64,000 bases of DNA from Bispira polyomma (lineage: Eukaryota). Positions 1 through 64,000 of this stretch are shown here, piece by piece. A model generated the notes under the pieces. The model was not told the origin of the DNA. It did not search any database and worked only from the letters and a program-made list of their open reading frames with translations. The translations under genes and the position numbers were made by a program. Location: positions 7,874,001 to 7,938,000 of the forward strand of contig OZ287756.1 in the NCBI GenBank assembly GCA_965649765.1, in the 5' to 3' direction. Within the stretch, counting starts at the first letter, position 1; every line of letters starts with the position of its first letter.

Positions 1-1034
1 AAAGGTTTAATAAACCACAGAGACTGCCTTTGTTTGTCACCCAGAGTTTAAGATATATCTTTTGTCATGAACAATATTAAACTCACCAAGTAAGCTACAT
101 TTTCACCTGTGTCTGTTTGTTAGATTGTTAACAAATAAAAAACAACAGAAATAATTTCTGACTTTTTTTCTGGGAATTTAATAAAACATTTTGATTGTGA
201 TCTACTGGTTTTATTTTGCCCATAAAGTCTCAGGAGGTGTTTATTTTTATGGTATTCTGCTGTGCTAGAAATGGCATCTTCGCGTGAATATTTTCCATAA
301 AAAAAGTAATACGCTTATAAGTGTAAACCGAGTCTATTCATACAACCACGCAGTGTCTGTCATTTAAATGCCCACAAAATGTTTCCTTTCAACAGCTCAT
401 TTCATGTTGATGGTGTTTGACAGTGCCTGTATGTAGTTCTACGTATTAAAAGTGATACAATGGATTTGAAATGGCTGTATAAATTTCTGTTATGGTGTTA
501 CAATGTCCTATTAATGTCAATAAAATCTGTCACTCCCACACTCCAACCATAAAAAACCCCACAAATTTATTACACATTAATAATCATTGTTGCTGTTGCA
601 TATAAAAATTGTATTCTATACTCTTTTTTTTGTGCATTTAAAAAAAATATTCTTAAATAGTGTTTGGCAATATCTCACTAGTTTTGTTTTTTGTCTGTAA
701 CATTAAATAGCCTTTAAACTAAGTAGTTCGTAGATCTGTTGTTATTCCATCGTGTCTGCTGTTTGTCAATGTCAGTTTGTTTGTGTTCCAGACAATTATT
801 GTCAGTACTGAAAAGGTCAAAGTTTTGTATGAGTGGATATTTTAAATATAAATACAATTTGATCTATTTTTCGCGAATAAGCTTTCATAAATTGGGAAGG
901 TAAGTTTATTGGATTTAATACCGTTTGGAAATTACATTATTTAGCACTATTTATCAACAATCTCAAACATCTCGGAATCTTAAAGTCATGCTTAAACATA
1001 AATATAACAACAGCTCTGATAAATACTGGCCCTG

Positions 1035-1334
1035 GGGCCGTATTTACAAAGATTCTTATTTTTAGAATTACTCTTATTCTTAGAATTGTTTTTTACATTT
1101 GTTGCTTTCTGAATCCTAATTTTTTTTAAAAGAACTGCTACCTACAAAGGCTCAAATTTTTATTTTATTCTTAGATTTTAGCCTCATTTAAATTTTTTTT
1201 AAAGTCGAAGAATAGGAATAAAATAAATTTAAAAATTGTTATTCTTAAAATTTTTCTTAGAAATTTCGTAGCTTAAGAATAATTCTAAGAATTACTGTAA
1301 TTCTAAGAATAAGAATCTTTGAGAATACGGCCTC
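1035..1334. mobile_element. ~300-bp MITE, PIF/Harbinger-like
   Basis: ~38-bp terminal inverted repeats (GGGCCGTATTTACAAAGATTCTTATT...AATAAGAATCTTTGAGAATACGGCCTC) flanked by CTG/CAG. It is absent from the paralogous site near 12405 (empty site ctggccctggtcaa). Confidence 0.85.
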
Positions 1335-1413
1335 CAGTCAATATAATGTAGGCCTTGATGGAATATCCCAAACATAAACTAATGCTCAAATGTAGGCCTT
1401 TATGGAGTATCGT

Positions 1414-1879
1414 AAACATAAATACAACAACAGCTCTGATAAATACTGGCTCTGGTCACTATAATGTAGGCTTTTGTGGAGTATCTCAAACATAAATACT
1501 ACAACAGCTCTGATAAATACTTGCCCTAGTCACTATAATATAGGCCTTTGTAGAATATCTCAAACATACATACCACAGCGGCTCTAATAAATACTGGCTC
1601 TGGTCACTATAATATAAGCCTTTGTGGAGTATCTTAAACATAAATACCACAACAGCTCTGATAAATACTGGCTCTGGTCACTATAATGTAGGCTTTTGTG
1701 GAATATCTCAAACATAAATACCACAGAAGCTCTGATAAATACTGGCCCTGGTCACTATAATACATGCCTTTGTGGAGTATCTCAAACATAAACTCATGCT
1801 CAAACATAAAACACTGCTCTGATATATACCGACCCTGGACAATATATTATAGGCCTTTATAGAGTATCTCAAACATAAA
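1414..1879 (+). repeat. 74-bp tandem repeat (5 full units plus degenerate ones)
   Basis: The unit AAACATAAATACCACAACAGCTCTGATAAATACTGGCTCTGGTCACTATAATGTAGGCTTTTGTGGAGTATCTC starts at 1414, 1488, 1562, 1636 and 1710, with the next start at 1784. A further unit at ~996-1370 is split by the MITE. Confidence 0.95.
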
Positions 1880-2334
1880 CTCGTTGTTAAATTCAAATAT
1901 CATCAACATGGATTTATTTAATCATGGTAAAAATCTTGACACATTACCATTTATTTTAACAGAGCTCTCAGTGAAAACTAAAACATGCAGTTTAGATTTG
2001 ACATATCTTGTACACAAAATATATAGACATATTTTGAGAGTTTAAGCTTCAGACTTTTGATAAATTACTGGTGCTGGCTAATGTAGCTTTTTATTATAGT
2101 TACATACACTGTTAAAGTCATATGTGTGCCATATCTATTGACATTTACTTAAAGGCGCCACCATCTCACATTGTAAATGCTAAACAAATTGGCCATTGGC
2201 TGTAGACATTGTGATAAAACTTCATGGGGCTATATTGTTAAGATATTACATATTTTGTCTTTGTATAGCAATGTGTAAACATAGCATTGTAAACTTTCCA
2301 AATTCTCTATAAACAAACAGTTAACCACATTTTT

Positions 2335-2338
<4 letters not shown>

Positions 2339-2370
<32 letters not shown>
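2339..2370. repeat. (TA)n microsatellite
   Basis: Pure TA run. Others occur at ~5010-5040 and ~59215-59234. Confidence 0.95.
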
Positions 2371-2373
<3 letters not shown>

Positions 2374-2489
2374 TTATATGCAGTTATACACACATATGTA
2401 CTATATATTATGTATATTCCTAAAAATTATGTATATGTATTATGTCAGGCTTATATATACTATTTAATATATGTTAAATATGTTTATCA

Positions 2490-2612
2490 TCATTTTCTCT
2501 TGTGACCCTCCCAGGTGTAGTTTTTTATGAAGTCCCTGTGAGCGGGTTGCAAGCTCTTGCCGCTGCAGAGGTTGCCTCAATAATGATTTATTAGGGGGAA
2601 TAAAAAAAAAAA
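2490..2612 (+). mobile_element. Short 3' end of an unidentified non-LTR retroposon
   Basis: AAGTCCCTGTGAGCGGGTTGCAA...TAGGGGGAATAA followed by poly(A). A related copy lies on the - strand at ~42125-42240, and the segment is absent from the inverted paralogue. Confidence 0.5.
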
Positions 2613-3909
2613 CCTCCTGAGGCACCAAACGTGTGGGGGACAAGCATTAGATTTATTTTTTGCATATATTCTTCTGTGAAAAAGGTTTTATGTCCCCGAG
2701 TTTGTATATACACATATTTCGCACAAATGAGAGATACCATATTTTAGTTTCTCTAAACAGAAATGATTGTAGCTTGAAATATCTATCTTTTATGTTAAAT
2801 TATTATTTTTTTTTTTTTTTGTTTATATTGCAATGAAACATCAACAAAATTTGTATTTACCATAAGTGCATAAAAATAGGATATATTTACAAAAACTACT
2901 CTTTGATGAAATTTTGGTGGTGGTGGGGTATGGATCAAGGAAGAAAGCATTACATGTAATACATATGTAGTTTTCTATGCCTTGAGTGCATGGGATCACA
3001 AAGCAACAACAGCAATAAATTCATTAATATTGCATAGAAGAAATGTTTAAGAAAGACAATATTTTTTCTATATGATGATTTGATTACTATGTATTGCCAT
3101 TGCAAGCTGACAATAATGGACATTTTAATGTCCTCTATGCTTTCATTTCGTGCACTGCCATAATACTAATTCAGCGTTTGGGAATTTGACCAGAGATTGT
3201 TAACTAAATTTTTAAGTTTCAAAATAATATCAGTCTATTTGGTAATAAAAGTCAACCCATGTATAAGTGGAACGTTTAAGTAAGAAGGTTTAAATTTGTC
3301 AAAATTTAGTTGATCTAGTTTCGAGAACACTACCAAATAAAGCAATGATACTCACTTTTTTGTGTAAATTACAGTTTATTAAAATAGTAAGAATACAATG
3401 TGAATTTAAGTGTTTTTTTATAGTTAATAATTGTAATTGTAATTAGACTTTTATTGGGCTTAATCTCCCCTTAACAAAGGGGACTCTAAGGCGCACCAGC
3501 ACAAAAGACAGTTATCCAATTTCCAAAATCAAGGGACAGAAAAAGGGTCAGCAACATATAGCGTGTCGGGGGATGATAGTTAGTGTTATTTTTTTTAGTA
3601 TATTTAATAGAAGCTTGCACTACAAATAATATATCAAATTGAACATCAATCCTAGCCTGATATTTCAGTATAAATGAAAATAAGTCTAAACTATTGTGTT
3701 TTTTTTTTTGATATCTTGAAAAATATAGAACTAAGTGAATTCCTGTTAAATCTAAGATGGCCGAGCATTACAGAAAGGCTCTTAAAAATAGCTCCTAAAG
3801 ATTTATCTTTATAAATTAGCTTTCGGAATGCATTTGAAATTATAAGGTAGTCATTCCCACTCCATTACAAAAACAACAACATAACACATGGTCGGAGGGG
3901 ATTTCAGAA

Positions 3910-4600
3910 AAGCATTTTATTGTGATACACTGGTTAATTTCAGCCATAAATACTGTCTCAGACGCTTTTAATTTTTATGGTATTCTGCTGTGCTAGAAAT
4001 GGCATCTTTGTGTGAATATTTTCTGTAAAAAGTAATATATTTATAAGTTTAAAACCAATCCATCCATGGACCCTCTAGCTTATTTCAGGTATATGGTGAT
4101 GCCAATGCCTGTATGTAGTTTTAAATATAAACAGTGAGACGGTGTAACCATGTCCTATAAGTGGGAATAAAATATGTCTCATCAACACTTCAACAAAAAA
4201 TACAGCCACAAATTTATTACCCATTGATAATCATTGTTTCTGTGGGAGATAAATTGTATTTGATCTTTTAAAGTATTCTTTGTTCTTCAGTTCTGCATAT
4301 TATGATAAGGTTTGTACATGTGGATATTTTAAGGTAAATTCAGTTCAGATAAATTTATTTGTATTGATCAATTTTTGGAAATAACATCATCTCAAGATTT
4401 TAAACTCATGCTTGAACATAAAAAGCACAACAGATTTTTTTAAGTTATAACATATTTTGAGGTCAAAGTGAATTTAAGGACTCTGATAAATACTGGCCCT
4501 GGCCATGGTTATGTAGGTTTTTATCAAATATCTTAATCATAAACTCATGCTTAAACTAAAACACTGATTTCATCAAATATGATAAAAATCTTGACATGTT
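3910..4600 (+). repeat. Further diverged copy of the 180-1000 fossil repeat
   Basis: Shares TTTTTATGGTATTCTGCTGTGCTAGAAATGGCATCTT, GCCTGTATGTAGTT and CTCTGATAAATACTGGCCCTGG with the first copy. Confidence 0.85.
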
Positions 4601-4984
4601 CCATTAATCATACTTCTAACCACCTCCCTTAACCTCAGCTTGTAAGACCAATAAGTTAGTTAGCATTATTGTGCTACCTATGGGTAGCCGGAGCCCAGAC
4701 ACCGTGTGGAGTGTCCTGTCTCCTAACCCCCTTAAGTTCAAGTTTAGGGGACCAGGCTTGAATAGAAGCCCTTGGAGGCACGACACTCTGCTAGGCGACT
4801 AGGTGCCGCTAGTGTCAGGCTCCTGCACCTAGGTTACATGAAAATTTTGACCTTGACAAGGTCAAAATTTTATAATTTAGAATTGCTATGGGAAATACCC
4901 ATTCACGAATGAGGTTTATTATTGTGAGATTGTGACACTGTGTTTGTATATGATTGTGGCTTAAAAGGGTTTAGTGTCATTGCT

Positions 4985-5008
4985 TGCTTAAAGTTGACCT
5001 TCAAGATC

Positions 5009-5041
<33 letters not shown>

Positions 5042-5262
5042 ACATGGGGTTCGAACCTCTTTTTCAATGATTGGAGCTTACTACTTCACACTGTATTTCT
5101 TGTGACATTACTTTAAACTGTATTTATATATGATTATTGCTTACAAGTGTCAGTGGCATTACATTTTTGTTTAATTTGACCTTCAAGGTCATATACACTT
5201 GAAATGGGGTTCCATCCTCTTTTCAGTGATTGGGGATAACTACTTTACACTGTATTTCTTGA
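4985..5262 (+). repeat. Two diverged direct copies of a ~110-bp block carrying a TTGACCTTCAAG(G/A)TCA palindrome
   Basis: 4994-5102 vs 5177-5261 (ATGGGGTTC...GATTGG...ACTACTT.ACACTGTATTTCTTG). Confidence 0.7.
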
Positions 5263-7569
5263 ACGTGTTATTTGCTTGAATGTATTATGGCTTGTCCGCA
5301 TGGGTTCATTATTATTGGGCATATGGTAAGTATGAGGTCTGCGGACCTCTCTATTATATGTTGGGTATTTTAAATTATTGGAAAACTGTACATAGAAGTC
5401 AACTAACAGGTAAAAAATAAATATCTCCTCCTTTCCCACCTCACCCACAAGATAAATGTTCAGCCAATCAGCAACCGGGCGATGGCCAGGACGTGACCTA
5501 AGTGCATCACAGAGAAAAAGTTAAGCATTTTTTTCAATTGTTGTTGGACTTTCAGCAATTTCATTATTACAGCAGCCCTCGTTTTTTACAGTCAGCTGTT
5601 AATTTAATTTGCCTTAAGCATGAATCTCCTAAAGCTGAATTCCCACTGTGTATTGTAAATAATGCTTTGTCTATGCCTTGTGGCACTTATTTCAGACTTT
5701 GTAGCAGTAGTTTTTACCAAATAAATATATTTTCTTTGGCATGACTTAAAATATCACTAAAAATATTATACTTTAAATAATCTTTGTTATTTTTACATTA
5801 GCCAAAGAAATCAAATTTGGCCTTTGTCTGTTGTTTTATCACCAGGAATACATAGCCTATTACTGCACCAAATTGCATGAAATTTGGTAGATGGATGAAA
5901 AAAAGAGAATCCACAAAATCTATGGGTAAAAGGTATGCACTCAGTATCCTTAAATTTTCCTATTTGTAGGACAATTACAAGACTCTAGTCATTAACTATG
6001 ATTTTACATTCATTTATCATTAAATTTACTGTTTATGTAAATTTAATTTTTTAATTTAAAATCAATTTTTGTTAGTATTGCATTTTTATGAGTTGCATTT
6101 TTATGAGTTGAAGCCCAAAATATTCCTCCAAAGCTTTTAAAATATAGAATGACATTTTATGTCTCAAGGTGTTAGTCACCCTGAAATTCTTACACATTTT
6201 AAAGTTCACTATTATTAGAATTTAGTTGGTTTTATGTCACTTTACATCTTACATCATTTCACATCAGCCACATTCAATAGTGAAAGATAAAAAGGCATAC
6301 CCACAGAACCATTTAACCAATAGAGAAATAGTGTTTATATATACCTATCTAGGTGTCTATTCTTGTGTTTTTGGTACATGTTACAATTTCATGATAAGAA
6401 GGTCTGTCATACTTATATCCAGATAGAATCACAGATTCAGGCAAAGTACAACTTGGCTAATATTTTACAACAAGATTCGTGACTCATTTAATTGGATACC
6501 AGATCCATTACATCTTATTATTTTTCAGATGTTTATTTTCATGTGATTCTTATTTTACCAGCACAGCATATTTAAAAGGAAAAAAATAATAACAAGAATT
6601 ACATTAGTGTTTAAATTGCCATTTTAATTTTGTAAACATGTTTTGAGATATAAATACTAATTTAAATGCTTTTTAAAGCCATCGGTTTTGAATGTTTTTT
6701 TCAGGTATGTTTTGGTAAAATATTTCTGGGATTTGTGTATTCTAGAGTCAAAATAATGGACTTAAAGAAACTTTAATTTTGGGGAGCTATGTCAAGAAAA
6801 ACAAACGTGAGTATTATTGCTTTATGTGGTAGTGTTTGCTACCAAACAGATTAATATTATTTTGTAACTTTCAAATTTAAGTACACGACCTTTAAATCTA
6901 GTCGAATTCACCAACACTGAAATTCTATTATTGCAGTACACGAAATGAAAGAATAGAGGACTTATTAAAATGTCAATTATACAGTCAGCTTGCAATAGTA
7001 ATACATGGTAATTAATCATCATTATTATATAAATAAATATAGTATTTTAAATTTTTTTCCATACAATATTAATAAAATTATTGCTGTTGTTGCATTGTGA
7101 GCCCATGTGCTCAACACATAGAAAACTACATATGTATTATATGTAATGCCTTCTTCCTTGACCCATACCCCATCCCCTACAACATTTCATCTAAATTGGT
7201 AAAGTAGCCTTAGTCTACAACCAAGATCAAACTCAGCCATAGAAGAAGTCGGGATCAGTATACACACTGCTAACCACCAGGGAAGACAGGGAGGATGGAA
7301 AACCCATAAAGGCAGAAAGCAAGTATAACTACCGGTAGATACATAGAGCATGTACAGTTGGGCATGATAATTCGCCAGTTTTTGTTATGTACAGCAACAT
7401 TAAATAAACCTACACATGTAACAGCTTTGGGAGTTTTTATTTTAGTACTTTTATTACAAATGGTTGAAACTGTACAATTATACATGATTCTACTGGATAA
7501 GTCTTATAGATTAATATGGTTATTTCTTTACTTCAAGTCCCAAGCCCAATGTAGTGGTATTTATATGTT

Positions 7570-8165
7570 TTTGGATGGATTTTAGGTACAGCAGATGCTG
7601 CAACTGTAGTGGACTGCAAATATTGCCAAACTGCATCACTCTTCCACACCCCCATGTACCTTAATATTTTGCAACTGCAGGTTGTTATTGAACATGAAAG
7701 ACACGCCCGAATGTCTAAACGCATAAAAGCCATAGGCTTTGTGTGGTAGTTTCAGTGTGTCCAAAATGGAGGCCAAAGCAATGCGCACCTTGAACACTGC
7801 ACACTGTAACAGTACCAGTATTCTTTGGAATTACAAACAAAAGGTAGTTTTCAGCAGTTTTATATACCTTCAACAGGTTTTTAAAGCCAAGATAAGGATT
7901 ATTTAGTACAGGTATTTGAACAATCTGAACCTATGTGGAAGATTGCATTGCTATGTGCCATTTAAGATAGAGATGAGCACCTGGGTATGCAAAAATTACC
8001 CACTGTGAAATGCCTGATGGAATCAAATGAGAACATGGAGTTAAGCACCATGTTGGACAAACGGAAAAAAACGTAAAAAGCAACCAGGACGATGGCTCTA
8101 TATGTGATGCCATGTAATATATTATCGCAGGCATGTGAAATTTGAAACACATTATCTATACTAAA
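7570..8165 (-). pseudogene. Tyrosine recombinase of E1 (C-terminal part, frameshifted)
   Basis: AFYVFFRLSN (catalytic R), YPGAHLYLKW, YGFYAFRHSG (HxxR region) and GVWKSDAVWQY (catalytic Y). Confidence 0.9.
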
Positions 8166-8169
8166 ATGT

Positions 8170-10123
8170 GCTATTTCTTTTAGCTTATCTGGTGGGATGG
8201 TTATCATACCTGTTTCAATATTAATGTCCATGCACATTAAGAGTTATTTTGCTGGTGGATCCAGCTTGTCAAAGTACACAAATAACTCAAAGTGTGCAAT
8301 GCGTGTTGTGCGTCACATGACGTCTGTAACCTAATGACGTCATCTATGTAGTTCCACACACGATAACCACGTGAGGTCATAAGGTCACGCACAATGTCCG
8401 TGGTTCGCTGACATAAAGCGCTGCCAATTTTTAGGCCAAACGCAATGCTTAAATCAATGCAGGTTTGGTCCCTGTGTTTTATTCCCATGACGTCATAGTC
8501 TATTCGATCCAGACACAAGTTTCTAAAAGCTCTTCTTATAAAGGAGGACGTCATTACCAGCACTAGCAAATTCTTGCACTATTTCATCTACTGTGGGATA
8601 TTTTAAAGTATAGCCTTGCCTGTCATATAAGTCATCTGGTATGTTGGTATTTACTGAGTTACCATGGGGCCAACTCAAGTCAACAATGATTCTACGTGAG
8701 GCATTAGGTTTGGGCCTACAACATGGGAGATAGGTGTAAATTATTTATTATCACCTCAGTGCATGGCCCCATTATGGCTTTGTGTTTTAGGTCTTTTTCC
8801 AAGTATATGTCTATGTCCAATGGGAACATTTTTGCCGAACTATGATTGTCGACCTGATTGTTACAAGTAAAAGTACTTTTATCTATTCCTAAAGGAAAGC
8901 CAAATTCCAAGTATTGAACAAGAACAGTATCTGGGTGATGTTTCAATAATATCTTCCAATTTTGAACATTAAGATTTGAAGGAACTACTACCCTGGCATT
9001 TATGTAGTTAGGCATTCTAGTCTGAACTACTATCTGATGAGCTTCCTTAACCCATTGTTGTAATCAGTCAGCCTCAATTTGAGTTTTATGATAAAAAAAT
9101 GCCAAGTATCTAGGAATCAGTTGTGATATAAAGCCTATGCTTTTAGTACTATGATTTGGAGCATCAGATGATGCAAATTTACTATCATGGAAGCTCTGTA
9201 TGAGAACATTATGATCTATGTGATCTAAGGCCACTGCTGGAAGTGGTAATAATTTGTTGCTGCAAAAGTAAAGGAGCATGCGTACCCCTGCTGGCATGTG
9301 TTAAAACCTGGAAGAAAGTCCCCTTCATATGAATAGTATTGGGTTGTGTACAGTTTAGGTGCATCTGTCCTGAACTAATTTCTAAACCCATTATGCTATC
9401 ATCGCACGTGAGAGTGTAGTATATGTTAATGGAGGAATAGCTGTTCCATTGATCTACAACTGAGTGATCCACACCCACCCCAACATAGTCAGGTATTAAC
9501 ATGTGCTTTTTATCACTAGCTAAATGAAAATGTTGGATATGATCACTTAAATGTGTAATATCTTGGACGACCCTATTGCTTGTACGCGAGTCACTGTTAT
9601 CATGTTTATCATTGATTGTGTTAAAATCAAGCTGTTGTAAACAATTTTGAGTATTGTCATCAATACAACTGCTAAAAGATGTTAAAAATTTCTCAGGAAG
9701 GTGCTTAACTACATAGTTTGGAGTTTGGTAGCTGTTGTGCCCCTGAGAAACCTTATTTCCAGCCCCTTTTCTTAACTTGCGAACTTTATTAACATCCACA
9801 ATACTATCCATACTATCAATACTCTGTGCTGTCATGCTGTCTGAAAAGCCAATTTCCTTATAAGGGTAAAACTTGGTCTTTTCTTTACAGCCATACAACT
9901 GGTATTGGCACATGTAGACATTATGCCTGTGTACACCACACACATCATTATAACTAGTATCAATATACATTTTCTTGTAACACGCACTTTGATGCGCAAC
10001 ATGACATTTATTACTTCTATGGTATAAATTAAAATTTTCAATTCTATGTACAAACTGCTTTTTACATCAACTAAAATTGTTACCACATTTATATAGACAC
10101 TGGCTGTGTCTTTGTTTTCCTCG
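8170..10123 (-). pseudogene. pol of E1: long N-terminal extension plus reverse transcriptase (RNase H deleted)
   Basis: YLEFGFPL, HLSP, RIIVDLSW, DLSIAFGLKIGSALCQR, NYIDD and IPPDKLKEI, with several stops and frameshifts. Confidence 0.92.
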
Positions 10124-11228
10124 TTTTTTATCAGTTTTAAACATTCAAACTGCCTATAGGAATTGTACTTTCTAGTTAGCTTAAAACAGTAAGCGCAGGC
10201 ATGTTTTGCAAATACAGCCCCCTCTGCATGATCTGCCTGATGAGAACAAGTGTTGTTATTGTACTTAGTATATATCACAACCTCCTTTTTCCCAAAATGC
10301 CCAGTGTGACTGCCCTACACAGTATTACTACCATACTTGGCCCACTGTTGATTACCATTACTCTGAAAAGTATGTTGTGTACACCTCATTCTGATTTAGT
10401 CTACTGCCTCGAATTGTTCCCAATTACATTTTCCCCTTTCCATGTTTTGAAATAAGACAATGTGTGCCCGCTTAACGGTTGCCCAGTTGGTTTCTATGGC
10501 ATCCTGCATTAACAAGCGCAGGTACTCGAGCATATTATCTTTACTCAAATGATTACTTTCCTCTTGCATACAACCGGCATACCCAACTATAAACTGAAAG
10601 GGGCTCAGTTCTTCATACTGTGGATTTTTCCACTTAACCCAGAATAACAGTGCTCATGTGGGCAAGCCATTTCAGTGTTACGTTTACATACATTCATTCT
10701 AAACAACCCAGACTTAGCTTTCATACCTGAATCACTTTGCCTACTATTAAGTTTCAGTAATTGCTGTTGCACCTGTGTATGTAAGTAGTCGTTCTTATGC
10801 AAAAACTGTGCATGTGGTAATATACTGTTGTCGTCCACCACGTGTGACTGCTTACAGACTTTTCTGTCTCTTTTCACACGGCATCCATGAGAACAACTGT
10901 GAGCACGCTTAGGCGAACTGTGCGAAAGCACACCCAACGAGTTCTCAGTGGACTGACTGTCTAATTTTTGTTCTAGTCTTTTGTTATTATCCTCTAAAGC
11001 GAAAATTTTAGACAAAATCACAGCCAAAGCAGCCTCAGTAGTAGGTCCAGCTCCCGCGTCATGAGCCACTCCACCAACGGCACCTTCCAGAATGTCGTCC
11101 ACAGGCTGACTCTCCTCAAGGTCCACCAGAGGAGCTGACACGTTCATCCTGCAGTTCCTTACCACAGGACGTGGATGTCTTGACTGGTTTCCGATCAAAT
11201 CACAGCGTTTGCAGTAGAAGGCCGCCAT
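10120..11228 (-). pseudogene. gag-like ORF of E1
   Basis: N-terminal CxxC..H.RP..RNC, a coiled coil, KSGLFR..CPHEHC, MLEYLRLLMQDA and a C-terminal C..DH...HACAYC...C knuckle. Homologous to the gag ORFs of E2 and E3. Confidence 0.8.
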
Positions 11229-13999
11229 CTATAATTATAACAGACGTCCCCCCCAGCAGAACCTGGCTTATACTTCTGTCAAGTAGTTACAATGTTTTGC
11301 CCACATGTTTAAAATACCTCCACCAGACAGAATTATATATAATATTAACGAGCTTAAACCAATCCCTATAAGCCGTGCCCTGCTGAGAGCCAGAATATTT
11401 TAGATGCTTCTGCTAGCTGACCAAACTCCACACTGACCATGCTTGGTAGTTTGTACAGGTAGAGGAGACATCACCCAACACCCCACCAATCAGAAGCCAA
11501 CACATGCACAACCTGATACATCACCCCACATTCCTCCAATCAAATTTTGCCACCTATGCCCAGTAATTTTCCATGCACAAAATCATACATATAAATCCCA
11601 GCAACCTCTTACAACTGCCCCTGACCAAGGCCAAACCAACCAACCCACTAAAATAGGCAAAGCCACCCCAGTTCTTGGTTTTAACTGAAACGTGGTCATG
11701 ACCACAACCATTGTATAATCCTAGTTGTAAACACACAAACTAGCCAACCCAGACAAACCGGGCGAAAACATAACCTATTTTATGCACTTATGGTAAATAC
11801 AAATTTTCTTTACGTTTCATTGAAATAAAGACCCCAAAAATCCAATAATTGAACATACAAGATAGAGATGTCAAGTTACAATCATTCTGTTTAGTCAGAC
11901 TGAAATAAAGTATCTCATTGGTGAAAAATGTGTGTATATATAACCATGGGGACACAAAACCTTTTTCACACCACAAATATATATGCAAAAAAGTAACCTA
12001 ATGCTTGTTCCCCACACGTTTTGTGCCCCTGGCGATTTTACTACAATGTATACAGACATTATGGCTAATTTATTTAGCATTTACAATGTGAGATGGTGGA
12101 GTCTTTTAGTAAATGTCAGTATATATGGCAAAACCTTAATAGTGTGTAACTATAATAAAAACTTACATTAGCCAGAACTAGTAATTTATTAAAGGTCGGC
12201 ACTTGAACTCTTAAACTATGTCTGTATTTTTCTGTACAAGATATGTCTAATCTAAACTGTTTTAATTTTTTACTGAAAGCTCTATTCAAATGAATGGTAA
12301 TGTGTCGAGATTGTTACAATAATTCAATCAATCTAAATTTATGATAATTGAGTTTAACCCCGAATTTATGTTTGAGATATTCCACAAAGGCCTACGTTGT
12401 ATTGACCAGGGCCAGTATTTATCAGAGCTGATGTGGTATTTATGTTCAAACATGAGTTTAAGGTCCCAAGATGTTTGAGATTGTTGATAAATATGGCTAA
12501 ATAATGAAATCACCAAAAGCAAATAAATATAAATAAACTTACCTTAACAATTTATGAAAGTTTATTCGAAAAAAAAAGATCAAATTATTTTCTACTTAAA
12601 ATGTCCACTTTGCTTATGTCATGATTGAATAAGAATAGATCAGCAGACTTTCTTAGTTCAAAGGCTATTTAATGCAACTGACAAAAAAACAAACCTAGTG
12701 AGATATTGTCATGCCATGCACCATTAAAGAATGAATTTAAAAGCACAAAGAGTAAAGCATAGAACACAATTTATATCTGACAGCAACAATGATTATTTTG
12801 ATGTGTAATACATTTGTTGTTGTTTATCATGGTTGGAGTGTGGGAGAAATGGACTTCATTGACATTTATAGGACATGATAACACCATAACTGAGATTTAC
12901 ACAATACTCACAAATTCATTGTCTGGCTGTTTATATGTAGAACTACATACAGGCATTGTCAACACCATCATCCCCAAATGAGCTGTTGGAAAGAGAAATA
13001 TCTTGGGGAGAAAAGCTTTACATTTAAATGAGAGATACTGAGTGGGTGTATGGATAGGTTTGGTTTGCACTTTAAGCATATTACTTTTGTATTTAGCACA
13101 GCAGAATATCATACAATAAACAGTGCCCGAGACAGTAAATATGACTAAAATTAACCAGCAGATCACAATAAATATGCTTTTATTATATTCCACAAAAACA
13201 AAATTCAGAAATATTTTATGTTGTTTTTTGTAAACCTGGTGGTAATCAAATAAAGATACATAGGCAAAAACATGGCTTCCCTCGTGAAGGTAACATTTTT
13301 TGTGACAAATTATATCTTAAACTCCAAGGGATAAACAAGGGCAGTCACTATGATTTATTAAACATTTTATCAGGGTTATAGGGTGATATAGCAACACTTT
13401 TGTCTCCAAAAAGATATATTGCTGTATATTGTGCTCACAATACAAAGAAAAGGAAAGAGAGAGAGACAGATATTATCAACCATAACAAATAGAAGGGACA
13501 AATTGTGTGGTTTATCACAGCCCTTTTAAACAAGGAATACCATTAACCTTGCTTGAATAAAACAGCCATATATAGATTACTGAAACTAATTACCAGGGAA
13601 AATGTGTAACTGCCTAAATTGTATTTATCATCAACCAAAATGGACGAAACAGACCCATAAAATCTATATAACCCTTTGTAAGGTTGAAAGAAGTATTGGT
13701 GTTGTCCCAAAAAACCATTGTCTTGTCGGTGTTTTGCCTTAATCCACCATTACCACTGTCCCTGATTTGTATCCTAATCATAATTAATATACAAGTGGTT
13801 ATATTTATGTTTAGTTTCACTTTTGCCATTAGAATCATACATGTTGCAAATACACACCTTTGATGAAATGGTGAAATCGTAAATTGTTTACCGACTTTTG
13901 CCCCAGAGTTCATAAACTGATCCATGTATACATACCCTCAGTTAAGAACTGTGAACATGTTTGCTTACACAGTATTTTGTCTATTTCTAAAATGTATGC

Positions 14000-14560
14000 A
14001 TTTTCTAATGTGTTAAAATTAGTTTATTTGGGTTAAAAGCACAAAGAATGAAGTATAGCATACAACTTTGTCTAGCAACAACAATGATTATGAATGTATA
14101 ATAAGCCTGTGGTGGGTGTTTTTTTTCTAAATTATAGGACATTAGGAATTTATGGACATTTACAGGAGCTACTATAACTGTAACCAAGATTAATACAGCC
14201 ATCGCGATAGTATTAGAACACATATAAAAATACATACAGCCATTATCATCAACGGCACCCTGAAGTATGATGTTAAAAAGAGACATTTTCTTAGGACAAA
14301 AGCATTACACGTAAATGAGTGGGTGTAGAGACATTAGATTTACACTTTGAACATATTAAATTCTTATAATTAAAAATACTCACATAAAGATGCCATTCTT
14401 TGCACAGAAGAATACTTTTAAAAAAGTTTTCCTTATTCAATGATGACCTTATGCACAAAAATAATACTATGGTTAAAAATAAAATAACTGATAAATCGCA
14501 ATAAAAAGACTTTTATTAAATTCCCCCCCCCAAAATCCCAAAAATTCAGAAATTAAAAAG
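14000..14560 (-). repeat. Diverged copy of the 180-1000 fossil repeat
   Basis: Matches 12740-13200 and 41700-42100 (GGACAAAAGCATTACA..., AAGATGCCATT). Confidence 0.75.
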
Positions 14561-15379
14561 CAGGAATGTTTTAGAACATTTTGCACTTTGCGACTGGAAA
14601 GATGTTTTGAATGTACCAATTACGCTTCTTTGTAGTTTTTCAATTTCAAACTGATCACAGCTTTAAAATGTCACATATATTCTCATTTTCACCCAGATTG
14701 CTTTGATAGTCTTTTGTTGCTCAACTTTATGATCCATTGATGCTAACAATTTGGGACATTGTTTGTAAGAAATATATTATTAGTGAATCACCGGATCAAT
14801 GTAGATCAGATCATCAGCAGTAATATCCCTTTTTTAAATGGTAGTTACAAATTGTGTATAGTGAAGCCTTAAATGTCTTTAACATTAATTACATTTACCC
14901 AATGCATTACTTTGATCAAACTATACTTAACATATTCACTTAGACTCCTCATTTTGCTTTTTTTGTACCCACCTAAAAAAACTCTACTGGTCACCTTGTA
15001 TAGAATCATGTTTAAAATGCACAAACCAATAAACTTTAGTCAACCAGTTTACTTTAAATAATGTATACAGTAATATAGCATCACATATTATGGCTCCTTG
15101 TCTTTGAAATAATATCCCACTCCACCAGTACAGGAAAAAGCATTTCCTATTTTAAAAATCGCTTAAGCCTTTCTAAAATTGTCCTTCTTTCTGTTGGATG
15201 AATGCTAATATATTTGTTGACAACCCCTTATAATTTTTTCCTATGATTAAGATGGTGTTTTGGGTTACCATAAAGATGTAGCATATGGATAAGACTAGAA
15301 TAGATAAGATTAGATAAAAACTTATGTTCTTATGTACTTATGTTTTAAAATTCAATACTAGTTACTGTGATCTTTGCAA

Positions 15380-15520
15380 ACTAGTTGTTACAGTGTCTGA
15401 CTTTAGATCTGAGGGTCTAGGTCCTATACTCACCGCTTCTGGCCTGGAGATTCTACACTTGGACAAGGTACTTTACACAAAGTTGTCCCTCTCTACCCAG
15501 GTGTATAAATGGGTACTTAG
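15380..15520 (+). mobile_element. SINE fragment with conserved central domain
   Basis: CTTGGACAAGGTACTTTAC...CTCTCTACCCAGGTGTATAAATGGGTAC, a core motif widespread in metazoan SINEs. Confidence 0.65.
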
Positions 15521-18041
15521 AACAAAAGTACATAGATAAACTATAGCAGACAAATATTAAAATTATTATCAGGGTTATCATATAATATATCAGCACTTAT
15601 ATTTTCTTAGATTCATAAAGGGGTGTGTTACTGGATATTTTGCTCACAAGACAAAATAACCGAACAAAGTCAAAAGATAATAACCATAGTCTTTTTTTAT
15701 TATTTCAGCAGTAATTAAAAGGGTCAGATGATGTAGTTAATCAGCATAACATTTTACCTTGTAAAAGAATTAACATTGCTTGAAGATAAAGATTACATCT
15801 GAATTTTTGGTTAAATTGGTTATTAGATCAAATGTATCCCAAGTAGGAAACATCCCTGTAAACTAAAAAGGGATCAAACATTGCTACTAAATGTACTTAA
15901 TCATTTGGGTGCTAGTTCATATATTTTGATAGTTCATAGTATGGTTGCCTAGTGGCGGTAACATGGCTAATATACTCCCTTAGGGTTAGCTGAGAGTGAA
16001 CAAGGTAAGGTTGTGTAGTAAATTATAAAGTCAAAGTATACTTATTTAGGGTGATAACAGGCTATAAATCAGCATGTACAACATTTTGCTTACAATACTG
16101 TACATGCACAGCTAAATGTTAAAGTTATTAAACTGATTTATCAGTTGTTATTAAGTTTCTGTAATTAAAACATACTTCTACAAAATGATATCTATTTTTT
16201 CCTATTTTGATTCTTTTATTTAAACATCTATTCTTAAAATTCTGGCAAATATACTTTCGCTGTAAGCACAACATTGAACTAGGGTATTAAGCAGTTCTTG
16301 ATTGTGTCAAAGATCGGAGAATAAAAATATAAACCCAAACCAAAATCAATAACATGTGAACTTTCTTACAAAACTGCTGACAACGTTAGGAGTCGTTTTT
16401 CATCATATGAAGGAAATTTTTGTGATTTTCTGTCAGCCTGCTGTCATATTATCTCTCAATGTAGCCTCCTGTCAAGTTGTGGATGCTAAATATATCATAT
16501 GGCCTCTAGAAACAACTGCGTAGAACATTACCTGGGGCTATGATGCAACTTTTTCTGTTTAAAAGCAGAAGCAATGTTAAGTTTATGGTAATGTTAAGTT
16601 ACAGTCATATCATGTTATGATAACGACAAGCTCCTAGCCATGGGATAACTGACATATCCCAGCAAATTAGAAAACTAAATCCCTAGCCCTATTCAGAAGA
16701 ATGTTATGCACTATTCCTTGCATCAGGTCATTGGCTTTTTGTCCACAAATGTACCCCCCACCCCCCAAAACAAATCGCCTGCCCCACTGTCACAAAATTG
16801 AGGTATGTTTAAAATGAAGCTGTAAGGGGCCGTCGTAAAAGTGACACATACCTCCACTAACACCACTGATGAGAAACAAAGACATAACGCACAATAACGT
16901 TCCCTAACCACTAGTAATTGCCACTGATGTGAAACGAGCCAGAACGAGCAAAAACTGATACTGATGAGAAATGTTCCAAAACTAATCAAGATGTATACCC
17001 CACCTTCCGCATCCGTGTAAATGAGACGTAGGTATGATGTTGTAATTATACAACATATTTATTACATTCAAGCATTATATACTTTGATACCAATACTGCA
17101 ATAACCTATGTTTGAGGGCGCTATGGGTTTCTAAGGTGCACTATTATGAGCTCAAGGTAATACTATTATAATCAACACTTTAAATCCAGGTGCCTTAAAA
17201 CACCCAACAACCTTTTTGTTTGCATGAATGGCACCCTGTTAACTGATACTTGTATGATTTTATACAGCTTGTGAGGACTTGATGTGAGTTAACCTAAAAG
17301 GAAATTCTGCCTGTTTTAATTTTTCTTTTCATATACAACTAAGAAGAAAGCCTAAACTCCAACCTTTTTACACACTACGTTTTCCTTGATATGTTCATTA
17401 TATAACAATTATCTTTTAATTGGTTTTAGTATGTACCCACGAGGCGGCAAATTTTCAAAACAAATACAAATATATCATTTTAAAAGGAACAGTGTTAGCA
17501 GTTTCAGAAACAAACAAGGTATAAAGTGTCATAAAAATAGATGCAGTTAACAATGTAATCTTTTCTGACTGAGAACATTTAGAACGGTGTGAAGTGGCCT
17601 TGGTGGGCGATATTTGCACACTCGGAAGTTCCATGGCTATTAGTGTACTACAGTGTTAACAGTTCTAGAAACTAACAAGCCTTCTAACGAAATAGTTTCA
17701 CTATAGTGAACAGAAAGATCCTTGTAACTACTAAAATAGTGACCTTGGTGGCGAAATAGAGAACACAGGAGTCCCTAGCTGCAGTAAATACCATGTACAC
17801 GAACAGTATCCAATTGTACACAGACAGTATCCAATTGTAGCCTTTCTCTGTGTTAAACATGCTGTGTGGGAGGACCTTACTCTTCAGTTTGCAAGTATAA
17901 CCTATCTAGCTGTGAATATAGTACCCCATGGTTACTATTTAGTGAATCGACTATTTGCTCAGTTATTAATTGATAACTAGTGTGTTGAATGATCTTACTG
18001 GTGTTGTTGTTTATTTGAAAATTACTCTGACTATTAACAGT

Positions 18042-18911
18042 ATGGTGTTTGGAAGTGACAAACGTAAAGTACAGGGATCAAACACTAGTAGTGATGGGGA
18101 TACTCCTTTAAAAAAGAAAGGGACACTTGATCCACACCTGGTTAAAAGTATTCCTGAAAACAGTAGTGGTGCTTCAGCTTTGACGGATAGAGAAATATTA
18201 GAAAAAATATTAGTTAACCAGGAAGCAATGCAGGTGAAATTTGAAAAGGACATTGCAGACTTGCGTTCTGAAATGAAATCCCTAGTTCGCGAAAACGTAG
18301 AATCTCTAGAAACAACTGTAACTGCTCACAGTTCCAAGCTAGAGAATCTAGAAAAGAATATTGCAGATCATATTCAGATGACCAGCTCTATTCCCCAGCT
18401 TAATCCTCTGAGCAATACTGATGTGACTATTATCGCGTCTAATGTTCCTGAATCCGCATTTGAAAATACTGATGAGACTGCACGACTACTGACTGAAGCT
18501 TTAGGTAATGACTCTGCCAGATTACCAATAAAGGAAAAGGTTCACGTCATGAAATCTGCTGGACTACCCGCACGAGGAAGAAATAGTTTTTTCTAGAAAG
18601 TGTTTTTACGCTCAAGCAAAACTCACTCCGAACGTGCTCAGGAGCAAAATGTAAAAGTGATCTTACAACACTCTCCTTTGGGTAGTCAGTTTAGGCTCAC
18701 TAATCATGGTTTGTTAGTCCCTAAACAAATGCCAGACACCCATGCTGTAAATCGTATACAGGAAAATGTAACTCAACCCAGCCCAGCAGACAGACCACTC
18801 CTGGATGAAGCTGGTTCTTCGAATCTCGCAATGGGTGAATCAGTATCAAATACTTCCACTAACAATGGCTCTGGTGCAAGAAAAAAAACTTACACTACCT
18901 CAAGTGCATAG
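18042..18911 (+). pseudogene. LINE ORF1 (coiled-coil protein), disrupted near 18596
   Basis: MVFGSDKRK..., heptad-rich EKDIADLRSEMK...LENLEKNI and TIIASNVPE, located directly upstream of the endonuclease. Confidence 0.75.
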
Positions 18912-18912
18912 A

Positions 18913-21900
18913 ATGACTACCAGCCCATTTTAAACTATAATTCTCACTTAAAAGTAATATGCTTGAATATTAATGGATGGACAGATAACAATAAAGCATT
19001 ACGCCAGGCTATAATAAACTCTCAAGATCATGACATTTGTTGTCTCACAGAAACTCGTTTATCTCATTTGAAGGATAAATTATTCTCAGTTGTTAGTTAT
19101 AAAACTTATCTTAACAGCAGACAACTTGTAAATGTTAAAGCTCCTAAACCTTTGGGTGGTGTAGCTATCTTAGTTAGAAATCATGTTCTGGAGAACTTTT
19201 TTGTTTCCATCTTTGATAAATCGGTAGATGGCATCCTGGCTTTGGAAATAAAACACAAATACACCAAATTTAATGTTGTACTAGTAGCCTTTTACCTTTC
19301 CCCAGATAACAGTCCATATGGGAAAAATGTTGATTACTTTTTCAGTCATCTTATAAATCTATTATACCAGTCTTCATTTTGTGACTGTGTGTGTTTTTGT
19401 GGAGATCTCAATGCCAGGATCAGTGATAAATGTGACTTTATTCAAGGTATTGATGATATTTGCCAACGGGTTAACATTGATAATGTTAAAAACAGTCACG
19501 GAGATTCTTTCATTGAATTTCTTAAAGAAACTAGAACCAGTGTTTTAAATGGTAGATTTAGTAATGATAATTTTACTTATGTTAGTTCCAGAGGAAAGTC
19601 TGTAGTGGATTATGTTTTTGTACCTATTGAATGCCATAAATTTATTTCAGACTTTAGAGTTGTAGTAATGAGTGACAATGTAGATAAATGTAATGCAATG
19701 CATTTAATCACTGAAAACAGTCGTCTCCCTGATCATTCTCTACTGTCTTTTGATGTAGTTTGTACTTATGATGTCCTGGTTATTTACAAATATGGTCTTC
19801 ATAGAACTAGATCAACATCTAAATTACACAAGCTCATCTAAATCGTGTAAGAAAAAATTCTGTAATAATAAACCATACTGGACAGATGATCTAACCAAAC
19901 TTTGGAAAAAAATGAGAGATAAAGAAAAAGTATTTTTAAAATATAAAAGAAATGGAAAGAATAAACTTAGATTGGAATATAAGTGTGCCCAACAATCTTT
20001 TGATAAAGCACTCCGAAAAGCTGAACGTAATTATAAAAAAACAGCTAATGTGTAATATAGATAGCTATAACCAAAAGGATCCAAAAGCTTTCTGGCGACA
20101 TTTAAATAAATTAGGTCCTAGGAAGTCAAAAGGTATGCCAGAAAGTGTAAAAGACGGTAATAATGTTATCTCAGACACTAATAAGGTTATAGAAAAATGG
20201 CAATCAGACTTTAAATTGTTATACAATGACATTAAAACTGATACATTTGACCCAAAATTTTTAGAAAATACGATGAAACAAAGAGTGCTCTTTGAATCTA
20301 ACATGACTAATAATACGGAAATCTTAAATGAAGATATCCATTTTGATGAAGTTGAATCTGTCATAGTAAACCTGAAAAAAAACAAAGCCGCTGGACCTGA
20401 TGGAATCCAAAACGAGGCGTTAAAAAATATTAATATTCAAATTATGTGGAACATGATTAAAACATGTTCAAAAATGGACTCGTACCAAGTATCTGGTTAA
20501 AGGCTATTGTTAGACCAATCCCTAAAAGTGCTCTAAAAGATCCCCTAGTCCCATTAAATTATAGAGGAATCAGCTTACTATCAACTGTAGCCAAACTGTA
20601 TTCCGCAATTTTGCATAACCACATTAGCAACTATTGTGAACTGCTAGGTATTATTGTTAATGAACAGAATGGGTTCAGGAAAAAACTCTCATGTGAAGAC
20701 CATATATATAGCCTCACTTCGATAATAAGAAATAGATCATCGGAAGGAACTTCTACATATTGTTGCTTTGTTGACATGGAAAAATCATTCGACTGGGTAA
20801 ATAGGGACATGTTACTTTTTAAATTACTGTTGTATGGCATTGAAGGGCGTATATATGAAGCTGTGAAGTCTTTGTACAGTAAAACATTTAGTTGTGTATG
20901 GATAAATGATTTGTTTACAGGATGGTTTGAAACAAAATCTGTTGTATGACAGGGAGACAATTTGTCACCATTATTATTTGTTCTGTTTTTTAATGATCTA
21001 GCCATCAAAATATTGAACTTACAAATGGGTATTAATATAGATGGTAAAAATGTTTCTATTTTACTGTATGCAGATGATATGGTTTTATTATCTGATACTG
21101 AAGAACACCTGCAAATTATGTTAAATACACTTTATGATTGGTGTCAAAAATGGTGTTTATCAATAAACAAAGAAAAATCCAAAATTGTACATTTTCGAAA
21201 AAGTAGAAAAATCAGAAGTAATTTTCAGTTTGAATTAGGAAATAACAGTCTTGAAATAGTTTCAAGTTATAAATATCTAGGTGTCATATTGGACGAACAT
21301 TTAAACTTTCTTAACTGTATCAATACATTAGCCGACTTGTCAAGTAGGGCACTTGGAAGAATCATAGCAAAGGTGAAAAATAATAAAAATTTGGGTTTTA
21401 ACACCGTCACCAAACTGTACCAAAGTGGAGTAGAGCCAATAATGAATTATGGTGCTGGAATCTGGGGTAATACTAGAACTAAATCATTTGATATTGTCCA
21501 GAATAAAGCCATGAGATTTTATCTCGGTGTCCATAAGTATGCGCCTATTGCAGCCATACTTGGTGATATGGATTGGTTAAAGTCAAAATTTACAAAGTAT
21601 ATGTTTATGGAATCGCTTGGTTAGACTACCAAGTGAGAGGTTAACTAAGAAAATCTTTGAGTGGGGGACTATGTTAAATGTGAAAATAACTGGTGCTTGG
21701 ATATTTTAAGCCTTTTAACTGAAATTAATATGGAAAATTAATTTGTAAATCGTGAAGTTATTGATGTTAGTGAAGTGTTGAATAAATGCTTGGTAATTAA
21801 TCAAAATGAATGGTCTGAAAATATGATTTCAAAACCAAAATTACGACTCTATAAAATGTTTAAATATGAATTTAAAACAGAAAATTATGTCAAAACATAT

Positions 21901-22272
21901 TTGCATAAACACGAAAGATCGATGATTGCACAGTTTAGAGCAGGGATATTACCCCTCCCTGTTGAAACTGGTAGATATTGTAACATAAAAGACAGTGTTA
22001 CTCAAAAAATGCGAAAATTGAATGTTAGTGAACGTATATGTGAAATGTGTAATCTAAAAGGAATTGAAGATGAAAGGCATTTTTTATTAAAATGTCCTCG
22101 TTATGATTTACACAGAAAAGATCTTCTTAATAAATATGAACTTGTGTATACCGGTATTCAAAATATAAATGAAATTGATCAATTTAACTTGATAATGCAA
22201 AACTCGAATAAAAATCTGGCAACTTTTTTGATAAAGGCATGGGAATGTAGAAAAAGTCTTCTGTTTAAATAA
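18913..22272 (+). pseudogene. LINE ORF2: AP endonuclease, RT and C-terminal CCHC finger, with multiple frameshifts and stops
   Basis: NINGW, LTET, GGVAIL, GDLNAR, SVVDY and PDH (APE); NYRGISLL, QNGFR, DMEKSFD, V*QGDNLSPLLF, YADD and YKYLGV (RT); ETGRY..CEMC...EDERHFLLKC. Confidence 0.95.
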
Positions 22273-24218
22273 TAAATTTGAAACCTTAGAAATTGTATTT
22301 TGTGCAAAATTATGTATTCACACATTGAATTATTGTGCTAAAACTGTAATAATGGTAAAATAGCATAAAATTAATGTAATATATTTGAAATATTAGTAAT
22401 TGTATTTGTGCCAAATTATGTATTTACACACATTGAATTATTGTGCTTGAACTGCTAAAACTGTATTCATGGTAAAATAGTATTGAATCAATGTCATGTT
22501 CGTCTTTATAATCCTTTGAAATAATTTACATGCTAAACCTGTTTTTTGTGTATTCATTAAATTGTCACTAATAAGCCCATAGGGGCTGGGAACTACTATT
22601 CTGTTGATGTTATTGTTATTAAACGAATAAACTAAACTAACTTTACACATCTTTACACATCAGATTGTACATATTGTATGCTGTACATACCAAGATTTTT
22701 ACACAGCTTTAATCAATGACATTGACATATTTTTATTATCAAGTACTTGTGTCTTTCAATAGCTGTGTCACTACCCTTTTAAAAGTAAGTTCTTAAGGTT
22801 TAGCTAGGAGAAAATGTCAATTATTCAGATTTTCTAAAAACTTTATTGCAAGTCATTGTCACTATGGACCACGTGTTGGAGATTGAGACCAATTTAAATT
22901 AATTCGTTAGGAAAATTTACACTGATGCACAGAACTTTGATCCACAAGTAACCCCAGGATATTTTGTATTTCAAACACTAGCCTTGAATAGGCTCAAATA
23001 ATTGCCACTGACAAAGGCAATTATGTCATCTCTATCAATTAAAAACACTTTTTTAATTTGTATACATTTCCTTAATTTGGTCACACAATTTTATTGTGAG
23101 AAGCAAACAAAACAAATAACTAAGACAAAGTTGAAATTTAGAGTTCAAGACAATAGTTAAATATTAAGGATATATGAAGTAAATGCAGGTTTAAAACAAC
23201 AACATTTCAATACTTTAGTTTAAGGAGCCCCTAAAGTAAGTAATTGGGAATATTTAATAGAGCTTGTTTCCAAAACAAAATGTATTGTTCATTGAAGATA
23301 GTAGCTCGTTCCTTATGTAGGACCCAATGACTATCATTTGTAAGTGATCATCTGAATTACTATCTATCTGCCTGGACCGGCAAACTTCATACTGGGTCCA
23401 ATCCCTGTCCTTCAGGGTCCACGTGTTACCCACAATGCACAACAACACAGACACATCAGCATCAACTTTATATCAATGTTTTACTTCTATAGTGCCCCCA
23501 TGGATGGCCAGGAAATAATGCACGTGATCAGAGTCTAGTCATAGGTAGCAGAAGAATGCTCAGGTCGAAAAAAGAAATTTTAATACAGACGTGTTTTTTA
23601 GTGTTTTTTTAGAAGCCTGTAATTGCTGTCTCAGTATGAAGACTTACAGGAAGACTATTCCTTTCAGCTGATGTGCAAATTGATGTTATTGTTAACCTAG
23701 TTTTTTTGGTTAAGAAGTCAGAGGTGGAGAGATTATTTCCTCTGGGAGGACATTTAATTGAATTTTATGCAGAACTCAATTGGTAGCCCATGCATATATT
23801 GAAACAAAAAGATTCTGCATGAACGCATGGCATTAAATTCTTTACATATTTATAACAAAAGACATGTACGTTAACCTTGTCGACTTAACTCCGACTTCTT
23901 TAGTTTTTTTAACAGAACATTTTGTAGGCACACAAAAAAGGCAGACAACAGATTGGCTTACCATTATGCAGCAACATAAAGATGACAGTTTTTTCTAAAG
24001 CACGGTGCTGTCTGATTAGAATTTAGTGTAGAGATAAGTGCATTTAAACATATTGTCACAGTGAAATTTTTACAACTGAATTATTTAATCTCCCTATTTA
24101 TCACTGTCTCTCCTATTTTTGTTTCTAAGGACAGTTTAACCTTTCATCTGTTTGATGGGGTGACACCTCGGCGACACCACGCTCAGTTCTGGTACCAGAC
24201 TAACAGGGCTCAATTAGA

Positions 24219-24276
24219 CCGCGAAAGGTCATAGGGTAACTATAAAAGGCTTTGTCGCCCAACCAGCGCCATCATT
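24219..24276 (+). promoter_or_regulatory. Putative Pol II core promoter of E2
   Basis: CGCGAAA (E2F-like, 24220), TATAAAAGG (24241) and an Inr-like TCATT (24272) ~33 nt downstream, ~100 nt before the gag ATG. Confidence 0.5.
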
Positions 24277-24375
24277 AAATTTTAGAATTGTAACAGAGAA
24301 GAGTGTTGTAGAAGTTTGGGATTTTTTATTTTAACCTATATTTTAAATTGTTACATATATATATATGTTGTGATC

Positions 24376-25373
24376 ATGCCTCGCGGTAGACCTGTGAAAG
24401 TGTATGACTGTCATGTGTGTGGCATTACACATGAGAGAACAGTTGGGAGAAATTGTAAACATGTACTGGATCAGGTGGCTGTTGGGAGCTTGAATGACGG
24501 TGTTGCCAGTGAGATGGGCTGGGCTGGTTCTGTGTAGCAAAATAATGTATCGCAGCAAATATTGCTACAACTGCAGACTATGCCGCAGAAATTGGAGAGT
24601 ATGGATCAGCGAGTTCAAATCACAGAGGCGGCACTGTGTTCACCCAGTGCCCAACAGTCACGTAAGCATGATTCTGATTCTAATGTTAATAATGAAACTC
24701 CTGCTACCACTACTGATTCTGTCTTGCCCTCCTTGAATTTTCTCAGATCTAACAATGAGCTACAACAGCAAGTAGACCAGCGTTTATTGCAATTACAGAA
24801 ATTAAACGAAATTACCAGTGGGGCAGGTAAATTAAAATCTCAGAGGGGGGGGGGAGGGAGTACTAAAAATGTTAGGCCTTCCTTTGATGACTTGTTGTTA
24901 GTCTAGTTTACTGCTGGTTTTATAAGGTGAATTCAAGAGCAGAAAGCTCCTGAAACGTGTGATGCTATGTTAGATTATCTAGCAAATTTGATAGATGACA
25001 TGCATGACTTCTCTTGGGAAGCAGCAAAAGCATGTCATGCCATAATACTCACAAATATGGAGTTAGATAGATTAACCTGGACCGATTTTGAAAAGATAGA
25101 CTGTATTAGGAGAGCTCATGCTCAGCGCCATATTGTGCCATCTGCAAAGGCCAACCAAAATTCAAAAAATAGTAGCAATGTGCAAAAAGTAAACACATGG
25201 GTGTTGTATGTAGGTTCTATCAAAAGGGTACATGCAAGTTTATTGCAAGTCATAGAACTGCTTGTAAGTTTTTCAAACACACTTATGAAAATTGTGAGGG
25301 TGCCCATCAGACCAAATTGTGTTCAAAGAAAACAGCTTCAAAAAACGTGGGTCTTACTGCTGAAGGGCAGTGA
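24376..25373 (+). pseudogene. gag-like ORF of E2
   Basis: MPRGRPVKVYDCHVCGITHERTVGRNC, LPSLNFLR, MLDYLANLIDDMHDFSWEAAKACHA...RRAHAQRH and HTYENCEGAHQTKLC...SKN, with internal stops. Confidence 0.85.
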
Positions 25374-27370
25374 ACAAAAGTAAAGAAAAGTTTAATAGAC
25401 GTGTTGTATATAGTTCAAGTTGTAAGGATCATCATTTATTAAATGGTGAAAGTGCACATAAATATATATGTTATAACAAATATGTAAATCCAAGCTGGTC
25501 TCACAAAGACGTGGTAAAGCAGGGTAAAACCTGTATGAAACAAAGTAAAAAAACCCCAAATGAGGGTCTTACTGGGAGTCAAGGACGCGGGGCAAGTAAA
25601 CTGAATCATTCTAGCAATATCAGTCGTGGAAACATTCACAAAATTGGTAACAAAGTAAACAAAGGTCATTTAATCCCACTTTACTCACAATGAGGGACAA
25701 GTTGGCTGCCAACACAAAGGTGAGATATGACATGTCAAGTTATTGTTTCAAAAGGGGTGAAATGTGTCACTAAGTGTAAACAATGTGTTGTCCCCAAAGT
25801 GGTCAATCAAGATAAATATGCTCTAGGTATAAATCAACCCTTCAACAAAAGAATGTGGTTGTACAATGCTAAACAATGTACTACCATAAATTATGGGACA
25901 TTCAAACAGTTTGAAAGGAGGTTATATTCCACTCACCGACTTAGGTGAATTAGTTGTTGACAATTCAGTTCATTGAGGAGACATGAATATATTCCAACTA
26001 CATAGATTTATTAGACAAGACGGTCGACCCAATTACCGTGGACTACAAATAGGTGTGGGAAACGTATTTAAAAAACTATTGGGATTGGGAACTCCCGTTT
26101 TTAATAAAATTCGGATTTCCCCTGGATTACAATAGAGAGCTAAGGCTGACTCAGACCCAATCAATCATACTTCTGCTAAACAGTATCCAACTCATGTAGA
26201 TCACTATCTTAGATGTGCATTTTTGGCTCCTTTGAAAAACCACCTATACCAAATCTCCACACTTCACCGTTTATGACCAGAGATAAATCTTCTTCTACCA
26301 ATCGTCGAGTCATCATTGACCTTAGTGGGCCTCTGCGTAAGTCAATCAATGCTGGGGTTTCTTCTAATTCTTATCTTGACAATGATTTTATATTGACATA
26401 TCCTTCTATAGACAATATTCACTGATATTCAAGGCTGATGTCAGCCGGGCTTTTCGCCAAGTGGCCATTGACCCTGTTGACCTTGATTTCCTGGGTCTGT
26501 TTTGGAAAGGGTATTATGTAGATGGGTCTTTAGTTTCAAGCATGGCTCGGCAATATTTCAGTCAGAGACTCTCAGATAGAATTCATTATGTCATGCATGC
26601 TGAAGGTCACACAGTAATTTATTATATAGATGACAGTTTATGCTGCTCTTTTTATAGTAAAATTTATGCAACATACAATTGTTTACAGTACAAAGTACTA
26701 TAATAGAAAAGAGAACTGAAATGTCTTCTTGGATCACTGTTGTATATTTCAAAGTGTGTGAAAAAATGCAAGGTTCTTCCTTAACAGAATGTTACAGCTA
26801 CTTAGAAGCAACAATCATTGCAAAAACTTAACACCTGCTTTCCAAACGACCTTAATTGGTTCAGAGTATTTTTAGATAAATTTAACGGTGTATTTTTCTT
26901 TTACCATGAACCTATTACACTGTTAGTGGAATTAGATGCATGTCTAACTAGCATGGGTGGGGTATATGTTAACCAGGTATATACCTTATGTATACCTACA
27001 AACGTACAAAATCAAAACATTGCTTCATTGGAGATGCTGAACATCCTAGTTGCTTTTAAACTGTGGGGTTCCTTGTGGCATGCTCAGAAGGTTGTTATTA
27101 AATGTGATAATCAAGCTGTCAGTGTCGTACCACGTGTCGTACCAGAGACGAGACTTTGGCATTATATGCTCGAAACATACATATGTTGGCCAGTGAATTT
27201 GATATAGAACTTAAAGTTATACACATTTTAGGTGAGAAGAACAGATCTGCAGACCTGCTTTCACGCTGGTTAGAAAATGGGCATTGTCATGCTAAATTAC
27301 AAGGAATTCTTAGTTATGTCCAGTAGTGTCATGTCAGTCATGACTAATTAGTGGTAAACCATGAAATATA
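25346..27370 (+). pseudogene. pol of E2 (RT + RNase H), degraded
   Basis: FGFPLDY, HTSPFMTR, RVIIDLS, YPSID, DVSRAFRQ and YIDD (RT); ELDAC, EMLNI, KCDN and ADLLSRW (RNase H). Confidence 0.92.
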
Positions 27371-27503
27371 GATACAATTTGCTTCCTGTAGCATTCTGCA
27401 TTGCAGGTAGCAACCCAGTTCAGAGGTTATTGTACAGCAACGCTTCCAAGAAATTGCATTCAGCCTTCTACAGATCTACTGAGAGAGCCTACACAGCCAT
27501 GCA
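27361..27503 (+). pseudogene. 5' part of the E2 tyrosine recombinase (upstream of the E3 insertion)
   Basis: ...GSNPVQRLLYSNASKKLHSAFYRSTERAYTAM, homologous to E3 GNSLSRRLLQDTNAGIATGFRPRTFQAY. Confidence 0.8.
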
Positions 27504-27911
27504 TCATCAGCCTCCCTCCCGGTAAGGACTGACTGGTTGTTATGACCCAGTTACCGCTAGCCATAGGGGGAATACAAGCAAACAAGTTTGGTACATTTTG
27601 GGTTTGTTTATTTACATACACACAAATCAAATGTTAAACACTACTAACCTTAGTACTTAAGGTAACCTTAACATATGTACTCGTTGAGGTGACATTAATC
27701 CTTAACTTTTGGTGACCTTAAGCTCAGCATTACCTTGCACTTTAAGTTTTTAAGGTTGCCTTAACTCCCTGCATGTTCTAGGTTAAGGTGACCTCAACCC
27801 TGGAGGCCCTCTACACTACTTTTGTTATACTAATTCCACTCTAATTACGCTACTGTATATTTGTATATAATGTATAATATCTCTTGCCAAACCCATAGTA
27901 TGACTTGTAGA

Positions 27912-28877
27912 TTATGTTGTAGCTAAGTGTGTGCGGAAGGCCGTTGCGACCAGTCCAGCTGTTTTGGGGGTCTTTACCAAATAACGCCAAATGGCGTCCG
28001 ACCTCCAACCACCATGAACCTTAATGTGCTGTAAGTCAACCTGGTGGTCAAAGGCCCAGGAGGCGGCGGACCGCCTGAGTGAATGAAACCCATATTCTGA
28101 AGGTGTAAGTTGAACCTGGGAAATGAGGTGCGAGAAGACTTTTCTCACTTGGAAAGCTGTTACTACTACATTTTTCCCCATGTGGGAGTATTGGAAGAGG
28201 GGGGTTTTGTTACACAGGGGTTGTGGGGGGGATAGATCCCTTAACAGGACACAATGGTGAACCGGGAAGCCTAGGTACTTGGACTATTTGAGCTTGTCCA
28301 GAGACCTGCATATTCTTGGCGCATTTTGTAATTATATGTGCCCCTGAGGCCCCAAATGAGATCCCTGGGTGTAGGGAGCCTTGAAGGGTGGAAATTGGCC
28401 ACCTTTGAAGGCACTAGGGTAGCTAACCTGTAAAACCCGAAAAACCCAAGTAAAATAATGGCTTTGTAAACCTTGTAACCAGGGAATTGTGTTACCAGGA
28501 CAATAATACGTGTAAGTTTTTGTATGGAGAGAACGCCTTTGATTCTGTACTTGAGTGGGGCATTATGAGCCACCGCCTTAATCATGAGGTAAATTTTCCT
28601 GTGGTGTAGTATGTGCATAGGGAATTCATACATTTGGAAAAATGTTTAAGGACAGCTAAGTATCCTTGCAAAGTCTGTGAGCGCATTCCTTGCTGCGCTA
28701 AGAATTCAATAAATAGCAAGACTGCTTGTAGGTCGTGTGAGACCTGTATGTTAAGGTGAGACAAAAAGGCTATATAAAGCCTAAACTTAGACTGATAGGC
28801 CTGAAAAGTTCTGGGCCTAAAACCTGTTGCAATTCCGGCATTAGTGTCCTGCAGCAATCGTCTGGAGAGACTGTTAC
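27912..28877 (-). pseudogene. Tyrosine recombinase of E3 (frameshifted)
   Basis: FRPRT..Y..KF, GFFGFYRLATL (R), FHSLRRS (HxxR), HGGWRS and IWRY (Y). Confidence 0.95.
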
Positions 28878-28894
28878 CTACAATAATTAAATAC

Positions 28895-31455
28895 TATAAT
28901 TAGGTATTAGCCACTGTATGCCAATATTATGCCATTTACAACTTTTTAGGTAGTGAACTTCAGCCTTACATGTGCTGTGGAAGTGTCCACCGGGACAAAA
29001 TATCTGCATAAGTATTATCTGTTCCACGTACGTGTTCAGCTGATATGTCTATGTTATATTGTGCTTGTAATAACCATAAGGTTCTGGCACAGGCATTGAG
29101 GAAAACATCCCTACCCTTAGATTTATTACATGAACATGAAGTACATGAACCACGGCCCTGTTATCACAATGCAAACACACACTTTTATTACTGCATTATT
29201 TTCCCCAAAGTCTGAAGGCTATCAAAATATTACACATCCCGAAGTGGACAATACCCAAAGTACTTTGATACTCCCGGGGGATATTAACACTATACACTTG
29301 GCCATTATAATAGGCCCCCAAACTCTGAAGTGAAGCGTCTAAAAATACTTGCTCCCTAGGGGAGTCTTTCTTATGAATGGCTGTGACCCCATTATATTTG
29401 TTTAGAAAGGCACAAAACCAATTAACATCTTGGTGAAAGGACTCATTTAAAGGAACTTTTGTGTGGGGGGAGTCCCCCTCAACACGCCCAATATTCTATT
29501 AATGAAAAGCCTAGCTGGTTTCATGCAGCGATTTATGTAAATCAATTTACCTAGCAATTGTTGTAACTCTCTACTTGTGGTCCTTGTTTTCTGTCTCCAT
29601 TCAGTACATAATTGTGTGACTTCCTTTAGTTTCTGGTCAGGTATTGTTAGAAGACCTGTAGCAGCATTTATATTTATACCTAGACATGTTACACTTTGTG
29701 CCGGGGGGTCGACCTTGTCATAATTTATAGGAAGCCCCAAGCCCTCAATTAGGTTTTTCAGAGAATTAAATCCGGGAGTAGCCTTTCCTGGAGGCGCAAC
29801 GTCAATAAAATCGTCCAAATACGCGCACGTCTAATGGTTCTGTTTTCGCATAAGGAAAGTGACGCAATCTAAGGTCATTTGACATGTGTTGGCACCAGAA
29901 GCCAGGCCAAAAGGGACGCTGACGTCAACGTAATAGTTGCCCTCCCAATTTATTCCCAACGCAGCATAGTCGAAAGGGTCACCCCTTAAGTTTCTATACG
30001 CCCATTTTAAGTCTACTTTATGTATTAAGGCTTGAGGGCCTATCAAGGCTATTCTATCTACAATGTCGTCAATAGTAGGATATGTCAATTTAAAGGGGAC
30101 ATTATCAAATACGTCTTTGGGTATACAATTATTTACACTATTACCTTTAGGCTATGAGAGGTCCACAATGATCCTCCTACTTACGTCTGGCTTAGGATGG
30201 GACATGAGGGGAGACACATGTAGCTTGGAAAAGGGGCTTTCCACTAAAGGACCTATCATTGCTTTTAACTGTATTTCAGTATTAAGGTACTTAGATACAT
30301 GCTGGGGATACATAGACGCAGACGCATGATTTTTCACCGTTTGGCTGTACTGAAACTGTTCATAGTCTAATGAAAGGGGAAATCCAAACTCCAAATATTC
30401 GCACATAACTTCAAAGTCATATCCTTTCAAGTAGGATCGCCATGCAGTGATATTTAATTGGGAGGGGACGGCTATTCTGGCTCCCCTATAGTTAGGACAT
30501 TGTTCTGCTTGAGTGTGGGTGTAAGCTTGCTTTACCCATTCTGTCATGTCAGTACTATTCAACTCTGAAGCCTTTATATTAGTAGTGTAATTAGCAGGGC
30601 AACTGGGCACAAAGCCCCTTAACCATTCTCCTAATTGGACTTCATTGTTAAATGTGACACCCCTACTTCCCACAGGGTACTTAAGCAAACTGGGGGGTTC
30701 CCCTCCCTAACTAATTGGCTAACATTGATGCCAAACTGGCCTTGAAGTATAGCTGAGCTAACATTGAGGGAGGATTGGCATGACTCGTCACTTATACTGC
30801 TGGAGCTTTCTGCCGACATATTATATGTACAATACTGGCTCTCACTACCAATGAAACTTTCTGTGTATACAACGCTCGCACTTATGTCTACAGAGTCCCG
30901 GCTCTGGTAGACAACCCCGTCGGTTTCTATTGTCCCACCTAGACTGTGTGGTGAACTATTGTCCATCCCACTGCTACACGTACTGTAAGTACTTGATGAA
31001 AAACTACCACTAGTGACGCCTATGTCACAACTAATACTATTTATGTTTATATTGTTATACACATTACAAACGTCAATATCAACATCTAACAAATTACCAT
31101 GTGTACTACATAGCCTGGAATCTCTGATACTACTGTCTATGTTTCCACTAAAAACAAACCCTTCAATACTACCATTACTAAAATTTTGTACATTTAAGTC
31201 CATGCTTTCTTTGGAAACTATTTTTATTCTGTCCTTACTATTCCTATCCCGTGGGTTCTCAGTATTTACCCGTGGTTCAATTCCTTCCATTAATGGGTGA
31301 CCCTGTGTTGATTCGTGTAGGTGACACTGACCTAAGTGCTGACTTTTCCAAAAACAACTAGAGGACACATGTTTTGTACCAAAATAATCATAACCTACTC
31401 CGGTTTGATAGCCCACAGGGGTCACCCAACAATCAAATGGAAGAACTTGACTCAC
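28895..31455 (-). pseudogene. pol of E3: Ser-rich N-terminal extension, RT and RNase H
   Basis: YLEFGFPL, HVSPLM, RIIVDLS, YPTIDD, DLKWAYR, VPFGLASG, YLDDF, TCLGI, LLGKL, HCDN and ADILSRW. Confidence 0.95.
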
Positions 31456-31459
31456 CGTG

Positions 31460-32364
31460 TCAAACTTTCTGATCTGCCTTGTCCTCAGTCATTGCTTGTT
31501 TACCTGACTCCTTCTGTTTCCTATTGCACTTAATTTCTGCATGCTCATAATTCTTGTGTACTACACGATAACAGTATCCGCAAGAAAATGCTGCTGCAGA
31601 CGTCCACCCTCATAATGGTCGTGCTGAAATTTACAGTTCTCTTTTGCAAATTTGCCACACACGTTAACCTTATCCGAGTTGTCCCTGTTACTGTGATAGT
31701 CCTTGTTGCTGTGATTGCCCTTACTCCCTGAGTAACCATGATTACCAACCTTGAGGGTTTGCTGGGTAAATCTCTGTTGAATCCTGTCTGTTTCCCCCGG
31801 GTCCTTCCAGGACACCATACCTCTCTCCATCTCCAACAGAATGGAGGCATGGGCGCGTTTTGCAGTGGCCCATGACAGGTCCACTGCGTCCTGCATCAAG
31901 TTGTACTGATATTTAAGCATGTTTTGCCTTACCGTTTCATCAGTCTCCATTAGCACACAACGAGAAAACCCCTGGACCCACTGGTATATGGACAGCTCCT
32001 CATAAGTGGGCATCTTTAACGCATCAGAGAGCATACAATGCTCGTGTGGCCACGTTACAGGAACCTTAACACGCTGGTCGCCCAGCCTATAACGTCCCGA
32101 CTTAAATTTAGGATCATAACTGGGATGTCGTCTCTTGACATGTCCTGGTAATTGCGTAGTCTCCTGTTCACCTCATCCTGTATGGCTGAGTCTGTCCGGA
32201 GAATGTCCATGGATGGCAGCCTGCCCTTGATCAGACGTGGATGGCAGCCCCAGTGTAGGAACCGGCTCGTCCTCAGAGGAGGATGACAGCACCCTTTCCA
32301 TAGCATTCTTCTTTCTGCACAACTCACTACTTCAAGTGTTATAACTTTTAGTTTTAGCAGGCAT
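31460..32364 (-). pseudogene. gag-like ORF of E3 (N-terminal zinc motif apparently deleted)
   Basis: MPAKTKSYN..., LPSMDILR, KSGRYR..WPHEHC, PTYEELSIYQWVQGF, LMQDAVDLSWATAKRAHA and CGKF...C...DH. Confidence 0.85.
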
Positions 32365-32638
32365 ATCCAACAATTCTGTTCACAACCAAAAACTTAAAAC
32401 ACCAGGTCATAAACCACACTAAAATATATATAAAGTATAATTTGGTAGTTAAAATTTAAAATCCCAAGTAACTTTTCATGTGTCCACTGCAAAAGTTTTT
32501 GAAGAATGAGGCTTATGCCCCAAATTGTTTACCAATTACAAATTTTTGGCGGGAAAGCCAGATGACACTAAATACTTGGTTAATGATTGTTATGTGACAC
32601 AGGGAGAGAGACTGAAAGCTGACGCTGCCATTTTCATA

Positions 32639-33586
32639 ATGCACGCGTTCAATTCAGTGTACGTGGCATACACTGCATTCTTGGATAGACCATTTGATCA
32701 GGTGACAGTATTTGACTTACTCTGCGTTCTAGAACTACTTCATTTTAACCTAGTCAAACCTGCTCAAATGGCCAACTACTTGTCAGCCATTAAAGCTAAA
32801 TCCATTGTTTTTAACATCCAAGCTCAGGCTTTCAGTGATCCGAAAATTGCTTATTATCAGAAGGCTGTGCAATTGATTGAACCGTTGGATGTAAAATTAA
32901 AGAAAATAATTGATATCCAAACTCTTTCACAAATTGTGTCCGTCTGTGATACCACTTACATGGTATTAGTGTTCAAAGCTGTTCATGTTCTCAGTTTCTT
33001 TTCCTTCCTACATCTATCAAACCTTGTCCCTTATTCTGTTAATCAGTATTATGCTTTAAAACATCAAGCAGGAGCAGACGTTATGTTCCATTCTGATAGA
33101 GCTGTGATATTGGTGAAATGATCCAAGACCTTGCAAACCAACCAGCAAATTAAACTGATTACAGTACTCAGGATAAAAGGATCAATTTTGTGCCCAGTCA
33201 AGGCACTTCAGGTCTTAATGGCCAATACTCCTCCTGGCCCTAACTCGGCCTTGTTCCAGTTTAAGGCAAACCATGTTTGGTTACCTCTTACTAATACAAA
33301 ACTACGATGTCATTTTAAAAATATACTTCATAGACTGCAGCTACACGACTCGGGACTTACTTTCCACGCTTTTCGTCATTCAGGTGCCACCTTTGCATTT
33401 AATCACAATGTCAACATTCAGAACATTCAAAACCATGGCATCTGGACTTCGGACTGCGTGTGGAGGTATGTCACAGATACAGTCGACGCTGGCCAACAAG
33501 TGGCTGATATGTTCAGGCAACATCTTTCCCCTTTGCTAACTAGACCACTACTCTTTGGGGTTTGGGTGATTACAGTTAAGTCATAG
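32639..33586 (+). pseudogene. 3' part of the E2 tyrosine recombinase
   Basis: ANYLSAIK, FFSFLHLSNL (catalytic R changed to H), K*SKT (stop at 33119), LCPVKAL, FHAFRHSG and HGIWTSDCVWRY. Confidence 0.95.
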
Positions 33587-34937
33587 CCTTATATCTATCA
33601 TTGTCTCACATTTACTATATAAGTTAACCCATTGTTGTTAAACTTACTGTTACATGCTTACCTGGATAAATGCCTAACCATTCTAGTTAAATCTAGTGAA
33701 TTACTTCAAGTCATTAAGTGTAAATGACTACTTAGTTGATTATCCTAATTAAAACTTAAAATGTAACTTAACTATATGGTTAACTGTTCTAGTGAAATTT
33801 AGTCAAATTTTGAAGTTATTACAGTAAATGGCTACATAGTTAAATTCCTTTGTTATAACTTAACTTCAAATTTTAACTTAAGGTCACCTTACTTATAGTT
33901 GCAAGCCAATGGCTTCAGTATGGACAAGAACTTTAATTTAAAGTTAAGGTGACCTTAACAAATTCCAGTTAAAACTTTTATTATTATTGTTATAAGTAAC
34001 TTTAAGTTACTTTAGTTATGGTGACTTTAAGTCACCATAAATATGTGAATATCTGTAGACTAACAACTTAGATCAATAATAAATGTTTTAAACCGCATCT
34101 TGACTACATACTCACCTTTGTGTTTTGACTTGACCTTATCTTATTTGAGACACAGGGAACTGACGACAATATGTTTCGTGTTGTTATGTCAGCCAGCTTA
34201 AACCATAGAACATTAAAAAAACAGGTTTTTAGTGAGCGGCATTCCAATAGCTTTCCTAAATTGCTTTCACACAAAATCTTCTTCAGTGTAAATAGTGTCT
34301 CTTTTAAACTTTTTTGATCAGCAAAAGAATACATTCATTCCAGGCTTGTTTAAATGTCCTGTACCGCGGGTAAGGTTCAATAAATTCACCCAGATTTGTT
34401 TGTCTGTCACTAGGACTACCGAAAAAAATAATTCATGCACTAAGGAAGATTCCATTAAACTTTAGAATAAACCCAAGTAGAATTGCACATACAGGATTTT
34501 TTCCAATTAATAAAACTATGGTATCTTATTGAAATTATGAGGTCTACTCCCTTTGTAATCCATGACACAAGTAATTTTTTTCAATAAAATCACAAGCACA
34601 ATGTGTGGCTGTTTTCTAAACATAAAATCATATGTGAAAAGGTTAAGGTATACTTTGGGGTGATTCACTGGGTTTACTGTCAAATAGCATATATGTCTAA
34701 TGGATAATCCACTTGCTTATGAACAAAGAAGACCTGGGCTCAATCCTAGACCAGGATAAATCAGGTAGAGGCAGATATGTACTGGCTGGGATGAACTATA
34801 ACTGATGGAAGATTAAAGAACCTTTGGGATGTTCGTAAATGGTCATCATCTGTCTTTAGTTAGGGGAATGCCAGTTGTTGGTTTACTGCACTTTGGTAAC
34901 CAAGAAAAGTATTTCATGAACACTTAAAATACCAGAC

Positions 34938-35742
34938 TGTTACGGTCACGGGAGCAAGAGCGGTAGCAATTATCGGTTGCTTTAAAGTTGTAACAGCAAA
35001 AGACAATAAGTTTCTCTTAACAAATTTATTTAACAGTTAAAATAACAATTGCACAATTACAGAATTACAGTCAACTGAGATAATAGTTCAAATAATAATA
35101 CAATAATGAAACCAATCTGACCTGACCACAGTCCTGTCCACGTAAATAGCAATTAAACAAGTTTGTCCACTGTATCCAGCAATATGTCTTGAGATCCGCT
35201 CTGTGTCCACTAACACACAATACCTGTATCCTGTTATCTGTTCTGGATCCACGAAGACAAAATGTATATTTCCAGACAATCTGCACCACTAAGCTATCCA
35301 GTCCAGGATGCAAAAAATATCCAATATGCAGCAAATCCAATCTCTGGTAGATCCACAACTTTATATCCAGTTCACTCCAATGAGTTCACCACAAAACGTA
35401 TATAATGTTCAGGTTATAACCACAGGAAAAGAAATAAAGTGTTTCACAGTATAGCAGTTTGTATAGCACACCAACTCAATAAACTCTAGTCTGTAGCCAG
35501 GCTTTCAACCCTTATATATACTACAGCTGCAGAATGTAATTAACAATTGCTAGAAGGTTCCAGAATGAGATGTAAACAGATTAACACAACTTTAATAACA
35601 ACAGAAACAAAATAGAACCAGCTTGTAGAAGCTTAGGTGTTCCCCAAATCTATAAATAGATCACTCTAGCAGAGTCCAAGAAATATTAGTACTTACTAGA
35701 CCGGTTCTGCTTTAACACACAACAATGTCCTTATATGTAACA
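34938..35742 (-). mobile_element. Solo LTR (805 bp) of an LTR retrotransposon
   Basis: TGTTAC...GTAACA termini and a perfect 5-bp TSD CAGAC (34933-34937, 35743-35747). On the - strand, TATATATAAGG (~35511-35521) precedes AATAAA (~35026-35031). Confidence 0.92.
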
Positions 35743-35949
35743 CAGACAAAGCTAGATAAATGGGATAAATTTATTGTTAATTGTCTATGAGTACGTTTTC
35801 CTTGGTGATGGTCATTCAAGGCTTAAACAACCTTTTGAGTAAATTTTGAAGAATATAATGGAACCAATGTGTAATCACCCTTATACCTTACTTAGGCTCT
35901 CGAAGTTCAAGTTATTCAGACTATTCCTCGAGACTAGAACTGGTTTTCC

Positions 35950-36470
35950 AAATTTGTGATCAGATCCACAATATAGTTAGATGCATGCCACCAAGGATTT
36001 GGTGCAAGATGGCAGGAGCAAATCGATGTAATAACAATGTAGTAATAACTCTGGGCTTTCAAGACCGTTTATAGTCCAAATAAAATGTTTAACATTCTGA
36101 TTGCTATAAGAAGATGGTCAGGTCACAAAATTGTTATACATTGTAACAATCAGGTAGTAGTCTCTGTGTTAACTTCTGGTAAAACCAGAGATTTAACCAT
36201 GGCTGCAATTGCAAGAACGTATTTATAGAAATAACAGTCAAAGACATCAATCTTGAAGTTTTATGTGTATAAGGGGTAAAAATAATCTGGTAGATAAGTT
36301 GTTATCAAGACGGGCTGCCACAAACAAATCAATACACACAAATTAAAAAAACTTACTCCGAACCCAGTAGGGGTTCCAACCACAGAGAATGAGTTACAAC
36401 TTGGATTCCCAAGGTTGCTGGTAGAGTAACCGCTAGATTGCATCATTCCTTTTGTCCATAAACCCAAAAT
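35950..36470 (-). pseudogene. Possible heavily decayed YR C-terminal fossil
   Basis: LWTKGMMQSS resembles KWSKTMQS. Little else is recognisable. Confidence 0.35.
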
Positions 36471-36499
36471 TCAGATAATTTTATATTTTGCAATTTTGT

Positions 36500-36930
36500 A
36501 GCTGTTTTTCCAATGCATTACTACTAATGATATTTCCCCACAACTGATATTAACCTGCATGGAGGTGCTGGTAACCAACTATGTTTCTCATCCAGCAGCT
36601 GACAAAGCCATATTGTCAATGGTAGGACCTCATATACACTCATTTGCAGGTCGTCGTATCAGATATTTCACCCAACCAGTTGCTATTCGGTTAAAGACTA
36701 AGGTGAAGCCAGTAATTGACATTCCTCTTTATCAAATATTGCAGAAGTGTATTTATATGTGTATGGGTCAAATAAGGATTTAATGTTCCCAGACTTCAAA
36801 GCGGTGTAATTCCATGCATATGGGTTAAATTTACAAAGCTCTTTAGCTTTTTTACTCTTTCTTTGGAATTTAAACCTTGTCCCAGATGATGTGGCTGCAT
36901 TCTCACCTCATTCTCCATTGGCTAGGGTCC
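36500..36930 (+). pseudogene. Fossil tyrosine recombinase fragment (copy 1)
   Basis: MEVLVTN...RIRYFTQ...KVKPVIDIPL.QILQKC.YM.MGQI aligns with E2 YR (DPKIAYYQKAV..KLKKIIDIQTLSQIVSVCDTTYM). Confidence 0.75.
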
Positions 36931-37454
36931 AGGGTCCAAACTTGGCTAGGGTCCAAAATGACAGACACAAACAAAATGGAAAAAATGCCCTCTATAGGGA
37001 AATCTACATTCTACCCTCTTAGGTCTGGAAAAAACTTACACTCATTCATTCCTGTAAGTATCAAACCTGCCTTTTTTTCAAGTAAAACAAAATGCTAGTG
37101 GTTTCCACTTACATTTTCTGACATTCGGTAGAAATTTAAGTACCTTCCTTCAAACTCTTTTCCTTCAAACTCTTATTGTATATGGAGGTATATTACCAAA
37201 GATCATTGTAACCTCTAATCAAGTGGTTCAAACCTTCAACCTCCTCCTACAACCCTCTTCTGTTACTTCTCAGTTGGGCCTCGGCGTATATTATTATATA
37301 AAATTGTACATTGTTAGGGGACATATTACAAACTCTTAACTTGATGCTCATCCTAAACTAAATCCCCATTTAAATTAGGGCCCCCTTAAGCTAAAGTTAA
37401 ATTTACTTTAAAGTCAAGTATAACTTTCTAGTCTGTACATACTAATATATAAAA

Positions 37455-38026
37455 AATATATATATATATATACCATAGAATACGTAAACTCATATATGTA
37501 TCATAGAATACGTATACTCATATATATACCATAGAATACGTTTACTCATATATATAACATAGAATACGTATACTCATATATATACCATAGAATACGTATA
37601 CTCATATGTATCATAGAATATGTATACTCATATATATATCATAGAATACGTATACTCATATATATATAACATAGAATACCTATACTCATATATATACCAC
37701 AGAATACGGATACTCATATATATACCATAGAATACGTTTACTCATATATATAACATAGAATATGTATACTCATATATATATATACCATAGAATACGTATA
37801 CTCATATGTATCATAGAATATGTATACTCATGTATATATCATAGAATACGTATACTCATATATATAACATAGAATACCTATACTCATATATATACCATAG
37901 AATACGTATACTCATATATATATATCATAGAAAAAGTATACTCATATATATACCATAGAATACGTAAACTCATATATATACATATATAACATAGAATATG
38001 TATACTCATATATATAACATAGAATA
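37455..38026. repeat. ~28-bp AT-rich minisatellite, ~20 units
   Basis: Unit TATATACCATAGAATACGTATACTCATA. Confidence 0.97.
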
Positions 38027-38089
38027 AAACTAACATTTCACCAGTAGTTGTTTTGTTATAATCTTAAATGCATACACAAAGAGGAAAAC

Positions 38090-38210
38090 ACACAAGTTAC
38101 ACATTATATGCCTCACACAGATGTCACTTCATACCTCAAAAAATTGCATTGGCTTCCTATTCATTATAGACTTTTGTTTAAAATCAATGTCATCAGCTTT
38201 ATATCTGACA
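38090..38210 (+). mobile_element. L2-clade LINE ORF2 C-terminal fragment
   Basis: DVTSYLKKLHWLPIHYRLLFKI matches the L2 HITPxLxxLHWLPxxxRIxFK motif. Confidence 0.7.
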
Positions 38211-38499
38211 GCCCCCACCTTGCTACTCCTCTTTTCCTCAGTAACCTTGACAGAGGTACAGACTCTGTTTATTCTGACAAAAAACCCACCCCAAGATGTT
38301 ATGGAATAGTCTTTATATTGGGTTCTTAGATCACTGTCCAAGTTTAAAAGAAACCTCGATTACCACTCTTAATGCCATCAGTGTACGCCCCCACATCTTT
38401 CCATATGATGTGGCTGTATGTTGGACCACACAAAAGGTTTGCCAAGTCAGTTGTAGGACTTCAGAAGATGCTCGCAATACAATACAATAAATGCAATTA

Positions 38500-39520
38500 C
38501 AATATCCTTCGCCCCAATAGGGTTTGGATAATGTGGATATATTTGTGAAGAGAGGGTATTAAAGAGCAAATGTAATTCGTCCCCAGGAATTCTTATTGAT
38601 GTACATATTAACATGATGTATTCCATAGAGTATATTTTTCTTCATTGTTTTGCTGGCCTTTTCAATTATTTAAATTATTTCCACAGGGAATTTTTATGTG
38701 CTTATAAAAGCCAATAAATAAATTTTGGTGTAGTTTTCTTTTTTTTATTAGTCTGTGCGTTGCAGGGAATTATAAGCTCAGGTCAATGGCTATAACTTAA
38801 GATGCACTGAATTGATTTACCAGGTCTATTGTGTGTATTATAATCCAGATCCAACAGAAAGTAGTCTGAATGAAAGAAAAGGTTTGCGAGGGAAAAGTTT
38901 ATCCGCAACCTGTAGATGTAAGTTATGGCAGGAGAGTGAGTTGATACAAATATGTTTTGTGTTTTTTAAAAGCCTGTGGTATTTTTTGTTTCAGTAAGTA
39001 CACTGCGAGGGAGTCGATTCCATCTCGAATTCAATGTTACTTTAACTGATCAAACTCCTGTTTTTTTTGGCTATATAAACAACATTATGCACAAACAATT
39101 GTAAACAACTTACTTTGTGTTAACATATATTGATATTATGTAGTAATTGCAACTGATATTCTTTTACTCATTCAGACAGTTACCTTGGAACAAATAGTTC
39201 TTAGGCTCCCAGGCATAGGAAGATACATAGTGGTTTGGATGGTCACTTAAAATGGCGGTCCTCTACCACCGGGTCCAATCCACAAGGGCAGGCTAATAAA
39301 TTTTAGGTAAGTTGATCAATTTTAAAGGCCTGTTTCTTTAGTTCAGTAGGGGTAAAGGGAAATAAATACCATAGAATTAATGGATTCTGGTACTCAAAGG
39401 CCTTTGGTTGCAGTATATAAGTCTATATACTGTTACACGAGGGACTCAAAACACATCATTGGGTTAAAGTGAACAAATGTTTTTGAAAAAAGCAGGTCAC
39501 AGAAGGTTTATTACATTCTA
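38500..39520 (-). repeat. Diverged paralogue of 48600-49500 (probable fossil YR-element pol)
   Basis: Shared blocks such as ATTCTTATT.ATGTACATATTA.CATGATGTATT and CTTTGGTTGCA..ATAAGTCTATATACTGTT. The - strand of the paralogue reads IPDG..GNMYINKNIR (cf. IPDQK..GKLIYINRCMK). Confidence 0.6.
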
Positions 39521-41359
39521 ATACCCTCACTACACATTTGTGTTATATTGAATAACATGTTGTCTAGTATATTTTATAACTCAAGCAAGAATACTCTTTT
39601 GTCAAGAATTCCACTTCAAAAAATTTTGGTTTTTATCAATTTGTTGAGAAATAGGATATTTGGGATGCTTTCAGGTGTGTATCAATTTTAGTGTGTTGGA
39701 ATTATTAAACAAAGGTATTTAATACATGTGGTAAGAAAATGTGGACAACTTTAGATAATAGGCATAATACATTAATGTATGTGTACTAGTGGAGAGAACT
39801 GAGAATGATAAGGATCCTATAAGGATACATTCCATAAACATTGCAGGAAAAAAGTATAATTATCATTGTGGTATCAATATATTATATTAGAAACACAAAA
39901 TGTTTACATATTATTTGTAGTTGCAACTGCTACGAGATCACATTTTCCAAAATTATTTTGCTTGTGTGTGAAATATTACTGCATAATAATTTATTTTCAC
40001 ATAGACGGTCTTCCACATAGCCTGTATTTATTATAAGCTAATCTAAATCTTGGCAGACACAATATCTTCATCAAAAGTGTAAGTTGATAAAAACTATCAA
40101 TAAAGGGGTGAGTAATCCAGAGAGATGTTATTATAGATCATGGAAGGGATTTCAGTAGGGAAGGCTGATGCAAATACGTTTTATGGGAGCTTTATAAATG
40201 AGGTAAGGCATGTATTACATCTAATAGGTATAGAATTCAAAAAAGGGAGGATAGCAACTAAAAGAAAATTAATTACTTTGGCTTCAGCTCATGAAAATGA
40301 AACACTAAAAAATCCATTTCTTTGTGAATTTAAAAATATTAATTACCATAAGCAGAAAATATAAAATGTAAAGAAAAATTTATGCAAAAATCGTGATCAA
40401 TGCCTAGAGTTTTGTAAAATTTCTTACGAATAGTAAACTAGAAGAGTACTGATTAGAGTGCATACATTTGACCAGTCTCTGAAACATGTGAAATATTTCT
40501 GGATGCACTGGTGCAGCCCCCCCCCCCCCCCCCCCCCTCTTGGTTAACCTACCATCTCTCTACTATTTTTTTTTTTTGAAAATTGGTGCAGTAATAGTTT
40601 TGTGTAATCGTGGAGACAAAGTAAAAGACACATGCAAAATCTAACTACTGTGGCCAATGTAAAAAATCAAAGATCCATTTAGATTAAAGTTTTAACTAAT
40701 ATATGCAGTCGATCGATATAAGTTATGTTTTTCGTTACTATATTCCATTGCAAAAGAAATTTTATTTGCTTCAGGAAAAACACATCTGTATGATGTAGCT
40801 TTTCCACCTCAACTTTTGTCTTGTGGTTACGACTAAACTCTAATCACGAATCTTTCCTCCTGTCAGACTATTCTTTTGCATGCTGACTGGGATGTGAGCC
40901 ACAGGGGATGCCAGTTCACCAATTGTGGCACTATAGAAGTAAAAACAATAAATATTCTAATTAAACACAATTAATTTTTTTGGCAAGGTTCCTTAATTTC
41001 AGATGAACTATAATCACAGGAGATAATGCTACTTAACTTCATTGAATTGTATATAATTATTACTAAACACTTAATATAAAAAATGTCTCTATTTAGTTAT
41101 GGTCAGTAAAAGTTAAAATCATAGACATCTTTGCCATAGCTCTGATTGCATCAATGACCAACCAGTTGTTTGATCTGTTGTATGCCTGGTCAATTTAAAT
41201 TACACCAACAACAAAACATTGTGAAATTAAGTCGACATGTATCTTTCATTTTACAGAAAAAGGTTTTGGTAAATTAGAGTGGGACTGGGTAATGTGAATG
41301 TCTATGCCAACTTGTCAAGAAGTGTCACATCAGCCATTGTCAAATATTGCGATTTTAGT

Positions 41360-41570
41360 TGGTTGTTTATTTACGTCGCTTTCATCAGCTTATGTTATAT
41401 CATGAGGACCAAATTCAATGGTAAAAGAAACTGGTACTAAATCTACTGAAAACCACTGATCTGTTGCAAATACATGTCAAACCTTACCCACATGAAGGAA
41501 CACAGATGATTTAAAGCCACAGTGGTGAGAGGCCAGTGATTTTGTGAACAATTCTACCCACTAAGCCACC
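41360..41570 (-). mobile_element. Degenerate tRNA-derived SINE
   Basis: The - strand begins GGTGGCTTAGTGG (A box), followed by ATCACTGGCCTCTCACC as in the 60200-60442 SINE. Confidence 0.6.
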
Positions 41571-41679
41571 TCACCACATGTTTTGTGCCCCAGGAGGCTT
41601 CATAACAGTGTTTACAGCCACCATGACCAATTTACTTAGCAGTTACAATGTGAGGTGCTTTTGATGGCGTAACAAAAAA

Positions 41680-42100
41680 GACATAGCGAGATATTGTCAT
41701 CACACAACGATTTTTACAAAAAGTACTAAGAATGAAGTATATAATACAAATTTGTCTGGCCACAACAATAATGGCTATTATTGTGTAATAAACCTGTGGT
41801 GGCTGTTGTTTTTAGAGATTGTAGGATAAATATACTTTGTTGGCATTTATAGGAGATTGTAAGACTATAACATATATTTATACATCCATCACAAACTATT
41901 GACATCACTGGTTTACTTATAGAACTACATACAATCATTGTCATCACCATCACTCCTCAAATATGATGTTGAAAAGATACCTTTTCTGGGGACAAAAGCA
42001 TTACATGTAACTGATACTGAGTGAGTGTAGAGACAGTTTAGGTTTACACTTTTAACATATTAAATACTTTAAAGTAAAAATACTTGCATAGAGATACCAT
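41680..42100 (-). repeat. Diverged copy of the 180-1000 fossil repeat
   Basis: Matches 12700-13080 (TAGAACTACATAC..CATTGTCA.CACCATCA). Confidence 0.75.
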
Positions 42101-43329
42101 TTTTCCTTTTTTTTTAACTGATAAAAAAAGCTTATTCCCCTATTAAAATAATTTTTTCAGACACCTTGTGCAGAGGGGAGGGGTTGCAACCCACTCACAG
42201 GGACTTTATAATACACTGCACCTCGCAGGGTGGCTTAAGGTTATGAAAATATTAAATATAACAGCATTACACAGTAACAATAAATTAATTAATTTTATAG
42301 TAGTAAGGAAAAAACAAACCATTTTTTAATTTAGTATATACAAAACAAGAAAAAAACCCATTTATAAGCCAAAAAAATACATGAAATGAAAAAAAAAGAA
42401 AATTACAGGATAGCTTTCTTAATTTCACTGGAACATTTTTTTTAATAAATTCCAATTTTTATTGAATAATTCCTCCTTCAAATCAAGCTTAGCAACTAGC
42501 TTTTGTTCGTCATACATATTTTCAATTTTCTATAGTATTTAAAGAACGTCTTGAATTGAAATATGTAGCTTTTAATGAAAAGAAAAAGCATATTGATTGG
42601 AATGAAGTTGTTATCCATAGTTAAATATCTTTGAGTGTGTTAAAGGACCAGCATTTTATTAATACCTGTCTTGGTCTTGATCCATGTTTGTACCTATTTC
42701 TAAAAGTTAAGACTAACAGGACAAAGTGAGAAGAGATGTATAGATTCTTGGGAGGATTTACACAGTAAGCAATTAGGAGAAGACGCTATACCTATTTTAT
42801 TAAGTAGTTTCTGGGTACCAAGAATATGATACAAAATTCTATGCTGAAACCTAATAAGGTAGTTGTCCTGGATTGTTTGGCTATTTCTTACTGTCTCTCA
42901 CATCTTTGTTTCTAAGGACAGTTTAAGCTTTGCTCTGTTAAGACCATATTTTTATGTCATCATCTATGGCATTCCAATAGCTTTCCCAAATTGCTTTCAC
43001 ACAATATCTTCTTCAGTGTAAATAGTCTCATTCTTTATCAACAAAGGAATACATTCATTTCCAGTTTTTTTAAATGTCCTGTACTGTAAAAAAGGGTATC
43101 TAATTTACCAGTTCTGTTTGCTTGTCACCAGGATTAAAAAAAACATTTTTTAAAAAGTTTGTTGGAGGATAGGTTGGCACCAAGGCTCTGTTCAACTTTG
43201 AAGTGGTCCCGAGTAAAAGTGTAGATGCAATAATTTTCTTTTCACTTCATGGACGATGACGACCATGGGAAGGTATGAGCTCCAATCCCCTTGTGAATTG
43301 TGTTTTCCATCTCCTCGTACAATTATCTT

Positions 43330-43830
43330 AAATAATCATGCATAATAGTGTGGCTGTATTCTATAAATAAAATTGTTTGTTTTTCAGTTTAGTGTTTTTG
43401 ATAATGCATCACTGCCAATGAAATAGCCCTCCATAGAGATGTTAGTAACCGACAATGTTTTTCAAAATTGTCAATTATCTTAGCAGCAGCTGTCAAATCG
43501 AGATTGACAGGACTTCGCATACACTTTTTTGCAGACCCTCATATCAGATATCTCACCCAAGCAGTTGCCCCTCGCAACCCATTAATGACAAAGATTAAGT
43601 CAATAATTTACATTTCCCTACTTCATCAAATAATACAGAAGTGTAATTACATGTATATGTGTCAAATTTACAAAAGCTCTTTAGCATTTTTTTCCTCTTC
43701 TTCAAATCTAGTCCCGCATTATGTGGATGCAGTCTCCTCTCACTTTCAATTGTCCAGGGGTGACATATTTTTTGCAGCCCCTGGGCTCCAGATACAGATA
43801 GAATGTTCTTAGACTTTACAATACATGTAT
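43330..43830 (+). pseudogene. Fossil tyrosine recombinase fragment (copy 2)
   Basis: VNYL.AAVK, FADPHIRYLTQAV, KIKSII.ISLLHQI, LAFFS..SNLVPH and LSRGDIFFAAPGL. Confidence 0.8.
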
Positions 43831-45274
43831 GACAAACAAACAATAAAACAGGCAAACTATTTACAACAGCACAGTAAGTATATATATTTACTTTCTTCCA
43901 AACCACAGTAAATTACCTGCCACAAATGCTCTATATCCTTATGAATTATTTTTCTGGGACTTGCACTTTACAGGGTTCAAAGACACTTCTGGACAGTCTC
44001 ATACATATTCCGCATCCAAGAACCTCATATTTACATTGGAAACTTGCATAGTGTCCTGCGTTGTGCTAAAAGCTAACTGAGAAGTTACTAAAAACAAGCA
44101 GAGATGATATTAGACAAAAATCAAAAGGACCCTTTAGATATCTTAATAATGAGATATTACAAATAACTAGAAGGACGACCAGTAGAGCACATACCTCAGC
44201 CAAAAGTGGAAAAAACTAGATGACAGAAAATGTCCTTTTAATAGGACCCACTAAAAAAAGTAAATCATTTCATTGTTTTCTTCTGTGTAATCGTAGCAAC
44301 AAACAGACTAACCAACATACACCATTAATAACCTAATCACCTTGGCAAAGGTACAAATGTCCCATTTTAAATGTTGACAATGAAATTACTTTCTGATTAA
44401 AAAAACAATATATATACTGGAAGTGTGCAGTGAACAAAAATAACATTGCACGTGTTGAACCTGTAAATTGGAGGAGATTATGGGAAACCAGTACGGTGGA
44501 ACACGATGAAATGGAATTTTAGGAAATACTATAATAGACAGTCTTCATCATGGAAATGAGGTCCTCAAAGTTCTACTTTATTCGCCAAATAAAAATACAA
44601 AAAAATACAGCTTTTGGATACCATAAACTCTTGTCTATCAGAGCTAGTCTATTATTCTACAAGCAGAGTCGGGCTGTATTCTAGAAATACCCAACTTGAG
44701 GAATTTATTGTTACATTACATCACAAAAAACAGGGAATAGAAAATTGATACAGTGACATTAGTTAATAAGGCATTGTCAGGCACATTGGTAGCTATTGAC
44801 ACCATATGCAATCTAATGCTTTTGATTTTCTTTTTCCAAATGAAATCCTATGAGTAGGACACAAAATCAGAAGAAACAAAAGCTTCACGCGTGTGTAGTT
44901 TCTTTGAGCAGGAGATTCATTGACCATATGGAATGAAAAATAATTACATATCCCCACATATCAGTTAGTTAATAAGCAAAAATAATTAAAATTATATAAA
45001 AACACTTTGATAGTTTGGCCCCTATAATGTGTGACATGTGAATGTAATTGTGGGTAGTACGCTCTAGTTAAAGTGCCAATGAAAATGTCAATATCCTGAA
45101 AATTAAAAACAGTAAATTCTTGTTACCTTTACAGCACTGATGCCATATGGATCAAGAAAGAATTAATTTTTGGTACAGAAACAGTACAAGGTCGGATTGA
45201 TTCACTGTAATGCCTTGGTGGAGTACCCTTCTTGTTTTGTTAATAAGTCTTACAAGAAACGCATACAGGAAATT

Positions 45275-45390
45275 GATTAGAATCACTTGCTAATCATCAC
45301 TGGTCTCTCACTATTGTGGGTTCGAATCATGTCCCCTCCTTAATGTGGCAGGTATTTGCCGTCAGTTGGTGATTTTTTCACCACTAAATC
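45275..45390 (+). mobile_element. SINE fragment
   Basis: ATCACTGGTCTCTCAC...GGGTTCGAATC (B box). It sits at the position orthologous to 53450 and 58421. Confidence 0.55.
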
Positions 45391-47719
45391 TGTTTAAACT
45401 CACACAAAGAGCCATCTGAATTAATATAGGAAATTGCAAGGCAATCAGCTTTTCATTGTAATCAAGCTACTTATCATCTATACCCAAGGTCATTGGTGTT
45501 TATCTCTAGTGAGAAGTAATGCAAATATTCGCCAGCGTTAACTTATGTAATGAAAATATCAACATGGTAATCAAGCTGGCCAAATGTTATTTTTTGCATA
45601 GTTGCACTTTCTTACCACACGTGCATTACAAACAATATGACTTACTTAGCATCACTAAGTAATTGTAAATTAATTAACTTGCATTTAGTAATTGAAATGC
45701 CCACAGCCAATGAAAACACAGCTTTCAATTAAGCCTTTTTACAATACTTTAGCTGGTTATATGTTTGATGAGAACTGTAGAAAGTGATAAAATTTGTGAA
45801 GAAAGCAAGACATGTTCTTTATAATTTGTGTTAAACTTATACCAGCATGTACAGAAATAAATTTGAATAATAATATCAAATTTAAAAATTAATTTCAGGA
45901 GTAAATTACACATGCTATAATTTGATCATGATATTGTTTTAATGCAACTAACTAAAAATAAAGTAGTTGAGAAATATGGCATGTTTTTGAATTTTGCCAA
46001 ACTTGGTTATAGTCCTTGAAACTATAAAAAAATGTTAAAGGAATAAAGGAATACATGCAGCAATTTAAACATATATAACTCATGTCGTGTAATCCCCCTG
46101 TGCCTCCCAACAAAGATAAAAAATACTACATTCTTTCCTTAAGGTAACACCGGCAATATTTTGTATTTTACTACTCATTGGAGACAGTTCCTAGCGACTG
46201 TGAGTTTACCTATATAAGGGAAAAAGTGTCATTCAGTTCACTTTACATCATAGTTATTTTCAAGGGAACACCTCTAACCACTAATTAGCCACCATTTTAA
46301 AAACAGGGTGTATCATTTTAGCCATACTGGCTTCATTTAAGCTATAACACAGAACCAGAAACAAGAGTAATCTGAAGTATTACAACAGTGGCACATTTTG
46401 TGAATCCCCAGTGGAGAACAGGAATATACCCAGTAATTTATACATATGCATATAAATGTCATGTAACCCCCCTGTGCCTTTCTAACAGAGAGGGAAAAAG
46501 GCTAAATTTCAGAATTCATAATGGGGTAATGTTACACTGTACTACAGTACATGCAAGAATTCTCATTAGGTAAAAATTGATACTTTTCTGTAAAACCCTA
46601 AAGGCCCTTGGTGGCACAGTGATAACACATGCTGCTCCCACCTCTTCAGTCCTGTAGCAATGCTTAGTCATTCAGTTCTGTGGGGTAAATTTGACAGTAG
46701 ACATGCAGGACAGAATGAATAACCTTAAAAAAAGTCACTGTGAAAAACTGTGAAAAGAATATTAAAATCAAAAATAATGTTAACCATTACTGACTGACAA
46801 TTCTTTTTCTAAAAGAGAGCAATGTTTTTTGTATCAACTTATTATTTCTAAAAATTGTAATGGCAAAATATATAGCCCACATATTGTGTTTTTAGGAAGG
46901 ATATAATCTAATTGATATTTGTAATTGATTAGGGTTGTATTACTATTTTAAGCTGTATCCAACTTTCTAATAATTGCAAATATATCTCTGTTGACGCTTG
47001 GGAAAAATAAAATAATTACTTTAATCCTTTACAAAATGTCCGAGCATACCCAGCATACAAATGTTAAAGCGGAAACGCGATACTCTGATACAGATGTGTT
47101 TTTTTTTGGAAGCCTGTAATCTTTACCTCAGCTCTAAGACTGGCAGGGAGACTATTATATTCACTCAGAGATGGGGAGACAATTTCACCTGGTAAAACTG
47201 CTAAGATATAACATACTTCTGAATAATTTATCGTCGCTTTTTATCACTGTCTCTCACATCTTAGTTTCTAAGGACAGTTTAACCTTTGCTCTGTCAGGAC
47301 CATCCTTTTGCATCGTCATTTAACTGTCTGCTTACTCAGAACATTAAAAACAAACAGGGTTTAAGTGAGCATATGGCATTCCAATAGCTTTCCTAAATTG
47401 CTTTCACACAATATTTTCGTCAGTGCAAATAGTCTCATTCTTTATTAACAAAGGAATACATACATTTTCAGTTTTTTAAAAATGTCCTGTACTAAAATGA
47501 AAGGTATCTAATTTACTGGTTCTGTTTGTTTTTCACCAGGATTAAAAAAATCATTATTAAAAAGTTTGTTGGAGGATGGGATGACACCAAGGCTCAGTTA
47601 AACTTTGGAGTGGTCCGAAGTAGACGTGTAGATGCAATAATGTTTTTTCCACTTCATGGACGATGCCGACTTTGGGCAGGTATGAGCACCATTCCCCATA
47701 TAAATTAGGTTTGCTATGT

Positions 47720-48240
47720 CCATGTGCATAATAGTGTGGCTGTATTCTATAAATAAAATTGTTTGTTTTTCAATTTGGTGTTTTTACCAATGCATAACTG
47801 CCAATGATATAACCCTACATGGAGGTGTTGGTAACCAACAATGTTTTTCACTAAAAAATTGTCAATTATTTTAGCAGCAGCTGTCAAATTTAGATTGTTA
47901 ATGGCAGGACATCGCATACACTCATTTGCAGACCCTCGTATCAGATATTTTATCCAAGCTGCTGCCCCTCCCAACCCATTAAATACTAGGATTAAGTCAA
48001 TAATTGACATTTCCCTACTTCATCAAATAACACAGAAGTGTAATTACATGTATGTGGGTCAATTTACAAAAGAAACTTTGTATCTTTAACTTTTTTTCCT
48101 TTAGAATGTCAAACCTAGTCCCATATGATGTGGCTGCAGTCTCCTCTCACTTTCAATTGTCTAAGGGTGACATTGACAATTTTTTTTGCAGCCCCTTAGC
48201 TCCACCTACAGATTAAATGTTCCAAGACTTTGAAAAACCA
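47720..48240 (+). pseudogene. Fossil tyrosine recombinase fragment (copy 3)
   Basis: YMEVLVTNNV..KIVNY, FADPRIRYFIQA, FFPLRMSNLVP-like (retains R), LSKGDI and IKCSKTL. Confidence 0.8.
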
Positions 48241-51200
48241 CAGACACAATCCAAGTAGTGTACAATTCATTTTGTAGCTCACTCTGTTGTTTCTATGTAA
48301 ACCACAGCAAACGGGCTGGACCTAATACCTCAATAGCTGTTCCTTTGTTATTGAGTAGTGTCCCCGTTGAGTTCTACTATAAAACTGTCAAAGTTCAGAA
48401 GAAAACTTCTTTAGCATGCTTACCCCGTTTAATTTGCTCAGTCTACACACTCACACCCTTCCTTAAGAACTGGCTGTGTTGTAGGATTATATGATTAGTT
48501 TACTGATATGGCTGTTTTTATGAGCGCTTTAAGCTAGGTATCTTTTAAAGCACATAAAAAATACACAACACAATAAATGCAATCACACTTTCTTTTCCCT
48601 CCTATTGGACTCGGATAATATTGGTCGGATGAAGGGCACTTCTGGGTCTATTTGGATAGGTAGAGTGTTGAAGAGCATATGAAATCCGTCCCCTGATATT
48701 CTTATTTATGTACATATTACCATGATGTATTTCATGCAGTATATTTTTCTTTATTTGTCTGTTGGCCTTTTCAATTATGAAAATACCCCATCAGGGATTT
48801 GTATATGCTAAAGAATTCAAAAAATAGTTGTAACCTTTTTTGGGTGTCTGTAGGTTTTTATATATTAGTATGTATGGTGCAGGGAAGTATACACTAGGTC
48901 TGCAGGTACTTCAATTTTAACTTAAGATGCTTTGTATTAATTAACCTGGTAAATGCATCTTCTGTGGTATGCATCCTCTTTCACAACCTAACAATGAGAG
49001 TAGTCTAATAGAAAGAAAGGGTTTGTAATTGAAAAATTCAGTCGCAATCAGCGATATGTAAGTTATAGTGGAAACGAGTGAGTTAATACGGACAAGGTTT
49101 GAGCATGAAACCATACAGTGGCTGGTGCTGGTTGGCTGTAATTGTAATTGTAGTTAGACTTTTAATTATAGGTCAAATGTGGTCAATGATATTGAGTAAA
49201 TCATTTGGTCAATGATATTGATCACTTTATTTGGGAACGAATAATGATTCTTTTTTTTCGGCAAAAAATATGCACTACTGAGACACTTAAAGACTACACA
49301 CATTAAATAACACACTGAAAAAGTTTCTGTTGAGCAAGTATATCAGGTTTCCAACAGCTCCACTTCATATATTTCTACTTTAATTAAGCCTTTGAGTCAT
49401 ACTTTTATTTGACAGGATGCTATATGTATGTCTTTGGTTGCAAAATAAGTCTATATACTGTTTCACAAAGGCATTAAGAAGTGGACAAATATGTTTTGAA
49501 AGCCTTACAGTTGCAAAGGACTGAAGAACCCCCCATCCCCGACTTGTGATTGTGATATAATATGGCTTCTTTGAATGTGACGTAAAACTGGAAATACATC
49601 TATATTTCACCCATTGGCCAAGCATACTTTGTGGTGCAGTTCCAAACAGAGCAGCAAGGTGTCTTTTGATGGCATAACATGATGTTACATTAAAAAATTA
49701 TATTCGTAAAAAATAACAGCGAAAAAGTTATATTCGAAAAAACTAACAGTAATCACTGTACACTGTATTCTCCAAAATGTTTTCTTGTGGGATAATAAAA
49801 AGTTAATAATTGTCATGACAAATCGACCCATAGAAACCGAAAGAGCTGTAAAAAGAAATGTTAGATCTTTTGGGTTAATTTTGATTTTGAAATGTAATAT
49901 ACATACAGTTTGTACCAAACCACAGTAAATTATTTGCTACACAGTAATTGAGCCAAATATGTTATATCCTTGTGTGTATCCTGTTCTTAAGGGTTGCACT
50001 TCACAGGGTTTAAAGACGCTTCAGGACAGACGCATATGTATTCCAGCATCCAGGCACCAAATATTTACTTTCGAAGCTTGCATGGTGTCTTCTATTGTAC
50101 CAAAAGCTAACTGCGAAGTTACAAAAACATAGATGGCATAAGACAAAACCACTTCAATAACAGAAAACTATAGACATCTCAATTGTACTATTCTATAAAG
50201 AACTAAAAGGACACAATATAGCCCATACCTCAACTAAAAGTGAAAAAAATTACTATAAGTGTCCTTCTTCCTGGATCTTCCAGAAAAGGTAAATGGATAC
50301 ACCATCCCTACATATGTTGATACCATGATCTGCTTGTATGTACAAATGTCCTAATTTAGAATATTCACGATAAAATGAACTTCTGAATAAATGACAATAA
50401 AAATACTAAAAGTGTGCAATGAACAAAAATACCAGTGTACATGTTGAACCTGTACATTACTGTAGGAGAGCTTTAGAAACCAGAACAATGAAACATGGTG
50501 AAGTAAATGTTTAGAAAATACCATAATAGACAGTCTTCATTATAGAAATAAAGTCCTGAAACTTCTACTTCATTTGCCAAATATATGGACGGCTTTCGGA
50601 TATAATAAACTATTGTCTATCGGAGCTAGTCCATTATTCTACAACTAGTGTCGGGCTGTATTCTCAAAATAAACTACCCACTTGAGGAATTTATTGCTGC
50701 GTCATATCACTAATAACAGGGAGCATAAAATTGCTACAGTGACACTAGCTAATGAAGCATTGTCAGATATATTGGTAGCTGTTGACACCATATGCAATCC
50801 AATGCTTTTGATTTTCTTTTTCTATAGGAAATCATATGAGTAGGAGACAATAAGCAGGATACAACATCAGAAGAAACAAAAGCTGCATGTGATAAAGTAT
50901 TTTACATGTCACACAGGGTTTGTATTGTACCAGTGTGTAGTCCCTTAAAGCAGGAGAGCCATTGACAACATAGAATGCGGCAAAACTATTTTAACAGAAT
51001 CACCTCATGTATGTTGTATAATTGGATGACAATTGCTTTTTACTGACTGAAGGTTAACAAAATATATTTCAAAATAACCCTCATGGACCACCAGATGGTG
51101 ATTAAATGTTAATAACATGATTTTGTGTCTACACATTTTTGTTTTACTGAGTAAACATGTTTTACAATTTTTGAAACTTTTTGGATGAAATATTCATATT

Positions 51201-52088
51201 TATGTGGAATCCCTATCAGTATATTTCGAAACTTTAAATACATTTTTATGGACAGTCAAAATTGGTAATAGAATAGGTATTTCTCAACACACTCCCCACC
51301 CACAAAAACCAGAATATTGAATGTTTCATCGACCACACACATGGACGTTTTACAAAATGTGGAGAAAACTTGCCTTGTACAGTCTGTTGTTAACTGTAAC
51401 ATTGTATAAGGTTATAATTTCTTGCTTTCAAAATTTAATCAAGCATTGTCTCTATTTTTGCAGTAACCTAACAAGCGACGATTGATGAAGTTCAAAACTG
51501 CTGTAGCATTCTCTAAAGGTACTAAGTTCCCAAGAAGAGATTCATCCATGAAGATTTTTTATCACCACCAAGTAAGCACGTATTTCCGGACAAAAATATG
51601 GATAAGTGATGATATTCAATTTGCACAGCTAATTCAAAATAATAGAAAGTTCAGGTAGTCCAGAAAACTGGTGATCATATCATTGGCAATAGCATCGTCA
51701 GAAACATTGATTACTCACAAAAAAATGACACATCAGTATTTCACATTAGTTTGAACGTGCCACCAAGCATGCCTCTGTTGTTTAAGACAATTTCTCCGGC
51801 CTCAAGCTTTGCATACATATGGATAAGGTAGCACTAGACTTGCTGAACGATGGTCGTGAACACTACAGATATTGTAAGCATTTACTATTTTGCTTAAACT
51901 GCTGGTCAAGGTATAATTACTGGTATTACAAGTATTACATTAAAGCTTGTACAAAACTAACCATAGGTAGGTACAATGCTTTTGTGAACTTTATAATGTT
52001 TCTTTGTATTAGTCACTGAAGTTGAATTCTTAGAATTTTCTTGTTCCTTGCCGAATCAGATTTATTTAAAGTCTGTTTATTGAAAACA

Positions 52089-52162
52089 GGATTCGAACCC
52101 AGATTGGTGTGAAACCTGTGGTAGTGAAGCAGTGACTTCAACCACTGGACCATTGCTACCCC
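52089..52162 (-). mobile_element. tRNA-like SINE head
   Basis: The - strand reads GGGGTAGCAATGGTCCAGTGG (A box) ... GGGTTCGAATCC (B box). There is no matching acceptor stem. Confidence 0.6.
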
Positions 52163-53449
52163 TATTAAGAACAATCGAATTAAATATACAATAGGTTTCA
52201 ATGGCTACCACAATTGATTGACCTCTTGAACTAGATTAATTGTAGGAGTTGCTGTACACAACCAGAATTAGTAGTACATTTATTTTATCAATATGACTTA
52301 GCTAAAATGATGTGGCTTAAGACTTTTGCATGGTTAAGACAGACTTGTGTATTGTGTTATACTTACTCATGATGAAAATTTATAAGGTCATAGAGATTAA
52401 AATCTCTAGCTACTATACGATAAATGTCATGTCAGTACAAAGAAAATTAAAAAAATATATGTTTGATTGCGCTTACAGTAAAAGAGCCCCCACATATTAT
52501 CATTATTATACATTTTTATATATAAACACGCTTTATTGATGCTAGGCATTTTTTAAAGCGTAACCGCAGAATCAGTGATCCAATCGTATGATCCATTGGC
52601 AAAGCAAGCTATATCAGCTAGGTAATAAGCAAATATTTTAAAAACACATTGATAGTTTGGCCCCTAAAATGGGTGTCATGTGAATGTAATTATGGGTGGT
52701 GGACTCACATTACCTTGAGTTTTCTTTATATTGTGCACAATGTAGGTTTAAACAGCATCGCCTGTCAAGGGGACTGCTAACTCAGTCCACAAAATACTTT
52801 GTAACCCACCTGAAGTACTTTACCTGTTATACCCATCAATCCCATTCACATTTTCTGTCCATCAATACATTGACCAAATAGATTCCACCTAACTGTTTCA
52901 CATAGCTTCACTCATCCGTATTCATTATGATATTGAATAGAAAACACAAAGGATATCAGAAAATTCTATTTTCACACCACCTCCCTTTACTACAACACTG
53001 TAATCTTTTTCTGTCAGTTGGATTGTTAGTTTGTCACCAGGATTACACAAATAGTACTTTTTGTGGTGATGGAATTGAAGCACAGTTCAAGGATTCAAAT
53101 AGTTTAGTTTGTGTTTAACATTCCTTTTAATACACTTGCGTCATATGATGTAAGATGTTAACTGAGGGGAGAAAATCAGAAAACTGGGTAATTCCAAATA
53201 AACAGCCTTTATCAAGTCTACTTTCCCACATACGCGTAAGTATTGCCATTCAAACCCATGTGGTGAGCCGACGTGGGAGGTACTGTGTTATCACTACAGC
53301 GACGAGGCCCCATAGATCAAGGAAGAACCCACTATCTTTTGGGTGGAAAAGATTGAAGCACTTCTTGGCACTGTAATGCATAAGCAGATGTATCTGATGT
53401 CTTGATAGAGTACCTTTCTAGTTTTGAAATAAAGTCTCACAGGACATTG

Positions 53450-53602
53450 GGGGTCACAGTGGCTACAGTGGTTAGAATCGCTTGCTAATACTGGTCTCTA
53501 ATTTGTCAGGTATTTTTCGGTATGTCAGTATTTTCTTTTGCCATTAAATCTGCCCATTGTGATATGACATAAGCTGTAGATAGCGAAGTAAATACCCAAC
53601 TA
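53450..53602 (+). mobile_element. Internally deleted SINE (duplicate at 58421-58572)
   Basis: GTGGCTACAGTGGTTAG A-box head and a GCGAAGTAAATACC tail. Confidence 0.55.
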
Positions 53603-54572
53603 AGTTAATATTGGATATTAAAATGCTTGGCATTGTAAGCAAGCTAGGCTAACATTGAATATATTATCAGGACAATCTGAACCAGCTACTCGACATCTGT
53701 GCCCACAGTAATTAGTGTTTGTTTCCAATGAAAAGTAATACAAACATAAATTTGCCAGTGTTAACTTCACTAATGGAAATAAAAACAGGGTATTCAATTT
53801 GTCCAAATGATATTTGCAACATTCTGAATAAATTAACTGTCTGTTAGTAAGTGAAATATCTACCAGCCACTGAAAACACAGCTTTCAAATCAGCCTGATT
53901 AACAGCAATTTATGTGGTCACATGATATTATCTGGTGGCTGGTGGACTGTCAGATTTGTCAACCAAGTAGAGAACAAATGAAATTAAAATTTATTACTAA
54001 AGATACAGTAAAATAAAATATTACTGGCTTTTGGGCATAAGGCCACCTCTACCATCTGGTACATTGCACTGATGTTTTCAAAGGGACTTTTGTGAAACCA
54101 ATTTCATTTAAGGTTACCTTAACCAAAAACTTTATTATCTTAAACTCAACATTGGATGACCTCAAACTCAGCTTAAGGTAACCCTGCACATTTAGCTAAG
54201 GTGACCTTATGTCCATCTCAAAACAACTGTATATATATATCAAGCATAGTATTAACATAAAACTAATATTTTAACCACACTTCCTAACTTGTCTTGGTAA
54301 ATTATTATATCGTGATATCTGAAACCCCTTGGCACTGATGACTGATTACAACTGCTGATTAAAGTTTTTCAGTAATGTGTTATACACACATGTATAGGAA
54401 AGAACCTTATGTGGATAATAAAGGTCTAACAAATAATTTGAGGAATAGAGTACATATTTAAATTTAATAGAATTACGTTTTTGCAGCTTACCAAACTTGT
54501 TCATATTCCTTTAAACAATAAGACTAGTACAGGAGTATTGAGTAATTTATACACTTGTAGATATGTTGGACT

Positions 54573-57500
54573 ATAGGATTAGTTTACTGATATGGCTGTT
54601 TTTATGAGCATTTTATGCTAGGTATCTTTTAAAGCACATAAAAAATACACAACACAATAAATGCAATCACACTTTCTTTTCCCTCCTATTGGACTCGGAT
54701 AATATTGGTCGGATGAAGGGCACTTCTGGGTCTATTTGGATAGGTAGAGTGTTGAAGAGCATATGAAATCCATCCCCTGGTATTCTTATTTATGTACATA
54801 TTACCATGATGTATTTCATGCAGTATATTTTTCTTTATTTGTCTGTTGGCCTTTTCAATTATGAAAATACCCCATCAGGGATTTGTATATGCTAAAGAAT
54901 TCAAAAAATAGTTGTAACCTTTTTTGGGTGTCTGTAGGTTTTTATATATTAGTATGTATGGTGCAGGGAAGTATACACTAGGTCTGCAGGTACTTCAATT
55001 TTAACTTAAGATGCTTTGTATTAATTAACCTGGTAAATGCATCTTCTGTGGTATGCATCCTCTTTCACAACCTAACAATGAGAGTAGTCTAATAGAAAGA
55101 AAGGGTTTGTAATTGAAAAATTCAGTCGCAATCAGCGATATGTAAGTTATAGTGGAAACGAGTGAGTTAATACGGACAAGGTTTGAGCATGAAACCATAC
55201 AGTGGCTGGTGCTGGTTGGCTGTAATTGTAATTGTAGTTAGACTTTTAATTATAGGTCAAATGTGGTCAATGATATTGAGTAAATCATTTGGTCAATGAT
55301 ATTGATCACTTTATTTGGGAACGATTAATGATCCTTTTTTTTCGGCAAAAAATATGCACTACTGAGACACTTAAAGACTACACACACTAAATAACACACT
55401 GAAAAAGTTTCCGTTAAGCAAGTATATCAGGTTTCCAACAGCTCCACTTCATATATTTCTACTTTAATTAAGCCTTTGAGTCATACTTTTATTTGACAGG
55501 ATGCTATATGTATGTCTTTGGTTGCAAAATAAGTCTATATACTGTTTCACAAAGGCATTAAGAAGTGGACAAATATGTTTTGAAAGCCTTACAGTTGCAA
55601 AGGACTGAAGAATCCCCCATCCCCGACTGCCCATTGTGATATAATATGGGTTCTTTGAATGTGACATAAAACTGGAAATACATCTATATTTCACCCATTG
55701 GCCAAGTATCCTCTGTGGTGCAGTTCCAAGCAGAGCAGCAAGCTGCTAGTCTTTTGATGGCATAACACTATGATGTTATATTAAAAAATTTATATTTGTA
55801 AAAAATAACAGTGAAAAAGTTATATTCGACAAAAAATAACAGTGATCACTGTACACTGTATTCTCCAAAATGTTTTCTTGTGGGATAATAAAATGTTAAT
55901 AATTGTCATGACAAATCGACCCATTGAAACCGAAAGAGCTGTAAAAAGAAATGTTAGATATTTGGGGTTAATTTTGATTTTGAAATGTAATATATATACA
56001 ATTTGTACCAAACCACAGTAATTTATCTGCTACACAGTAATTGAGCCAAATGTGTTCCTTACTGTGGGCTGCTGGTTTCTCTGCAGAACCTTGACCGACT
56101 GTATGCAGTGTTTCCTCCAGCGTTTCCAACTACCCGTCCCAATATAACCTACTAAAAGGTACTAGAGTGGACGTTAAATATCCAAATTCAAATTCCTGGA
56201 TCTTCCAGAATAAGTAAATGGATACACCATCCTTGCCTGTGCCCCACCCTTCTTCTAAATTTCATGTAAATCAGTTCATTATTTTATTTTGTATAAACGT
56301 AGCAACAAACAGACTAACTAACATACATATGTTGATACCATGATCTGCTTGTATGTACAAATGTCCTAATTTAGAATATTCACGATAAAATGAACTTCTG
56401 AATAAATGACAATAAAAATACTAAAAGTGTGCAGTGAACAAAAATACCAGTGTACATGTTGAACCTGTACATTACTGTGGGAGAGCTTCAGAAACCAGAA
56501 CAATGAAACATGGTGAAGTAAAAGTTTAGGAAATACCATAATAGACAGTCTTCATCATAGAAATAAAGTCCTGAAACTTCTACTCTATTTGCCAAATAAA
56601 TGGACGGCTTTCGCGTATAACAAACTATTGTCTATCGGAGCTAGTCCATTATTCTACGACTAGTGTCGGTCTGTATTCTCAACATAAACTACCCACTTGA
56701 GGAATTTATTGCTGCATCATATCACTAATAACAGGGAGCAGAAAATTGCTGCAGTGACACTATCTATTGAAGCATTGTCAGGCACATTGGTAGCTGTTGA
56801 CACCATATGCAATCCAATGCTTTTGATTTTCTTTTTCTGTATGAAATCCTATGAGTAGGCGACAATGAGTAGGAGACAACATCAAAAGAAATAAAAGCTG
56901 CATGTGACAAAGTATTTTACATGTCATACAGGGTTTGTATTGTACCCGTGTGTAGTCCCTTTAAGCAGGAGAGTCATTGACAACATGGAATGCGGCAAAA
57001 CTATGTTAACAGAATCACCTCATGTATGTTGTATAATTGGATGACACTTGCTTTTTACTGACTGACTGTTAAAAATATATATTTAAAAATAACCCCCATG
57101 GACCACTAGATGGTGATTAAATGTTAATAACATGATTTTGTGTCTACACATTTTTGTTTTACTGAGTAAACATGTTTCATAATTTTTGAAACTTTTTGGA
57201 TGAAATAATTATATTTATGTGGAATCCCTATCAGTATATTTCCAAACTTTAAATACATTTTTATTGACAGTCAAAATTGGAAGCAGAATGGGTATTTCTC
57301 AACACACTCCCCACACACAAAAAAAAAACTATATTGAATGTTTCATCGTCCACAAACATGGACATTTTACAAAATGTTGAGAAAACTTGCCTTGTACAGT
57401 CTGTTGTAAACTGTAAAATTGTATAAGGTTTATAATTTCTTGCTCTCAAAATTTAATCAAGCATTGTCTCTACTTTTTTTTACATTTTTATATATAAACA

Positions 57501-59553
57501 CGCTTTATTGATGCTAGGCATCTTTTAAAGCGTAACCGCAGAATCAGTGATCCAGTCGTATGATCCGTTGACACAGCAAGCTATATCAACTAGGTAATAA
57601 GCAAATATTTTAAAAACACATTGATAGTTTGGCCCCTAAAATATGTGTCATGTGAATGTAATTATGGGGGGTGGACTCACATATTCTTGAGTTGTCTTTG
57701 TATTGTGCACAATGCAGGTTTCAACAGCCTGTCAAGGGGACTACCAACTCAGTCCACAAAATACTTTGTAACCCACCTGAAATACTTTACCTGTTATACC
57801 CATCAATCCCATTCACATTTTCTGTCCATCATTAGATTGTCCAACTAGATTCCACCTAACTGTTTTACATAGTTTCACTCCTCCATATTCATTATGACAT
57901 TGAACAGAAAACACAAAGGACATCAGAAAATTCTATTTTCACACCACCTCCCTTTACTACAACACTGTAGTCTTTTTCTGTCAGTTGGATTGTTAGTTTA
58001 TCACCAGGATTACACAAATACTACTTTTTTGTGGTGATGGAATTGAAGCATAGTTCAAGGACTTAAACAGATTAGTTTGTGTTTAACATTCCTTTTAATA
58101 CGCTTGTGTCAAATGATGTAAGATGTTTACTGAGGGGAGAAAATCAGAAAACTGGGTAAATTCCAAATAAACAGTCCACTTTCCCACATACACCATAATA
58201 TTGCCGTTCAAACCCATGTGGTGGGCCGACGTGGGAGGTAATGTGTTATCACTACAGCAACGAGGCCCCATAGATCAAGGGAAGAATCCACTACCTTTTG
58301 GGTGGAAAAGACTAAAGCACTTCTTGGCACTGTAATGCATAAGCAGATGTATCCGATGTCTTGATAGAGTACCTTTCTAGTTTTGAAATAAAGTCTCACA
58401 GGAAAAGTCTCACAGGACATTGGGGGTCACAGTGGCTATAGTGGTTAGAATCGCTTGCTAATACTGGTCTCTAATTTGTCAGGTATTTTTCGGTATGTCA
58501 GTATTTTCTTCCGCCATTAAATCTGCCTATTGTGATATGACATAAGCTGTAGACAGCGAAGTAAATACCCACCTCAATTAATATTGGATATTAAAATGCT
58601 TGGCATTGTAAGCAAGGCTAGGCTAACATTGAATATATTATCAGGACAATCTGAACCAGCTACTCGACATCTGTACCCACAGTAGTTAGTGTTTGTTTCC
58701 AATGAAAAGTAATACAGACATAAATTTACCAGTGTTACCTTCACTAATAGAAATAAAAACAGGGTATTCAAGTTGCCCAAATGGTATTTGCTACATTCTA
58801 AATAAATTAACTGTCTGTTAGTAAGTGAAATATCTACCAGCCACTGAAAACACAGCTTTCAAATCAGCTTGATAAACAGCAATTTATGTGGTCACATGAT
58901 ATTATCTGGTGTCTGGTGGGATGCCAAACCAGATTTGTCAGCCAAGTAGAGAACATAGTCAAATGAAATTAAAATTTATTACTAAAAATACAGTAAAATA
59001 AAATATTACTGGCTTTTAGGCAAAAGGCCACATCTACCATCTAGTACATTGCACTCATGTTTTCAAACAGACTTTTGTGAAACCAATTTCATTTAAGGTC
59101 ACCTTAACCAAAAACTTTACTATCTTAAACTCAATATAGGTTGACCTCAAACTGAGCTTAAAGTAACCCTTCACATTTATCTAAGATGACATTATGCCCA
59201 TCTTAAAACAACTGTATATATATATATATATATATCAAGCATAGTATTAACATAACAGTTTTTTAACCGCACTTCCTGACTTGTCTTGGTAAATTATTAT
59301 ATTGTGATATCTGAAACCCCTAGGCACTGATGACTGATTACAACTGCTGAATGAAGTGTTTTAGTAATATGTGTTATACACATATGTATAGGAAAATACC
59401 TTATGTGGATAATAAAAGTCTAACAAATAATTTGAGGAATAAAGTACATATTTAAATTTAATAGAATTACATTTTTGCAGCTTACCAAACTTGTTCATAT
59501 TATTTTAAACAATAAGACTAGTACAGGAGTATTGAGTAATTTATACACTTGTA
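54573..59553 (+). repeat. Tandem segmental duplication, copy B
   Basis: Starts GATTAGTTTACTGATATGGCTG as at ~48493 and is colinear to ...AGTAATTTATACACTTGTAG. Confidence 0.95.
56058..56195 (+). mobile_element. 5'-truncated copy of the 60200-60442 SINE
   Basis: High identity to the reverse complement of 60205-60327, with a CAAATTCAAATTC tail. Absent from copy A. Confidence 0.85.
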
Positions 59554-60192
59554 GGTAAATTTCATGTAATCCCCCAGTCCCTCCCAACAGAGACTATATT
59601 CTTTAGTGAATGTAACGCCAGTAATATATTATATTTACTACTCGTTGGAGACGGTTCATATCGACTGTGAGTTTACCTTTATGAGGGACAAAAGTGTGAT
59701 TCAAGTCACACTTAAATCCAAGTGAACACTTCTAACCTCCAATTAACCACCTTTTATAAAACAGGATGTATAATTTTAGCCACACTGGCTTTCTTAATGC
59801 TATCGGACAAAACCAAAGAACAAACCTGTACATACTCTATTTCTATAAATAGTACACAACTTTCATATCTTTCGTTAGAGTAATTTAGAGTAATGCAGTA
59901 GTGCACTTTTAGTGAATCCCCAGTGAAGAACAGGAATATATCCAGTAATTTATACATATGTAAATAAATGTCATGTAATCCCCCTGTGCCCTCCCAACAG
60001 AGAGGGAAAAAGATGCTAGCTTTCAGAATTCATAATGGGGTAATGTTACACAGTGCTACATCATATGCCAAAATTCTTACAAAGAAAAAAGGAGTTATAC
60101 TTTGCTGTAATACCCTAACGGGCCCTGGTGGCACAGTGATAACACAAACGGCCTCCACCTCTGCAGTCTCATCCCCTTGCTTCCGTGTGGGA

Positions 60193-60443
60193 TTTGAATT
60201 TTGATATTAAACGTCCACTCTAGTACCATTTAGTAGGTTATATTGGGACGGGTAATTGGAAATGCTGGCGGAAACACTACATACAGTTGATCAAGGTTCT
60301 GCACTGAAACCAGCCGCCCACAGTAAGCAACTACCACTTTTCCCACATAGGCATCGACGGGATTCGAACTCATGCCGCCCAGAGGTGAGAGACCAGTGAT
60401 TGTGAAGTGCAATGCTTGCTAACCACTAGGCCACTAGGGCCCC
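60193..60443 (-). mobile_element. Full-length tRNA-derived SINE (~250 bp)
   Basis: A box TGGCCTAGTGG, B box GTTCGAATC and a CAAATT-type tail. A degenerate ~13-bp TSD is visible: CTTCCGTGTGGGA (60180) / CTTCTGTTTGGGA (60445). Confidence 0.85.
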
Positions 60444-62779
60444 ACTTCTGTTTGGGAAATTTGACAATAGTTATACTGAAGGCCATTTGTAGGGCGGAGA
60501 ACCTTCCAATCGACTTCCATGTTATGAAATTCCCCCATCAGTGAACAGTGGCATGTCTTGGTGTGCCTCATAATATTTTGAAACTAGCTGAACCCTAAGC
60601 TAATCTAATTAAAAACTTTAAAGTTGATTATTATGTGTATTCATTTATTGTAAGCTTTAAAATTAGGAAATATATAGCCCACATATTGTGTTTTAGAAAG
60701 GATATAATCTTATTGATATATATATAATTGATGATGGTTGTATTGATATTTTCAAGCTGTATCAAACTTTCTAATGATTGCATGTACACAAAATAAGGTT
60801 AACTCACGTCTTATGTATATTTATGTAACAGATCATTTTTAACATAAAATGAAGCATTATACGACCATTGCAATAAGATTTTCTTATTTTGTATATTAGT
60901 TTTTCATCATGCATCTTTCAACTAGCATCATCAAGTTCTCTGTTGACGTTTGGAGTCCTATCACCTTTTAGAGAAATATAAAATAATTTCTTGTCAATTC
61001 TTTACAAAATGTTGTCCAGAGTACATAGAATGGTTACAAGAGGCACCCTCAAAGATAAATGTCACATTGACCCATTACTAAAGTAACTCTATCTAACCTT
61101 TACAGTCAAAATTTAAAGGAATTTGATCATGTTTTTGTGGAAAAAAAACCAAATTCATATTAGATCTTTTTGCAGTTCCAATCGATGACCACTGCACAAG
61201 TCTGTTATGAATTCTGGGTCAAGGTCGCCCCCTAGTCGCTTTGTTTAATACAATAACTCACTGGCATGTGTTTCTTTCTTGTCGTTTTAACATTCAGATG
61301 TCAAATTTTAAAGACACCTGTCAGCTGTTCTTATAATAATTAACTATTAAGTTTCAAGTGCTGCATGGTAAAAATACACATATTTAGATCAATGGCAAAA
61401 CAAATTCATCAATATAATTAAAACAAGAGGGCAAGGTTTACCCACAATGTACTTCACATCTCCAGTGGCTGATGAACAGTAAAAGGTCTATGTTTTGCAG
61501 GCAGCTTCGTTGTATGTCAACTTATTTAACGCTTATATTTCTGTTGTTTTTTTTCTGGTCATATTCAGTCTCAATAAAAAAATAAGTTCTATATTTTTAA
61601 TGACAGAGTTGACATTTAATTACTTTCATGTGAATCAGGTCAGTAGTTTTAGTGTAATTATGGTCACAACAATTTACCAACAGACACATTGGAGGGGGGG
61701 GGGGGGTGTATAACCTTAGTGGTGGTTATCAATACAATTGTTTTTCAATACAGTGCAACTGTTACCACTTTAGGTGACCTCCCAACCAATACCTGCTACT
61801 GCAAATCTAATAGAATATGATATGCAGATATTATTCATCCAAACAAAATATTTTTTTAATAAAGTCATTAAAGCATACATTTAAATAGAGTGAGATCATT
61901 ATTATGAGATTATTTTGATATTGATTATTTAATTGCTTTCGCACATCAGTTTGTAATAAACATTAGTATGATGACACATGAGCTTAATTGATTTTAAAAA
62001 CACTAAAATAATTTTTGGCTAAGGTAAGTAAGTTCTTTTTTTACTAATAAATGCAAGCAGAGCAGAAATACTATTTTGTATGGCCACATGACCTACATGG
62101 CCCACACTGTGTCCTGAATCATTAATATTGCAGGACGGAGGGTCGACAATGTCAATATCTTGCTGTCTAAATTAATATGTATTACTATGCATCCAATCGT
62201 GGCTGAAATATCATTAAATATTGTGTCCCGGTTTAAGTATAAGAGTGTTTACAAGTAACTACAAATGTATTAACACTAAGAACAATTATACAAACTGTTC
62301 TAATTATTTGCCATTACAATTATGTTTAACCCGCGTAATAAATCCTCACTATTTAAAAAAAAAAAATTAATGCATGTGTTGATTGTTACATTTGGATCAT
62401 ACATTAATTGACAGCAATTTACTTTTGAAACATGAAAAAAGAAACCCACAGTGACTTCTTTCCCCCAACAACCCTGGTGATGCAGCAGTTTTTGAATGAA
62501 TATGATGCCAATTTTATAGCCCCCCCCCCCCCCCCCCTCTCTCTACAGTCACAGGAAAAACAGCACACACAGGGAGAACAGCAGGCCTTAAGATTGGCCT
62601 GCATGTCAAACAGGGTCTTCCTGTAGACTCCCAGAAACATAATGTACTTAAGCTGGAGTGACGAGGTCCTTCGAAACTGGGTTACAATCCTTTTCCCTAT
62701 TTTCCATAGTTTTTGAAAGTTGCGTAAAGACCCAACTAAATTTTTAGGGTACAAGACAAGAAGCTTTGTATTGTAATCA

Positions 62780-63900
62780 ATGTTTGGCTAAAAATAATTA
62801 TATTACCAGTACTATCTCAAGTAGGTACTCACCATCTGTACCCAAGGTTAACAGGGTTTGTCTCCAGTGGGAAGTAATACACAACTTCGCCAGGGTAATC
62901 AAGTTGCCCAAATGTTATTTGCTACCTACTTACGCTTCCATACCACACCTCCATTTTAAACAATGTAACTTACTTAGAATCATTATTGTAGTTATTGTAA
63001 ATGAATTAACTTGCTTTCAGTAATTGAAAAGTCTAGTAGCCATTGAACACAGCTTTTAAATCAGCCCACTTTTACAGCAGTTTATGTTGCCATATGACTG
63101 TTGACAAATGCAGAATGTGAGAAAATTTGTAAAAAAAAGCAAATTGATTCTTTTTAAATCTGTGTTAAAACATATAGCACATGTGCACAGAGAAGAACCT
63201 TATGTCGATAATATAAAGTCTAACAATTCATTTGTGGAATAAAGTACCTATTTTAAACTATCACAAAATACTAAAGGACCAGTACAGGAATAAAAGAGAC
63301 TATATTCTTCCGTTAGGCTACGCCGGTGATATTTTGTATTTACTATTCAATTGAGATAAATGAGTTCACCAATATGAGGGACAAAAGTGTGATTCAATTC
63401 ATCACACTGATTTCCCATTGAACACTTCTAACCACTAATTATTCCCCTTTTATGAAACGTGATGTATCATTTAGCAATACTGGCTTCCTCTAAGCTATCA
63501 CACAAAACCAAACACTATAAATACTATATTTCTATAGATAGTACCCAACTTTCTTTCCTCGGGGTAATTTAAAGCATTACAACAGTGGCACATTTTGTGA
63601 CTTCCCAGTGGATAACAGGAATATACACAGTAATTGCCCTTCCAACAGAGAGGAAAAAAGAGGTTAGCTTTCGGTATTCATAATGGGGTAATTTTGCACT
63701 GTACTGCAGCATACGCCACAATGCTTATTAAAATGAAGTGATACTTTGTGTTTTTTAGAAATGATAAAATCTTATGGATATAAGTAATTGAGTATGGTTG
63801 TATTGGTATTTTAAGCTGTATCTAACTTCCTAATAATTGCAAATAGATAAAATAAGATTCACATTTATGCACTCATGTCTCGTGTATATTTATGTAAAAG
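62780..63900 (+). repeat. Further diverged copy of the array unit (paralogue of 45480-46980 and 58650-60830)
   Basis: Shared blocks such as ACCCAAGGT, GGTAATCAAG.TG.CCAAATG, GAACAC.TCTAACCACTAATT and ATTCATAATGGGGTAAT. Confidence 0.8.
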
Positions 63901-64000
63901 ATAATTATATAAAATTAAGCATTAAAAGTCCAATGCAATTATGTCTCCCGATTTTATGAATATCCTTGCCTCCATAAGACTTACTTGTTTTGTACATTAG

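What the first reader, a model, noticed from the sequence alone, without database searches (positions are those of the whole stretch)
24827..27406. YR recombinase probably expressed as a spliced Gag-YR fusion, with a ~2.6-kb intron removing pol
Seen: at the homologous gag codon just before the KSG/KSQ motif, E2 has GCAG|GTAAAT (GT at 24827) and E1 has TCAG|GTATGA (- strand, 10726). Both are phase-1 donors. E3 has a damaged CCAG|TTATGA exactly where its gag frameshifts (~32119). Just before the YR conserved region, E2 has TTCTGCATTGCAG|GT (27406) and E3 has TTTAATTATTGTAG|GT (- strand, 28878). Both are phase-1 acceptors that continue in frame into YR (G-SNPVQRLL..., G-NSLSRRLL...). The E3 YR frame has a stop 6 codons upstream of the acceptor and no ATG before its conserved N-terminus. 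Inference: a subgenomic spliced mRNA fuses the zinc-motif/coiled-coil half of Gag to the recombinase, much as env is spliced in retroviruses. This could tether YR to particles or to target DNA. I do not know of this being described for YR retrotransposons, but cannot check. Caveat: E2 also has an in-frame ATG at 27361.
Basis: partly seen in the sequence, partly recalled or inferred. Interest (0 to 1): 0.78.

Follow-up and report, generated by a model that had tools for sequence, protein, structure and literature searches.

The report
Spliced Gag-recombinase fusion in Ngaro retrotransposons
A common jumping gene in this animal genome keeps a matched pair of RNA-splicing signals that would cut out its reverse transcriptase and likely attach its recombinase, which mostly lacks a start codon, to the front half of its structural protein; this differs from the ribosome slip assumed in print and is not yet seen in RNA.

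Summary
The splice signals are real and conserved; the spliced RNA itself was not seen. The window holds three decayed Ngaro-like tyrosine-recombinase (YR) retrotransposons, and E3 sits inside E2's YR gene. Across 80 relatives from three clades in this genome, a phase-1 GT donor in gag is kept in 69 of 75 located sites. A phase-1 YAG acceptor just after the pol stop is kept in 66 of 69. Of 35 conserved glycine columns in 15 families, only the donor and acceptor-junction glycines keep one codon (GGT). YR lies in frame -1, 0 or +1 to pol depending on family, with almost no slippery site. This argues against the pol-YR frameshift proposed in print. Joining the two sites gives an in-frame Gag(N)-YR protein of about 520 aa. 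Against: no junction read (no RNA run was listed), no spliced genomic copy, no database fusion protein, and an in-frame ATG upstream of the acceptor in 9 of 13 relatives of E2. The window copies are broken. This scan reported the same reading before on other DNA. My searches found no paper on it. Verdict: likely (0.85), a new variant of a known kind.

The parts
24153..27505 (+). E2, 5' part of a decayed Ngaro-like element (gag, pol, start of YR)
   Evidence: blastn against relatives L041-L044
24376..24826 (+). E2 predicted exon 1 coding part: Gag N-half (C-x2-C-x3-H-x2-P-x-G-x2-C motif, predicted coiled coil, conserved P-x-L-x-x-L-R helix); broken by a stop at 24535
24824..24832 (+). E2 phase-1 splice donor CAG|GTAAAT
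24827..27406 (+). Predicted intron (2580 nt): Gag C-half and all of RT/RNase H
25340..25376 (+). A-AAA-AAC heptamer plus hairpin at the gag/pol overlap, predicted -1 frameshift signal
27361..27371 (+). In-frame ATG (27361) and pol stop TAG (27369-27371)
27389..27406 (+). E2 phase-1 splice acceptor (pyrimidine-rich run, CAG at 27404-27406; a second in-phase TAG at 27389-27391)
27407..27505 (+). E2 YR exon, first 33 codons, up to the E3 insertion
32657..33586 (+). E2 YR exon, remainder after the E3 insertion (one stop inside)
27506..32656 (-). E3, decayed Ngaro-like element nested in E2's YR gene
32114..32122 (-). E3 damaged donor CAG|TTATGA; relatives read GT here in 36 of 36
28878..28904 (-). 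E3 branch-point-like CCTAAT (from 28904) and acceptor TAG (28880-28878)
27912..28877 (-). E3 YR exon (frameshifted)
7212..11710 (-). E1, decayed element; donor CAG|GTATGA at 10726; acceptor lost by deletion

Best explanation
These are Ngaro-like YR retrotransposons that likely make their recombinase from a spliced subgenomic mRNA, which would join the first 140-195 codons of gag in frame to the YR gene. Shown in sequence: a conserved phase-1 donor, a conserved phase-1 acceptor 8-46 nt after the pol stop, an open joined frame (518-521 aa in four intact copies), and no conserved YR start codon. Inferred: the host spliceosome uses these sites; unspliced RNA gives Gag and, by recoding, Gag-Pol, and serves as the genome; spliced RNA gives Gag(N)-YR. 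Untested: the zinc-motif and coiled-coil half brings YR into the Gag particle or to the target site.
For: (1) Copy counts. Donor GT: 36 of 36, 14 of 19 and 19 of 20 located sites in the E3, E2 and E1 clades. Acceptor YAG: 36 of 38, 13 of 13 and 17 of 18. Of 80 loci, 5 lacked a located donor and 11 a located acceptor. (2) Codon control on 15 E3-clade families, whose YR is 59-79% identical to L033. Of 35 conserved Gly columns, only gag G194 (donor) and YR G1 (acceptor junction) are GGT in 14 of 14; the other 33 reach at most 0.8 for one base. The flanking residues vary (T/S/A/P/L before, M/T/I after), while -2A, +1G, +2T and +3A hold in 15 of 15. (3) The donor has at most 3 better U1 matches among 63-84 nearby GT sites in 10 of 10 elements. 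(4) CTRAY lies at -45..-15 in 13 of 14 E3-clade families. (5) YR frame relative to pol is -1 in 35, +1 in 21 and 0 in 15 of 71 scored copies (13 of 84 not scored). A slippery heptamer lies in the overlap in 1 of 71, a deletion copy. By contrast, the E2 clade's gag/pol overlap has AAAAAAC in 12 of 15 mapped relatives, with a hairpin in the 6 copies folded. (6) No upstream in-frame ATG in the E3 clade; the first Met falls anywhere from residue 8 to 190. The exon encodes a full Cre-like fold with a SAM-like domain at residues 17-82, so most internal starts would lose the core-binding domain. (7) Two full elements from other contigs have AAG|GTAATT and CAG|GTAATA at the same place and phase, and 13 of 13 examined outside loci have a phase-1 YAG before YR. 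(8) The 5 GT-to-AT donors in the E2 clade are 5 separate tip changes. (9) The donor lies between the Gag N-half helices and the predicted C-terminal helical domain at residues 241-322 (low-confidence model).
Against: No junction read was seen. No spliced genomic copy among 69 paired hits (shortest gap 1041 nt) or 20 unpaired loci checked. No fusion protein in four protein searches, though those hits look like single-ORF calls on DNA. 9 of 13 E2 relatives and 9 of 18 E1 relatives have an in-frame ATG upstream of the acceptor. The donor +1 G is lost to A in 5 of 20 E2-clade copies against 6 of 120 at other G columns (Fisher p=0.01, post hoc). CTRAY is absent in 9 of 9 E2-clade copies and in 11 of 13 outside loci. 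The acceptors are only moderately pyrimidine-rich and are not the best-scoring AG in most elements. Three other pol codons are equally invariant and unexplained. The outside acceptors were picked by eye. Families share ancestry, so the counts are not independent events.
Confidence: 0.85

Rival explanations
1. YR is made from its own start codon, by re-initiation after the pol stop or from a short internal transcript.
For: In-frame ATG at 27361; an upstream in-frame ATG in 9 of 13 E2 relatives and 9 of 18 E1 relatives; the pol stop lies close by. AUG-independent re-initiation is reported for LINE-1 ORF2 (recalled, not checked).
Against: No upstream ATG in the E3 clade. The ATG at 27361 is cut off by a stop in L042-L044. 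ATG positions differ between subfamilies. This model does not explain the invariant donor or the YAG.
Confidence: 0.06
2. YR is made as a Pol-YR fusion by programmed frameshifting in the short overlap, as proposed by Poulter and Butler 2015 (quoted in PMC13003380).
For: A 4-10 nt overlap in frame -1 is the commonest layout in the E3 clade. One database protein has RT and YR in a single 1100-aa frame. Fungal Ngaro YR can be in frame with RT-RH (PMC3783388, passage).
Against: The frame is 0 or +1 in 36 of 71 copies, several intact families have no overlap, and a slippery heptamer is found in 1 of 71. The model gives no reason for the donor.
Confidence: 0.04
3. Both sites are used in splicing but not with each other; for example the donor yields a short Gag and the acceptor takes another upstream exon.
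For: Pairing is inferred from phase only. Other AGs inside the intron score as well or better.
Against: The phase matches in all three clades, and no conserved phase-1 acceptor exists at the start of pol.
Confidence: 0.04
4. The motifs are by-products of protein constraint (Gly codons, the P-N-Y-x-I end of pol) and an AT-rich genome.
For: The donor is a Gly codon and the branch-like motif overlaps pol's last codons.
Against: 33 other conserved Gly columns use mixed codons. The residues around both sites vary while the bases do not. The acceptor lies after the pol stop.
Confidence: 0.01

Closest known systems
Ngaro-like retrotransposons (order DIRS; PMC9210276, PMC8547959, PMC3783388)
   Same: gag, RT/RNase H and YR in that order on one strand; no room for a methyltransferase after RNase H; split direct repeats A1...B1-A2-B2 in relatives.
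   Different: The passages I read give no splicing. The expression model in print is a pol-YR frameshift (Poulter and Butler 2015, seen only as quoted in PMC13003380).
Murine leukemia virus SD' RNA and P50/P60 (PMC10496198, passages)
   Same: A donor inside gag is spliced to an acceptor late in pol, fusing the N-part of Gag to integrase sequence.
   Different: P50 carries only the last 116 aa of a DDE integrase and is an accessory protein, and SD' RNA is found as integrated copies. Here the whole recombinase would depend on the splice, and no spliced genomic copy was found.
Retroviral env and foamy virus pol spliced mRNAs; copia/EVADE spliced gag RNA (all recalled, not checked)
   Same: Unspliced genome RNA plus a spliced subgenomic RNA sets the protein ratios.
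   Different: Env uses its own start or a very short leader; copia-type splicing removes pol to make Gag alone.

Membership tests
Ngaro-like YR retrotransposon | gag, RT/RNase H and YR in that order and orientation | tested here: met
   Window frames; L033 has three open frames with RVT_1 and Phage_integrase/SAM hits
Ngaro-like YR retrotransposon | Tyrosine recombinase with R...H-x-x-R...H/W...Y catalytic residues | tested here: met
   R151, K189, H268, R271, H291 and Y302 invariant in 25 sequences; Cre is the best fold match, E 1e-7
Ngaro-like YR retrotransposon | Split direct repeats A1...B1-A2-B2 | tested here: met
   Both repeats seen in L009, L011, L019, L022, L024, L034, L035 (E3 clade) and L102, L103, L105 (E1 clade); not seen in 13 E2-clade loci or in the decayed window copies
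Ngaro-like YR retrotransposon | No methyltransferase domain after RNase H | tested here: met
   pol ends shortly after the RNase H end motif and 8-46 nt before the YR acceptor; no MT hit in L033 pol
Ngaro-like YR retrotransposon | RT/RH groups with named Ngaro elements in a tree | not tested
   No named reference sequences were available from the tools
DIRS1-like or PAT-like retrotransposon | Methyltransferase domain (both groups); inverted terminal repeats with ICR (DIRS1-like) | tested here: not met
   No MT, and the repeats are direct
Spliceosomal GT-AG intron | Conserved donor, acceptor and matching phase | tested here: met
Spliceosomal GT-AG intron | Removed from RNA | not testable with these tools
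   No RNA holder was listed

The most novel reading that the evidence does not exclude
Animal Ngaro retrotransposons generally make their recombinase only as a spliced Gag(N)-YR fusion, so the annotated free-standing YR ORF is an exon, the published frameshift model is wrong for them, and the Gag N-half is the module that loads or aims the recombinase.
Probability: 0.55. Interest if true: 0.78.

Novelty: new variant of a known kind. Interest (0 to 1): 0.62.

Why it matters
How YR retrotransposons express their integration enzyme has been a guess (frameshifting). A spliced fusion would redefine the true protein: about 520 aa with a zinc motif and coiled coil in front, not about 325 aa. It would tell biochemists which form to study and put transposition under host splicing control. 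It also offers a route for the report that ORF1 appears to set Ngaro target choice (PMC8547959, section 11). One junction search in RNA would test it.

Tried and rejected
RNA: no RNA holder listed. Three contig sets of unrecorded kind, from one study, were laid on L017 and on window 24100-33700. No donor-to-acceptor joint was among the 14 rows listed for L017 or the 15 rows shown for the window, where 91 more were not shown. This is no evidence on expression. Spliced genomic copies: none among 69 paired hits out of 150 x 150, none in 20 unpaired loci, and no YR frame over 456 aa among 150 matches; these lists hold only the top candidates. Fusion proteins: none. The idea of one donor also feeding pol was rejected for the E3 clade: there is no conserved phase-1 YAG between the gag stop and the first pol motif in the 33 rows printed. 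Gag had no Pfam hit in 5 of 5 proteins, no atlas hit and no clear fold match (model pLDDT 49). A trimer fold of the Gag N-half gave no verdict, score 0.26. Literature: seven searches and term look-ups in 11 papers on YR elements or transposons found no spliced Gag-YR. The Poulter and Butler 2015 review was not held, Goodwin and Poulter 2004 and Repbase notes were not seen, and no supplements were read, so an earlier mention is possible.

Full report
Verdict. They most likely produce a Gag(N)-YR fusion (0.85). I could not see the RNA, so splicing is inferred.

Anatomy. The window lies in a 1.04-Gb, 75-contig genome. It holds three decayed elements with gag, RT/RNase H and YR. E2 runs on + from about 24153. 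In relatives L041-L044 its YR continues directly from the match to 27505 into the match to 32657, and public contigs show the same joint, so E3 (minus, 27506-32656) is nested in E2's YR. E2's gag has a stop at 24535. E1 (minus, 7212-11710) lost its acceptor in a deletion. None of the three looks able to make the protein, so the test had to be made on relatives. I fetched 40 E3-like, 20 E2-like and 20 E1-like loci. The E3-like set was chosen for long YR frames from 150 matches; the other two sets were chosen from 16+40 and 41 matches. Relatives show split direct repeats and no methyltransferase, which are the Ngaro features given in PMC9210276 (passages) and PMC8547959 (section 11). No tree against named Ngaro elements was made.

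Donor. It follows a conserved helix that ends the Gag N-half and precedes the K-S-G-R or K-S-Q motif by a few codons. GT is present in 36 of 36, 14 of 19 and 19 of 20 located sites. In 15 E3-clade families the bases -2A, +1G, +2T and +3A are invariant while the neighbouring residues vary. As a control with the same ancestry, 35 conserved Gly columns were read across gag, pol and YR. Only the donor Gly and the acceptor-junction Gly keep one codon. Of 163 four-fold columns, 6 are at least 93% fixed: these two, the Pro in the branch-like motif, and three unexplained pol codons. The five AT donors in the older E2 clade are separate tip changes. Their excess over other G columns (p=0.01, post hoc) is unexplained; host selection against a strong donor and a mutation hot spot are both possible.

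Acceptor. A YAG in phase 1 lies 8-46 nt after the pol stop in copies with an intact pol end, and is kept in 36 of 38, 13 of 13 and 17 of 18 located sites. The exon's first residue varies (G, D, E, V). CTRAY lies upstream in 13 of 14 E3-clade families but in 0 of 9 E2-clade copies. By a crude score of my own the acceptor is good but rarely the best AG of the element. In metagenome loci, 13 of the 27 found were examined (those covering most of YR), and all 13 have a phase-1 YAG before it, picked by eye. The two with a homologous gag also have the donor. For L068-L070 no donor could be assigned.

Start codon. The exon encodes a complete Cre-like recombinase (pLDDT 83.5) whose SAM-like domain spans residues 17-82. 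In the E3 clade there is no upstream ATG, and the first Met falls at residue 8-190. In the E2 clade 9 of 13 relatives have an in-frame ATG, mostly 9-10 codons upstream. The ATG at 27361 itself is cut off by a stop in three of the closest relatives. Own-start translation therefore stays open there.

Frameshift model. PMC13003380 quotes Poulter and Butler 2015 that YR is probably reached by frameshifting in a short -1 overlap (passage; the review was not held). Here the frame is -1, +1 or 0 in 35, 21 and 15 of 71 scored copies, some families have no overlap, and a slippery heptamer occurs once. The gag/pol junction, in contrast, does show recoding-type signals: AAAAAAC plus a hairpin in the E2 clade, GTT before the stop with pol in +1 in the E3 clade, and in-frame TGA in three outside loci. 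These functions are predicted, not shown.

Model. Unspliced RNA would give Gag and Gag-Pol and act as the template. Spliced RNA would give a 518-521-aa Gag(N)-YR. The cut falls between the N-half and a predicted helical domain at residues 241-322 (low confidence). The role of the N-half is untested; sharing an assembly domain with Gag, or choosing targets, are the two obvious options. PMC8547959 reports that Ngaro copies lacking ORF1 sit at different sites. No spliced copy was found in the genome. This could mean that packaging signals lie in the intron, but it is also simply missing support.

Comparison and novelty. The nearest working analogy is MLV SD' RNA, which fuses the Gag N-part to the last 116 aa of integrase (PMC10496198, passages). 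Seven searches found no spliced Gag-YR in print. I saw only passages of PMC7192593, PMC9341512, PMC4157794, PMC4495291, PMC3783388, PMC9210276, PMC6681497, PMC3266345 and bioRxiv 2026.05.21.726589; passages plus one section each of PMC8547959 and PMC13003380; and no supplements. This scan had already noted the same reading twice in this genome and related readings in three notes from other genomes. Those notes are not independent evidence. Their claim that pol is also spliced did not hold for the E3 clade.

Noticed in passing
window 25340-25376 and E2-clade loci: AAAAAAC heptamer in 12 of 15 mapped relatives, followed by a CACTGC...GCAGTG-type hairpin: predicted -1 gag-pol frameshift signal.
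   Followed up: partly
gag stop of E3 and L001-L039: Gag ends in GTT plus a stop, with pol in the +1 frame, across the E3 clade; a possible +1 shifty-stop signal.
   Followed up: partly
L061:1122, L064:1317, L069:2690: gag and pol are in one frame, separated by TGA (possible readthrough); L068 has them fused.
   Followed up: no
RT region of the E3 clade, e.g. L033 pol residues 462 and 546-551: Fixed synonymous bases form small inverted repeats (GCC...GGC; GCCT...AGGC): candidate cis signals inside the predicted intron.
   Followed up: partly
L068:4309-4869, L069:5524-6153: A fourth ORF after YR, probably the SGNH-type ORF known from Ngaro elements (not scanned), also begins at a T-rich run and an AG.
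   Followed up: partly
window 17970-22272: Decayed LINE with a coiled-coil ORF1, an endonuclease and RT.
   Followed up: no
window 37393-38008, 1315-1864, about 43000-60000: 28-nt and 74-nt satellites and repeats spaced about 5-6 kb apart.
   Followed up: no
L004, L005, L010, L019, L034, L040: Several young copies sit in or beside tandem repeats; L017 is a head-to-tail duplicate.
   Followed up: no
E2-clade donors (L042, L043, L045, L050, L055): The +1 G changed to A five times independently, more often than at neighbouring G columns.
   Followed up: partly
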